Source: Candidatus Omnitrophota bacterium
GTDB taxonomy: Bacteria; Omnitrophota; Gorgyraeia; Zapsychrales; JAHFFX01
Direction of reading: 5' to 3'
Assembly (NCBI GenBank): GCA_023247725.1
Contig: JAHFFW010000016.1
Location: forward strand, 1 to 58,244
Length of the DNA: 58,244 bases
How positions within the stretch are numbered: position 1 is the stretch's first letter; the number at the start of each line of letters is the position of its first letter. The notes beneath the pieces are model-generated. The model did no database searches. It was given only the letters and a program-made list of their open reading frames with translations, and was not told the DNA's origin. The position numbers and the translations under genes are program-made. Shown in pieces: positions 1 through 58,244 of this stretch.

Positions 1-7780: not shown

Positions 7781-8923
7781 ATGGAAAATCCGATCGATCA
7801 GTTTTCCGCAGGTGAAAAAATCCGGTACGCGCGCCAAATGATTCTGCCCATGATCGGTCAAGCCGGACAGTTGAAGCTGAAAAAGGCGCGCGTTCTCATC
7901 GTCGGCGCCGGAGGTTTGGGCTCATCGCCGGCGATTTACCTGGCGGCGGCCGGTGTCGGAACGATTGGTCTCATTGATCCCGATGCCGTTTCCTTATCCA
8001 ATTTGCATCGGCAGATCCTCCATGATACTTCGGACATCGACAAACCCAAGGTTGATTCCGCCTATGAAAAACTTAAAAAGATCAATCCCTACGTCAACAT
8101 CGATACGCATCAGAAAAAGCTGAATGCTGAGAATACCCAGACCGTCTGCGCCGATTATGATTTGGTCATCGATGGAACCGATAACCTTCCCTCCCGGTAT
8201 TTGATCAATGATGCCTGCTTCTTTTTAAGGAAGAATTTTCTTTTTGGAGGGGTATTCCAGTTTGAAGGACAAGTGAGCATGTTTGGCGCCGGTGGACCAT
8301 GTTATCGTTGCATCTTCCGTGAGCTTCCGCCGCAAAATGAAATGCCTTCCTGCGCCGAGGCCGGGGTCATGGGAGTTGTGCCAGGAATCATTGGACTCAT
8401 GCAGGCCAATGAGGCGATCAAGTGGATTTGTCAGATGGGTGAAACGCTCTTAGGACGACTTCTGATCTTTGATGCGTTGGCGACGCGTTGGCGCGAGGTC
8501 AAAGTCAAAAAAGACCCGGGGTGCCCGCTTTGCGGGAATCATCCGACGATTCATACTTTAGAAGAATACAACTGGCCGTGCGCGGCGGAAACTTCAGCGG
8601 CACCTATTCAGGAAATCCCTGTTCGGGATTTGAAGAAATTGCGTGATGCGGACCCGGAACTTTATTTACTCGATGTGCGGGAAAAAGTTGAATGGGATAT
8701 CGCTTGCATCGAAGGCGCGCATCTGAAACCATCCAGTATTTTAAAACAGAATTTTGTGGATATTCCGAAGGACAGACCAGTTTACTGCTTTTGTAAGCTC
8801 GGCGGCCGCAGCGTAAAGGCCGTTGAGTTTTTGAAATCTCAAGGCTATTCGAATGTGATCAAGGTCAAGGGAGGAATTCAAGCGTGGGCTGAAGAAGTTG
8901 ATCCGAAGGTTCCGCGATATTAA
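7781..8923 (+). CDS. moeB: MoeB/ThiF-family adenylyltransferase fused to rhodanese (MoeZ/MOCS3-like)
   Basis: RYARQ, GAGGLG, SNLHRQ, CYRC and CPLC Zn sites, PSCAEAGV, rhodanese CKLGGRS; start reassigned to ATG 7781. Confidence 0.9.
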   Translation: MENPIDQFSAGEKIRYARQMILPMIGQAGQLKLKKARVLIVGAGGLGSSPAIYLAAAGVGTIGLIDPDAVSLSNLHRQILHDTSDIDKPKVDSAYEKLKKINPYVNIDTHQKKLNAENTQTVCADYDLVIDGTDNLPSRYLINDACFFLRKNFLFGGVFQFEGQVSMFGAGGPCYRCIFRELPPQNEMPSCAEAGVMGVVPGIIGLMQANEAIKWICQMGETLLGRLLIFDALATRWREVKVKKDPGCPLCGNHPTIHTLEEYNWPCAAETSAAPIQEIPVRDLKKLRDADPELYLLDVREKVEWDIACIEGAHLKPSSILKQNFVDIPKDRPVYCFCKLGGRSVKAVEFLKSQGYSNVIKVKGGIQAWAEEVDPKVPRY

Positions 8924-8939
8924 TTATTTTTGATGCGAA

Positions 8940-8974
8940 GGCGGGGGCCAGCCGTTTTGGGGCTGGCCCCTGCC
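8940..8974. terminator. GC-rich hairpin between convergent genes
   Basis: GGGGCCAGCC-N7-GGCTGGCCCC followed by a T-rich tract. Confidence 0.65.
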
Positions 8975-8989
8975 TGATTTTTAGTAAAA

Positions 8990-9397
8990 TTATCCCGGCT
9001 CAATCGAGGTGACTCGGATCGACTTGCTATTGATGACGAGCGCCCCGGAAGTAAAGACCAGCTGCAATTCAATGTCTGCACTTTTTTCCGATGGAAGGGA
9101 TAATGTCGTCGGTGTCATGTTCACTAGAATATAACAATCATCCAGATCAACGGGAAGTTTAGGGATGTCGCCGATCGTAGCGACCTTCTTCAAATAGATC
9201 TCAACAGCCAATTTTTGAGCGTTTGTAGGATCATCGGCCGGATGAGCGTTTGCCCCGCCGAAGCGAAGGCGAAGATCCTCGCCTTCTTTTTCAATCTGCT
9301 CGATGACCGCATTGTTGAAATCAACCACGTGATCGCGCCTGCCCTTTACGCTCATTCCCTGCAAGTCTTCGTTACACATAGCGTCGCCAAAATTCAT
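8990..9397 (-). CDS. Hypothetical protein
   Basis: 135-aa ORF with GGAAGG upstream; no recognised motif. Confidence 0.55.
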   Translation of the reverse strand: MNFGDAMCNEDLQGMSVKGRRDHVVDFNNAVIEQIEKEGEDLRLRFGGANAHPADDPTNAQKLAVEIYLKKVATIGDIPKLPVDLDDCYILVNMTPTTLSLPSEKSADIELQLVFTSGALVINSKSIRVTSIEPG

Positions 9398-9431
9398 TAA
9401 CCTTCCGTTTTATATCCTAGGATTTTTGCGT

Positions 9432-10097
9432 TTACAACAATTCCTCAGCAATTTCTTTGCGCCATTGGTCAAAGAATTTTTTTAATTCATCGATCGACAA
9501 TGTCTTCATAAGCATTAGAAAATCAGCGGAATTGGAATCAAAGTTTTGGATCCTTTCGAACGCTACCCCAAGCCAGTACAAATCAAATCCTGGATCTTTT
9601 TGCTTTGCTCGATCAATTAACTGACCTTTTGAAAAGTGTCCTTGATGGATAAGGAAATAAACATCAATAAAATCTCTTAAAGTCGCTCTCCCAAATAGCG
9701 CCAATAATTTATTGGAAGCAATGTCGGTTAAGCTGTCAATCTTGAGTTTGGGAAAATCAGGAAATTCTTGGGTTGGTTCAAATCGGAAAGCCGAATCTCG
9801 GGCGAGATGAACCAATGTTGTCTCTAAATCCTTTGTCACCACCAATTCCACAAAGGAATGCAGTGCTCTTTGTCGTCGGCATTGATAGCCAAAAGTTTTT
9901 AAATGGGTTTCAAGCTGTTGACTGAAAGGTCCAATGGTTTCTTCTTCAAAGGCAAAAAGGCCCAGATCTCTGCTTTGTCTATGTCGTAAATAAAAATACG
10001 ATAGAGCCGTCCCGCCGGTGAGATAGAATGGCTCGCTACCGGGGATCTCAGGAAGGGTTTTGAGAATGGTTTCTTGGACTTTGTTAATGATCGGCAA
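9432..10097 (-). CDS. AbiEii/AbiGii-family nucleotidyltransferase toxin (second catalytic Asp replaced)
   Basis: LTGGTAL..YLRHRQSRDLG, NKLLALFGR...RDFIDVY motifs. Confidence 0.85.
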   Translation of the reverse strand: MPIINKVQETILKTLPEIPGSEPFYLTGGTALSYFYLRHRQSRDLGLFAFEEETIGPFSQQLETHLKTFGYQCRRQRALHSFVELVVTKDLETTLVHLARDSAFRFEPTQEFPDFPKLKIDSLTDIASNKLLALFGRATLRDFIDVYFLIHQGHFSKGQLIDRAKQKDPGFDLYWLGVAFERIQNFDSNSADFLMLMKTLSIDELKKFFDQWRKEIAEELL

Positions 10098-10329
10098 AAA
10101 AATCCTCCCAAAAAGCCTTTACCTCCCCGGCCAGGAATTGCTTGATCTTTGAAAAGATTAGTCTTAATTGGTTTAAATCAACATTCGCCAGAAGGATTTT
10201 GACATCCTCCGTCCGGCCTCGGGAAAGGACCTGCTGGACATACATCTCCATTGTTGCTGGATTGTCTAAATCGAGCTCGGCATTTTCTTTGAGAAACCAA
10301 AAGAGATTTTTATTAAGCGGTATTTTCAT
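10084..10329 (-). CDS. Small partner/antitoxin of the AbiEii-type toxin (DUF6922-like)
   Basis: 81 aa, LFWF...LDL...YVQQVLSRG..ED...FW pattern; overlaps the toxin start. Confidence 0.7.
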   Translation of the reverse strand: MKIPLNKNLFWFLKENAELDLDNPATMEMYVQQVLSRGRTEDVKILLANVDLNQLRLIFSKIKQFLAGEVKAFWEDFFADH

Positions 10330-10402
10330 GTCTTCTCGCTTTCTTTGAGAAGGATAGCATAATTAAAATATTATTTCTACAAGCCGTACTATTTGTTTTA
10401 AC

Positions 10403-10948
10403 TTACTCCGCTATTCCTAAAAGTCCATCGATGCTCAGGGTATTTTTTTGCTTTCGATATTCCTGAAGTTGGGTCCTCCCCTTGGCCTGAGCCCATTTGT
10501 CCAGCGCGTCGCGATCCTTTTGATAACGATACAATGGAACACCCATACCGCAGGAATCCGCAATGCGTTTAACCTTAACGCGAATGATGGCGCGCGTTCC
10601 GAGATTTACCGGGAAATGCTTTAAAAGAGAGGCAAAATTGGAGTGATCAGCCCTCAAGACTTCTGCCTGCCCGTGCAGGCGGACAATCCTGGGTGGGCCT
10701 TCAAAGGCGCAGAACATGATCACAATGCGGCTGTTTTCTCTAATATGGGCAACTGTTTCAATGCCACTGCCGGTCAAATCCTGATAGATTACTGTTAAGG
10801 GATCGATGATCCGGAGCGATTGCCCTCCTTTGGGAGAACAATTGATATGGCCATTGGCCGCCAACGGAGCAGTCGCGACAAAAAAAACGTGTTGCGCTTT
10901 GATCCATTCGGCAAGAGGGTGATCGATCGCAGGATAGATTTTTCCCAT
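10403..10948 (-). CDS. Pyridoxamine 5'-phosphate oxidase-like FMN-binding protein
   Basis: FFVATAP..GHINCSPKG, DLTGSGIETVAH, MFCAFEGPP, SCGMGVP. Confidence 0.9.
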   Translation of the reverse strand: MGKIYPAIDHPLAEWIKAQHVFFVATAPLAANGHINCSPKGGQSLRIIDPLTVIYQDLTGSGIETVAHIRENSRIVIMFCAFEGPPRIVRLHGQAEVLRADHSNFASLLKHFPVNLGTRAIIRVKVKRIADSCGMGVPLYRYQKDRDALDKWAQAKGRTQLQEYRKQKNTLSIDGLLGIAE

Positions 10949-10954
10949 GTTTGA

Positions 10955-11701
10955 TTAGCCCATCAATCTCAGAAAAGCCATGACCAAGATCCCTAACATG
11001 ATACAAACCAGTTGTCCAAAGGAAACAGCCAAGCGGGGTTCATGACAGTGCAATTCCGGGATCAGGTCTGATCCCGCTATATAGAGAAATCCGCCGGCAG
11101 TCACAGGAAGTACATACATGGACAAATTCTGTAATTGTGTTCCAACCAGAAAGATTGCGAGTCCTCCCCCGAAAGCCGCGAAGGCCGATAAAAGGTTATA
11201 CCAAAGGGCCTTGCGCACGGAAAGCCCGCCGTGCACCAGAATCCCAAAATCACCAATCTCCTGAGGGATTTCGTGAAAGACGACCGCCAGTGTCGTGGCA
11301 AAACCCACCGACGGGCTGACCATAAAGCTCGAGGCAATGATCATCCCATCGAGCGCATTGTGCACCGCATCACCGATCAAATTCAAGGCCACCATCGGAT
11401 GTTTGTGTTCGGAAGATGTCGGGATATGGCAGTGCTGCCAGCGCAGGAATTTTTCCAGGACAAAAAATAACATGATTCCCAATAATATGAGGAAGGAAAC
11501 TGTGAGACTAAAACCGATTTTTTTAAAAGTTTCCGGCAGTAAATGGATAAACGTATCGCCCAGCAAGCTCCCCACGGCAAAACTCACCAAATACAAGAGC
11601 AGTTTTTTTAAATATTCCGTGTTGATGGCCAGAGTGAAAATGCCAATCAGTGAAATCAAGCTAACAACGGTCAAGCTGGCAAAGGTATAAAAAAAAGCCA
11701 T
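10955..11701 (-). CDS. ZIP-family metal transporter
   Basis: GDAVHNALDG and HEIPQEIGDF signatures; His-containing loop. Confidence 0.92.
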   Translation of the reverse strand: MAFFYTFASLTVVSLISLIGIFTLAINTEYLKKLLLYLVSFAVGSLLGDTFIHLLPETFKKIGFSLTVSFLILLGIMLFFVLEKFLRWQHCHIPTSSEHKHPMVALNLIGDAVHNALDGMIIASSFMVSPSVGFATTLAVVFHEIPQEIGDFGILVHGGLSVRKALWYNLLSAFAAFGGGLAIFLVGTQLQNLSMYVLPVTAGGFLYIAGSDLIPELHCHEPRLAVSFGQLVCIMLGILVMAFLRLMG

Positions 11702-11722
11702 GAGGCTTTGCTCCTTATTTTT

Positions 11723-12322
11723 TTAAGGAATTGCGTTTCGGTGTTCCTCTTTTGCCGCGCGGTAAACCTCTCTGGCGGCGTTGGCGTTTAAGCTTGCGAT
11801 CCCCAGCCCCACAAGGAAGTCCGGCCAAATCGAAGGAAAATACGCGGTTAGGATTCCTGCGCTGACGATCGCGAGATTGGCTAACACATCATTGCGGGCA
11901 GAAAGAAATGCCGCCCGCGCTAAACTGCCGGCGTGCGTTCGATAGCGGGTTAAAATAAACGCACAGGATAAATTTACCAGAAAAGCGCCCGCGCCGGTTA
12001 GGGATAATGGTACGGGTGCCGGCGGCAAAGGTAAAGAGAATTTTTTCCAGGCAGTCCCTAAGGCGGCTATTCCCGGAATGAGCAAAATGCCGGCGAGCGC
12101 CATACCGACTCGCGCCCGAGCTAACGGGCTCCATCCCAAGGCAAGAAGGATCAGGAGATTGATGGAAGAATCTTCCAAGAAATCAATGCTATCCGAAAAC
12201 AAAGATACCGAACCAATTCCTAAAGCGACGGCAAACTCAATTCCGAAATAGGCGAGATTGAGAATGGCGACAAGTTTGACCGCCCGGCGAAAATCAGAAT
12301 CATGAGGTTTAAGGATTGTCAT
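11723..12322 (-). CDS. Cation efflux (CDF-like) membrane protein lacking the C-terminal domain
   Basis: SVSLFSDSIDFLED, SARNDVLAN, WPD motifs. Confidence 0.8.
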   Translation of the reverse strand: MTILKPHDSDFRRAVKLVAILNLAYFGIEFAVALGIGSVSLFSDSIDFLEDSSINLLILLALGWSPLARARVGMALAGILLIPGIAALGTAWKKFSLPLPPAPVPLSLTGAGAFLVNLSCAFILTRYRTHAGSLARAAFLSARNDVLANLAIVSAGILTAYFPSIWPDFLVGLGIASLNANAAREVYRAAKEEHRNAIP

Positions 12323-12457
12323 TACAATGATAAAAATAAAGACGTTCAGGATTAGCCTTGGGCATCTCCTTGAATCTTACTGATTTCCGTATAAATCATA
12401 GAACATTTACGGAAGCAGTGCTGCCAACGCAGGCAACAACTTTTACTGATGCGTTGG

Positions 12458-13312
12458 TCAATATTTGCTACTGCTTTGTTGTAACCTTGGCTCCGGCGTT
12501 TGAAAACCTTCGCTCAAAACCACCGCCGCACTTCCCAGGACACAGCGCAACACCGCCCGCATCGCCTTGCGGCACGGCGGGGCAGAAAAATAAACATCGG
12601 CGGAAACCTTGGTGATTTGTTTACCATTGAGAAAGACGTAGGGTTTCAAAAGATACGCTTCTTGATTTCCATAGGGTGGTAAATTGACGGTCGTCTTCGA
12701 TTGGAGAAGGCCAATATAGTTATAGATTTTTTCATCCGCATAGATGTTCAGGTCGACCGTTTCTCCCAAATGCCAGGGAACGATCCTTAAGTAAAATCCT
12801 CCCGAAATGACATCCAACAATTGATTGGGAATGGGAACGGTTTTTCCTTTATGAGTGACAAAATTTTGATAAGTGGCGATTTTATGTTCGTAATCAAAGT
12901 CGACGGCAGATTCCAGAAACTTCCCTCCTTTGATGTACTCTTCATGGCGCAGGACGACAAATTTTTGCGCGTCCATGTAGGATACATAGCGATCTTTGGT
13001 GTTAAACAGTCTGGCAAAAAAGGGCAGAGTTTTGACCTGAACTTCAAGGCAGTACGCATGACGTCCCCGGAAATTGGTGTGACCTTTATTCAAAAGAATA
13101 AATTCACCAATGGTAATGCCAACATATTTGGCCTTGTAAACAAGCTTCTCGGGTTCTGGTAAGGCGGGCGGCAGGACCGATTCTTTTTTCCCGTGAGTCG
13201 ATTCCTTGATCTCTTGAGCTTGGCGAAGGATATCTTGTTTTTTGATCGGGGTTGCGCAGCCGAGAAAAAAGCACGATCCAAAACAGGTAGCTAAGAACAA
13301 CTTCTTATTCAT
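12458..13312 (-). CDS. DUF3108-like lipoprotein
   Basis: Start reassigned to ATG 13312 (MNKKLFLATCFGSCFFLGC, lipobox); EKLVYKAKYVGITIG, KDRYVSY, LDVISGGFYLR. Confidence 0.7.
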   Translation of the reverse strand: MNKKLFLATCFGSCFFLGCATPIKKQDILRQAQEIKESTHGKKESVLPPALPEPEKLVYKAKYVGITIGEFILLNKGHTNFRGRHAYCLEVQVKTLPFFARLFNTKDRYVSYMDAQKFVVLRHEEYIKGGKFLESAVDFDYEHKIATYQNFVTHKGKTVPIPNQLLDVISGGFYLRIVPWHLGETVDLNIYADEKIYNYIGLLQSKTTVNLPPYGNQEAYLLKPYVFLNGKQITKVSADVYFSAPPCRKAMRAVLRCVLGSAAVVLSEGFQTPEPRLQQSSSKY

Positions 13313-13625
13313 GACAGGATTCCACTGTATACAAAATGGGCTCAAATTTTTCGCAGATCTGCATGATCTGTTGCATGTGGGCAGTGGCCTCGGAATTTTG
13401 AAAGATGGCCTGAAAATCCTCGAGGCTGCGCCACTGCGCATAATTGGCGACCTTTGTTCCATCCAAACTTTTGTGGATGGTGGCGGAGATAAAGCCCGGA
13501 AGTTTCTTCATGACCTCTTCGGTGGCCTGCTGGAGGAGTTGGATGACCTCGGACTGCCGTTCGGGTTTAATGGTAAAGGTATTGATGAGGGTTACGAATT
13601 TATTATTGGAAGAAATGGTCGGCAT
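13305..13625 (-). CDS. Antibiotic biosynthesis monooxygenase (ABM) domain protein
   Basis: TLINTF, PGFISATIHKSLDGTKVANYAQW. Confidence 0.9.
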   Translation of the reverse strand: MPTISSNNKFVTLINTFTIKPERQSEVIQLLQQATEEVMKKLPGFISATIHKSLDGTKVANYAQWRSLEDFQAIFQNSEATAHMQQIMQICEKFEPILYTVESCHE

Positions 13626-13766
13626 TGAATTTTTCTTTAGAACATCCCGTTCTGGTTGGAAGAGTCCTTCGGCACCACTTGCGCTACATCCTATATCTCG
13701 ACAATCCGGTCCTCCTCGAAAAGAAACAGAATGAATTGTTTTTGTACAGCAGAAAAAAGACGGGGC

Positions 13767-14069
13767 TTAGGGCCACAGCGAGGGGTTGGTCGTCCAATAG
13801 CGGCTGAAGTAATCGTTAAAGGTGAGAAGAATCAATATGCTCAGCCAAAGGAGCGTTCCCACCGCGAAAATCTTAACGAGGATCTCGGCGGACTGGATAT
13901 GCATGTAATAGTAAATGATGATGGAGGCCTGTAGACAGGCAATGAGGATCGCGATGGGAAAATTCATCCCGCCCAGATTAATCAATGCGATCCCCGAGGT
14001 GGCGAGGGTCAATCCGGCAAGCCCTAGAAAAAGAAAAAGAAAATTTTTTGGCGAAGAAACCATGTTCAT
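13767..14069 (-). CDS. ctaF: Cytochrome c oxidase subunit IV (caa3-type)
   Basis: Three TM helices, YYMH motif, last gene of the oxidase operon. Confidence 0.8.
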   Translation of the reverse strand: MNMVSSPKNFLFLFLGLAGLTLATSGIALINLGGMNFPIAILIACLQASIIIYYYMHIQSAEILVKIFAVGTLLWLSILILLTFNDYFSRYWTTNPSLWP

Positions 14070-14710
14070 CCAAACCGTCCCAATAAATAGAGTGATGGGA
14101 AAAGAAAAATCCAGATCAGATCAATATAATGCCAATATAACCCAAAGGTGTACAACCATACGGTGGAATCTCGGACTCTGGGTTTGTGGGAAAGAACGAA
14201 GATGAGCCAGGCCAAAATTCCTATGCCCACGAGCAGATGCAACGCATGGACTCCCGTCATGACAAAATAAAGGCCAAAAAAGATGCGTTCTCCGACGGGC
14301 CAATTCTTTTCTGGCATAAACACCCCTCCTGGATACAAATGGTGCTGGAATTTATGGCTGTACTCCAAGGATTTGATTCCGAGAAACGTTAGCCCCAGGA
14401 AGGCGGTCATGATCAAACAGCTAAGGCTGGATTTTTTGTTGTCGTTTTCGGCGGCTAAAATCCCCAGGGTCATGAAGAGTGCGCTCAACATCAAGATGAT
14501 GGTGTTGATTGTGCCCAAAATCAAATCATTCTCCCGGACACCGGCGGCAAACGCCTGCGGGAACGAGTATCGATAAACAAAATAGGCCAAAAAAAGGCCA
14601 CCGAACAAAAGGGCCTCACTGGCCAGGAAAATCCACATGCCGAGTTCCGCGGTCCTTTTGCGGTTTTCTGCCATCAAGGCCGAATCTTCCAGACTCGCAG
14701 ATGACGTCAT
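14066..14710 (-). CDS. ctaE: Cytochrome c oxidase subunit III
   Basis: [30 protein letters not shown]. Confidence 0.95.
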
Positions 14711-16305
14711 GGCTTTTCCTCGTAAGAATACGGGTCTTCGGTGACTATGGGCGTTTGATCAAAATTGTGAACCGGCGGTGGCGATTCTGTCTTCCATTCC
14801 AGACCGGTCGCCCGCCAGGGATTTGGTTCAGCCCGGGGACCGCGGAAAAATGACCAGGCCAAATAAAAAAACGGAAAAATATATCCGACCCCCAGGATCG
14901 AGGCCCCGGCGCTGGAGAGGACATGCAGGGCTTGAAATTCCTCCGGATAAAAATGATATCGGCGCGGCATTCCCATATATCCGAGAAGAAATTGCGGGAA
15001 AAAGGTCAAATTGAATCCAATGAAAATCAACAGCGCCGATAAACCGGGCCAACCTTTGGGATAAAGCCGTCCGCAAATCTTCGGCCACCAAAAATGAATC
15101 CCGCCCAAATATCCCATAATCGCGCCGCCCACCATGATATAGTGAAAGTGCGCCACGACAAAATACGTATCCTGGACATGAATATCCATCCCCAGGGCGG
15201 CCAAAAATAAACCGGTCAAACCGCCAATCGTGAACAACCCGATAAAACCAAAGGCATAGATCATCGGCGTCGAAAAAGTGATTGTTCCGCGAAACATCGT
15301 CGCCACCCAGTTGAAGACCTTGATCCCCGAGGGAATCGCGACCAGAAAACTGAAAAGGGAAAAAATGATTCCGGCGTAAACCGATTGACCGGAGACAAAC
15401 ATGTGGTGTCCCCAAACCAAGAATCCCAAGGTGGCGATGGCGAGACTCGCACAGGCCATCATCTTGTAGCCAAAAATTTTTCGGCGCGAAAAACAGGGAA
15501 CGATTTCACTGACGACCCCCATGGCGGGCAAAATCATGATGTAGACCGCCGGATGGGAATAAAACCAGAACAGATGCTGAAATAAAACCGGATCCCCTCC
15601 CAGCGACGGATCGAAGATCCCGATATGCAGCGTTCGCTCGACGATCATCAATAGGAGCGTCACGGCCAAGACCGGTGTGGCCAGGACAAAGATGAGGCTC
15701 GTTGCATAATGAGCCCAGATAAACAAAGGCAAACGGCCCCAGGTCAAGCCCGGCGCGCGTTTTTTATGGATGGTGACGATGAAATTGAGACCGGTAAGGA
15801 TCGAAGAAAAACCCGAGATGATGATCCCCAGCCCGGCATTTAAAACCTGCCCGGATGCGTACGAAGAACTGTAAGGCGTGTAAAAAGTCCAACCCGTATC
15901 CAGCCCTCCGAACAAGATGGAAATCAAGGTGAAAATGCCGCCAAGCATGAAGATGTACCAACTGGCTAAATTGAGCCGGGGAAAGGAAAGATCATCGGCG
16001 CCGATCATCAGCGGAATCAAAAAGTTCCCCAAAACCGACGGAATACTCGGGATCAGAAAAAACCAAACCATGATGATGCCGTGCATGGTAAACAAGCGGT
16101 TGTATGTTGCCGAGCTTACGAAATCGCCGGCCGGGGTTAAAAGTTCTAGCCGGATCAAAAGCGCAAAGAAGGCACCGATGGCAAAAAAGAATGTGATGGA
16201 AAGCATATAAAGGATAGCGATCCGTTTGTGGTCGGTGGTTAAAAACCAGGAACGCCATCCGTATCCAGCCATCAAGTAATTTTCCTTGTCAGGGTGTTCG
16301 TTCAT
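14707..16305 (-). CDS. ctaD: Cytochrome c oxidase subunit I, A2 type
   Basis: [25 protein letters not shown] (YS motif of A2), WGHH, AHFHY, MPRRY. Confidence 0.97.
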
Positions 16306-17264
16306 GGTGTTTTCTCCGAACTCGCCGGGCCTGGGCTTACTCCTAAAGATTTGATAAAGGCAATGAGTTGCAGGATTTCTTCTTCCGATATCTGGTCTTT
16401 AAAGGTCGGCATGACATTCGCGTATCCAGCGACCAGTCTGCGTCCAGGATCCACAATCGATTCGCGAATATAGGTCTCATCGGCCACGATGGTGCGCCCG
16501 TCCGATAAATGCACTTTACCGCCGTATAGTCCATCAAAAATTGGAGAGGCGATAGTACTTCCTCGTTGGTGGCATTGCCAGCAGCCGTATTTCGCGATGA
16601 GCTGTTCTCCTTTGAGCGCCATGGGCTCCTTTTTTCCCCGATCAACCCACGATTCGTATTCGTCCAGAGTCATGGCGATGACTTTTCCCTGCATGAGCGA
16701 ATGCCAAAGCCCGCAGTATTCGGAACAAAAAATTTTGTATTCACCGGGTTGGTTGACTTGAAACCAGAGGTTCGTATAACGGTTGGGCAAGACATCCATC
16801 TTGGTCCGAAATGCTGGCACAAAAAAACTATGGATCACGTCCTGAGAAATGAGCGTCACTTGAATTGGAACTCCGATGGGGATGTGCAGTTCATTGATCT
16901 CGCGTTTGCCTTCCGGATGCTGGAACTTCCACATCCACTGTTTCGCCACACAGTAAATGGGGAGTGCCCCGGCGGGCACTTGCATCTGCTGAAAGTAAAT
17001 CTTGGCCCCCCAGAAGAAGATCACCAAGAAAACGATGAGGGGGACACCGATCCAGATCGCTTCGATGAGGCCGGTTTTTTCGATGACGACGTGGGAGACT
17101 TCATGTCCCGGCCGTCGACGGTATTTCACCGCAAAAAACAGCATCAAAAAAATAATCAATCCCGAAGTCAATACCGTCAAGAAGACCAGAAACCAATATA
17201 ATTGGTCCACCACACCGGACATCGTGGTCACCGGTCCGGCAATCCGGATCGCTTCATGGTGCAT
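16302..17264 (-). CDS. ctaC: Cytochrome c oxidase subunit II with fused cytochrome c
   Basis: DVIHSF and [12 protein letters not shown] (CuA), C-terminal CWQCH...MP; start reassigned to ATG 17264. Confidence 0.95.
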
Positions 17265-18081
17265 AGGCCCTCTCCTGTCTTCGCAGAAGATAAATGAGAA
17301 GGCCCACCAGAAAGACGGTGATCCCGGCTGCCAGCCGCAGCAGATTAAAAACGGCAAGGCTGTATCGGCCCATGTGCGGATTGTAGGCAAAGCAATACAT
17401 CAGGATTTGATCAGTAAAAGTTCCCATTTTTTTTTGGCGGGAATCAGCGAGCGCGAGCTTGATGTCGCGCGGCGGATATTCCAGGCCAAAAAGATACCGG
17501 CTGATTTTTCCATCGGGTGTTAAGACCATAAGAACGGTGGAATGAGCGTATTGCTGGTTTTCAGTTTTTTCATACGCAAATCCTGAGGCCTGGGCCAGGG
17601 CGCGGATCAAGGATTCCTCACCGGTTAAAAAATGAATTCCATTTTCCGAGCCGGGTTTATTGAGAAGGTCGGCCAATTGTTTTTTTCTTCCCTGCGCCTG
17701 GGAGCTTGTGTCTTTGGGATCGATACTCACCACCAGCAATTCATAATCTTTGCCTGGCCTCTCTTCGATAATTCGCAAGGACTGACCCAGGGCCTTCATA
17801 TTGAGCGGACAAAGCATGGGGCAATTGAAATAGACAAATGTCAAAAGCACGGGTTTGTCGCTAAAAATTTCCTTTAGTGCGATTGTTCGTCCGTTATCGT
17901 CGGTGAACGTTAACTCTAAGGGCAAGCGCTCACCCAAACGCTGCCGGACATCCATGGCCGGTAAATCGCTTTTCTTTTCTGCCCGAACTGCCGCGGGCAA
18001 AGCAGTTTGGCCCAATGCCAATAAACCCAACGAAATAAGAAGGACCATGATCCTGCGGCGAAATTTTTTTTCGTGCGTCAT
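17254..18081 (-). CDS. SCO1/SenC copper chaperone
   Basis: YFNCPMLC and YAHS motifs, C-terminal TM helix. Confidence 0.92.
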   Translation of the reverse strand: MTHEKKFRRRIMVLLISLGLLALGQTALPAAVRAEKKSDLPAMDVRQRLGERLPLELTFTDDNGRTIALKEIFSDKPVLLTFVYFNCPMLCPLNMKALGQSLRIIEERPGKDYELLVVSIDPKDTSSQAQGRKKQLADLLNKPGSENGIHFLTGEESLIRALAQASGFAYEKTENQQYAHSTVLMVLTPDGKISRYLFGLEYPPRDIKLALADSRQKKMGTFTDQILMYCFAYNPHMGRYSLAVFNLLRLAAGITVFLVGLLIYLLRRQERAYAP

Positions 18082-18455
18082 GGCTGTTCCTGATTTTTGG
18101 GTTCCGGCGGTTTCTCTAATTCATGGCTCTGCAAGAGGCGATCCATGGCCTCATCAATGGGGATGCGGGCCACATCATTATCCCGGTCGGACCAGCCGTA
18201 GGTATTGAGAATCATCTTCTCTTCCTTTCTTAGCTTTTGCAGATTTTCGGAAAAAGTGGATTCAAGAAGGGGCGCATTGGGTTTCGACTGGCTCGGGTTG
18301 GGTGATGGGTGGCGCGGCCTTTCTCTTTGGAATAAAACCAGCAGAAAAAAGGCACTCAATTGAACCAGCAGAAAGAACGCAGCCAATAGGCCCAACGTTT
18401 TTAAAATCATCGGGGTCGTGATGTTCTCTTTGTCTTTATCGCTAGTTGGGTTCAT
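18078..18455 (-). CDS. Small single-TM ACIII accessory subunit (ActG-like)
   Basis: One TM helix, LNTYGW.D....ARIPIDEAM motif, located between actF and SCO. Confidence 0.7.
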   Translation of the reverse strand: MNPTSDKDKENITTPMILKTLGLLAAFFLLVQLSAFFLLVLFQRERPRHPSPNPSQSKPNAPLLESTFSENLQKLRKEEKMILNTYGWSDRDNDVARIPIDEAMDRLLQSHELEKPPEPKNQEQP

Positions 18456-19548
18456 GACGCCAGGTTTTTCCATTCATTAGAATGATGAAATAAAGACTGA
18501 CCACCGACAAGGCCGCGGCCACATGGCCCAAACTCATTTGGGATAAAGTTCTGCCTAATGCGGGGAAAACGGTCCAAGCGATATCCATGCATCGCATCAC
18601 AATGACCCACAGGGCAATCCCGATCAGGGTTTGGGGATCCTTTTTGAAAGCCCTTCGCAGCAGCAATAAAAAGGGAATGAAAAAATGTCCGACGATGAGA
18701 GAACACGCCACGAATCCCCACCCTCCTTTGATTCGCGGAAGATACCAGTTGATTTCCTCTGGAAGGTTTCCCATCCAGATGATGAGAAACTGCGCAAAGG
18801 ACATATAAGCCCAGAGCATGACCATGACGAGGAGCAAGTTGCCCAGATCGCGGAAGACAAAGGCCTCCTCTGGCCGGGGCTGGGGATTTTCAAAAAAGAT
18901 GAACAATACAATTAGGAAACAATAACCCAACAGAACGCGGCCTTCGACGGACAGGATTCCGAACATGGTTGAATACCAATGATAGTCAATGCTCATCACC
19001 CAATCGATGGAGGCAAAGGTCCCGGAGAAAACATACAGAACGCCTAAGAGACCGGCCAAATTAAATCGTTGCGGACCAGAGAGCCAATAAAGACTTCCCA
19101 GCCATATTGCAAAATATAAAACCGTGCGCAGAAGAAAAAACGGTTGATTCAGATACAGACTTTTACTCGCCAGCATTTCTGGACTTACGTTCATCCATCC
19201 GTAAATCCGGTGCAGCCAAAAAAGATTGGGCAATCCCAAGACAAAGGCGATCGGCAATGACCAGGCCATCGCCACATAATATTTTTTAATGACCAGGCCC
19301 CAGGCCCCTCCCGTTAAGGTGTGGATGATCCAAATGCCCAGGGCGCCAATCGGAATGCCGACGACGAACAAAAATCCATAAAAATATCCTTCCACGAAAC
19401 TCTGGCGGTCGGTCATGAATTTCCAAAGACTGACAAGGATGGCTAAAGCAAAAGCAATCCATAGATTCTTAAGGACCCCTTGCCTTCTTTGCTCATCATA
19501 AGAGGTTTTCATCGACTCAAGAGGTTTTGGTTTCACCGACGGATTCAT
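18442..19548 (-). CDS. actF: Alternative complex III membrane subunit F
   Basis: About 10 TM helices; DWVMS....WYSTMFG, DLGNLL, QFLIIWMGNLPEE. Confidence 0.9.
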   Translation of the reverse strand: MNPSVKPKPLESMKTSYDEQRRQGVLKNLWIAFALAILVSLWKFMTDRQSFVEGYFYGFLFVVGIPIGALGIWIIHTLTGGAWGLVIKKYYVAMAWSLPIAFVLGLPNLFWLHRIYGWMNVSPEMLASKSLYLNQPFFLLRTVLYFAIWLGSLYWLSGPQRFNLAGLLGVLYVFSGTFASIDWVMSIDYHWYSTMFGILSVEGRVLLGYCFLIVLFIFFENPQPRPEEAFVFRDLGNLLLVMVMLWAYMSFAQFLIIWMGNLPEEINWYLPRIKGGWGFVACSLIVGHFFIPFLLLLRRAFKKDPQTLIGIALWVIVMRCMDIAWTVFPALGRTLSQMSLGHVAAALSVVSLYFIILMNGKTWRHEPN

Positions 19549-20192
19549 TGGGGGAGAGCTGGTTCTGGATTTTTTTTCGGTTCCACAAAGGCATTGGGAT
19601 CATCTTCACTTAATTTGTTCAGTTCTTTCTGGATATCCGGGGTGACCTGGTCGATCGGAACCTGCCGGCTCTGTTGCAGGGCCCGGATATAAGCGGCCAC
19701 GGCCCAGCGATCGTTTTCATCTAGCACATCGCGGTAGGGAGCCATCTTTCGACTGCCGTCGGTCATGATGCGAAAGAAGTACCCGACGGGCATTTGCCGC
19801 AAGCGCGCGATGTGAAATGACGGCGGTTGAGTAAACCCTCTTTGCACCACCATGCCATTGCCTTCTCCAGTCTGAGCGTGACAGACCGCGCAGTAAATAT
19901 TGAACCGCTCCCTTCCTCTTTCGAGCACCGCGCGATTGACTGGGATAGGGCAATAGGCAAGATATTTTCCGCTTTCCATCCCGGAAAAAAACGGCGAATC
20001 GCCTTTGAGGTGGCCCCGGGCCACGGTTCCGTTCACCAAAGGCCGGGCAGAACTCCCATCGGCAAAAAACGGATCCTCTTCATACGGTTTTAAACGGGAA
20101 TTATCCGCCATCTCATGCTGGCCGCAGGAGGTCAGGACAACGAGCATGAGAACCACCCACATCAACCGGCTTAAGGCATTCCATGGTTTCAT
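19545..20192 (-). CDS. actE: Alternative complex III monoheme cytochrome c lipoprotein
   Basis: Lipobox LTSC, CAVCH, DRWAVAAYIRALQ. Confidence 0.9.
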   Translation of the reverse strand: MKPWNALSRLMWVVLMLVVLTSCGQHEMADNSRLKPYEEDPFFADGSSARPLVNGTVARGHLKGDSPFFSGMESGKYLAYCPIPVNRAVLERGRERFNIYCAVCHAQTGEGNGMVVQRGFTQPPSFHIARLRQMPVGYFFRIMTDGSRKMAPYRDVLDENDRWAVAAYIRALQQSRQVPIDQVTPDIQKELNKLSEDDPNAFVEPKKNPEPALPQ

Positions 20193-20752
20193 TAATGTTC
20201 CACCCGGTTCATATCCGCAGCGTTCGTCTTTTTTAAGAATTCGCTCACTTCCTCTATATTAAACTTCGGATCATCGGCCATAATGCAGAGAAAAAAACTA
20301 TCCAAGCTCGCCCGGTCAAAGGTCGGGATATTAAAAACTGGATGATAAATTTCGGGAAGGCCGCAACGGGAAAGGAGTGTCACAAAACCCGTAATGGCGG
20401 CGAAAAGCACCGTCAGCTCAAAAGTGATAGGAATAAAAGCGGGCCAGCTATTGAAAGGCCGACCACCAATATTGAGTTTGTCATCAAAGACATTGGCATA
20501 AAATTGCATGAAGAACCCGGCTAAACATCCCGTAAGTCCGCCGAAAAAGACCGCCCAGGGCAGACGCCGGTCTTTGTGCCCCAGGATTTCAAATAACTCT
20601 TCGACGGGAAACGGCGAATAAGCCTCCATGCGGGTATAACCGTTACTTCTGGCGAGGCGGGCAGCCTCAACGAGTTGGTCTTTATCCGCATAACGGGCGG
20701 CCATCCCGAAGAATCCTGTTGGTTTTTGTGAAACCAAATTATTTGTGTTCAT
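20192..20752 (-). CDS. actD: Alternative complex III subunit D (DUF3341)
   Basis: EAYSPFPVE, NIGGRP..SWPAFIPITFELTVL. Confidence 0.92.
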   Translation of the reverse strand: MNTNNLVSQKPTGFFGMAARYADKDQLVEAARLARSNGYTRMEAYSPFPVEELFEILGHKDRRLPWAVFFGGLTGCLAGFFMQFYANVFDDKLNIGGRPFNSWPAFIPITFELTVLFAAITGFVTLLSRCGLPEIYHPVFNIPTFDRASLDSFFLCIMADDPKFNIEEVSEFLKKTNAADMNRVEH

Positions 20753-22082
20753 GAGTCAATAACTCTTTCACCTCAAAACTCGCGATCATAGGCAAGGTCC
20801 GCACAAAAATTAAAATCGCGACAAAAAAGAAGCCAATGGTTCCAAGATAAGTCGACCAGTCCCAGACCGTCGGATAATACATGGCCCAGGCCGAAGGCAT
20901 AAAGTCCCGATGCAGGCTAACGACGACAATGACAAACCGTTCCAGCCACATGCCAATATTAAAAATGATGGATAGGATGAATAAAATGACCGGATTTCTG
21001 CGGACCTGAGGAAACCATAGGATCTGAACCGCAATGACGTTGCACAGGATCAGCATCCAGTACATGATCCCGTACGGACCCGTGGTGACATTTTTGATGA
21101 GAAAATGTTCATACAAATTTCCGCTGTACCAGGCGATAAACATCTCCATCATGTAGCCGTAGCCCACAATCAATCCGGTCGTGAGCGTCACCTTTGCCAT
21201 GACATCCAGATGCGCTTCGGTAATGATCGATTCCAAATGATAAATTTTCCGTACCGGAATCATGAGGGTCAGGACCATCGCAAATCCGGAATAAATCGCT
21301 CCGGCGACAAAATACGGCGGGAAAATGGTGGTATGCCAGCCGGGAACAATCGAGGAGGCAAAATCGAAACTGACCACGGTATGGACGGAAACAACCAGCG
21401 GTGTCGAGATCCCCGCTAGCAAAAGGTAAAGCGTATTGAATTTCTCCCAGTGAACCGCAGCCCCGCGCCAACCCAACGAAAGAATTCCATAAATCCGTTT
21501 CTTCCAGTATGTTTGTGCCCGGTCGCGCGCCGAGGCCAAGTCCGGGAGCAATCCCGTATACCAAAATAATAAGGAAACCGTAAAATAGGTCGTGACCGCG
21601 AAGATATCCCACATGAGCGGGCTGCGGAATTGCGGCCACAAACCCATGGTATTGGGATACGGAACCATCCAGTAGAATCGCTGCGGCCGTCCCAAATGCA
21701 GGATGGGAAACATCCCGGCGCACATGACGGCAAAAAGCGTCATGGTTTCGGCAAATCGGTTGATGGCCGCGCGCCACGGTTGATGCAAGAGGAATAAAAA
21801 GGCCGAAATAAAAGTGCCGGCATGGCCAATCCCGATCCACCAGACAAAGTTGATGATGGCAAACCCCCAGCCAACGGGAATCCGGATGCCCCAAATTCCC
21901 ACGCCTTTAACGAAAAGCCAGAAGATGGAAATCTGTAAAACAATGAAAAGTGGAAAGGCAACGGCAAAGACAAAAAGCCACGGCCGGCGGAATCCCTTCT
22001 CGAGAGGAATTCCTATGACGCTCCGATCGATCGAGGCGTAATCCGGTTTTTCAGCGGTTATAAAATGCTCGTGTTTGTCCAT
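20739..22082 (-). CDS. actC: Alternative complex III subunit C (NrfD/PsrC family)
   Basis: NFVWWIGIGHAGT, HLGRP, SPLMWD, SVHTVVSFDFA, WHTTIFPPYFVAGA. Confidence 0.95.
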   Translation of the reverse strand: MDKHEHFITAEKPDYASIDRSVIGIPLEKGFRRPWLFVFAVAFPLFIVLQISIFWLFVKGVGIWGIRIPVGWGFAIINFVWWIGIGHAGTFISAFLFLLHQPWRAAINRFAETMTLFAVMCAGMFPILHLGRPQRFYWMVPYPNTMGLWPQFRSPLMWDIFAVTTYFTVSLLFWYTGLLPDLASARDRAQTYWKKRIYGILSLGWRGAAVHWEKFNTLYLLLAGISTPLVVSVHTVVSFDFASSIVPGWHTTIFPPYFVAGAIYSGFAMVLTLMIPVRKIYHLESIITEAHLDVMAKVTLTTGLIVGYGYMMEMFIAWYSGNLYEHFLIKNVTTGPYGIMYWMLILCNVIAVQILWFPQVRRNPVILFILSIIFNIGMWLERFVIVVVSLHRDFMPSAWAMYYPTVWDWSTYLGTIGFFFVAILIFVRTLPMIASFEVKELLTHEHK

Positions 22083-25049
22083 TTAAACCATCTTGGGATT
22101 AGGATTTTTAATTTTGGCCAAATAGGTTGTTCTCGGCCGGGTCCCCAAATCCGTCAAGATGCCGTAATGAAGATCATGCCCTTTCTTCTTCGAAACCTGA
22201 GATTGCGGATCGCGTATGTTGCCAAAGGTGATTGCCTGCGCCGGACAAACTTGCTGGCAGGCCGTGATGACCTCTCCATCGCGGATTTTCCGGTTTTCTT
22301 CTCGGGCTTCGATGCGTGCGTGGTTGATGCGTTGGACACAATAGGTGCACTTTTCCATGACGCCCCGGGTACGGACCGTGACATCGGGATTGCGGGCAAG
22401 CCGGATGAGATCCGGCTCTGCCTGGGTGTACGCATAAAAATTGAATCTGCGGACTTTATACGGGCAATTGTTGGAGCAATAGCGGGTGCCGATGCAGCGG
22501 TTATAGGTCATTTCATTCAAACCTTCTTGGCTGTGTGTTGTGGCCTCAACCGGACACATCAGTTCGCAGGGCGCGTTTTCACAATGCATGCAGGGCACGG
22601 GCTGATGATGCGTCTGCGGATTCTCTACGGGGCCTTCATAGTATCGGTCCACGCGGATCCAATGCATTTCCCGGCTGTTGATGACTTCACTTTTACCGAC
22701 GACGGGGATATTGTTTTCAACCTGGCAGGCCAAGGTACAAGCGTTACAGCCGATACACAGATTCAAATCAATGGCCATACCCCATTGGTATTCGTTTTCC
22801 AAATGCTCTTTAGGATGGTACAGCGTTTCTTCCTTTTCCGGAGAAGGGGAAACAGTCCGGGAGACAAAATCTGGCTGCGACTGATAAGTGGAAAGATCGG
22901 CCGCAATAACCAGGTCTCTCCCCTCCATGCTGCTGTGCTGTTGTGAGCTGGCGAGTTGGATCAATGTCCCAGTCTTTTTAACGGCAACGCCCTGTATTTC
23001 AAAAGGACTGACGGAATTTTGTATTTTGAATGCATCGAAGCCTAATCCGTTGCCGATAGTGCCGGCGGCTCGGCGGCCATACCCTAAATGAATCGTGATC
23101 ACCTGATTCGCCTGTCCGGGAAAGATCCAAATCGGGGCTTGGATTTTTTGATTATTTTTGGAGATTTCAATGACTTCGCCATTTGTCAAATTGGAAGATT
23201 GCGCGAACGTCGGAGAAATCAAGGCAACATTTTCCCAAGTCAGGCGGGTCAGTGGTTTGGGTAATTCCTGCAGCCAGCCGTTATTGGCAAACTGTCCATC
23301 CAGAATATGCGGGTCGGGACGAATGAGGAGAGTGAATGGTTCCGGGCCGACGGGGTGATCGTCGTTCACTTTAATCAATTTTGGAGCCGGTAGTGAAATA
23401 GCCGGCGATGCGCTTTGCTCCATGACTCCATCGTGCAAAGTTTTGTTCCAAAAATCAGGGAAGTCGGCTCTCGGGTTTTTTTCACTCCAATATCGTTGGA
23501 TCATTTCTAAGGATGACTCATTGCCCCGGTCAACAAAAAGGGCGCATAAATCATAGTCCGTTTTGCCATTGTATAACGGTTCAATCAAGGGCTGACGGAT
23601 GGTGACGGTTCCATCAAAGGCCTTGAGATCTCCCCATGCTTCCAGTTCTTGAGCGGACGGGATATGCCATTGAGATAACCCAGCGGTTTCATCCAGATAA
23701 AGCCCCATATGGACCCGAAACTCGGCTTTTTCGTACGCTTCATTAAATTGCAGGTCGGCGGGAGTTGCATAAACTGGATTGGAGTCAATGACAAATAAAT
23801 CCGTAACTTTCTGATCGTGAAGCTCCTTCGCCAGGGTTCGAATTGATTCTGTTCCGTTTTCAGAAGCAGGTTCATTAGAGGCAATATAATCAATGGTTTG
23901 ACCAACGTTCGCTAAAAGATGATTGATCTGGCCAACCATGATTTGAATGTCAACGGGTTGTTCAGCCCCCGCAATGAGTAAAGACTTTTTTGAGTGCTGT
24001 GCCAAATCATCGGCCATGGCTTCCACCCGGCGCTGGTTTTCCTTGGACAAGAGGTTATGCTGGGACGGTGAATCGTTTTGCAGAAGTTTCCAAAGCGACT
24101 TAAGGAATATTCGCATTTCGATCGGCGAAAAAATGAGCCGATGGTCGGCCATGGCACCGGTTAAGGTGGGGGTTGATTCGAGCGCGTATAAACGGTTCAT
24201 TTTTAAGTTTTGGGAATCGATCCGACGGCGTTGGCTGAATTCCCGTGAATAAGCCAGAGCGCCTGAGCCTTGCGCCAGAAAATCGCTTTCTATCGAAACA
24301 ATCACGTCGGCATTTTTGATCCGGAAAACCGGCTGCAAATCCTGGCCGTACATCTCAAACAAGGCCTGACGGGAGCAATCGCAATGGATGGGACTATACT
24401 GGTGCCATTTCGCAGAAGGGAATGTTTGAAGAATTTGTTCTCGTAGTGAGGCAAGCGTCGGAGAAATGATGGGTTTGGAAAGGAATCGTAGTCCCTCCCC
24501 TTTCCGCGCCCGCAGTTTGGGCATCCGGGCTGCCAAAGCGTCGGTGAATTGCTTCCAGGTGGCCGGTAAATTATTAAAGAGAATTCCCCGCGAGCGGTCA
24601 GGGTCATAAAGCTGATAAAGGACCGCTTGAGTGATGCAATCGGTAGCGCCCAGGCTGTCGGGATGATGAGGATTGCCTTCAATTTTTGTCGGGCGCCCCA
24701 TGTGGCTTTCCACCAGGACCCCGCGGGCAAATCCAGAGAACGAAATGGCTGTCGCGAAGTAAAGCGGCTTTCCCGGGATGATTCCTTCCTGCGACTTCAC
24801 ATAGGGGATAATTTTTTCCACGGATTTGCTGCATCCGGCCAGGGCCAGCATCATGATTTGCGCGCTCATGAGTTTTAAAAAGGAACGGCGGGTGATCTTT
24901 CCGTCCCAAAAACTTCCGGACTGGGGAAATTCGTGGCGCAGATAATCCTGGACTTGCGGATCATCGGCAGCTTCTTCTAAACTCCTCCAAAAAGTTTTGT
25001 CGTTAGTTCGGACCAGATTTTTGAGTTTTTCAATTTTGTCCATAGTCAT
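22083..25049 (-). CDS. actB: Alternative complex III subunit B (molybdopterin-oxidoreductase-like plus Fe-S)
   Basis: FWRSLEE leader, Tat motif TRRSFLK and lipobox LAGC; C-terminal CIGCNACTLAC, CMHCENAPC..C, CIGTRYCSNNCPY, CTYC...CQQVC. Confidence 0.95.
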   Translation of the reverse strand: MTMDKIEKLKNLVRTNDKTFWRSLEEAADDPQVQDYLRHEFPQSGSFWDGKITRRSFLKLMSAQIMMLALAGCSKSVEKIIPYVKSQEGIIPGKPLYFATAISFSGFARGVLVESHMGRPTKIEGNPHHPDSLGATDCITQAVLYQLYDPDRSRGILFNNLPATWKQFTDALAARMPKLRARKGEGLRFLSKPIISPTLASLREQILQTFPSAKWHQYSPIHCDCSRQALFEMYGQDLQPVFRIKNADVIVSIESDFLAQGSGALAYSREFSQRRRIDSQNLKMNRLYALESTPTLTGAMADHRLIFSPIEMRIFLKSLWKLLQNDSPSQHNLLSKENQRRVEAMADDLAQHSKKSLLIAGAEQPVDIQIMVGQINHLLANVGQTIDYIASNEPASENGTESIRTLAKELHDQKVTDLFVIDSNPVYATPADLQFNEAYEKAEFRVHMGLYLDETAGLSQWHIPSAQELEAWGDLKAFDGTVTIRQPLIEPLYNGKTDYDLCALFVDRGNESSLEMIQRYWSEKNPRADFPDFWNKTLHDGVMEQSASPAISLPAPKLIKVNDDHPVGPEPFTLLIRPDPHILDGQFANNGWLQELPKPLTRLTWENVALISPTFAQSSNLTNGEVIEISKNNQKIQAPIWIFPGQANQVITIHLGYGRRAAGTIGNGLGFDAFKIQNSVSPFEIQGVAVKKTGTLIQLASSQQHSSMEGRDLVIAADLSTYQSQPDFVSRTVSPSPEKEETLYHPKEHLENEYQWGMAIDLNLCIGCNACTLACQVENNIPVVGKSEVINSREMHWIRVDRYYEGPVENPQTHHQPVPCMHCENAPCELMCPVEATTHSQEGLNEMTYNRCIGTRYCSNNCPYKVRRFNFYAYTQAEPDLIRLARNPDVTVRTRGVMEKCTYCVQRINHARIEAREENRKIRDGEVITACQQVCPAQAITFGNIRDPQSQVSKKKGHDLHYGILTDLGTRPRTTYLAKIKNPNPKMV

Positions 25050-25058
25050 CAGATTAAT

Positions 25059-25712
25059 CTAGCGGTGACAGGCGGAACAATTGCGTATTTCTTTGACCCG
25101 TTTGGGATCGATGTTTGGGTCCCAAGGTTTATAACTCATTTCCGTCGGAGTCTTCGGGGGCTGCCTTTGATTATTTTGATGCAAGGCCACATAATGTCCG
25201 GGATGCTCATGACAACTCATACACCAGCCCATATAAAGGGTATTTTCTTTTCTCATCAAGGGCATGGACTCGACTTTGCCGTGACAAACCTGGCAGGCGA
25301 TTCCCTTTTGCACATGGATGCTGTGATCGAAATAGACAAAATCGGGCAGATTATGAACCCGATTCCAGACAATGGGCTTGCCGGTTCTATAGCTTTCTCT
25401 CACCGGCAAAAGCATAGGGGAATCCTTCCAGATTTCTTGATGGCATTTCATGCAGGTTTCGGTCGAAGGCATTCCGGCAAATGAACTTTTCTCAACGGAG
25501 GTGTGGCAAAACCGGCAATCAATCCCTAAGCCTTCCACGTGATGCTCATGACTAAAGGGAACGGGCTGAGCAAGGGGGATTCCGACACCAGTTTGGCTCG
25601 ATGACCATTGGTGCATAATCGCTGTGGTTATCCAACCGATCAGCAACAACAGGCCACCCACAATAATCCCGCGGAAAAAAGTATTATCGATGGGTTTGAA
25701 TATTTGCGCCAT
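25059..25712 (-). CDS. actA: Alternative complex III pentaheme cytochrome c
   Basis: Five CxxCH (CRFCH, CMKCH, CQVCH, CMSCH, CSACH); start reassigned to MAQIF at 25712. Confidence 0.95.
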   Translation of the reverse strand: MAQIFKPIDNTFFRGIIVGGLLLLIGWITTAIMHQWSSSQTGVGIPLAQPVPFSHEHHVEGLGIDCRFCHTSVEKSSFAGMPSTETCMKCHQEIWKDSPMLLPVRESYRTGKPIVWNRVHNLPDFVYFDHSIHVQKGIACQVCHGKVESMPLMRKENTLYMGWCMSCHEHPGHYVALHQNNQRQPPKTPTEMSYKPWDPNIDPKRVKEIRNCSACHR

Positions 25713-25864
25713 AAATTTTCGCGGGGGAGCTGCTTTTCGAAACTCGCGCAAGGCTTACCCGAAGGCCTTGGCTTAATGGAGGGAGGTTTTAAAACTATTC
25801 TGCTTCGCAAAAATAATAAGTTCGTTTAGTTTTGCTTCGCAGGAATATTCTCCCGAGCAGAATA

Positions 25865-25906
25865 ATTCCTCCGAAGCCCCGCTGTGGGCGGGGCGAAGGA
25901 GAATAA
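25865..25906. repeat. REP-like palindromic unit (sibling at 45292-45336)
   Basis: ATTCCTCCGAAGC-hairpin-GCGAAGGAGAATAA. Confidence 0.55.
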
Positions 25907-26198
25907 GAAGAATCGAAACAATCAAGATAATAAGGACGATTTCCCACCAACGATTCTTCTCGTGAAAGACTTTCTCCCTTCTTTAAAATATTACGATGCC
26001 TATCAATCTTCTCTTGTCGCATAAGGAATACTAAGGAAAAGGTTTTAAATTTGTTTAGGACATTATAGATTGTAGCGTAAGTTTACTGTTTGGCCAGCGA
26101 GATTTTTAAAATTCCTTTATCGCTCCAAATCTGGTAGGGGAATGCGGATCGGAGGTTGGTAAATCGCAGAAGGAAATTTTAGAGGAAATGCAGTGTGA

Positions 26199-26486
26199 CT
26201 AGGGGAAATTTTTTCGGTTGGTGATCATATGCCCGCACCATTCTTTTTCACAAGGAATTTTGTCGCCATCGCCGTCAATCTTAACGCCGGGGCAATGATG
26301 GAGATAAAAGAGCGCTTCTTCGCAGGAAACCATTTGCGAGCAGTAGATTTTTCCGGCACATTGAAATCCGGAGGCCGCATTGGGGATAGAATTGGATTCT
26401 GCCGGTGGATGCGCTTTGGTAAGAAAAAAATATCGCCCCGCGGCGAGGAAAACAACAATACCAATAACGAGGATCCAGGGTTTCAT
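26199..26486 (-). CDS. Excalibur calcium-binding domain protein, membrane anchored
   Basis: FQCAGKIYCSQMVSCEEA...C...IDGDGDKIPCE; start reassigned to ATG 26486. Confidence 0.85.
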   Translation of the reverse strand: MKPWILVIGIVVFLAAGRYFFLTKAHPPAESNSIPNAASGFQCAGKIYCSQMVSCEEALFYLHHCPGVKIDGDGDKIPCEKEWCGHMITNRKNFP

Positions 26487-26517
26487 GGTTCGGATGGGAA
26501 GCGCAAATGGTTGGCCT

Positions 26518-26562
26518 AAAAATGCGGGCGGCGCTGCACCGTTAAATTCAGCGCCGCCCGCA
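26518..26562 (-). terminator. Rho-independent terminator of the PKD gene
   Basis: Perfect 14-bp stem TGCGGGCGGCGCTG/CAGCGCCGCCCGCA followed by T5 on the minus strand. Confidence 0.75.
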
Positions 26563-26586
26563 AGAATGAATCGATCCGGTAGAACC

Positions 26587-28494
26587 TCATCGGACTTGAA
26601 TAATCGGAACGGGCGTTTGGTTGATCGTCGCCTTGAAGGTCGCGGCATCGGAACTGCAATGGGTTTCCGAATTATCGTCGACGGTTAGCCGCACGTTATA
26701 GACGCCGCCTTTGGAATAAGTATGATTGGTGATGGCCTCACTGGACCCATCGCCATCGCCAAAATCCCAATGGTAGCTGAGATTGTCGCCATCGGGGTCG
26801 CTCGATTGCATACCATTAAAGACCGTGGATTCTCCCATACAGCAGGCGGTGTTTTCTCCGGCATTGGCCACGGGCGACGAGTTGACCTTGACCATCGTGC
26901 TCGCCGAAACACTCGAGCACTCGGCACCGCGTCCGTCGTCGGCAATGACGGTCACTTTATAATTTCCCCCCTTGGCAAATTTGTGGGAACCCTTGGGTCC
27001 GCCTTTATAAATGCTGCCATCGCCAAAACTCCAGAAATATTCCAGCTTATCACCATTGGGATCTTTGGCCGCGGCATCAAAGCTGATCTCCTCATCCACG
27101 CAGCCGGCATGAGAGGGTTTCAGTGAAATCACGGGAGCGGAATTAATTTCTACATTCACCATATCCGAGGAGGAAGGGCAATCTCGGCTATGGGCATTCT
27201 CGACGGTCAAGGTCGCCTGAAAACGTCCGGGCTTAGCGTAAATATGTTGAACCTTTAATCCTCGCTCGTACGCTCCGTCGCCAAAAGTCCATTTGGAAAA
27301 AAGCACTTCTTCTCCGTCCACCGATGAAGGCGTGCCGTTAAATTCTACCGGGTCCCCCACGCAGGCCAATTTGTCTTCTCCGGCCTTGGCGACCGGAGCC
27401 CGATTTAAATTGACGGTGAGAGTGTCCTCGCTCGCATTACAGGAAAGTCCGGAATCATCTTTGACCTTCAATTTCACTTCATAGCGGCCGCTTTTTCGAT
27501 ACAAATGCGAAATGGTTTTCCCGTCTCCAGTTTCTCCGTCGCCAAAATCCCAAACGTAAGACAATTTGTCTCCATTGATATCAGTGGTTCCGGAGGCGTC
27601 AAATACAACCGCTTGATTGGTGTCTTTATCGACGCAGGTGATGAGAATATCCTGACCCGCATTGGCGACGGGGGGCGCGTTGACCGTGATCTTTTTGGAA
27701 ACACGATCCGTGCTGCAACCGGTCTTCGCGTTGTCGTCAACCACTAAGACAATGTTGTAATCGCCGCCCGTTGTGTAAGTGTGGCTGACCGAGCGCCCCT
27801 GTTTTTGATTCCCGTCGCCAAATTCCCACCAAAACGTCACATCCTTCGGTTTATCGGATTGGCTTTCGTATCCCTGCAGATTGATTTCTTGATTGACGCA
27901 GACATGTTCCGGAGCATCAAACGAACCTTTGGGAGGAATATTGACATTGATGACTTGAGCACTGGCAGCGGTGCTGCAATTGCCTTGCGTATTGTCGGTG
28001 ATCAATAGTTTAACGGTGTATTTGCCGCTTTTCGCGTAAGTATGAGTGATGATGGGTTCCGTGCTCGTCGTGCTATCGCCCAAATCCCATTGATAGGAAA
28101 GGTTCTGATTGTCTGGGTCATACGACTTGGAGGCATCGAAGGTGAATTGATTGCACTGTGTGCCAGTGGTCGTGGTGACGTTAAGGGCCTCGGAGTTTTT
28201 CGCGGAAGACTCTTTGACATCGATATCCATCTGATCCTTGTTTGGTTTAGTTTCGTTGGGAGCCTCGTTTTGCGCGGACGGGGGTTGGGTGGATTCCTTC
28301 TTATTGTCCTCATGTTCTTTGGTTATGGTTTGTCCTTCCTCTGGGGTGCTTGTTTCTTCCGGGTTTGATTCCTCAAAGGGATCCTCGTTTTCTGAAGCAC
28401 GCAGGGCGAAAGCATTGGAGATATGGAAGGTGGAAATGGCGAGGGACAGCAAAGATAAACAAAGAAGCTGAGATAGAACTTGGTGCTTACACAT
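26587..28494 (-). CDS. Secreted protein with six tandem PKD domains
   Basis: Signal peptide, acidic linker, six W(D/E/T/S)(F/L)GD repeats with H.Y...G.Y.V.L.V.D, each with Cys residues. Confidence 0.9.
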   Translation of the reverse strand: MCKHQVLSQLLCLSLLSLAISTFHISNAFALRASENEDPFEESNPEETSTPEEGQTITKEHEDNKKESTQPPSAQNEAPNETKPNKDQMDIDVKESSAKNSEALNVTTTTGTQCNQFTFDASKSYDPDNQNLSYQWDLGDSTTSTEPIITHTYAKSGKYTVKLLITDNTQGNCSTAASAQVINVNIPPKGSFDAPEHVCVNQEINLQGYESQSDKPKDVTFWWEFGDGNQKQGRSVSHTYTTGGDYNIVLVVDDNAKTGCSTDRVSKKITVNAPPVANAGQDILITCVDKDTNQAVVFDASGTTDINGDKLSYVWDFGDGETGDGKTISHLYRKSGRYEVKLKVKDDSGLSCNASEDTLTVNLNRAPVAKAGEDKLACVGDPVEFNGTPSSVDGEEVLFSKWTFGDGAYERGLKVQHIYAKPGRFQATLTVENAHSRDCPSSSDMVNVEINSAPVISLKPSHAGCVDEEISFDAAAKDPNGDKLEYFWSFGDGSIYKGGPKGSHKFAKGGNYKVTVIADDGRGAECSSVSASTMVKVNSSPVANAGENTACCMGESTVFNGMQSSDPDGDNLSYHWDFGDGDGSSEAITNHTYSKGGVYNVRLTVDDNSETHCSSDAATFKATINQTPVPIIQVR

Positions 28495-28645
28495 GTTGGA
28501 CTCCTTGCCGAGAATTGAGTGAATTGATTAAATTTTTGTAAAAATAAGTATACCATCTTTACTTGCCTTTTGCCGAAATTCTTCTAGGGTTTTTTGCTTC
28601 TGGTAAGAAGAATATATTGAAGAAAGGGCCCAATGAATCAGCTCA

Positions 28646-28816
28646 TCAGCTTTGTTTTTTGCCGATGACGTAATAAAGAACCATGCCGATGAGCGGCATA
28701 AGGAGGATGACGATCACCCACACGAGCTTTTCGGTTGAATCTTTCTTGCTCTGTAAGACATCGGCCAATGCCATGATATCCAGAATAATAACAATGAGAC
28801 AGAGAATGAAATTCAT
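28646..28816 (-). CDS. Small membrane protein, PLDc N-terminal-like domain
   Basis: GAGGAGG RBS; manual translation MNFILCLIVIILDIMALADVLQSKKDSTEKLVWVIVILLMPLIGMVLYYVIGKKQS (56 aa, below the track cutoff). Confidence 0.85.
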   Translation of the reverse strand: MNFILCLIVIILDIMALADVLQSKKDSTEKLVWVIVILLMPLIGMVLYYVIGKKQS

Positions 28817-28896
28817 AAAGCCTCCTCGGCGGTTTCTTAAATTTTTTTTGAAATCGGAGCCCGATGGATCATTCTTATTGAAGACGTCACGACTTA

Positions 28897-29469
28897 TTAT
28901 TCCTGAGCGTCCACCCGGGACAGAGAGGTTGAGCTCGGTTCAGTGAATGTGAAACTGCGGATTAACACCGCAAATAAATCTTTGTATTCCTCGAACCGGT
29001 TTCTGGTATTGACCGAAAAGCTGATCCGATAAAGCGCCTTATTTTTGATGACAAAATAATCCAAGATTTGCACATTGGGGTAGTGAATCGGATTGGCAAT
29101 GACGATTACCGCTTTTTGGCCGCCGACCCGCGATGGCCCAATTTTAAAATCCGGCTCATAATGGAAGTTGGCCTGCAAATTTTTGGGGCTAAGGTCTTCC
29201 CAAAGATATTGGCCTTGCGCGAACTTAGTGATCGTGACCGTCACAATATGACGTGGACGACCTTTGACCACCAACATCAGGCTTTCCGGCGAGATTTCCC
29301 TTTGCCAGTGAGGACTGCATTTGATCTGGAAGCCCAGATTTTTGTCAGTGCAGGTGGTCAAACGCGGTAAATGGGAAGCGGATGGCGCGGTGGATTCCTG
29401 GGCGGTCAAATTCTCTCCGGGACCCCAAAGCGTCGCGAGCAAAAATAAAAAAAAGAGGGTTCGTTTCAT
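28897..29469 (-). CDS. Exported hypothetical protein (PsbP-like pattern)
   Basis: Signal peptide MKRTLFFLFLLA; GFQIKCSPHW...FAVLIRSFTF; ATGA overlap with the upstream TIR gene. Confidence 0.6.
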   Translation of the reverse strand: MKRTLFFLFLLATLWGPGENLTAQESTAPSASHLPRLTTCTDKNLGFQIKCSPHWQREISPESLMLVVKGRPRHIVTVTITKFAQGQYLWEDLSPKNLQANFHYEPDFKIGPSRVGGQKAVIVIANPIHYPNVQILDYFVIKNKALYRISFSVNTRNRFEEYKDLFAVLIRSFTFTEPSSTSLSRVDAQE

Positions 29470-30269
29470 TTGTCCAGGATCAGATAACCGTTTGCCTTTA
29501 AACGCTCGTGCAAATCCCTTTCCCAACGGCCGGATTCATCCATGGGCGTATAGACGGCGTCATAAAACTTCGTCGGCAGGTCAAAATTCGGTTTTTCTTG
29601 ATAAAGAATAAATACCTGATTTCGCTGTAGTTTTCCCATCACATATCCCATTTCAAAGACGACGTTCGCCGTAGCCTTGAGCCGGGCATCCTTAGGGATA
29701 CCGTCTTTTCGGAAAGCCAACTCATCGGCGGACAAGATGACCACAGCGAATTGGAATTCTCCGACCTCGGCCAGCTTCTGTGCCAAGGATTTACCCTCAT
29801 TGTATTGGTCGAAGGAAAGGGTGGGTTTAAGCGACCAGCCTTTCAATTTTTGTAAAACCTTGGCGCACATCAATTCATTACGACCATTAATGACAAAGAC
29901 CTTCTTTCGTTCAACTTGTCTTGGCTCCGCGGGTGGAGTTGATGCGCCTTCGGTGGGGGATTGGACTTGTGACTCTGGAATTGACGTAACGGTAGCCAGA
30001 GGCATGATCGCAGGTTCGCTCGGCGACGATGCTGGCAGCGCTTTAGTCGAAGTATTTTCAGAAGGCTTGACCTCTCCTACAGCTAAAGCCCCGGCTACGG
30101 GTGACGACGAGTCGCCGGGGCTTGGAATGATTGGCGAGACTTCGCTCAATTTTGTTTGTTCCGTTTCCGGACCTTTTTCGTTAGAGGGTTCATTCAAAGA
30201 CCTTGTCTTTTTGAGTCGATCGAGGCGCGAGCGAAAAAAAATTAGAACGTTAAACCAGTTTATTGGCAT
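29466..30269 (-). CDS. TIR-like (PF10137-type) protein with Pro/Ser-rich N-terminus; catalytic Glu retained
   Basis: KKVFVINGRN, FAVVILSADE, KATANVVFEMGY.MGKL, DLPT. Confidence 0.85.
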   Translation of the reverse strand: MPINWFNVLIFFRSRLDRLKKTRSLNEPSNEKGPETEQTKLSEVSPIIPSPGDSSSPVAGALAVGEVKPSENTSTKALPASSPSEPAIMPLATVTSIPESQVQSPTEGASTPPAEPRQVERKKVFVINGRNELMCAKVLQKLKGWSLKPTLSFDQYNEGKSLAQKLAEVGEFQFAVVILSADELAFRKDGIPKDARLKATANVVFEMGYVMGKLQRNQVFILYQEKPNFDLPTKFYDAVYTPMDESGRWERDLHERLKANGYLILDK

Positions 30270-31671
30270 CGATCGTAAATCCGCAATTTTTTAAGGTGCG
30301 CAGAAGATCAAACTGCCAGCGACCGTGTTTGTCGCAGGGGGTGTACAGCACATCAAAATAATTCGTTGGTATCTCAAAATTTTTTTCTTCGGGATAAAGC
30401 ACGAAGACGCGATCGCGTCCCAGTTTCCCGATCAGGAATCCTAATTGAAAGATGACATTTTGCCTGGCCCTTTGCCGGACGCTTTCCGGTGATTGATCCC
30501 GGTGACGTCCTAAATCATCGCTTGATAAAAGGACAGCGGCAAAGGACACATACGGGTAATCTCGGAATTTTTGGACGAGAGTTTTGCCCTGGTTGTGACC
30601 GATATCGGAGAGAATGGGTTCGAGACCAATTTTTTGTAAGGCAAAAACCACCTGATCGCGCATGAGTGTATCATAGCCGTGGACCACGAATACCTGTTGC
30701 CGGACGGTTAAGCGGAAATCTTCCGGGCGGCCGGCTGGAGGAATCGCAGCTGGAATTTCTTGGGCGAGGGAAGACTTTTCCGGTGGGGCTTGGAATTCCG
30801 GTAGCGGCCAAGACGATCCGGTATCCGATGGAGCGATCGGTGCCGTTTCCTTTTTTTCTTGATTTGATTCCTCGCTTTTGGATTGGGCGATTTCTCCACT
30901 TTTGTCCTTCTCACGCACATCCTTGTAACCCGGAAGTAACATATCCGCGATTTCATCGAATTCCTCATCGTCGATGTCGTTGTCGGCCGAAGGAAGCTCT
31001 GACGGCTTTTTTATTGGAATCTCCAGCGGGATTTCTTCAGCAGAAGACTCGGCCTTTGCGTGTTGTTGTGAATCGCCGGCAGATTCAGGCTCCTGCACCG
31101 GTTGGGTTTCTTCTTCTACTTTGGCTTGGGAGATAAAGGTTGTTTCTTCGTCTCTATTGAGCGGTTGAGGCGGGATTTCTATTTCATCTAAGAGTTCCAA
31201 TTCTTCAGGTGTCGGTTCGGGGGTGGTTTCCGCTAAAGATTCGTCCCGGTGAGCGGAACTTGTCAAAGGGGGTTCGGGTTCGGGGCGATCGAAGGTTTTG
31301 TCTTCTTTATCCGTTTGCGGTTGAGAAGCGAATGGAGACAAATCCAGGGCTTGGTCCATCTCTTCGCGCAAGGCCTCGGGAAGAGACCCTAGAAAAGGAT
31401 CTTGCAGAACTGCGTTCAAAAGTTTTTTGAGATTGAGAATCCCTTGCTGCCAGCTGGAGCGGTAATCCTCTTCCGTCGAATAAAAGGAACCCGGCGTAAA
31501 ACGGATCCGCTGCAATTCATGCCGGTAATCGGACGACTCGCCAAAGATATCGCGGATGGTTCGATCGGCTTCGTGGCGAAATTCGTCCAGCCGGATCTTA
31601 TTGCGATAAGGCAATAGATCGACTTTCTGCAAAAGCCCCCAGATCATTCCCTGTTTTTTGAATTCCGTCAT
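30250..31671 (-). CDS. TIR-like (PF10137-type) protein with helical N-domain and long acidic linker; catalytic Glu replaced by Gln
   Basis: QVFVVHGYD, FAAVLLSSDD, RARQNVIFQLGFLIGKLGR; start reassigned to ATG 31671. Confidence 0.85.
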   Translation of the reverse strand: MTEFKKQGMIWGLLQKVDLLPYRNKIRLDEFRHEADRTIRDIFGESSDYRHELQRIRFTPGSFYSTEEDYRSSWQQGILNLKKLLNAVLQDPFLGSLPEALREEMDQALDLSPFASQPQTDKEDKTFDRPEPEPPLTSSAHRDESLAETTPEPTPEELELLDEIEIPPQPLNRDEETTFISQAKVEEETQPVQEPESAGDSQQHAKAESSAEEIPLEIPIKKPSELPSADNDIDDEEFDEIADMLLPGYKDVREKDKSGEIAQSKSEESNQEKKETAPIAPSDTGSSWPLPEFQAPPEKSSLAQEIPAAIPPAGRPEDFRLTVRQQVFVVHGYDTLMRDQVVFALQKIGLEPILSDIGHNQGKTLVQKFRDYPYVSFAAVLLSSDDLGRHRDQSPESVRQRARQNVIFQLGFLIGKLGRDRVFVLYPEEKNFEIPTNYFDVLYTPCDKHGRWQFDLLRTLKNCGFTIDANKLV

Positions 31672-31711
31672 GGCCGTGCTACATCCCGGATCGAAAGGAT
31701 CGTTCCGCAAA

Positions 31712-33007
31712 TTATAATAATTCCCCGCGAACGGCTTGTCCATCCAACGTTGTTAACCGGACGAGCTTCAGTTGATTCTGCAGGTTGATCGAATCTCTGG
31801 TGCGGATTTTAACGCGGGCGTAATGATCGGTAAATCCAGCCCAATCACCCAATTTTTTTTCCTCAAAAAGAACGGATTGGGTCGTCCCCAAGAGATTGTG
31901 GAGAAACTGCTGGCGTTTGAGAACACTCAGATCTCTTAAAATTCGGCTGCGTCGCCGAATTTCACTTTCCGCCACCGGATCAGGAAGAAGTCTGCTTTGC
32001 GCATACCTTCGCTCAGAATAACTGAAGACATGCAGATAGGATAAAGGAAGTTCTTCCAGCCCTTGCACGGTTGCGGCAAAATCCTCGCTGGTCTCGCCGG
32101 GAAAACCCACAATGCAATCCGTCCCCAGGCAGATTTCGGGAACGACCTTCTTGACATTCCCAATAAAGTCCTGAAATTCCTGAATTGAATATTTTCGCTT
32201 CATCTTCTTTAAAATGACGTCACTGCCGCTTTGCAGAGGAACATGCAAATAACGGCAGAGCTTGCTGCCTTGCGCCATTCGTTGAAACAATTCCCTCGGG
32301 ATCGTTGTCGGTTCAATCGAAGAAATTCTGATCCTGCATAATCCGTCAATTCGTTCAAGCGCCTCGATGACATCCATAATTTTTTTGTGTTCGTGATCGT
32401 AGGTGCCCAGATTGATGCCGGTTAAAACCAATTCCTTGTGGCCGGCCGCGACGAGCGCCTGGGCCTCCCAGAGGATGTCCGCGAACTCGCGGCTGCGGGC
32501 GCGGCCGCGCGCGTAAGGGATTTCGCAGAATGAACAGAAGAAATCACAGCCGTCTTGGATCTTCAAATTGGCGCGCGTGTGAGCGCGATCGATTCCGGCC
32601 GTGGGAATTCTAAAGGCCTTTCTCGGGATAGGCGGAACAATCACCTGAGTTTGAACGGGATTGGGCTCTGCCTCCACGATGGTTGCCAGGTCAAGTTTTT
32701 GCGCGTTACCGACGACCCAGCGAACATTGGCCCAATGGGCCAGTTGCTCCTTTTGTATCTGCGCCTGACAACCCACCAGCGCAATCTTTGCGCCGGGATT
32801 GCGCATGTTGATGCGCTGGACCAATCGCCGTGCGTCGGCATCGCCATTTTCGGTTACGGTACAGGTATTGATGACCACCACATCGGCCGGTTGATCAACA
32901 TTCACCACGCGATACCCTTTGGATTCAAAGGAGCGTTGAAGGACAGCGGTTTCGGCTTGGTTCAAACGGCAACCGAATGTGTAAAAGGCTACGGATTCAG
33001 GATGCAT
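31712..33007 (-). CDS. mtaB: tRNA t6A37 methylthiotransferase
   Basis: TFGCRLNQAET, INTCTVT, radical SAM CDFFCSFC, LHVFSYSER. Confidence 0.9.
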   Translation of the reverse strand: MHPESVAFYTFGCRLNQAETAVLQRSFESKGYRVVNVDQPADVVVINTCTVTENGDADARRLVQRINMRNPGAKIALVGCQAQIQKEQLAHWANVRWVVGNAQKLDLATIVEAEPNPVQTQVIVPPIPRKAFRIPTAGIDRAHTRANLKIQDGCDFFCSFCEIPYARGRARSREFADILWEAQALVAAGHKELVLTGINLGTYDHEHKKIMDVIEALERIDGLCRIRISSIEPTTIPRELFQRMAQGSKLCRYLHVPLQSGSDVILKKMKRKYSIQEFQDFIGNVKKVVPEICLGTDCIVGFPGETSEDFAATVQGLEELPLSYLHVFSYSERRYAQSRLLPDPVAESEIRRRSRILRDLSVLKRQQFLHNLLGTTQSVLFEEKKLGDWAGFTDHYARVKIRTRDSINLQNQLKLVRLTTLDGQAVRGELL

Positions 33008-33015
33008 GATTGAGG

Positions 33016-33759
33016 TTAAGGATTCGGCTCGTTACTTAAAAAATCGTCGAGGAAATTTCTTTTACTGTGGCGGAATAAGGATTGACCGGTCTCGGAACTG
33101 AAGTAATAGAGCATCCCCAGAAAAATAAAAGTGTGCAGCATTTCTAATTGGGTACTGAGATTCGGATGGTAACCATGCGAAACCTTAGCGGCCAGACCCA
33201 AGAGATCATTGATGTTTATTTGGCTTTGGGCGAGCAAGCCCTCCACTTTTTCACGATAAACGTAAACATAGGTTTGCCAGAAAAAGGAAATGCAGATGCT
33301 GAGATAAACAAACCATTTGACCCAGGGAAAAACAATCGTGAATCCGATTCCGGCCACAATAAGCCACATGCTTAAGATGAGATAAATATAAAGCCGCACC
33401 GGGTGGCTCATGAGAAAAAACACGGCTTCAAAATTTTTTAACCGTTCGATGGTCAAATAAATCTCATCTCGCCCCAGCTCAATATTTTCTTTGAGAATCT
33501 CATTTTGATTTAACCACTGGTCTTTGCTGATCCGGCCTTTGAAATAATCCTTGTCGAGTGTCCGACCAAGTCTTTGGGTGTTCACTTCGTATTCCAACAG
33601 CTTTCGGGAACGGAGTCCGTCCCAATCCGTGGGGCCGACGGAATTGACCACATCATTGAGATAAGTGATCCCGCTGATGAGAAGAATAATGCCGATGATG
33701 ATGGTTCCAATCGTCCCTTTTTGGATACTGCGGTTTAGCTTTAGATGGAGTGTTGCCAT
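33016..33759 (-). CDS. Hypothetical membrane protein
   Basis: About four TM segments; co-oriented within the operon. Confidence 0.65.
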   Translation of the reverse strand: MATLHLKLNRSIQKGTIGTIIIGIILLISGITYLNDVVNSVGPTDWDGLRSRKLLEYEVNTQRLGRTLDKDYFKGRISKDQWLNQNEILKENIELGRDEIYLTIERLKNFEAVFFLMSHPVRLYIYLILSMWLIVAGIGFTIVFPWVKWFVYLSICISFFWQTYVYVYREKVEGLLAQSQININDLLGLAAKVSHGYHPNLSTQLEMLHTFIFLGMLYYFSSETGQSLFRHSKRNFLDDFLSNEPNP

Positions 33760-34115
33760 AAGATTTTAAAGAACGTCAGCCACGCTAAGAGAAAGCAAAT
33801 CCCCCCGAAGGGAGTGATGGCGCCCAGCCATTTTTGGCCGGTCACAGCTAGCAAGTAAAGACTGCCGCAGAAAAGCGTAATGCCCAAAATCAGCAGAACT
33901 CCGACCCATTCGGTTTTGGGATTGTTGGAGATGGAGCTAAACCAGGCTAGGATCAAAAGTCCCTGGGCGTGTACCACGTGATAAAGCACGGCCGTTTTGT
34001 AAATATCCATGGAATATTCAGAGATCTTTCCTCTTAATGCATGCGAACCAAAAGCCCCCAGCCCCACGGCCAGGAACATGGCGAGCGTCCCCCATCTGGC
34101 CCAAACGATTCCCAT
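33741..34115 (-). CDS. DUF423 (YgdD/TMEM256) membrane protein
   Basis: AVGLGAFGSH, TAVLYH..HA, FCGSLY, GAITPFGG. Confidence 0.92.
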   Translation of the reverse strand: MGIVWARWGTLAMFLAVGLGAFGSHALRGKISEYSMDIYKTAVLYHVVHAQGLLILAWFSSISNNPKTEWVGVLLILGITLFCGSLYLLAVTGQKWLGAITPFGGICFLLAWLTFFKILWQHSI

Positions 34116-34123
34116 CGGTTTCC

Positions 34124-35404
34124 TTAACTGTTCGCGATATTTTTATTAAGCCATTCCAAGGCTTGATCAATACCGAGGAGAGTGGCTTTGATTCTCAGAT
34201 CAAAATGCCGGTTGTGGGTTCTTCCCTTGTGTGCATGTACTTTGATGAGTCGAACATTTTCTTCCAGATCCGGATACGAGAGTTTTTCTTCGACGTGAAT
34301 ATCGTGGCCTAAAAGAGCTTGAGGATCAAATTCAAATTCATGACGACGATAAGTCCCATCTTGGCAACGGGCCGAGCACATGATTTTGACCGGTCGAAGT
34401 AAAGGAAACGCGAGCGACCCCTCGAGCCCATTACGAATGACCACTGCCCCGGGGAATCCGGCGCGCTCCGCAATCGTGATCATTTTTTCAGTAAAAGGCG
34501 GATGAAATGCCGAGGTGAATAAAATTCGCGCACCCGCCGGATTCAAAAATCGTTCCAACGTGGCCAGAAAGGGCCGCTTAATGATTTGTCGCCGGAGGTT
34601 GACCCAATGGTCTAAAGGGCGAGACAAAAATGCCTGATGCAGAAAATATCCGAACGCGGGTTGAGTGTCCGTGATTTCCGTATTATTCAAGGGAAAATGA
34701 CCCTTGAGGGCCGAAGATAAATCCAAAAGATTGTATCCGGATTTGGGTCCGCTGTTTCGGCCCACGAGACTGATCACCCGGTATCGGTGTGCGATCAGAT
34801 GCTGGGCCATAAGCGGAGTCAACAAATACGATTGATCAACACCATCGAAGGGTTCTGCCAGTTGAATGATGGGAAATCCCGGCGGGGTTGGAATCCGAAA
34901 CCCCCTCTCGATGGTTTCTTGGATGCTCAGGCGCAGGCCCTCATATTCTTCGGAGGTTTCATACCGCACCCGCAAGGCCGTGGCCACCAAACCCCGTGCG
35001 CCATCGCCGGGAAGATCGGAAAATAAAAAGCGCCCCAGTTCCAAAGCCTTTGAGAGAGGAAGTTCTTTGCCATCAAGGAGCTCCTGGCAGATCATTTGAA
35101 TGGATTCTGGCACATCATGGGCGAGGAATTGGGCAAGATTTCGGGCACTCTGAAGAGTGCCGGCCGGCAGGGCCGATTCTAAAATTTTTTCTGGTGGTGT
35201 AATTCCTTTCAAAAATAACCCGGCGAAAAAAGCCCCTTTCTCAACTGGCAAAATTTTTTCCGTCTGTAAATCCGAAAGGATTGCCTGAGCAAGTTCTGGG
35301 CTTAAGGCTTTGCTCCCTCTTTTTCCCACACCGACGGTTTTGATTCCAAGCCGGATGGGCGTATCCTGCAAGGCGGTTGGAGCTAACTCTGAAATAGGGT
35401 TCAT
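34124..35404 (-). CDS. Anthranilate phosphoribosyltransferase-like (glycosyltransferase family 3, YbiB-like) protein
   Basis: IKTVGVGKRGSKAL, EPFDG, RQIIKRPFLATLE, FHPPF, GLEGS. Confidence 0.7.
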   Translation of the reverse strand: MNPISELAPTALQDTPIRLGIKTVGVGKRGSKALSPELAQAILSDLQTEKILPVEKGAFFAGLFLKGITPPEKILESALPAGTLQSARNLAQFLAHDVPESIQMICQELLDGKELPLSKALELGRFLFSDLPGDGARGLVATALRVRYETSEEYEGLRLSIQETIERGFRIPTPPGFPIIQLAEPFDGVDQSYLLTPLMAQHLIAHRYRVISLVGRNSGPKSGYNLLDLSSALKGHFPLNNTEITDTQPAFGYFLHQAFLSRPLDHWVNLRRQIIKRPFLATLERFLNPAGARILFTSAFHPPFTEKMITIAERAGFPGAVVIRNGLEGSLAFPLLRPVKIMCSARCQDGTYRRHEFEFDPQALLGHDIHVEEKLSYPDLEENVRLIKVHAHKGRTHNRHFDLRIKATLLGIDQALEWLNKNIANS

Positions 35405-35534
35405 GCATTTACCCAAAATGAGGATTCCATAAAAATCCTTTGTTATCAATGCCATTAGTATAACTTTCTAGGATTAAAAATCAACCCTTTCGACGCATGT
35501 TCCAATGCCAGGGCTTAGCATCCTTAGCAAATTC

Positions 35535-35562
35535 TTGCTTAACACCGGGTTTACGTTATAAT
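35535..35562 (+). promoter_or_regulatory. Putative sigma70 promoter of dusB
   Basis: TTGCTT, 16 bp spacer, TATAAT. Confidence 0.5.
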
Positions 35563-35617
35563 TGAAACGAATTTTCTCATATGCGGATCAATTTGTTTCA
35601 ACCGAGCAAATAAACTC

Positions 35618-36613
35618 ATGCGTATCGGCAAGATTTCCATTGAAAAACCTTTAGCCCTCGCTCCCATGGAAGATGTGACCGAAGCCCCCTTTCGGCTCAT
35701 CTGTAAAGGTTTGGGAGCGGATTTGGTTTATACGGAATTCACGAGCAGTGAGGCACTCATTCGCCAGGTGCCGGCCGCGTTGCGTAAGATTGAAATCCTC
35801 GAGGAGGAGCGTCCCATCGGAATTCAGCTCTTCGGCGGATTGGAGCACTCGATGGAGGGCGCGGCGAAACTTGTTGAGCAATTTTCTCCGGATTTGATTG
35901 ACATCAATTGCGGGTGTTGGGTCCGCAACCACGTTGCCCGCGGCGAGGGTGCGGCCCTTCTCAAGGATCTCTCGCGTTTCGAATCCATTGTGCGCAAGAC
36001 GGTCCAGGCCACTTCCCTTCCGGTGACGGTCAAGACCCGTTTGGGCTGGGACGAGAATTCCATTGTGATTTTAGAGGTGGCAAAAATCGTCGAACAAGCG
36101 GGAGCCAAGGCCTTGGCCGTGCATTGCCGGACCCGGGCGCAAGCCCATCAGGGCTTTGCCGACTGGAACTGGCTGGAAAAGATCAAAAAAGTGATTTCGA
36201 TCCCCCTCATTGGCAACGGCGACGTCAACACCGTTGAGGATGTCAAACAAATGTTTGAAACCGGTTGTGATGGGGTCATGATCGGCCGGGGTGCCATCGC
36301 GAATCCCTGGATCTTTCAGCAGGCCAAGTCCTATATGACGAAAGGGATTATTCCGCTGGAACCTTCTCTTCGGGAGAAAATTGAGTTATGCATCGAGCAT
36401 CTGATGCTTTCGGTTCACTTTAAGGGTCCACGTGACGGAGTTGTCACGTTCCGTAAATTTTATTCCGGATACTTGCACGGGCTACCCAATGTCGCCAGGC
36501 TTCGCAATGAACTCATGCAGATGACGGCCTTGGATTCGATCATCGATCGCTTGCAGCAATTCCTCGACCAAAATGTCCATCGTTGGAACGAACCTGCCCT
36601 CAGTTCTTCTTAA
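35618..36613 (+). CDS. dusB: tRNA-dihydrouridine synthase
   Basis: LAPMEDVT, DINCGC, VTVKTRLGW, HCRT, GNGDV, GVMIGRGA. Confidence 0.92.
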   Translation: MRIGKISIEKPLALAPMEDVTEAPFRLICKGLGADLVYTEFTSSEALIRQVPAALRKIEILEEERPIGIQLFGGLEHSMEGAAKLVEQFSPDLIDINCGCWVRNHVARGEGAALLKDLSRFESIVRKTVQATSLPVTVKTRLGWDENSIVILEVAKIVEQAGAKALAVHCRTRAQAHQGFADWNWLEKIKKVISIPLIGNGDVNTVEDVKQMFETGCDGVMIGRGAIANPWIFQQAKSYMTKGIIPLEPSLREKIELCIEHLMLSVHFKGPRDGVVTFRKFYSGYLHGLPNVARLRNELMQMTALDSIIDRLQQFLDQNVHRWNEPALSSS

Positions 36614-36707
36614 ATTCTTTTCGCCACAAAAATTTCACAAGAATTTGCTTTTGATGGATAACTTGTTACAATGAAAATCCACAATTTTCCTTCAAGCGGT
36701 TCATCGC

Positions 36708-38102
36708 ATGAAACACTATGATTTGATTGTCATCGGTTCTGGCGGAGGCGCCAAACTCATTGGTCCTTGCGCTCGATTGGGACTCAAAGTCGCCGCCATT
36801 GAAAAACAAGCCTTGGGCGGAACGTGCCTCAACCGCGGCTGTATTCCTTCCAAAATGCTGATCCATCCGGCGGATTTGGCCATGGAAATCAAAGGCAGTG
36901 GCAAATTCGGCCTGCAGATGCCGGGGCGATTACGCGTGGATTTTGCGGCGCTCATCAACCGGATCTCGCAGACCGTGGATGGCGACTCGGAAAAAATTGC
37001 CGCCGGATATGCAAAAAATCCCAATATTGATTTTTATCCCTTCGAAGCGCGTTTCTTATCCGATCGTGTCATTGAAGTCCATGGTGAGAAAATGACCGCG
37101 GACAAAATTTTTATTGCCGTTGGCGCGCGGCCATTTGTTCCTCCCATTCCTGGTCTTAAAGGAACCCCTTTCATGACGAGCACCGAAGCCTTACGCAATG
37201 GGAATCTTCCTCAAAAAATGATTGTTCTCGGCGGTGGTTTTATTGCTGTGGAACTTGGACACGCCTACGGGGCGTTAGGTACAGAAGTGCACTTTTTGGT
37301 CCGCCGGCGCTTATTGTCCCGGGAGGATCGCCAGATCAGTGACGAATTCCAGCGAGTATTTTCCCAGTTCCATCAAGTCCATTTGGGTGTCATCCCCACA
37401 CGGATGGAATATGATGGAGAAGAATTCCATGTTTTCTTCCAAGATCAACATAAAAAGGAACATCGTCTTTGTGCCGACGCATTGCTGGTGGCCAATAGCA
37501 TTGTTCCCAATACCGATGCCTTAGGTTTGGAGAACACCTCGATTGCCCTCAATTCCGACGGGTTCGTCCTGGTGAATGATTTTTTGGAAACCACAGCCCC
37601 AGATGTTTATGCCTTGGGAGATTGCATCGGACGATATTTTTACCGGCATACGGTGAATTATGAAGGCGAATATTTGTTCCGTACTCTTTTTAAAGAAGAA
37701 ATCCGCAAACCGCTGGTTTATCCGCCCATCCCGCATGCCGTCTTTACTCACCCGCAAATCGCCTCCGTCGGAAAAACTGAGGATGAACTCAAGATGGATG
37801 GCGTTGATTACATGGTGGGTCTTAACCCTTATCAGAAAAGCGCCATGGGCATGGCGCTTTTATCGGATTCGGGCTTTGTGAAACTGTTATTTGAGCGCTC
37901 CACGCGAATCCTTTTGGGCGCGCATATCATTGGCGATGAAGCATCCAATATGATCCACATGCTCATTGCCTTCATGTATAAGAAGGCAACCTTGGATGAT
38001 CTCTTGGGAATGGTTTACGTGCATCCGGCGCTTCCCGAGATTGTGCGCAATGCGGCGCGAAATGCGCAGGCGGAGTTTGAAAGAGCTGGTAAAAGGGATT
38101 AA
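36708..38102 (+). CDS. Class I pyridine nucleotide-disulfide oxidoreductase (mycothione/glutathione reductase-like)
   Basis: GSGGG FAD site, GGTCLNRGCIPSK, GGGFIA...LVRRR, C-terminal HPALPE. Confidence 0.85.
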   Translation: MKHYDLIVIGSGGGAKLIGPCARLGLKVAAIEKQALGGTCLNRGCIPSKMLIHPADLAMEIKGSGKFGLQMPGRLRVDFAALINRISQTVDGDSEKIAAGYAKNPNIDFYPFEARFLSDRVIEVHGEKMTADKIFIAVGARPFVPPIPGLKGTPFMTSTEALRNGNLPQKMIVLGGGFIAVELGHAYGALGTEVHFLVRRRLLSREDRQISDEFQRVFSQFHQVHLGVIPTRMEYDGEEFHVFFQDQHKKEHRLCADALLVANSIVPNTDALGLENTSIALNSDGFVLVNDFLETTAPDVYALGDCIGRYFYRHTVNYEGEYLFRTLFKEEIRKPLVYPPIPHAVFTHPQIASVGKTEDELKMDGVDYMVGLNPYQKSAMGMALLSDSGFVKLLFERSTRILLGAHIIGDEASNMIHMLIAFMYKKATLDDLLGMVYVHPALPEIVRNAARNAQAEFERAGKRD

Positions 38103-38193
38103 AGGAATTGGGGATTTTGGGAATTAGGGACTTGGATGAGAGAAGCGTCTTAATGGCCTAAATCCCATAATCCTTTATTCCCTAAATCCCAAT
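38103..38193. repeat. Inverted pair of ~8-9 bp degenerate tandem repeats
   Basis: GGAATTGG/GGATTTTGG/GAATTAGG/GACTTGG, then CCTAAATC/CCATAATC/CCTAAATC/CCAA. Confidence 0.75.
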
Positions 38194-38199
38194 CGCACG

Positions 38200-38228
38200 T
38201 TGACACACTAAAGTCACTTCCCTATAAT
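38200..38228 (+). promoter_or_regulatory. Consensus sigma70 promoter, probably giving a near-leaderless transcript
   Basis: TTGACA (38200-38205), 17 bp spacer, TATAAT (38223-38228); ATG 8 nt downstream with no RBS. Confidence 0.8.
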
Positions 38229-38236
38229 AGGCCCCA

Positions 38237-38965
38237 ATGAGAAATTCTGAAATCGCCATCGCCCTTTCCAAAGTCACCAAATTCTACCAAAAATTTCAGG
38301 CCCTCGATAATGTCTCCTTTGAAGTCAAGCGCGGAGATTTTTTTGCTTTTTTGGGCCCGAATGGGGCTGGCAAAACGACGACCATCAACTGCCTTACCGG
38401 TTTATCCAATCATCAATCCGGCGAAATTCAGGTTTTCGGTTACGATACGACCCGCGAGTACATTCATTCCCGACGGCTCATTGGCCTGTGTTCTCAGGAA
38501 TTCAATTTTGATCCTTTTTTGACCCTGCACCAATTGCTGGTATACCAGGCCGGTTATTTTGGCATCCTTCCTTGGGAAGCTGCCCGGCGGGCGGATCGAC
38601 TGTTAGAACGTTTTCAGCTAACCGAGAAACGCAATTGCAAGCACCGGGCCCTTTCCAGCGGCATGAAAAAACGCCTCCTCTTGTGCCGGGCCCTCATTCA
38701 TGATCCGGAAATTTTGATCCTGGATGAACCAACTTCTGGTTGCGACTTGGAACTGAAATTCCTCACTTGGGATTATCTGACTCAGTTGAACAAAGAAGGT
38801 AAAACGATTTTCCTGACCACCCATTATATGGAAGAAGCAGAAAAACTTTGCAAAACAATCGGCATCATCAATCACGGCAGAATCGTCCGCATCGGTGATA
38901 AGAAAAGCGTCTTGCAGGACAAATCTCTCGAAGCGGTGTTTTTGGAAGTCACAGGGCCGGAATAG
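38237..38965 (+). CDS. ABC-2 type transporter ATP-binding protein (YadG-like)
   Basis: GPNGAGKT, LSSGMKKR, LILDEPT, TTHY. Confidence 0.93.
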   Translation: MRNSEIAIALSKVTKFYQKFQALDNVSFEVKRGDFFAFLGPNGAGKTTTINCLTGLSNHQSGEIQVFGYDTTREYIHSRRLIGLCSQEFNFDPFLTLHQLLVYQAGYFGILPWEAARRADRLLERFQLTEKRNCKHRALSSGMKKRLLLCRALIHDPEILILDEPTSGCDLELKFLTWDYLTQLNKEGKTIFLTTHYMEEAEKLCKTIGIINHGRIVRIGDKKSVLQDKSLEAVFLEVTGPE

Positions 38966-38967
38966 CA

Positions 38968-39060
38968 AGAGGTTGCAAAGGTTGCTTCAACCATTCGTTG
39001 GATTTTAAAAGAAACCTCCATAACCTCCTCTACAACCTTAATAACATTTTCAACCTTTCA
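38968..39060. repeat. Inverted pair of ~9 bp degenerate tandem repeats
   Basis: AGGTTGCAA AGGTTGC, then AACCTCCAT AACCTC, AACCTTAAT AACATTTTC AACCTTTC. Confidence 0.65.
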
Positions 39061-39075
39061 TCGCTGGATTTTTCC

Positions 39076-39846
39076 ATGATCATCAACCCCGTCGGGACTG
39101 CATCGTTATCCAAACGCGAAATTTTACGATTCCTTTCCGTTGCCAGCCAAACGATCTTTCCTCCGATTGTGACCTCCATGCTTTTTATGTACATCTTTGG
39201 CGTGGCCTTAGGCCAGCGGATTGATTTTAGTCGGATGGGGATGACCTATTTGCAATTCATTGTGCCGGGGATTATGACCATGCATTTGATTTCCAGTTCT
39301 TACGAAAATACAAGCTCTTCGCTATTTATTGCCCGATGGCACAATCACATTCAAGAAGTGCTTCTGGCTCCTCTCTCCTATTTTGAGATGGTCCTGGGTC
39401 TCTTGGCCGGGGGGGTGGCCCGAGGCTTTTTGGTTGTATGCGGGGTTTTTCTTGCCGCCACCATATTTGTTCCGGTTGCCATTCCTCATCCGGTTGTTTT
39501 ATTGTACTTCATTTTGTCCATCTCGGTCATCTTCGCGTGCGCCGGCATGATTGGGGCGCTCTGGGCCGAGGATTTTAGTATGCTGAATCTTTGGCATGTG
39601 TATTTGATTGTCCCGCTCATTTTTATGGGTGGGGTTTTTCACCCGATTGAAATTTTGCCGCGTTCCATCCAAATCATCTCTGTCTTTAACCCCATGTACT
39701 ATCTCGTCAATGGCATGCGCTACAGTATGACCGGAATGACCGAGGTTCCCCTGGCCCAATGTGTCGTGTTCAGTTTTTTTATGGCGTTGCTTTTCTTTTT
39801 TGTCACGGTCTACCTCTTCAAAATCGGCTATAAGTTAAGAACCTGA
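39076..39846 (+). CDS. ABC-2 type permease (YadH-like)
   Basis: REILRF...QTIFPP, YLQFIVPG, GGVF, NPMYYLVNGMRY; start reassigned to ATG 39076. Confidence 0.92.
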   Translation: MIINPVGTASLSKREILRFLSVASQTIFPPIVTSMLFMYIFGVALGQRIDFSRMGMTYLQFIVPGIMTMHLISSSYENTSSSLFIARWHNHIQEVLLAPLSYFEMVLGLLAGGVARGFLVVCGVFLAATIFVPVAIPHPVVLLYFILSISVIFACAGMIGALWAEDFSMLNLWHVYLIVPLIFMGGVFHPIEILPRSIQIISVFNPMYYLVNGMRYSMTGMTEVPLAQCVVFSFFMALLFFFVTVYLFKIGYKLRT

Positions 39847-39882
39847 TTCTGGCATTTTATTAGCCCGCGAGGATTGGATCAC

Positions 39883-40564
39883 ATGGCCGAAGAATTCAAT
39901 TCCAACCCTCATCCGCGCCAAGATCAAGAAAGCCCAAAAGGCCCAATTGTCCGGGGGGAAAATTTCTCAAGGGCCCATGGATGGCAGCGGCCCGCCCAAT
40001 CGCCACGGCATGCCCAAACTCCCTCCGGGCCAGCGCGAGGTTCCCAACTGGCCTGTTTTAGATCTCGGCGTCAAGCCAATCATTTCCCTGAAGGATTGGA
40101 AGCTGGAGGTGAAAGGAGAAGTTGAAAATCCTTATTCGTTGTCGTGGGAAGAATTCCTGGCTCTGCCCCAAGTTAGTGATATCTCCGATTTTCATTGTGT
40201 AACGAGTTGGAGCCGGATGGATAATCATTGGAAGGGAGTTCAATTAAAGACCTTGGCACAAAAAGCACTCCCTAAGCCAACTGCAAAATTTATTTACTGC
40301 ACCGGCTATGACGGTTATTCTACAAATCTCCGTCTAGAAGAATGCCTGGATGAGGATGTCCTTTTGGTTCATACTTGGGAAGGCCAACGACTGCCCATCG
40401 AGCATGGTGGTCCGGTTCGGATGATCACACCGAGGAAATATGCCTGGAAGGGCAGCAAGTGGATTAAGGAAATTATTTTCCTGGCTCAGGAGCAGCTAGG
40501 ATTCTGGGAATTGCGCGGGTATTCGAATACCGCCGAGCCCTGGGACAATGATCGTTATTCCTGA
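39883..40564 (+). CDS. Sulfite oxidase-like molybdopterin oxidoreductase (probable +1 frameshift near the start)
   Basis: LPPGQ...WPVLDLG, DFHCVTSWS, EHGGPVR, WKGSKW, GFWELRGY. The RBS-led ATG at 39883 is out of frame with the catalytic ORF 39947..40564. Confidence 0.8.
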
Positions 40565-40854
40565 CCTTCTTTGAGGTTTCTTTCAATGTATTCCTGCGCG
40601 GTGTAGGCGCAAATAGCCAAGGCGTGGATCTCGCTTTCGAGCTCGGATTGAAGGCAGGCATAAATCTGCCGGTGCCGCTCGAGGAAAGAAGTATGCCGGA
40701 AATGATCCGACACAATGAGAACCGAAAAATGCGTGCCCCCGGCCGAGGCCGCCTCCAGATGATTGGCATGCAAGTGACTGTCGTCTTTAACTTCCAGGAA
40801 GACTGGTCGGAATTCCCGGTTCAATAATTCGTTGACACGTTCGATGGTTGGCAT
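40555..40854 (-). CDS. BolA family protein
   Basis: DDSHLHANH, THF, ERHRQIY, IHALAI; start reassigned to ATG 40854. Confidence 0.9.
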   Translation of the reverse strand: MPTIERVNELLNREFRPVFLEVKDDSHLHANHLEAASAGGTHFSVLIVSDHFRHTSFLERHRQIYACLQSELESEIHALAICAYTAQEYIERNLKEGQE

Positions 40855-40896
40855 ATTTTCCTTTAATTTTAGTTTAACACAGTTCCCTTTTCCAAA

Positions 40897-42123
40897 ATGA
40901 ATCTTTCTTTGAACGTGCAAATCCTGATTGGCACCATTGCGGGGATCCTTGGCGGATTGGCCTTATCTTTCTTAAGTCCCTCCTCTGTTTTTTATGCATC
41001 GGTCATTTATGTCTGCGATATTCTTGCCGGCTTATTTGTGAATCTTCTCAAGATGATTCTTATTCCGCTCATTTTTACTTCGGTCGCCGCTGGAATTGCG
41101 AATCTGAGTACTCACCGGCAAATAAAAAAAGTCTGGACGTACACCTTAATTTATTTCGGATTCTCCTCAATGGTGGCTGCCACTCTAGGGCTGACAGCGA
41201 TGAATGTGTTTAAACCGGGCTTTGGCTTACATATCTTTTCGGCCTCGCCGGAATTAAAAGCGACACAAATGACCCTGGCTCAATTCATACAGTCGTTTCT
41301 ATCCGGCCTGTTCGTGAACCCCGTGAGCGCCATGGCCCAGGGCAATATTCTAGCGACGGTTGTTTTTGCCTTTTTTATGGGGGCCGCCTTAATTGCTTTT
41401 CGTGAGCGGACAACAACATTGTTCCGGCTTTTGAATGAAATTGTCGACATCATCATGCTCATGGTCCAATGGATCATGCGGTTAGCGCCATGGGGGATCA
41501 TGGCTTTATTGATCAAACTGATGGCCACTGCGGATTTCGCGCTGTTCCGTGCAATGGGAACATTTATGGCGGTGGTCTTGGGTTCGACCATGATCCACGG
41601 GTTCATCATTCTGCCCGCGGTTCTTTATTGGCTGACGAAAAAAACGCCGCTGTTCTTCTTTAAAGGATTTTATGAAGCCCTCATCACCGCCTTTACGACC
41701 AGTTCCAGCAATGTCACGCTGCCCGTCAGCATTCGTTGTGCCCGGGAAAAACTGAACATCGATCAAGAAATCAGTGGATTCGTCTTTCCGCTGGGCGCGA
41801 CGGTGAATATGGACGGAACCGCGCTTTACGAAGCCGCCGCTGCCCTGTTCGTGGCCAATGTAGTGGGCGTGCATTTGAATCTCGTGCAGCAGATCATTGT
41901 GGTGTTGATGGCGGTCGTCGCCTCCATCGGCGCTCCGGGAATTCCCAGTGCGGGGATGGTCACCATGCTCATGGTTTTGCAAGCCGTCGGTCTTCCCATT
42001 GAGGCTATTTCTCTCTTATTACCCATCGATCGGTTTCTCGATACCTTCCGCACCATGGTCAATGTCGAGGGTGATGCGGTCTGCAGTTTAATCGTTCAGC
42101 ATCTCGTGAAGGAAAACCCCTGA
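40897..42123 (+). CDS. Dicarboxylate/amino acid:cation symporter (DAACS)
   Basis: AFTTSSS..TLP, GATVNMDGTALYE, DRFLDTFRTMVNVEGD. Confidence 0.93.
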   Translation: MNLSLNVQILIGTIAGILGGLALSFLSPSSVFYASVIYVCDILAGLFVNLLKMILIPLIFTSVAAGIANLSTHRQIKKVWTYTLIYFGFSSMVAATLGLTAMNVFKPGFGLHIFSASPELKATQMTLAQFIQSFLSGLFVNPVSAMAQGNILATVVFAFFMGAALIAFRERTTTLFRLLNEIVDIIMLMVQWIMRLAPWGIMALLIKLMATADFALFRAMGTFMAVVLGSTMIHGFIILPAVLYWLTKKTPLFFFKGFYEALITAFTTSSSNVTLPVSIRCAREKLNIDQEISGFVFPLGATVNMDGTALYEAAAALFVANVVGVHLNLVQQIIVVLMAVVASIGAPGIPSAGMVTMLMVLQAVGLPIEAISLLLPIDRFLDTFRTMVNVEGDAVCSLIVQHLVKENP

Positions 42124-42125
42124 TT

Positions 42126-42171
42126 CATCCGGCGTCGCTCCAAATCTTTCGATGGGGGAGCTTCGCCGGAT
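42126..42171. terminator. Hairpin/REP-like palindrome downstream of the symporter
   Basis: CATCCGGCG..GCTCC ... GGAGC..CGCCGGATG. Confidence 0.45.
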
Positions 42172-42462
42172 GCCCGGCGAAACTGCACGCGAAAGCAATG
42201 AAGCGAAGAAGGACACTTTGGCAAAAGACGGGTCATACTAAGGTGCCGCGGGCTCTGTCTGTGGGGTTCCATTCCTTCAGTAAAAATCAATTGGCCAAAT
42301 AAAATTGATCCGTGGCGGATTTTCCAAACTCGACAAGGGAACATTTTTGTGTCATATTAGGGCTGGCCAAAACTCGCTCAATTTCTTAAAAGTCATTCGG
42401 CGGGTTACCGGCCCGGCGTCATTTGAGATTTTGGGATGAGCCAGTGATGTGAGGTAAAACGG

Positions 42463-43752
42463 ATGGTCCAGGTGCAACAGATCAATCAAAGCCAATGCGG
42501 CAAAATCCTTATCGAGCATCTCAGAGAAAAACAGAGCGCGATTCTTTCGTGGCTCAAGGCTCACGAGACATCGAAAGAGCTGCCTTTGTATTCTTCGGTT
42601 GATATCCGCGATGCCTGTTTTAAAATCGCGGTCGTCGACACCAATCTTTTCCCCGCTGGATTTAATAATTTGTGTGAGCATGGCATCGCGGATGCCAGCA
42701 AATATCTCCGGCAAGCGGTTTTGGAACGTGTTCCCTCTTGTCGCGATATCTTGATTGTGGCAGAAGATCATACCCGTAACACCTGGTATCTGGAAAATAT
42801 TCGCGTCATCAAAGAAATCACTCAAAACGCTGGTTTTGCGGTCAAGATCGCCATGTTCTTTGACATTCAACCAGAATTTTGCGAAAACGGCGGATCTGTT
42901 CAATTAGAAACAGCGACGAAGAAGCTCGTCCGAATTCATTGCTTACGAAGACTTCTGGAAAAATTTCCGGTCGATCAACCGCATTTTGATCTTATCATCC
43001 TCAATAACGATTTGACCGGCGGTATTCCGCAAATTTTAAAAGAATCCCAAATCCCGATTTATCCTTCGATTCAAGCCGGATGGCACTCCCGATCCAAGTC
43101 GCGGCACTTCAAACTAGCCAATGAATTGTTAAAGGAATTCGCCAAAATCATTAACATGGATCCGTGGTTCTTTTCTTGCCTGTATCGAACGATCGATCAG
43201 GTGGATATCAACCAAGAGGCGGATCGCCAGAAAATCAAATTATTGGCCAATGATTTGTTTGAAGAGATCAAGCATAAATACCGTCAGCATCGGATTGAAG
43301 AAAAACCGTTTATCTTTATCAAATCTGATTCCGGAACCTATGGCATGAATGTTGTCCCTATTGAAGACCCACAAGATATTCTGGAATTGAACCGCCGCGC
43401 CCGCAACAATCTCTCGAAGGGCAAGAGCGCGCAGGTCATTGACCGCTTTCTTCTCCAGGAAGGGGTTCCGACGGCGTACCAGATTGGTGATCAGGTCAGC
43501 GAAGCCTGCGTCTATCAAATCACCAATAATATGGTGGGGGGATTTTATCGCAGTAACGCCGCCAAATCTGAACGAGAAAACCTCAATAGTCCGGGAATGG
43601 AACTTAAAACCATGTGCCCCCACCTTCCGAAATACGGCCTGGATGAGATTCATCCCGATGTCAATATCTTCGATGTTTACCGCGTTCTCGCCCGCATTGC
43701 GGGAATTGCGGCCCACCGCGAAATCGTCCAGATGGAGCAGGATAAAGAATGA
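42463..43752 (+). CDS. gshA: Glutamate--cysteine ligase (Acidithiobacillus/betaproteobacterial type)
   Basis: PLYSSVDIR..FKIAVVDTNLFPAGFNNL, EDHTRN, LNNDL, GTYGM, QEGVPT, NLNSPGM; overlaps gshB. Confidence 0.9.
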   Translation: MVQVQQINQSQCGKILIEHLREKQSAILSWLKAHETSKELPLYSSVDIRDACFKIAVVDTNLFPAGFNNLCEHGIADASKYLRQAVLERVPSCRDILIVAEDHTRNTWYLENIRVIKEITQNAGFAVKIAMFFDIQPEFCENGGSVQLETATKKLVRIHCLRRLLEKFPVDQPHFDLIILNNDLTGGIPQILKESQIPIYPSIQAGWHSRSKSRHFKLANELLKEFAKIINMDPWFFSCLYRTIDQVDINQEADRQKIKLLANDLFEEIKHKYRQHRIEEKPFIFIKSDSGTYGMNVVPIEDPQDILELNRRARNNLSKGKSAQVIDRFLLQEGVPTAYQIGDQVSEACVYQITNNMVGGFYRSNAAKSERENLNSPGMELKTMCPHLPKYGLDEIHPDVNIFDVYRVLARIAGIAAHREIVQMEQDKE

Positions 43753-44714
43753 ATTTCGTTTTTCTGATGGACCCCTTGAGCAGCGTCATCATGGAAAAAG
43801 ACACCTCTTTTGCACTGATGCTGGGGGCTCAGGAACGTGGTCATGCCGTCTTCTTTGTCACCGATGGAGGCGTGAATCTTTTAAACGGAAAAATTTATTT
43901 TCAGGCCCAATCGATCGTCGCGCAAAAAGTCCCCGAACAACCCTTTATTCGCCAACGCGCCCTCGAGCTTCCTGCCGAAGAAGTCAATGCCGTTTTTGTC
44001 CGAAGCGATCCGCCCTTTGATTATCAATATCTGCTGAACACTTGGTTGTTAGACCGTTTGCCATCCTGGATTCCTGCTATCAATAGCCCCGCTGGATTGC
44101 GTAGCGTCAATGAGAAACTCTGGTTAACCCAGTTCCCTTCTCTGACGCCGCGGACATTGATTAGTCGAAACCGCCAGGACATCATCATTTTTTTTAATGC
44201 CGAGAAAAAAATGATCGCCAAGCCCACGGATAACTATGGGGGCTTTGCGGTCTTTTTGGTCGAACACAATGACCCCAATGCGAATGTGATTTTGGAAACA
44301 TTGACCGCGGGATGGACGAGAGAAATCATTGTACAGCAATATGTCCCAGAAGCCCGGAAAGGCGATAAACGAATTCTGATTTTAGATGGCGAACCATTGG
44401 GAGCGGTCTTGCGGGTTCACGCCCCCGATGATCACCGTAATAATTTTTTCTCCGGCGGCAAACCGCATGCGTGTGACATAACCGCCAGGGATCGGGAAAT
44501 CATTTCTGTCCTGCGCCCGCATTTAGCGCGCCTGGGATTGTATTTCGTGGGGATTGATATTCTGGGCGATTACTTGACGGAGGTCAATGTCACCTCTCCG
44601 ACGTGCCTGCAGGAAATGAATCGCCTCTATGATCTGAAATTGGAGTTAAAAGTTATTGAGTTTGCCGAAAGATTGGTTGACCGCCTCCGGCGCGAAAGTA
44701 CAATAAAAGCCTGA
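43749..44714 (+). CDS. gshB: Glutathione synthetase
   Basis: MDP....KDTS, RSDPPFD, NEKL, GDKRILI, TEVNVTSPT. Confidence 0.95.
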   Translation: MNFVFLMDPLSSVIMEKDTSFALMLGAQERGHAVFFVTDGGVNLLNGKIYFQAQSIVAQKVPEQPFIRQRALELPAEEVNAVFVRSDPPFDYQYLLNTWLLDRLPSWIPAINSPAGLRSVNEKLWLTQFPSLTPRTLISRNRQDIIIFFNAEKKMIAKPTDNYGGFAVFLVEHNDPNANVILETLTAGWTREIIVQQYVPEARKGDKRILILDGEPLGAVLRVHAPDDHRNNFFSGGKPHACDITARDREIISVLRPHLARLGLYFVGIDILGDYLTEVNVTSPTCLQEMNRLYDLKLELKVIEFAERLVDRLRRESTIKA

Positions 44715-44743
44715 CATTGTTTGATTGGCCAAGTTGAACGAAC

Positions 44744-44983
44744 ATGCCAAAGTTGTCGTTTTACTATTTTGAAGGCTGTCCATACTGCGCCCGGGTTCGT
44801 GATTATATGGCTAAAAATAATATCGCCATTCCCCTCAAAGATATCCGGAAAAATCCTTCGGACCGTGATGAACTGATCCGGATTGGCGGAAAGAATCAGG
44901 TTCCGTGTCTGGTGATTGATGACAAGCCACTCTATGAGTCGACGGATATCATTGCGTGGCTAAAAAAGAATTGGAAAGGATGA
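44744..44983 (+). CDS. Dithiol glutaredoxin
   Basis: CPYC, GGKNQVPCL, YESTDI. Confidence 0.9.
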   Translation: MPKLSFYYFEGCPYCARVRDYMAKNNIAIPLKDIRKNPSDRDELIRIGGKNQVPCLVIDDKPLYESTDIIAWLKKNWKG

Positions 44984-44990
44984 GCCAGCC

Positions 44991-45248
44991 ATGACGCTTG
45001 AGGACATGAAGCGCACGATTGAAACAGCCATCCCGCAGTCGGCTGCCTACATTTTGGATCCGATGAATGATGGACAGCATCTGCAAGCCTTTGTCGTTAG
45101 TCCAATCTTCGAAGGATTACCTTTGTTTAAACAACAGCAGATGGTGATGAAGGCTCTCAAAAATGCCTTTGACAGCGTCCATGCCTTGGGATTAAAGACG
45201 TTCACCCCAACCGAATGGCAGACTGCGCGACTAAAATACGGATTATGA
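44991..45248 (+). CDS. BolA/IbaG family protein
   Basis: DGQHLQA.VVS..F, VHALGLKT.TP. Confidence 0.88.
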   Translation: MTLEDMKRTIETAIPQSAAYILDPMNDGQHLQAFVVSPIFEGLPLFKQQQMVMKALKNAFDSVHALGLKTFTPTEWQTARLKYGL

Positions 45249-45291
45249 ACCTCCCTGGCTTTTGCAGGCGTGTGAAATTTTTGGGAGGTTC

Positions 45292-45336
45292 ATTCCTTCG
45301 TAGCTCAACGCGAAGCAATGGAGCGAAGGAGAATAA
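45292..45336. repeat. REP-like palindromic unit
   Basis: ATTCCTTCGTAGC...GCGAAGGAGAATAA; shares ends with 25865-25906 and its core with 42187-42211. Confidence 0.55.
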
Positions 45337-45357
45337 ATGACTACACGGAGGTTTTAG

Positions 45358-45666
45358 ATGGAAATCAAGGAAACGATCCAGAAGGACATCACCGACAACA
45401 AAGTCATGATCTATATGAAAGGCACACCGGATTTTCCCCAATGCGGATTTTCTGCTCAGACCATCAATGTTTTTAAATCCTATAGCGTCCCGTTTGGTGC
45501 GCGCAATGTCCTAGAAGATCCGAATTTGCGCCAAGGGATCAAAGATTTTACTGATTGGCCGACGATTCCGCAGGTCTTTATTGGCGGGGAATTTATCGGC
45601 GGTTGCGACATCATCATGCAGATGCATCAGAATGGAGAATTAAAAAAACTGTTGGAAAAGATTTGA
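45358..45666 (+). CDS. grxD: Monothiol glutaredoxin
   Basis: MKGTP..PQCGFS, WPTIPQ, GGCDI. Confidence 0.95.
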   Translation: MEIKETIQKDITDNKVMIYMKGTPDFPQCGFSAQTINVFKSYSVPFGARNVLEDPNLRQGIKDFTDWPTIPQVFIGGEFIGGCDIIMQMHQNGELKKLLEKI

Positions 45667-45679
45667 TTTCACTTAAAGT

Positions 45680-45763
45680 CACGAGGAACGAAGGACGATC
45701 GCTTCGCTAGGACGATGGACGAGAAGCCTTCGCGTCCCTCGTCCCACATCCCTCATCCTTCGA
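45680..45763. repeat. Inverted pair of GGACGA/CGTCC heptamer repeats overlapping the Mrp 3' end
   Basis: ACGAGGA ACGAAGG ACGA, GGACGAT GGACGA, then CGTCCCT CGTCCCA CATCCCT CATCCTT. Confidence 0.7.
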
Positions 45764-47068
45764 ATGAGGGATTTCCCTAATTGTCTTGTACGGGTAAATC
45801 CCCGACGTATGGCCATCATTCCAGTTGATCCCGATCGCATAATTGCCTAAAGGGAAAATCTCTTTTGGTTTAATATCGGCCTGGACATGTTCCGGTAAAA
45901 GTTTTTGATTTCCGGTTAGTTCATCCACACATAACGCGCAGCGGCAACTTAAACGCAAATCTCGGTTCGAAACTTTAAGTTCTTCCCCATTCGACCATTT
46001 GAGATAAGTAAACCGATCATCAAAGCGGATCTGGGGAATTTCTTTCCGGCTGATCCTGGTCTTTCCATGAGCCCGCACCACCTGATCCACGGCTTCTTGA
46101 ATCAAAGGGTTTTCAATCTGTGCGTCGAGAGACGTGGTCAGTTCCTTGAGAAGTGGAATCTGGGCTAGCGTCGGCAGACCAAATCGCTCTTCCAGCGTGG
46201 TTGACTGACTTCCCCCAAAAATGTAATGCCTTTTTTGGCATTGATCGCAGATAAAGTAAGACATATTCTCGATGATTCCAAGAATGGGGATATCCACCTT
46301 CTCGAACATGAGGATCCCGCGGGATACATCCACTAAGGATAACGTTTGCCGGGTGGTGACAATGACCGCCCCGCTTATGCGCACGGCCTGCGTGATGGTC
46401 AATTGGATGTCTCCCGTTCCCGGCGGCATGTCAAGGAAAAGATAATCGAGCTCTCCCCAGGCGGTATTGTGCAGCAATTGCTGAATGTAACGCGACACAA
46501 TAGGCCCGCGCAAAACCGCCGGCGCATCGCCTAAAAGAAAACCAAAAGACATCACCTTCAGGGAATGGTGTTGGAGCGGAATAAATTGATTTTTATCATT
46601 GACGTAAATGGTCACATGACGCAAGTTGAATAAGGAAGGAATCGACGGCCCATAAATGTCCGTATCCAATAAGCCAACCCGGAATCCTCGTTTGGCTAAG
46701 GCGAGCGCCAAACATCCACTAACGGTGGACTTGCCCACTCCGCCTTTCGCCGAAGAAACCGCAATGATCGATTGGACGCTGGTCAAACCGCTCTGTTGAA
46801 TGTCCGTCGCTGAACCTTGCGACCGAGGGGTCGCAGTCATATGGACCTTGACTGTGCGCACTCCGGGAAGCTGACGCACGGCCTCTTGTGCTTGAGTTTG
46901 GAATTCGGTTTTGACCGGGCAGGCGGGGGTTGTCAGGTCAATATCAAAAGCGACGTTGCCGTCATTGATGGATAAATTTTTAATGAATCCCAGGGACACG
47001 ATGTCCTTTTGAAAGTCCGGATCAATGATGTTTTTTAAGGCGCCGAGAATTTCTTGTTCGGTGGGCAT
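45707..47068 (-). CDS. Mrp/ApbC Fe-S carrier ATPase with N-terminal DUF59 and C-terminal DUF971 (HCF101-like)
   Basis: DPDFQKDIVSLG, TTPACP, KGGVGKST, DMPPGTGD, ENMS..CDQC, CRCALC...GNYA...DGHTSGIY. Confidence 0.9.
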   Translation of the reverse strand: MPTEQEILGALKNIIDPDFQKDIVSLGFIKNLSINDGNVAFDIDLTTPACPVKTEFQTQAQEAVRQLPGVRTVKVHMTATPRSQGSATDIQQSGLTSVQSIIAVSSAKGGVGKSTVSGCLALALAKRGFRVGLLDTDIYGPSIPSLFNLRHVTIYVNDKNQFIPLQHHSLKVMSFGFLLGDAPAVLRGPIVSRYIQQLLHNTAWGELDYLFLDMPPGTGDIQLTITQAVRISGAVIVTTRQTLSLVDVSRGILMFEKVDIPILGIIENMSYFICDQCQKRHYIFGGSQSTTLEERFGLPTLAQIPLLKELTTSLDAQIENPLIQEAVDQVVRAHGKTRISRKEIPQIRFDDRFTYLKWSNGEELKVSNRDLRLSCRCALCVDELTGNQKLLPEHVQADIKPKEIFPLGNYAIGINWNDGHTSGIYPYKTIREIPHSKDEGCGTRDAKASRPSS

Positions 47069-47098
47069 GGCTTCTGTTTTTTTCTAAAGATAATGCGA

Positions 47099-47142
47099 GG
47101 GCGGCGCCCCGCCGCACTTTAAAGCTGGGCGGGGCGCCGCCC
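47099..47142. repeat. Perfect 15-bp-stem palindrome between co-oriented genes
   Basis: GGGCGGCGCCCCGCC-N14-GGCGGGGCGCCGCCC. Confidence 0.75.
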
Positions 47143-47149
47143 CGAATTT

Positions 47150-48169
47150 TCAGACCTTCATCCGTTCAATTTCTTCGTCAGAAAGTTTCTTCGCCCGCAC
47201 TTTACGGATATTCGTACGATCCTTCACCAGCCAGTATTCGACCTCGATTTCTGGTGAATCCTTAAAGCTCGAGAATCGCTGCACTAGTCCCGCAGCGATG
47301 GTCAGGACTTCGGGGCCAGGATCATAGCCTTTAAGAACCAACGTGGGCCCCTTCTTATTTTCAACTTCAAAAATCAAATCATCAGAATGAGCAAAGGAGC
47401 GTAATGACTCATTTTCCGGTTCATCGCGGCCGAGAACCAGTTTGAAATCTTTGGAGTAACGAAAATGCCGGCCCCACTTGAGGCTGATCGTTTCACGGAA
47501 CGTGCGATAACCATGGTCGAGGGTGTCCTTCATCCGCCGGGCAAAATTTTTATCGGTCAATAAACATCCGCCGGCGGGCGGCAAAAAATCCTTGATTTGA
47601 TAACGCCGGGCCAATTCCAATTGAGGTTTACGAGTCCTTCCGGAAATATTGAGCAGTCTTTGGCGGTCGATGAGGCCTTCTTGTTCGGGAATCGTTGGTT
47701 CCAGTAACTGAGCGCATAGGGGTCTTAGTAAACAGCCCTCCAATTGGCTTTCCCTTTCAATCATCCGGAGGCTATGGCGCATCTGAGACATCGGCCGTTG
47801 CCCAAGGATTTCTCCGGTAAAGACAAAATCCGCCCCAATCGAGCGCATATATTGACCGGCGCGGGCAAACATGTGGATTCGGCAATCGACGCAGGGGTTA
47901 AGCGCCGAGCCATAACCGTGTTTGGGTTTCTTCACGATCTCGAGGTAACGTTCATCCAACTGCAAGACGATGCAATCGATGCCCAATTGGGCGCTAGCCT
48001 GCAAAGCCTTGGTCTTGTCGCAGCATCCCCAGGGCATGGCAAAATACACCCCTTGCACCTTAACGCCAAGCTCCTGAACAATCTTGGCAGCCAAAATACT
48101 ATCGAGACCTCCGGAGATGAGGCCCACGGCCTTGACGGTTTTGGGTTGGGCATTCGATTGCTGAATCAT
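47150..48169 (-). CDS. PP-loop tRNA thiolation-type protein (ThiI/MnmA-like, DUF814-type C-terminus)
   Basis: SGGLDS, NPCVDC, TGEILGQRPMSQ, GGCLLTD, GRHFR. Confidence 0.8.
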   Translation of the reverse strand: MIQQSNAQPKTVKAVGLISGGLDSILAAKIVQELGVKVQGVYFAMPWGCCDKTKALQASAQLGIDCIVLQLDERYLEIVKKPKHGYGSALNPCVDCRIHMFARAGQYMRSIGADFVFTGEILGQRPMSQMRHSLRMIERESQLEGCLLRPLCAQLLEPTIPEQEGLIDRQRLLNISGRTRKPQLELARRYQIKDFLPPAGGCLLTDKNFARRMKDTLDHGYRTFRETISLKWGRHFRYSKDFKLVLGRDEPENESLRSFAHSDDLIFEVENKKGPTLVLKGYDPGPEVLTIAAGLVQRFSSFKDSPEIEVEYWLVKDRTNIRKVRAKKLSDEEIERMKV

Positions 48170-48202
48170 CGATTTCCTTAAACTTTTAAACTTTGGGATG
48201 TT

Positions 48203-48231
48203 ACTATAGCGAAATTCATTTCGATAAGCAA
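48203..48231 (-). promoter_or_regulatory. Putative sigma70 promoter of the PP-loop gene
   Basis: Minus strand TTGCTT, 17 bp spacer, TATAGT. Confidence 0.55.
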
Positions 48232-48245
48232 GCCGATTATCGCTT

Positions 48246-48361
48246 TATTGACCTTTCTTCCATTAAAAGCATTGCTGTGGAAGTCAATACTGCCTTTTCC
48301 CGAAGAGAAGAAAGGTCTAATACTGGCTTCCACTCTGCTTTTGGATGGGAAAAGGCCAGTA
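48246..48361. repeat. Three tandem palindromic units joined at shared TA dinucleotides
   Basis: TATTGAC...GTCAATA (48246-48289), TACTGCC...GGTCTAATA (48288-48322), TACTGGC...GCCAGTA (48321-48361). Confidence 0.7.
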
Positions 48362-48408
48362 AAAAGTGTCCACTTTTAATTTTAAAATGACATGAAGGAA
48401 AATTTGGC

Positions 48409-48440
48409 TTGCTTAGGAAAAGTCCATTTGTTAATATAAT
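48409..48440 (+). promoter_or_regulatory. Putative sigma70 promoter of ilvBN
   Basis: TTGCTT at 48409-48414 with TAATAT/TATAAT at 48432-48440. Confidence 0.45.
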
Positions 48441-48469
48441 CACCTTATTCCAACCCCAATTTCTGATCG

Positions 48470-50242
48470 ATGGAAACCAAAAATAACCCTCAAAGGATCG
48501 AGGCGAAACCGTCCTTCGCATCGGGACAAAAGCCAATGACCGGGGCCGAAGCCTTAATCCGTTGTTTGGAAAACTTCGGCGTGGAATATATCTTTGGTCT
48601 TTCGGGCGGGGCCGCCATTCCTATCTTTGATGCCCTAGTTGGATCGAAAATCAAATTGATTCTCGTCCGGCATGAACAGGGCGCCACCCATATGGCCGAT
48701 GGTTATGCGCGGGCAACCGGCAAGCCCGGCGTCGTCCTTGTGACCAGCGGTCCCGGCGCAACCAATACGGTGACTGGGATCATGACGGCCCACATGGATT
48801 CGGTGCCTATGATTGTCTTAACCGGTCAGACCATTAGCCCCATGCTAGGCAAAGATGCCTTTCAGGAAGCGGATATCTTTGGCATCACCATGCCCGTCGT
48901 GAAGCATAGTTACTTAGTGAAAACGACCAATGATATTCCTCGCGTTGTGAAGGAGGCTTTTTATATCACCAGCAGTGGCCGGCCTGGTCCCGTGCACATT
49001 GATTTGCCCAAGGACGTGACCTCCAGTCCCTTCACCGGGGAAACCCTTGATCCCAAAATGGATATTCCGGGTTACAAAGTACCGGGAAAAGGCAAGAAAT
49101 CCGACATCCTCAAGATGGCCAAATTATTCCAAGGCTCGAAGCGTCCGGTTTTACTCGTCGGACACGGAGCCGTTATTTCCCGGGCTGGCGCCGCGATCAA
49201 AGAGTTAGCCTACAAGCTTCGTTCCCCCGTGACGAATACCCTGTTAGGAAAAGGCGAATTTCCCGAAACCGATCCGCTTTCCCTGGGGATGCTGGGAATG
49301 CATGGGACGGCCTATGCCAATCTTGCTTTGACGCGCTGTGATTTGATTTGTTCCATTGGTTCACGCTGGGATGATCGGATCAATGGCAACCCGGCCAAAT
49401 TCTGCATCGGCGCAAAAAAACTCCATATCGACATCGATGAAGCCGAAATAAATAAAATTGTTAAACCCGACGCCTATTGCGTGGGCGATGCAAGGCTGAT
49501 CGTAGAAGAATTAGTGAGGCATATTGAACCTTTGGATACAAAAGAGTGGTTGGAAGAACTCGAGGGTTACAAGAAGCAGCATCCCTTAAAATTTCATAGT
49601 GACCGAGGTCTCACCGCCCAGTATGTCCTCTATGAATTACAAAATGTCACCCAGGGTCGTGCCACCATCTCCACGGATGTGGGACAGCACCAGATGTGGA
49701 GCGCGCAGTTTAACTTGGCGATTAAGGGGGATCGCTGGCTGTCTTCCGGGGGTGCGGGGACCATGGGATTTGGTTTTCCGGCGGCGATTGGCGCGCAATT
49801 CGGTCGTCCTCACGATCTTGTCATTGCCGTCGTCGGTGATGGTGGATTTCAAATGACGCTTTATGAGCTGGCAACGGTCTATGTTCACAAATTGCCGGTC
49901 AAGGTTTTGATCATCGACAACAAATATTTAGGAATGGTCCGTCAGTGGCAGGAGCTCTTTTTTGATAATCGCCTTTCCGGCGTGGACCTGGAGGGAAATC
50001 CGGATTTTGTGAAGCTGGCCGAGGCCTATCATGTCAAAGGAGTTCATATTGATAAAGTCGAACATGTGCGCGAGCGCCTTGAGGAAGCGATCAATCACCC
50101 TGGCCCCGTTGTCATCTGGGCCGAGGTCATCAAGGAAGACAATGTGTTTCCCATGATTCCGGCAGGAAAATCCGCCTACGAAATGATCATCGAACCGCCG
50201 AAAAAAGATCAACGATTGGAAAAGCCATCGGGAAGTACATGA
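48470..50242 (+). CDS. ilvB: Acetolactate synthase large subunit
   Basis: RHEQGA, TSGPGATN, DAFQE, TDVGQHQMW, GDGGFQM, LGMVRQWQ. Confidence 0.97.
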   Translation: METKNNPQRIEAKPSFASGQKPMTGAEALIRCLENFGVEYIFGLSGGAAIPIFDALVGSKIKLILVRHEQGATHMADGYARATGKPGVVLVTSGPGATNTVTGIMTAHMDSVPMIVLTGQTISPMLGKDAFQEADIFGITMPVVKHSYLVKTTNDIPRVVKEAFYITSSGRPGPVHIDLPKDVTSSPFTGETLDPKMDIPGYKVPGKGKKSDILKMAKLFQGSKRPVLLVGHGAVISRAGAAIKELAYKLRSPVTNTLLGKGEFPETDPLSLGMLGMHGTAYANLALTRCDLICSIGSRWDDRINGNPAKFCIGAKKLHIDIDEAEINKIVKPDAYCVGDARLIVEELVRHIEPLDTKEWLEELEGYKKQHPLKFHSDRGLTAQYVLYELQNVTQGRATISTDVGQHQMWSAQFNLAIKGDRWLSSGGAGTMGFGFPAAIGAQFGRPHDLVIAVVGDGGFQMTLYELATVYVHKLPVKVLIIDNKYLGMVRQWQELFFDNRLSGVDLEGNPDFVKLAEAYHVKGVHIDKVEHVRERLEEAINHPGPVVIWAEVIKEDNVFPMIPAGKSAYEMIIEPPKKDQRLEKPSGST

Positions 50243-50248
50243 AAAAAG

Positions 50249-50336
50249 TCCCAATAACCAAGATACAATAATCAAACATTTTGGTGGTTTGAATTTGGAA
50301 TATTTTTGGTTATTGCCTCTTGGGATTTGGTTATTC
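50249..50336. repeat. Inverted pair of degenerate short tandem repeats between ilvB and ilvN
   Basis: TCCCAATAACCAAGATACAATAATCAAA, then TTTGG/TTTGA/TTGGTTATT/TTGGGATTTGGTTATT. Confidence 0.7.
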
Positions 50337-50338
50337 AT

Positions 50339-50845
50339 ATGAATATTCCCAAAAAAAATCCCAATGTGCATACGATCAGCATGCTGGTGGCCAACAAGCC
50401 CGGCGTTTTGGTTCGCTGCGCTCAGGTCTTTGCCCGGCGGGGATTTAATATTGATGCCCTTGTTGTTTCCGCCTCCGTCAATCCCAAATATTCTCGGATG
50501 ACGATCACCGCAACCGGGGACCCGCAAACCCTCGAGCAAATCATCAAACAGACGGCGAAGCTCATCGATGTCATTCATGTCAGCGAGCACACCGGCGTTG
50601 ACTCCATTGACCGGGAATTCGCGTTATTCAAGTTGAACGTCCCTCCTGCCAAACGCGCGGCGACCCTTAAGCTGATCAAGGGCCGGGCCCATGTAATCGA
50701 TGAGAAACAAGGAAGCCTCATCGTTGGCAAAACTGGCACCACCGATGACCTGGATCAGTTTGAGGAAGAATTAAAGAAATTCGGAATTATCGAGATGGTG
50801 CGGTCGGGGAAGCTCGTGATGGCGAAGGGAAAAGAATCGACCTAA
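50339..50845 (+). CDS. ilvN: Acetolactate synthase small subunit
   Basis: HTISMLVANKPGVL..., RRGFNI, EQIIKQ, EMVRSG; start reassigned to ATG 50339. Confidence 0.93.
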   Translation: MNIPKKNPNVHTISMLVANKPGVLVRCAQVFARRGFNIDALVVSASVNPKYSRMTITATGDPQTLEQIIKQTAKLIDVIHVSEHTGVDSIDREFALFKLNVPPAKRAATLKLIKGRAHVIDEKQGSLIVGKTGTTDDLDQFEEELKKFGIIEMVRSGKLVMAKGKEST

Positions 50846-51261
50846 TTTTGATCGGCCAACGAGCAAGGCAGGATTTTGGGAAGTTCTTTAGGCGGCAGGA
50901 CCACTTCAGAAATTTCAACTCCCCTTTCATCGTATTCAATCGACGTAATGCGGCACCGGTCTTGATCAATGTCTGGCCGGTCGATCCCCAAATACTGCGC
51001 GATCGCGGCACGCAGGGCCTCCCACTCGAGGTGAAGAACGAATTGGCGTTCTTCATCGCCGTCACAGGCCAGCTGTTGGACTAACCGCGCATACTGAAAA
51101 TCGAGGATTTCTTCCAAGGTTTTTCCTGCACAGAATTCGGAAAAACCCGTCGATGCACCAATTTCGCGGCTGCAGGTGATCTTGGCGAATTCAAATTTAA
51201 CGAATCGTTCATTGTTATCCAGGCGAATGTTCAATCCGGATGAACTGTCTGAGCATGGCAT
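50842..51261 (-). CDS. Hypothetical protein with six Cys
   Basis: 139 aa; MPC at the N-terminus, LPC at the C-terminus. Confidence 0.65.
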   Translation of the reverse strand: MPCSDSSSGLNIRLDNNERFVKFEFAKITCSREIGASTGFSEFCAGKTLEEILDFQYARLVQQLACDGDEERQFVLHLEWEALRAAIAQYLGIDRPDIDQDRCRITSIEYDERGVEISEVVLPPKELPKILPCSLADQN

Positions 51262-51269
51262 AGCGTCAC

Positions 51270-51665
51270 CTATTGTTTAACATAATACAATCCAGTATCT
51301 TCATCAATTGAACATTCGATGGAATTAAACAATTTTGTACAAGCCGTTATAAAGTTGGTTCGCGTGAAGTTCTGTTCCTTAGAATCATTCTTTCGGTGGT
51401 CGGCTGACAAAAAGTCATAAAAAATGATCGTCAGTCGATCAGGGAAATCCTTGACTGGCATAATCCGCCAAATTCCTGAATTCTCTTGTTTGGCTTGAGA
51501 TCCTTTCCTCTTCCAGATGACTTGCCAGTAATGACCGTCAGCCTTTAATGTCAATTGTTCCGTTGATTCTCCGTAATTGGCCTCGTAAGTCCCTACCAAA
51601 TCTTTTGGATTTAATGAGCATCCCGTCAAGATGATAAACGAGATCAAACAAATGAATCGGCGCAT
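51270..51665 (-). CDS. Hypothetical lipoprotein
   Basis: MRRFICLISFIILTGC lipobox. Confidence 0.7.
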   Translation of the reverse strand: MRRFICLISFIILTGCSLNPKDLVGTYEANYGESTEQLTLKADGHYWQVIWKRKGSQAKQENSGIWRIMPVKDFPDRLTIIFYDFLSADHRKNDSKEQNFTRTNFITACTKLFNSIECSIDEDTGLYYVKQ

Positions 51666-51794
51666 GCAATCGGTATTCTCTTTGCTTATTCAGTATTACA
51701 GAAAGCGGATCATTGAGAAATAAAAATTTGGACCGCTATAAAAAAGACCCTGAATCATTTCATGGCCTTTGAGGCAGGGTGAGCTAAAAAAAGT

Positions 51795-52877
51795 TCACCA
51801 TTCCAGCGCGCCACCGGTTTGATATTCGGTGACCCGCGTTTCAAAGAAGTTCTTCTCTTTCTTAAGATCAATCACTTCGCTCATCCAGGGGAACGGATTC
51901 TCGCAGTGATATTGTTTGGGCAGACGCAATTTCTCCATCCGCCGGTCGGCAATGTACTGGACATATTCCCGAATCATCGGGACGTTTAACCCCAGTACCC
52001 CCCGCGGCAAACATTCCTTCGCGTAATTGATTTCCAGCTCCACGGCCTTTTTGATGCGGCCGATCAAATGCCTCTGGAATTCCGTCGTCCAAATATCCGG
52101 ATTCTCATCGACGATTCCGTTAATGAGCGCGATCCCAAAATTCATGTGGATGCTCTCATCTCTGAGGATGTACTGGATCTGTTCGCACGTTCCCGGCATG
52201 CGGTTCTGGCGGCCAAAGGAGAGCATCGTCACAAACCCGCTGTAGAAAAAGATTCCCTCGGTCACCACGTAAAATCCCACAAGATTATTGATGAATTCTT
52301 GTTTTCCTTCCGTTGTTTTTAAATCCATGCTCTCATCCAAAATGCCATCCGTGCAGCTCATCGAGAATTCATCTTTTTCATAAATCTCTTTATTCTCCCG
52401 ATACATGTTGAACATCTCCCCCTGGTCCATGGATAACGACTCGATGATGTACTGAAAGGCATGCACGTGGATGGCTTCTTCGAAGGCCTGGCGCAACAAG
52501 TATTGACGGCATTCTGGATTATCTACGAGTTTATAAATAGACAGGACGATGTTATTGCCGACCAGAGTTTCCGCGGTTGAAAAAAATCCCAGATTGCGTT
52601 TGATCACATGGCGTTCGTCATCGGTGAAGGCCTTGGGATTTTTCCATTGCTCAATGTCGCGCTGCATGGAGATCTCCGTCGGCATCCAGTGATTGGCGCA
52701 GCCATCCAAATAAAAATGCCAGGCCCACTGGTATTTGATGGGGACCAGCTGGTTGACATCCACGGTACGACCGTTGTTAATAAGGAACTTATTGTCAACG
52801 GAAATTCGTTCCCGGGTCATTCGAATGCTGCCGCTCGCCGTTTTACAAACCTTTTCCTGGGGTGTAATCTCCGACAT
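51795..52877 (-). CDS. nrdB: Ribonucleotide reductase beta subunit, class Ic (Mn/Fe) signature
   Basis: [12 protein letters not shown] (Glu ligand), EEAIHVHAF (Phe at the radical Tyr position), [26 protein letters not shown]. Confidence 0.93.
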
Positions 52878-52910
52878 AATCCCTCCCGACAAGGTTACCC
52901 GGTTAAATAT

Positions 52911-55900
52911 TTATTGGCAGGCTTCGCAGTCCTGTTGTGGTTCGGTAGTACCAGTTTGACTGATGCGTCCTTTGTCATCCCGGCGTCTTTGGCCAACGAC
53001 GTTGGCATACTTCGTGACATCGAGTGTGCTTTTTTCAATCCGCGTCGCACCCATCGAACGCAGATAATAGGTCGTCTTTAACCCCTTTTCCCAGGCCAGC
53101 ATATACATGTCGCTCACCTTTTTGCCGCTAGGTTTCGCCTGATAGAGATTGAGCGACTGGCCCATATCAATCCACTTTTGCCGACGGCTGGCGGCCTCCA
53201 TCATCCATTCATATTCAATTTCAAAGGCCGTCGCGTATTTGATTTTGATGTGTTCCGGGATGCGGGAGATCTCTTGCACGCTGCCATCAAAATACTTAAG
53301 ATCATCAATCATCTCTTTGTCCCACAAAGACAATTTCTTTAAGTCTTCCACCAAATATTCATTAATGACGGTGAACTCTCCGGACAAATTGCTTTTGACA
53401 AAGACATTTTTGTACATGGGTTCAATCGAGGCCGTGACCCCCACAATGTTGGCAATGGTTGCGGTCGGGGCGATCGCCATGGTGTTACTGTTGCGCAGGC
53501 CGAATTGAGCCATTTCCCGACGGACCACGGACCAATCCATTCGGCTGGAGCGATTCACCTCCAAATACCCGCCGCGTTCTTTCTCCAGAAGATTCAAGGT
53601 ATCCAGGGGTAAAAGTCCGCGGTCCCATTTTGAGCCTTTGTAAGAAGGATAGGTCCCTCGCTCTTTGGCTAACTCAATGGAGCCGAGAATTGCGTAAAAG
53701 GAAATCGCCTCCATGCTTTCATCGGCGAATTGAACAGCCTCGTTCGAGGCATAGCCGAAATTTTGAATGTACAAGGCATCCTGAAAGCCCATGATTCCCA
53801 GGCCAACCGGCCGGTGTTTCAGATTGGAATTCCTGGCCTCTGGAGTTGGATAATAATTGACATTAATGACATTGTCCAGCATGCGAACGGCCGTGGCAAC
53901 GGTTGCCTTTAATCGTTCGTGATCAAGTCCGCCCGGCGTTGTATGCGCCGCGAGATTGATGGAACCAAGATTACAGACCGCGGTTTCATCTTTGGAGGTG
54001 TTGAGTAAAATTTCCGTACATAAATTGGAACTGTGCACCACCCCGACATGATCCTGCGGCGAGCGAATGTTCGCGGGGTCCTTAAATGTGATCCAGGGAT
54101 GGCCGGTTTCGAAAAGCATGCTCAGCATCTTGCGCCACAACTGGACGGCCGAGACCACTTTGTGCTGTCGCAGTTTTCCTTCTTTAGCCAAGGCCTCGTA
54201 TTCCTCATAACGCTTTTCAAAGGCTTGCCCATAAAGATCGTGAAGACCCGAGGCTTCATTGGGAGAAAACAACGTCCAATTACCGTTGGATTTGACCCGC
54301 TTCATGAATAAGTCCGGAATCCAATTCGCCGTGTGCATGTCATGGGTCCGGCGGCGTTCATCCCCGGTATTTTTGCGTAACTCCAGGAATTCCTCAATGT
54401 CCAAGTGCCAGACCTCGAGGTAGGCGCACATGGCCCCCTGCCTTTTGCCTCCCTGATTGACCGCTAAGGCCGTGTCATTGGCCACTTTTAAAAATGGAAT
54501 CACACCTTGGCTGCGACCGTTGGTTCCTTTGATGCGGGCGCCCATGGCGCGGACATTGGTCCAATCATTGCCAAGCCCGCCGCTCCATTTGGAAAGCATG
54601 GCGTCATCCTGAATGCATTTAAAAATATGATGCAGATCATCCATGACCGTTGTTAAAAAACACGACGAGAGTTGTGCATGCAGCGTTCCGGAATTAAACA
54701 ACGTCGGAGTCGAAGAAATGAAACGGAATGTCGAAAGGATATGATAAAATTCCACGGCCATTTGATTCTTATCTTTGCCCTCATTGCCTGCGAGTCCCAT
54801 CGCTACCCGCATCCAAAATATTTGCGGCAATTCCATTCTCCGGTCTTCCCAATGGATGAAGTAACGGTCATACAGCGTTTGCAATCCCATGTACCGGAAA
54901 AGAAAATCCCGCGATGCATCGAGTTGTCGTCCCAGAAAATCGAGATCAAATTCTAAGAGGTTGGGGTCAAGCAATTCAAGTTCGATGGCTTTTTTGATGT
55001 ACTGTGGGAAATACAAGGCATAATGTTCTTTCATTTGTTCAAAATTGACTTCCGTCTTCAAGGCTTCTCTATATTCATGCAGCAACAAAAGTCTGGCAGC
55101 GACAAAACTGTAGTTGGGTTCGACCTCAATCAAAGACCGCGCCGCCATAATATTGGACAACGTCATTTTGGTCTCGGTGATACCGTTGTAATAATTCTTG
55201 AGCGATTCGTTGAGGACTTTCTCGGCCGAAACATCGGCGAGTCCCGAAGCGCAGGTCTCTATCTGAAAACGCAGGACATCCAGATCAATAGGCTTTTCTT
55301 CTCCCGTTGAGGTTTTGACCACAAGATTTTTGACCCAGGCCAAAGGAGAAGGATGCTGCTGCGGTTCTTTTTGTCGAATCTTGGCCCGTTCTTCCCTATA
55401 AAGAATGTAACGCCTCGCCACATCATGGTAGCCAGAACCCATCAGGATCTTTTCAACCAGATCCTGGATCTCCTCGATGTGAATGGATTTTCCTTCTGGC
55501 CAAAGTTTTTTAATCTCAGCGACAACCTTATCGGAAAGCTCGCGGGATTTTTCAATGAGAAGTTCATTGAGCTCTCCGTTATGGCTGGCGCGGAAGGCCT
55601 TCGCAATGGCGAGGGTAATTTTTTCTGGTTTAAAGGAAACGATCTTTCCCTCCCGCTTGGTCGTCGTGTAAAGCTCAAACAAGGCTCGGCGGGCCGCGTG
55701 GTGGCGCCGGTAGCTGGCATAGCGCTCACCGATTTCTTTGAATCCATTTTCATAAAGTTGCCGGATGACCTCATCCTGGATTTCTTCCACAGTTAAGAAT
55801 TCCTTATTTTGGGTCCGGCCCCGCAAGACGGAAAAAACGCACAGAGCAATTTTGTTGACATTGGCTGAATCAATATCCGGGAGATCCACTTCTCGGGGGA

Positions 55901-56021
55901 GACGGTTGTATTCCTTAAAGGCGTTGGCAATCGCATGGTTGATACGGCCGGCGTTAAACGTCACAACTTGCCCATTGCGTTTTTTGACCTTGATTAATAC
56001 CGCTATGGTTTCCTTGGACAT
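52911..56021 (-). CDS. nrdA: Ribonucleotide reductase alpha subunit with three N-terminal ATP-cone-like repeats
   Basis: TPTLFNSG, SSCF, QGGKRQG, SNLCTEI, AVCNLGS, KTTYYLR, C-terminal CEAC; GAGGAG RBS. Confidence 0.96.
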   Translation of the reverse strand: MSKETIAVLIKVKKRNGQVVTFNAGRINHAIANAFKEYNRLPREVDLPDIDSANVNKIALCVFSVLRGRTQNKEFLTVEEIQDEVIRQLYENGFKEIGERYASYRRHHAARRALFELYTTTKREGKIVSFKPEKITLAIAKAFRASHNGELNELLIEKSRELSDKVVAEIKKLWPEGKSIHIEEIQDLVEKILMGSGYHDVARRYILYREERAKIRQKEPQQHPSPLAWVKNLVVKTSTGEEKPIDLDVLRFQIETCASGLADVSAEKVLNESLKNYYNGITETKMTLSNIMAARSLIEVEPNYSFVAARLLLLHEYREALKTEVNFEQMKEHYALYFPQYIKKAIELELLDPNLLEFDLDFLGRQLDASRDFLFRYMGLQTLYDRYFIHWEDRRMELPQIFWMRVAMGLAGNEGKDKNQMAVEFYHILSTFRFISSTPTLFNSGTLHAQLSSCFLTTVMDDLHHIFKCIQDDAMLSKWSGGLGNDWTNVRAMGARIKGTNGRSQGVIPFLKVANDTALAVNQGGKRQGAMCAYLEVWHLDIEEFLELRKNTGDERRRTHDMHTANWIPDLFMKRVKSNGNWTLFSPNEASGLHDLYGQAFEKRYEEYEALAKEGKLRQHKVVSAVQLWRKMLSMLFETGHPWITFKDPANIRSPQDHVGVVHSSNLCTEILLNTSKDETAVCNLGSINLAAHTTPGGLDHERLKATVATAVRMLDNVINVNYYPTPEARNSNLKHRPVGLGIMGFQDALYIQNFGYASNEAVQFADESMEAISFYAILGSIELAKERGTYPSYKGSKWDRGLLPLDTLNLLEKERGGYLEVNRSSRMDWSVVRREMAQFGLRNSNTMAIAPTATIANIVGVTASIEPMYKNVFVKSNLSGEFTVINEYLVEDLKKLSLWDKEMIDDLKYFDGSVQEISRIPEHIKIKYATAFEIEYEWMMEAASRRQKWIDMGQSLNLYQAKPSGKKVSDMYMLAWEKGLKTTYYLRSMGATRIEKSTLDVTKYANVVGQRRRDDKGRISQTGTTEPQQDCEACQ

Positions 56022-56083
56022 CAAGCTCTCCTCATGATAAGGGACGAAATGAATAAAACAGGTTGGGAATATCGGTTGAGATT

Positions 56084-56129
56084 ATACAATATATTGTACA
56101 GCTAAATTTACGAGTACAATATGCAGTAT
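56084..56129. promoter_or_regulatory. Tandem NrdR boxes upstream of nrdAB
   Basis: ATACAATATATTGTAC (56084-56099) and GTACAATATGCAGTAT (56114-56129), 30 bp apart; resemble the acaCwAtATaTwGtgt consensus. Confidence 0.75.
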
Positions 56130-56251
56130 AAAGATTTTCAAAACGATGTCAAGCGCAGAGTTGGTTTTTTTAGTGATTTTGCCGTCGAGGGAAAAAATGG
56201 GGCGCCCTTAAACAAAAAGACTCTCAAGGAAAGAGCGCCCGTAGAAATGGA

Positions 56252-56875
56252 TTATTTTAAAGCGGCCTGATAACGACGCGAAACCGCCTCCCAGTTGATC
56301 ACATTCCAAAAGGCCGTGATGTATTCCGGTCGACGATTCTGATATTTGAGATAATAGGCGTGCTCCCAAACATCCAGCCCCAAAATAGGAATACCCTTAC
56401 AATCAGCCACATCCATTAAAGGATTATCCTGGTTCGGTGTTGAACAGACCGACAATTTTTTCGCTGAGACGCACAGCCACGCCCATCCACTGCCAAATCG
56501 AGTCTTGGCGGCGGCTTCGAATTTTTCTTTAAATCCGGCAAAGCCGCCAAATTCTTTTTGAATCCCTTCCGCGAGAGGACCGATCGGTTCACCGCCGGCC
56601 TTGGGACTCAAAATTTCCCAGAACAAGCTGTGATTGGCGTGGCCTCCGCCATTGTTGCGAACCGCGGTGCGAATATTTTCCGGCAAGGAAGAAATTTTGG
56701 CGATCAATTCTTCCACCTTCAACGATTCGAGTTGGCTGTTTCCTTTCATGGCATCATTCACGTTATTGATATAGGCTTGGTGATGCTTGGTGTAGTGGAT
56801 TTCCATGGTTTTGGCGTCGATGTGCGGCTCGAGCGCATTGTAATCGTAAGATAATTTCGGTAGGGTAAAGGCCAT
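56252..56875 (-). CDS. sodA: Superoxide dismutase, Mn-type signature
   Basis: [28 protein letters not shown]. Confidence 0.93.
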
Positions 56876-56902
56876 TGTCGTCCTCCTTTGCTCGGGATAT
56901 CT

Positions 56903-57418
56903 TTAAGTCGCTTTTTTGACGGCATCCAAAGCCGCTTGATAATCTGGTTCGCTCGTGACTTCCTTGACAATCTGGATATACTGAACTTTTCCTTTTGAAT
57001 CAATGACAAAAACAGCCCGAGCCAAAAGTTTGAGCTCTTTGATCAAAACGCCGAAATTGTTGCCCATCTCCAGGTGCTTGTAATCCGAAACGGTTCGAAG
57101 ATTCGAAACCCCCTCGGCGGCACACCAACGTTTTTGCGCAAAGGGCAGATCCATGCTGACGGTTAGAATCTGGACTTGATCTCCCAAGCGCCCGGCTTCT
57201 TCGTTAAACTGTTTTGTTTCTTTATGACAAACACCCGTATCCAAAGATGGCACGGTCAGCAACAGGCATTTTTTTCCTTTAAAGGAAGATAATTGGACTT
57301 CGGAAAGATCATTGGCAACAACCGTGCAATCCGGGGCATTTTTGCCGACCTCGACCTCACTGCCGGTCAATGTCAAGGGATTGCCCTTCATGGTGACGGC
57401 TCCTTTTCGATCTGACAT
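56903..57418 (-). CDS. tpx: Thiol peroxidase
   Basis: VPSLDTGVC, SMDLPFAQKRWC, LARAVFV, EPDY. Confidence 0.95.
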   Translation of the reverse strand: MSDRKGAVTMKGNPLTLTGSEVEVGKNAPDCTVVANDLSEVQLSSFKGKKCLLLTVPSLDTGVCHKETKQFNEEAGRLGDQVQILTVSMDLPFAQKRWCAAEGVSNLRTVSDYKHLEMGNNFGVLIKELKLLARAVFVIDSKGKVQYIQIVKEVTSEPDYQAALDAVKKAT

Positions 57419-57445
57419 TATGAACTCCTTGATTGATGAGAACAG

Positions 57446-58105
57446 TTATTCGAGAATTCTTTGGTAAGTGAAGGTGGCTAAGATTCCGCCGAGGATGGGA
57501 CCGAGCCAGTACAGCCAAAGATTTTGTAATCCGCCGCCTAATAAGGCGGGACCCAAATGCCGGGCCGGATTCATGGCCGCTCCGGTTAAGGGGCCGCCGA
57601 TGAGAATATCCAGGGCCACGGTTAACCCGATAAAAAGACCGCCGACTTTGGGAGCGCGCGGATCAACCGCCGTACCATAAACCACAAAGACCAAGAAAAA
57701 AGTCAAAATGAGTTCGGTGATTAAGCCCATGGCAACGGTGACTTCATTGGCCAAAGCCGGCGTTCCCATATTGATCACTTTGAGAATTCCCGCGGGAACA
57801 ACCGCCTTGATGAGGCAGGCGGCAGCAATGGCGCCCAGACATTGAGCCAGGACATAGCCAATTGTGTTGAGGGAATCAATTTTTTTTGCAAAGAACAGAC
57901 CAACGGTCACGGCCGGATTAAGATGACCGCCGCTGATAGCGGCCGTCGCACTGACCATGACCGCAATCGTGAGCCCGTGCGCCAAGGCAATCCCAACGAG
58001 GCCAGTCTGTCCGCCGTTCATGAGATTGCCGGCAATGGCTCCGACCCCGACGAAAATTAAGGCAAAGGTTCCAATAAACTCCGCTGCGCAAGCCTTTAAG
58101 TTCAT
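57446..58105 (-). CDS. MIP family channel (aquaporin)
   Basis: SGGHLNPAVT and AMNPAR (two NPA motifs). Confidence 0.95.
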   Translation of the reverse strand: MNLKACAAEFIGTFALIFVGVGAIAGNLMNGGQTGLVGIALAHGLTIAVMVSATAAISGGHLNPAVTVGLFFAKKIDSLNTIGYVLAQCLGAIAAACLIKAVVPAGILKVINMGTPALANEVTVAMGLITELILTFFLVFVVYGTAVDPRAPKVGGLFIGLTVALDILIGGPLTGAAMNPARHLGPALLGGGLQNLWLYWLGPILGGILATFTYQRILE

Positions 58106-58244
58106 AAGTCCCCTCGCTTTCTTACATTATTGACATTTTCTTATCCAAAGATGGAATAGCACTGATAGCGGGAAAGGAATCCTTCGGCGTCAGCAAGATG
58201 AAGGTATTAAAGTTCCAAGCCAGCCTGATGGAAGAACGAGCGAA

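Follow-up and report, generated by a model that had tools for sequence, protein, structure and literature searches.

To our knowledge, bacterial TIR domains are described nearly exclusively as NAD+-consuming immune enzymes. TIR adaptors without an enzymatic role are viewed as an animal specialty, and TIR active sites are plastic. In SfSTING, a TIR-STING protein, residues R78, N80, and E84 act in cis and D110 is the only residue that acts in trans; the D110A substitution abolishes NADase activity, and the site is completed across a dimer with helix alphaC as its core (PMC9402430). PDC-S35 of the PADLOC library is a single-gene phage defense candidate of about 260 to 290 aa, with an N-terminal domain followed by a PF10137 TIR domain. 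PDC systems are described as candidates awaiting testing (10.1101/2024.01.29.577857). The Dictyostelium proteins TirB and TirD were dimeric upon purification and did not process NAD+ (10.64898/2026.04.30.722052).

Here, we describe two adjacent genes for TIR-like proteins, A and B, in a 58,244-nt stretch of DNA (the window; contig JAHFFW010000016.1) of a Candidatus Omnitrophota bacterium. On balance, we lean toward reading A and B as a domesticated, dimerizing, TIR-like pseudoenzyme pair that is not a NADase and derives from a PDC-S35-type defense candidate, and we give this reading a slightly better than even chance.

The gene pair and its protein domains

The two minus-strand open reading frames span positions 30250-31743 (A, 497 aa) and 29466-30269 (B, 267 aa). 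The A frame is open from ATG 31743, and ATG 31671 is its likely start, in agreement with the N termini of aligned orthologs. Protein A (30250..31671, minus strand) is thus delimited by its PF10137 and PDC-S35 matches and ortholog N termini, and represents an alpha paralog. Protein B (29466..30269, minus strand), a beta paralog without the N-terminal domain of A, is assigned from PF10137, PDC-S35, and its place in the beta clade. Because several in-frame starts are possible for B (ATG 30269, TTG 30197, TTG 30149, and ATG 30005), its true start is uncertain, and the previously reported overlap of the two genes, which is 20 nt if B begins at ATG 30269, depends on that start. In the window's own genome, PF10137 is matched by A and B only, and their TIR regions are 39% identical.

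The gene upstream of the pair (31712..33007, minus strand) is mtaB, for the tRNA ms2t6A methylthiotransferase, as had been proposed: it matches TIGR01579 at 401.5 bits versus a cut-off of 357 and has UPF0004 and Radical_SAM domains. Downstream lies a gene for an exported protein with a signal peptide (MKRTLFFLF...; 28897..29469, minus strand), whose ATG shares an ATGA with the stop codon of B (29466-29469), again as described before. The exported protein has no Pfam match. A structure match in the Atlas to PsbP-type clusters (TM 0.67) offers a PsbP-like fold as a lead only, and 13 rows (8 in family f1 and 5 in family f12) have a homolog encoded downstream of the TIR-like gene. A terminator-like hairpin 3′ of this gene (28681..28701, minus strand; consensus scan only) may mark the operon end.

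A cyclase, STING, cNMP-binding protein, or ThsA had been reported missing from the neighborhood, and none is encoded by the 23 flanking ORFs of at least 150 aa between 14 and 47 kb. PADLOC matches in these flanks were limited to weak generic P-loop hits (an ABC-transporter ATPase and a ParA/NUBPL-type protein), and ThsA of Thoeris had no PADLOC match either in the 23 ORFs or in the three proteins of the locus.

Both proteins end in a PF10137 (CAP12/Pycsar TIR) domain, as the earlier note had stated, with Pfam matches well above the curated cut-off of 24.7 bits (A, residues 350-471, E = 2.2e-22, 79.7 bits; B, residues 123-243, E = 1.7e-17, 64 bits). Neither has a second Pfam domain. The TIR-like domain of A (30253..30708, minus strand), delimited by AlphaFold2, Foldseek, and residue mapping, is modeled with a mean pLDDT of 91.9; that of B (29469..29924, minus strand) was placed by residue mapping. 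The best Foldseek matches of the A model are TIR-STING structures 9lmq and 7un8 (E = 1.7e-7 to 3.5e-5). The TIR domains of SPARTA and MyD88 come next, and N-glycosidases such as MilB and nucleoside deoxyribosyltransferases appear at ranks 28 to 48.

The N-terminal domain of A (31360..31671, minus strand) is predicted by AlphaFold2 to be a four-helix bundle (mean pLDDT of 91.6). Neither it nor the N-terminal segment of B matches a Pfam family at E values up to 10, and fold searches of the PDB with the A domain found generic helical bundles only (best Foldseek E = 0.12; best VIA Z = 9.1, within the helical-bundle background). Its sequence family comprises 438 representatives at E ≤ 0.001, including short defense-type proteins; the domain is paired with PF10137 in 71 of the 146 representatives scanned, and a few carry TIR_2, Hypoth_Ymh, a DpnII-MboI nuclease, GNAT, EAD7, or DUF4062 instead.

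Low-complexity segments are present in both proteins, as noted before, but their lengths differ from the earlier estimates of about 240 aa for A and about 90 aa for B. The acidic, Pro-rich linker of A (30709..31362, minus strand; defined by composition) has 217 to 218 aa, with 16 to 17% Glu, 13% Pro, and a net charge of −36 or −37, and the Ser/Pro-rich segment of B has 118 aa if counted from ATG 30269. Tandem repeats in the linkers amount to two trivial short arrays. Linkers measure 51 to 264 aa in mtaB-linked relatives versus 4 to 7 aa in canonical proteins with the N-domain and TIR.

Active-site residues and predicted association of A and B

The motifs reported for A (VVHGYD, SSDDLG, and RARQNVIFQLG) and B (VINGRN, SADELA, and KATANVVFEMG) were recovered, and a direct reading of the codons upheld the contrast at the catalytic position: A has Gln88 (CAA, 30445..30447, minus strand) in place of the catalytic Glu, and B keeps Glu91 (GAA, 29652..29654, minus strand). 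The four SfSTING residues were placed on the profile with a single offset. The equivalents of R78, N80, E84, and D110 are R82, N84, Q88, and N116 in A and T85, N87, E91, and K119 in B; the position of the trans Asp is thus occupied by Asn in A (AAT, 30361..30363, minus strand) and by Lys in B (AAG, 29568..29570, minus strand). Because neither protein has an Asp at the D110 position, neither protomer would be able to give the other its missing part. On these residues, and with the active site defined from a single solved relative, it is almost certain that A does not act as a NADase.

The degeneracy extends beyond the window. The full SfSTING set is found in none of 52 mtaB-linked domains, compared to 7 of the 13 that are unlinked and 2 of another 7 with neither context assigned. 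Canonical copies elsewhere in the same genomes have every motif intact. In linked domains, the column of the catalytic Glu holds His (15), Glu (14), Asp (7), Lys (4), Gln (3), Ala (2), Gly (2), Leu (1), Ile (1), and Ser (1). To judge from these positions, the NAD+-cleaving site, as defined in SfSTING, is lost by the lineage. Given that B keeps Glu and Asn, and that 14 and 7 of the 52 linked domains have Glu and Asp, respectively, weak or altered activity is possible in some members.

The Gln codon is unlikely to be an assembly error private to one sample, because the surrounding stretch is letter-identical in contigs from two samples of one groundwater study: one contig (X2) spans 30367-31387 with 0 differences, and the other (X1) is possibly the window's own source. 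The Gln is also private to A and does not hold up as a conserved trait. Among 12 distinct alpha-type sequences it is unique, the others having Glu (9) or Asp (2), and Glu is carried by the closest ortholog as well as by the tree sisters of A (the first copy of G002 and P0002; support of 100/95). A scan of genome contigs with A returned a single locus (L032), which is a chance peptide match without a TIR gene; a search of the genome carrying L032 did not find P0002.

Conservation of the Glu/Gln asymmetry, proposed earlier as a check, is not borne out either: the five intact pairs read Q/E, E/D, E/E, D/E, and E/E. Two copies occur in only 4 of 8 genomes of the family, and the gene order is swapped in two. 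Single-copy genomes (G003, G007, and G004) have Asp, Asp, or Glu alone.

Modeling of hetero-oligomers had been suggested, and the complex of A-TIR with B-TIR passes, with an ipSAE of 0.84 versus 0.00 for the best control; 116 of 157 solved complexes reach this mark, compared to 2 of 215 mismatched pairs. The runs have at least 86% of contacts in common, with a partner pLDDT of at least 80. The modeling supports binding of A-TIR to B-TIR. Because SfSTING dimers are already solved, however, the result may mirror likeness to known structures. It shows no preference for a heteromer over a homodimer. The predicted interface is centered on Gly residues of alphaC, brings motif residues of both chains together, and is compatible with a composite site.

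Such a site would be expected of the obligate heterodimeric NADase proposed in the earlier note, in which B gives the catalytic Glu and A gives the pocket motifs that B has lost (HG, DD, and RARQNV). The model, with its score far above the control and the motif residues of both chains at the interface, agrees with this idea, as do the completion of the SfSTING site across its dimer (PMC9402430), the presence of exactly one Glu copy in three of five pairs, and the absence of the N-domain from one copy in three of five pairs (G000, G005, and L110). The last point fits a functional partnership and counts against our preferred reading. However, since Glu is found in about half of the f1 copies, one Glu in three of five pairs is at chance level, and the Glu-bearing paralog switches among the pairs. 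Where SfSTING supplies its Asp in trans, A has Asn and B has Lys. R78 and N80 belong to a protomer's own pocket (PMC9402430), and B lacks the Arg. The single-copy genomes, a decayed beta remnant of 63 aa in L106/L109, and the private nature of the Gln in A also argue against obligate heterodimers. We consider this explanation very improbable. The claim that A and B are complementary halves of one active site is not supported, as the trans Asp is wanting in both proteins and degeneracy is lineage-wide, with 0 of 52 domains complete.

Descent with mtaB, selection, and possible function

Of 168 genomes searched in the order, 63 bear a TIR-like gene, and in 50 of them it is located downstream of mtaB, on the same strand. 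By family, these are 7/7 genomes in f1, 18/19 in f9, 11/12 in f12, and 14/22 in f14. mtaB is directly upstream in 45 of 52 linked rows, with a gap of −76 to +233 nt, and the adjacency holds even where the remaining neighbors change. Outside the order, PF10137 was found in 4 of 101 genomes of the class, and in a sample of 251 genomes of the phylum, of which 21 belong to the order, 2 genomes outside the order were matched by the lineage profile. No mtaB was found in the flanks of PF10137 or lineage matches outside the order in the class and phylum samples; this includes the weak class-level matches (G049, G077, G111, and G118) and a phylum-level match of the canonical type (G431), all of which were set aside.

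The mtaB-linked sequences group by taxonomic family (support of 100/98 for f14, 99/94 for f12, 90/81 for f9, and 89/84 for the beta sequences of f1). B falls in the beta clade with G004, the second copy of G002, and the first copies of G005 and G006 (89/84), and canonical defense-type sequences group with the f1 alpha clade (99/98), although the tree cannot be rooted. Either the alpha/beta split preceded family divergence or alpha evolves more slowly; the unrooted tree would fit both. The suggestion that the gene has been domesticated gains from the fact that, in four families of the order, it is inherited together with mtaB.

Twelve ortholog pairs were scored for selection, six of which had saturated dS and gave no dN/dS value. 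The other six, of Lys- or His-bearing orthologs, have dN/dS of 0.06 to 0.28, which indicates purifying selection. In the linked domains (n = 52), P114 and W131 are conserved in 52, G90 in 51, F87 in 50, and G97 in 47, and the alphaC (GxxxG) dimer interface is conserved in the lineage; in no active-site column does conservation exceed 18 of 52. Inherited with mtaB and under purifying selection, the lineage has retained both the TIR fold and the alphaC (GxxxG) surface.

These data bear on the possibility that the genes are decaying defense-gene remnants without a present function. Such remnants would have degenerate catalytic motifs, as all of these are, and would be lost frequently, as seen here, leaving pieces like the 63-aa beta remnant or the N-domain-only gene after mtaB in G009. 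But the reading frames are intact, dN/dS is low, residues of the fold and interface are near-invariant over four families, and both domains fold confidently in models. We give decay hardly any credence.

A defense ancestry is indicated by the PDC-S35 matches, the fusions of the N-domain to effector-type domains, and the intact canonical copies. PDC-S35 is the best library match of A (E = 2.8e-52, in two stretches) and of B (E = 1.3e-30, TIR part only). These matches, and the fusions of the N-domain family, would also suit a module that still acts in anti-phage abortive infection, with A as a sensor and B as an executor activated by oligomerization, like plant paired TIR receptors. Consistent with such a module are the passing A:B model, the precedent of RRS1/RPS4, where the catalytic Glu is missing from the sensor TIR and present in the executor (PMC13732033), and a patchy distribution inside the order. 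Of the 168 genomes, 105 do not have the gene; this is typical of accessory or defense genes and counts against domestication. However, both the Arg and the trans Asp are missing from B, and the Asp could not come from A. No defense neighbors are present, descent is vertical with mtaB rather than of the island type, and most of the lineage lacks the Glu yet is under purifying selection. The PDC systems are themselves described as candidates that await testing (10.1101/2024.01.29.577857). We regard continued abortive infection as unlikely.

The persistent adjacency raises instead a new role tied to MtaB, perhaps that of a subunit for regulation or nucleotide handling with NAD+, SAM by-products, or tRNA as its ligand. 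A stop/start overlap or near-abutment with mtaB recurs in four families despite changing neighbors; A keeps pocket residues, with both acidic residues replaced by amides; and the fold is kin to N-glycosidases (MilB) and nucleoside deoxyribosyltransferases. Set against this, no mtaB::TIR fusion was seen among the loci examined, most genomes of the order do without the gene, although all of them presumably keep mtaB, pocket residues are not conserved over the lineage, and adjacency by itself is weak evidence of a functional link. The probability of this role is low. Somewhat more doubtful still is a catalytically dead, dimerizing nucleotide sensor, domesticated long ago from a defense TIR NADase and co-translated with MtaB. 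In that case, A, with its Glu-to-Gln and Asp-to-Asn changes, would be a natural "substrate trap," the long acidic linker would give scaffold or condensate behavior, and the module would connect tRNA modification, or the exported proteins encoded nearby, with NAD+/nucleotide status or with infection.

The loss of residues needed for NAD+ destruction, together with old vertical descent, favors a domesticated defense protein over a split enzyme. We propose that the pair originated from a defense-type protein with a four-helix-bundle domain and a PF10137 TIR domain (the PADLOC candidate PDC-S35), and that the ancestral gene was fixed immediately after mtaB within a single order of an uncultured phylum. 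A and B would no longer be NADases but pseudoenzymes, either dimerizing or oligomerizing scaffolds or ligand-binding modules, hung from a long, acidic, disordered, lineage-specific linker and forming homo- and heterodimers through alphaC. In A, the pocket retains HG, Arg, and Asn, but Glu is changed to Gln and Asp to Asn, as would be expected of a binder and not of a hydrolase. The difference between A and B at the catalytic position (Q/E) would reflect a defunct site under relaxed constraint and not complementation.

If this is true, the locus provides a bacterial case of an immune gene domesticated into a pseudoenzyme within a housekeeping operon, and a natural test that separates the residues needed for TIR assembly from those needed for catalysis. 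It would also mean that complementary-looking paralogs may arise by relaxed constraint alone.

Comparison with described systems

Literature searches found nothing on PDC-S35 by name in the papers covered and nothing that joins Omnitrophota with a TIR domain or MtaB with a TIR-like protein. Among the matches listed for PF10137, none appears from its title or the opening of its abstract to concern this lineage.

The TIR domain of SfSTING/Cap12 (CBASS TIR-STING; 7un8 and 9lmq) shares the PF10137 family and the motif order with A and B, and SfSTING is the best match in sequence and fold among solved structures. The alphaC-centered dimer predicted for A and B resembles the SfSTING intradimer interface (PMC9402430). 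Unlike SfSTING/Cap12, A and B have no STING or nucleotide-sensor domain and no cyclase nearby; they score 31 and 23 bits against the NCBIfam Cap12 model, for which the cut-off is 450. They also differ from SfSTING in the residues of the site, with Gln for E84 and Asn for D110 in A, and Thr for R78 and Lys for D110 in B.

With PDC-S35, A shares the N-terminal four-helix-bundle domain. In contrast to PDC-S35, the linker of A has 217 aa rather than 4 to 7 aa, B is without the N-domain, the catalytic set is incomplete, and the genes stand in a conserved mtaB operon, not in a defense context.

The Arabidopsis pair RRS1/RPS4 likewise consists of adjacent genes for two associating TIR proteins, one of which lacks the catalytic Glu, leaving the partner as the sole possible enzyme (PMC13732033). 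These proteins, however, belong to another TIR clade, are NLR receptors, and use AE/BE interfaces; the RPS4 site is complete, whereas the B site is incomplete, and the split between Glu and non-Glu partners is conserved in plant pairs but not in the A/B lineage. Dictyostelium TirB and TirD are domesticated relatives of CAP12/Pycsar TIR domains and were acquired from bacteria (10.64898/2026.04.30.722052), but they are eukaryotic, keep the catalytic Glu, and have no link to mtaB.

A TIR-like gene pair in a non-defense setting

Downstream of mtaB (31712-33007, minus strand), two neighboring minus-strand genes encode proteins A (30250-31743, with a likely start at ATG 31671) and B (29466-30269), both of which match PF10137 with scores well over the cut-off. 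Their TIR parts are 39% identical. Protein A carries the motifs VVHGYD, SSDDLG, and RARQNVIFQLG, with a CAA codon at 30445-30447, and protein B carries VINGRN, SADELA, and KATANVVFEMG, with a GAA codon at 29652-29654. An acidic, Pro-rich segment of 217-218 amino acids (net charge of about −36) is present in A, and a Ser/Pro-rich N-terminal segment of 118 amino acids, counted from ATG 30269, is present in B. The 30 kb around the pair contain genes for alternative complex III, cytochrome oxidase, Dus, a disulfide oxidoreductase, an ABC transporter, and glutathione synthesis; no defense system was found there, and no further PF10137 copy was found in the window's genome. The open reading frames, the PF10137 matches, and the codons as read confirm the earlier note's description of the pair, its motifs, and its non-defense setting.

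The stop codon of B shares an ATGA with the start of a signal-peptide protein gene (28897-29469, minus strand), and a gene for a PKD-repeat protein is next, beyond a terminator-like hairpin found by consensus scan. No Pfam family was found for the exported protein, whose Atlas model is similar to PsbP-type domains (TM 0.67) and whose homologues come after the TIR-like gene in two families of the order, f1 and f12. Upstream of mtaB, a minus-strand block encodes a YbiB/TrpD-like glycosyltransferase-family-3 protein (34124-35455, weak matches only), a DUF423 membrane protein (33741-34115), and a 247-amino-acid membrane protein (33016-33759) for which no family was found; this block is kept in f1 and partly in families f3 and f9. 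The respiratory cluster (14066-25751, minus strand) encodes the ActD, NrfD-like, and 988-amino-acid Fe-S subunits and multiheme cytochromes of alternative complex III, as well as SCO1/SenC and cytochrome oxidase subunits I-III. The region's best sigma-70-like hit (31714-31742, minus strand; TGGACA, 17 nt, TATTAT; 10 of 12 positions, a consensus match only) sits in the 3′ end of mtaB. With this site some 40 nt upstream of ATG 31671, the two TIR-like genes might also have a transcript of their own.

The best PADLOC match of both proteins is PDC-S35, a phage-defense candidate. PDC systems are described as candidates only, found by "guilt by embedding" (10.1101/2024.01.29.577857). Residues 1 to about 100 of A are confidently predicted to form a four-helix bundle (pLDDT 91.6), for which we found no Pfam family and, in fold searches, no specific structural relative. 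A profile of this N-domain gathered 438 representative proteins, 146 of which were scanned for other domains: PF10137 was found in 71, Hypoth_Ymh in 4, TIR_2 and a DpnII/MboI-type nuclease in 3 each, EAD7 in 2, and GNAT and DUF4062 in 1 each, the rest being short or without a recognized family. The proteins in which the bundle precedes Hypoth_Ymh, the nuclease, GNAT, EAD7, or DUF4062 are P0157, P0216, P0228, P0254, P0173, P0182, P0190, P0206, P0208, and P0251. Conflict systems typically show this kind of shuffling with effector-type domains, and the bundle behaves like a putative sensor or adaptor module shared among them. The joint between bundle and TIR domain spans 4-7 residues in canonical, defense-type members versus 51-264 in the mtaB-linked lineage, where these long linkers are mostly acidic and Pro/Ser-rich.

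Coupling to mtaB across the order

We searched 41 related genomes with A and then, using a profile of its TIR part (A1), 168 genomes of the order, and tabulated all matches. The profile matched 63 of the 168 genomes, and in 50 of these 63 mtaB has a TIR-like gene downstream of it in the same orientation (f1, 7/7; f9, 18/19; f12, 11/12; f14, 14/22). The gap between the two genes ranges from −76 to +233 nt in 45 of 52 linked rows, often as a 4-nt overlap. Family f1 keeps an entire block (YbiB-like gene, DUF423, membrane protein, mtaB, TIR gene or genes, exported protein, PKD protein), the mtaB-TIR junction persists in two genomes (G023 and G018) despite different other neighbors, and the same arrangement was seen again on seven metagenome contigs. 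The partnership of the TIR-like gene with mtaB is conserved.

Several linked loci differ in layout. In three f12 genomes (G221, G222, and G223; loci L076, L078, and L073), the TIR-like gene does not abut mtaB but is separated from it by 426-1194 nt on the downstream side, so that there may be an intervening gene or remnant. Downstream of mtaB in genome G009 (L023, 5572-6132), a 186-amino-acid protein consists of the four-helix-bundle N-domain without the TIR part. At another locus (L064, 1489-3441; genome G216), an f12-type TIR-like domain ends an open frame of at least 650 amino acids (757 in the genome search), the first 500 residues of which match no window protein; the locus is too short to show what is upstream.

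We did not find the mtaB-linked lineage outside the order in the class and phylum samples. PF10137 matched 4 genomes of other orders among the 101 of the class sample, and the phylum sample (251 genomes, 21 of them from the order) gave 2 out-of-order genomes with a match to the lineage profile. None of these out-of-order matches has mtaB in its flanks, and the stronger one of the phylum sample is of the canonical type.

A degenerate catalytic site in a maintained fold

The A1 profile recovers solved Cap12 TIR-STING proteins, of which SfSTING served as our reference for active-site residues. The SfSTING structure paper describes R78 and N80 as lining the pocket, E84 as the catalytic residue on alphaC (the core of the dimer), and D110 as coming in from the opposite dimer mate, with D110A losing all NADase activity (PMC9402430). 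Because these four residues align to R, N, E, and D at one same offset, we consider the mapping validated. All four are present in none of the 52 mtaB-linked domains, in 7 of 13 unlinked copies from the same genomes, and in 2 of 7 domains whose context is truncated at the edge of a contig. In the linked set, the residues at the Glu column are H (15), E (14), D (7), K (4), Q (3), A and G (2 each), and L, I, and S (1 each). Judged from these alignments, the catalytic site is degenerate throughout the mtaB-linked lineage.

The four positions read R, N, Gln, and Asn in A and Thr, N, Glu, and Lys in B. With Asn in A and Lys in B at the D110 position, neither protein has the one residue that is known to act across the dimer, and the earlier note's proposal that the two form a complementary split active site is not supported.

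These genes are not decaying. Values of dN/dS range from 0.06 to 0.28 in six orthologue pairs with Lys or His replacing Glu (synonymous sites are saturated in the remaining six of the twelve pairs scored). Near-invariant over the 52 linked domains are fold and alphaC positions (P114 and W131, 52; G90, 51; F87, 50; D64 and L61, 48; G97 and F111, 47), and no residue exceeds 18/52 in the four active-site columns. The TIR part of A is modeled confidently (pLDDT 91.9), with TIR-STING chains as its best structural matches.

In f9, the mtaB-linked protein is a TIR-like domain alone, of about 145-220 amino acids (L022, 5157-5666, and 14 more f9 loci, e.g., L043, L050-L057, and L059). It has a conserved His at the catalytic-Glu column, usually an Asp at the R78 column, and the motif RADQxVVFHLGYWIGKLGR, with dN/dS of 0.06-0.08. 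The His/Asp change could have created a new dyad, or it could be structural only.

When the TIR domains of A and B were modeled as two chains, the model passed with a score of 0.84 (best control, 0.00); because a similar SfSTING dimer has been solved, this pass shows likeness and may reflect known structures. Among solved complexes, 116 of 157 attain that mark, compared with 2 of 215 mismatched pairs, and these counts hold only roughly here because the model was built on custom alignments. Runs share at least 86% of contacts, with partner pLDDT of at least 80. The predicted interface is two-fold symmetric, with the Gly residues of alphaC at its center; each chain contributes its DD, RxxQN, Q/E-LG, and PT-x segments.

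Paralogue history and reading of the pair

The tree resolves two paralogue types in f1: alpha (A, the first copy of G002, G003, G007, and the second copies of G005 and G006) and beta (B, the second copy of G002, G004, and the first copies of G005 and G006). Gene order is alpha-beta in the window's genome and G002, and beta-alpha in G005, G006, and metagenome locus L110. The Glu column reads Q/E, E/D, E/E, D/E, and E/E in the pairs and D, D, and E in the single copies, so the E/Q asymmetry is not conserved. Exactly one Glu occurs in 3 of 5 pairs, which equals the chance expectation because about half of the f1 copies have Glu; the N-domain is lost from one copy in 3 of 5 pairs.

The pair itself is not conserved either: some f1 genomes have a single copy, one (G001, 90% complete) gave no match in genome searches, and a pair of metagenome contigs (L106/L109, 5034-5225) has only a 63-amino-acid beta relic between mtaB and an alpha-type gene. 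The match of this open reading frame (77 bits) is confined to the C-terminal portion of the TIR profile, and the frame resembles a beta paralogue that has decayed.

Gln proved private to A among 12 distinct alpha sequences (Glu in 9, Asp in 2), and Glu is found in the sisters of A, namely the first copy of G002 and P0002, whose TIR part is 65% identical to that of A. The Gln-codon stretch is identical in contigs of two samples (possibly including the source of the window) from the same groundwater study, which makes an assembly error private to one sample unlikely.

The best reading of A and B is a pair that duplicated recently and has partly subfunctionalized, within an old, mtaB-coupled TIR-like lineage that keeps the fold and dimerization but not NAD+ cleavage. 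A, which retains its pocket residues and has amides in place of both acidic ones, would be the best candidate for a form that binds a ligand without hydrolyzing it. Our literature search found no paper connecting TIR domains with Omnitrophota or MtaB and none naming PDC-S35. The closest published analogies are the plant pair RRS1/RPS4, with a Glu-less and a Glu-bearing member (PMC13732033), and TirB/TirD of Dictyostelium, which are inactive and dimeric (10.64898/2026.04.30.722052).
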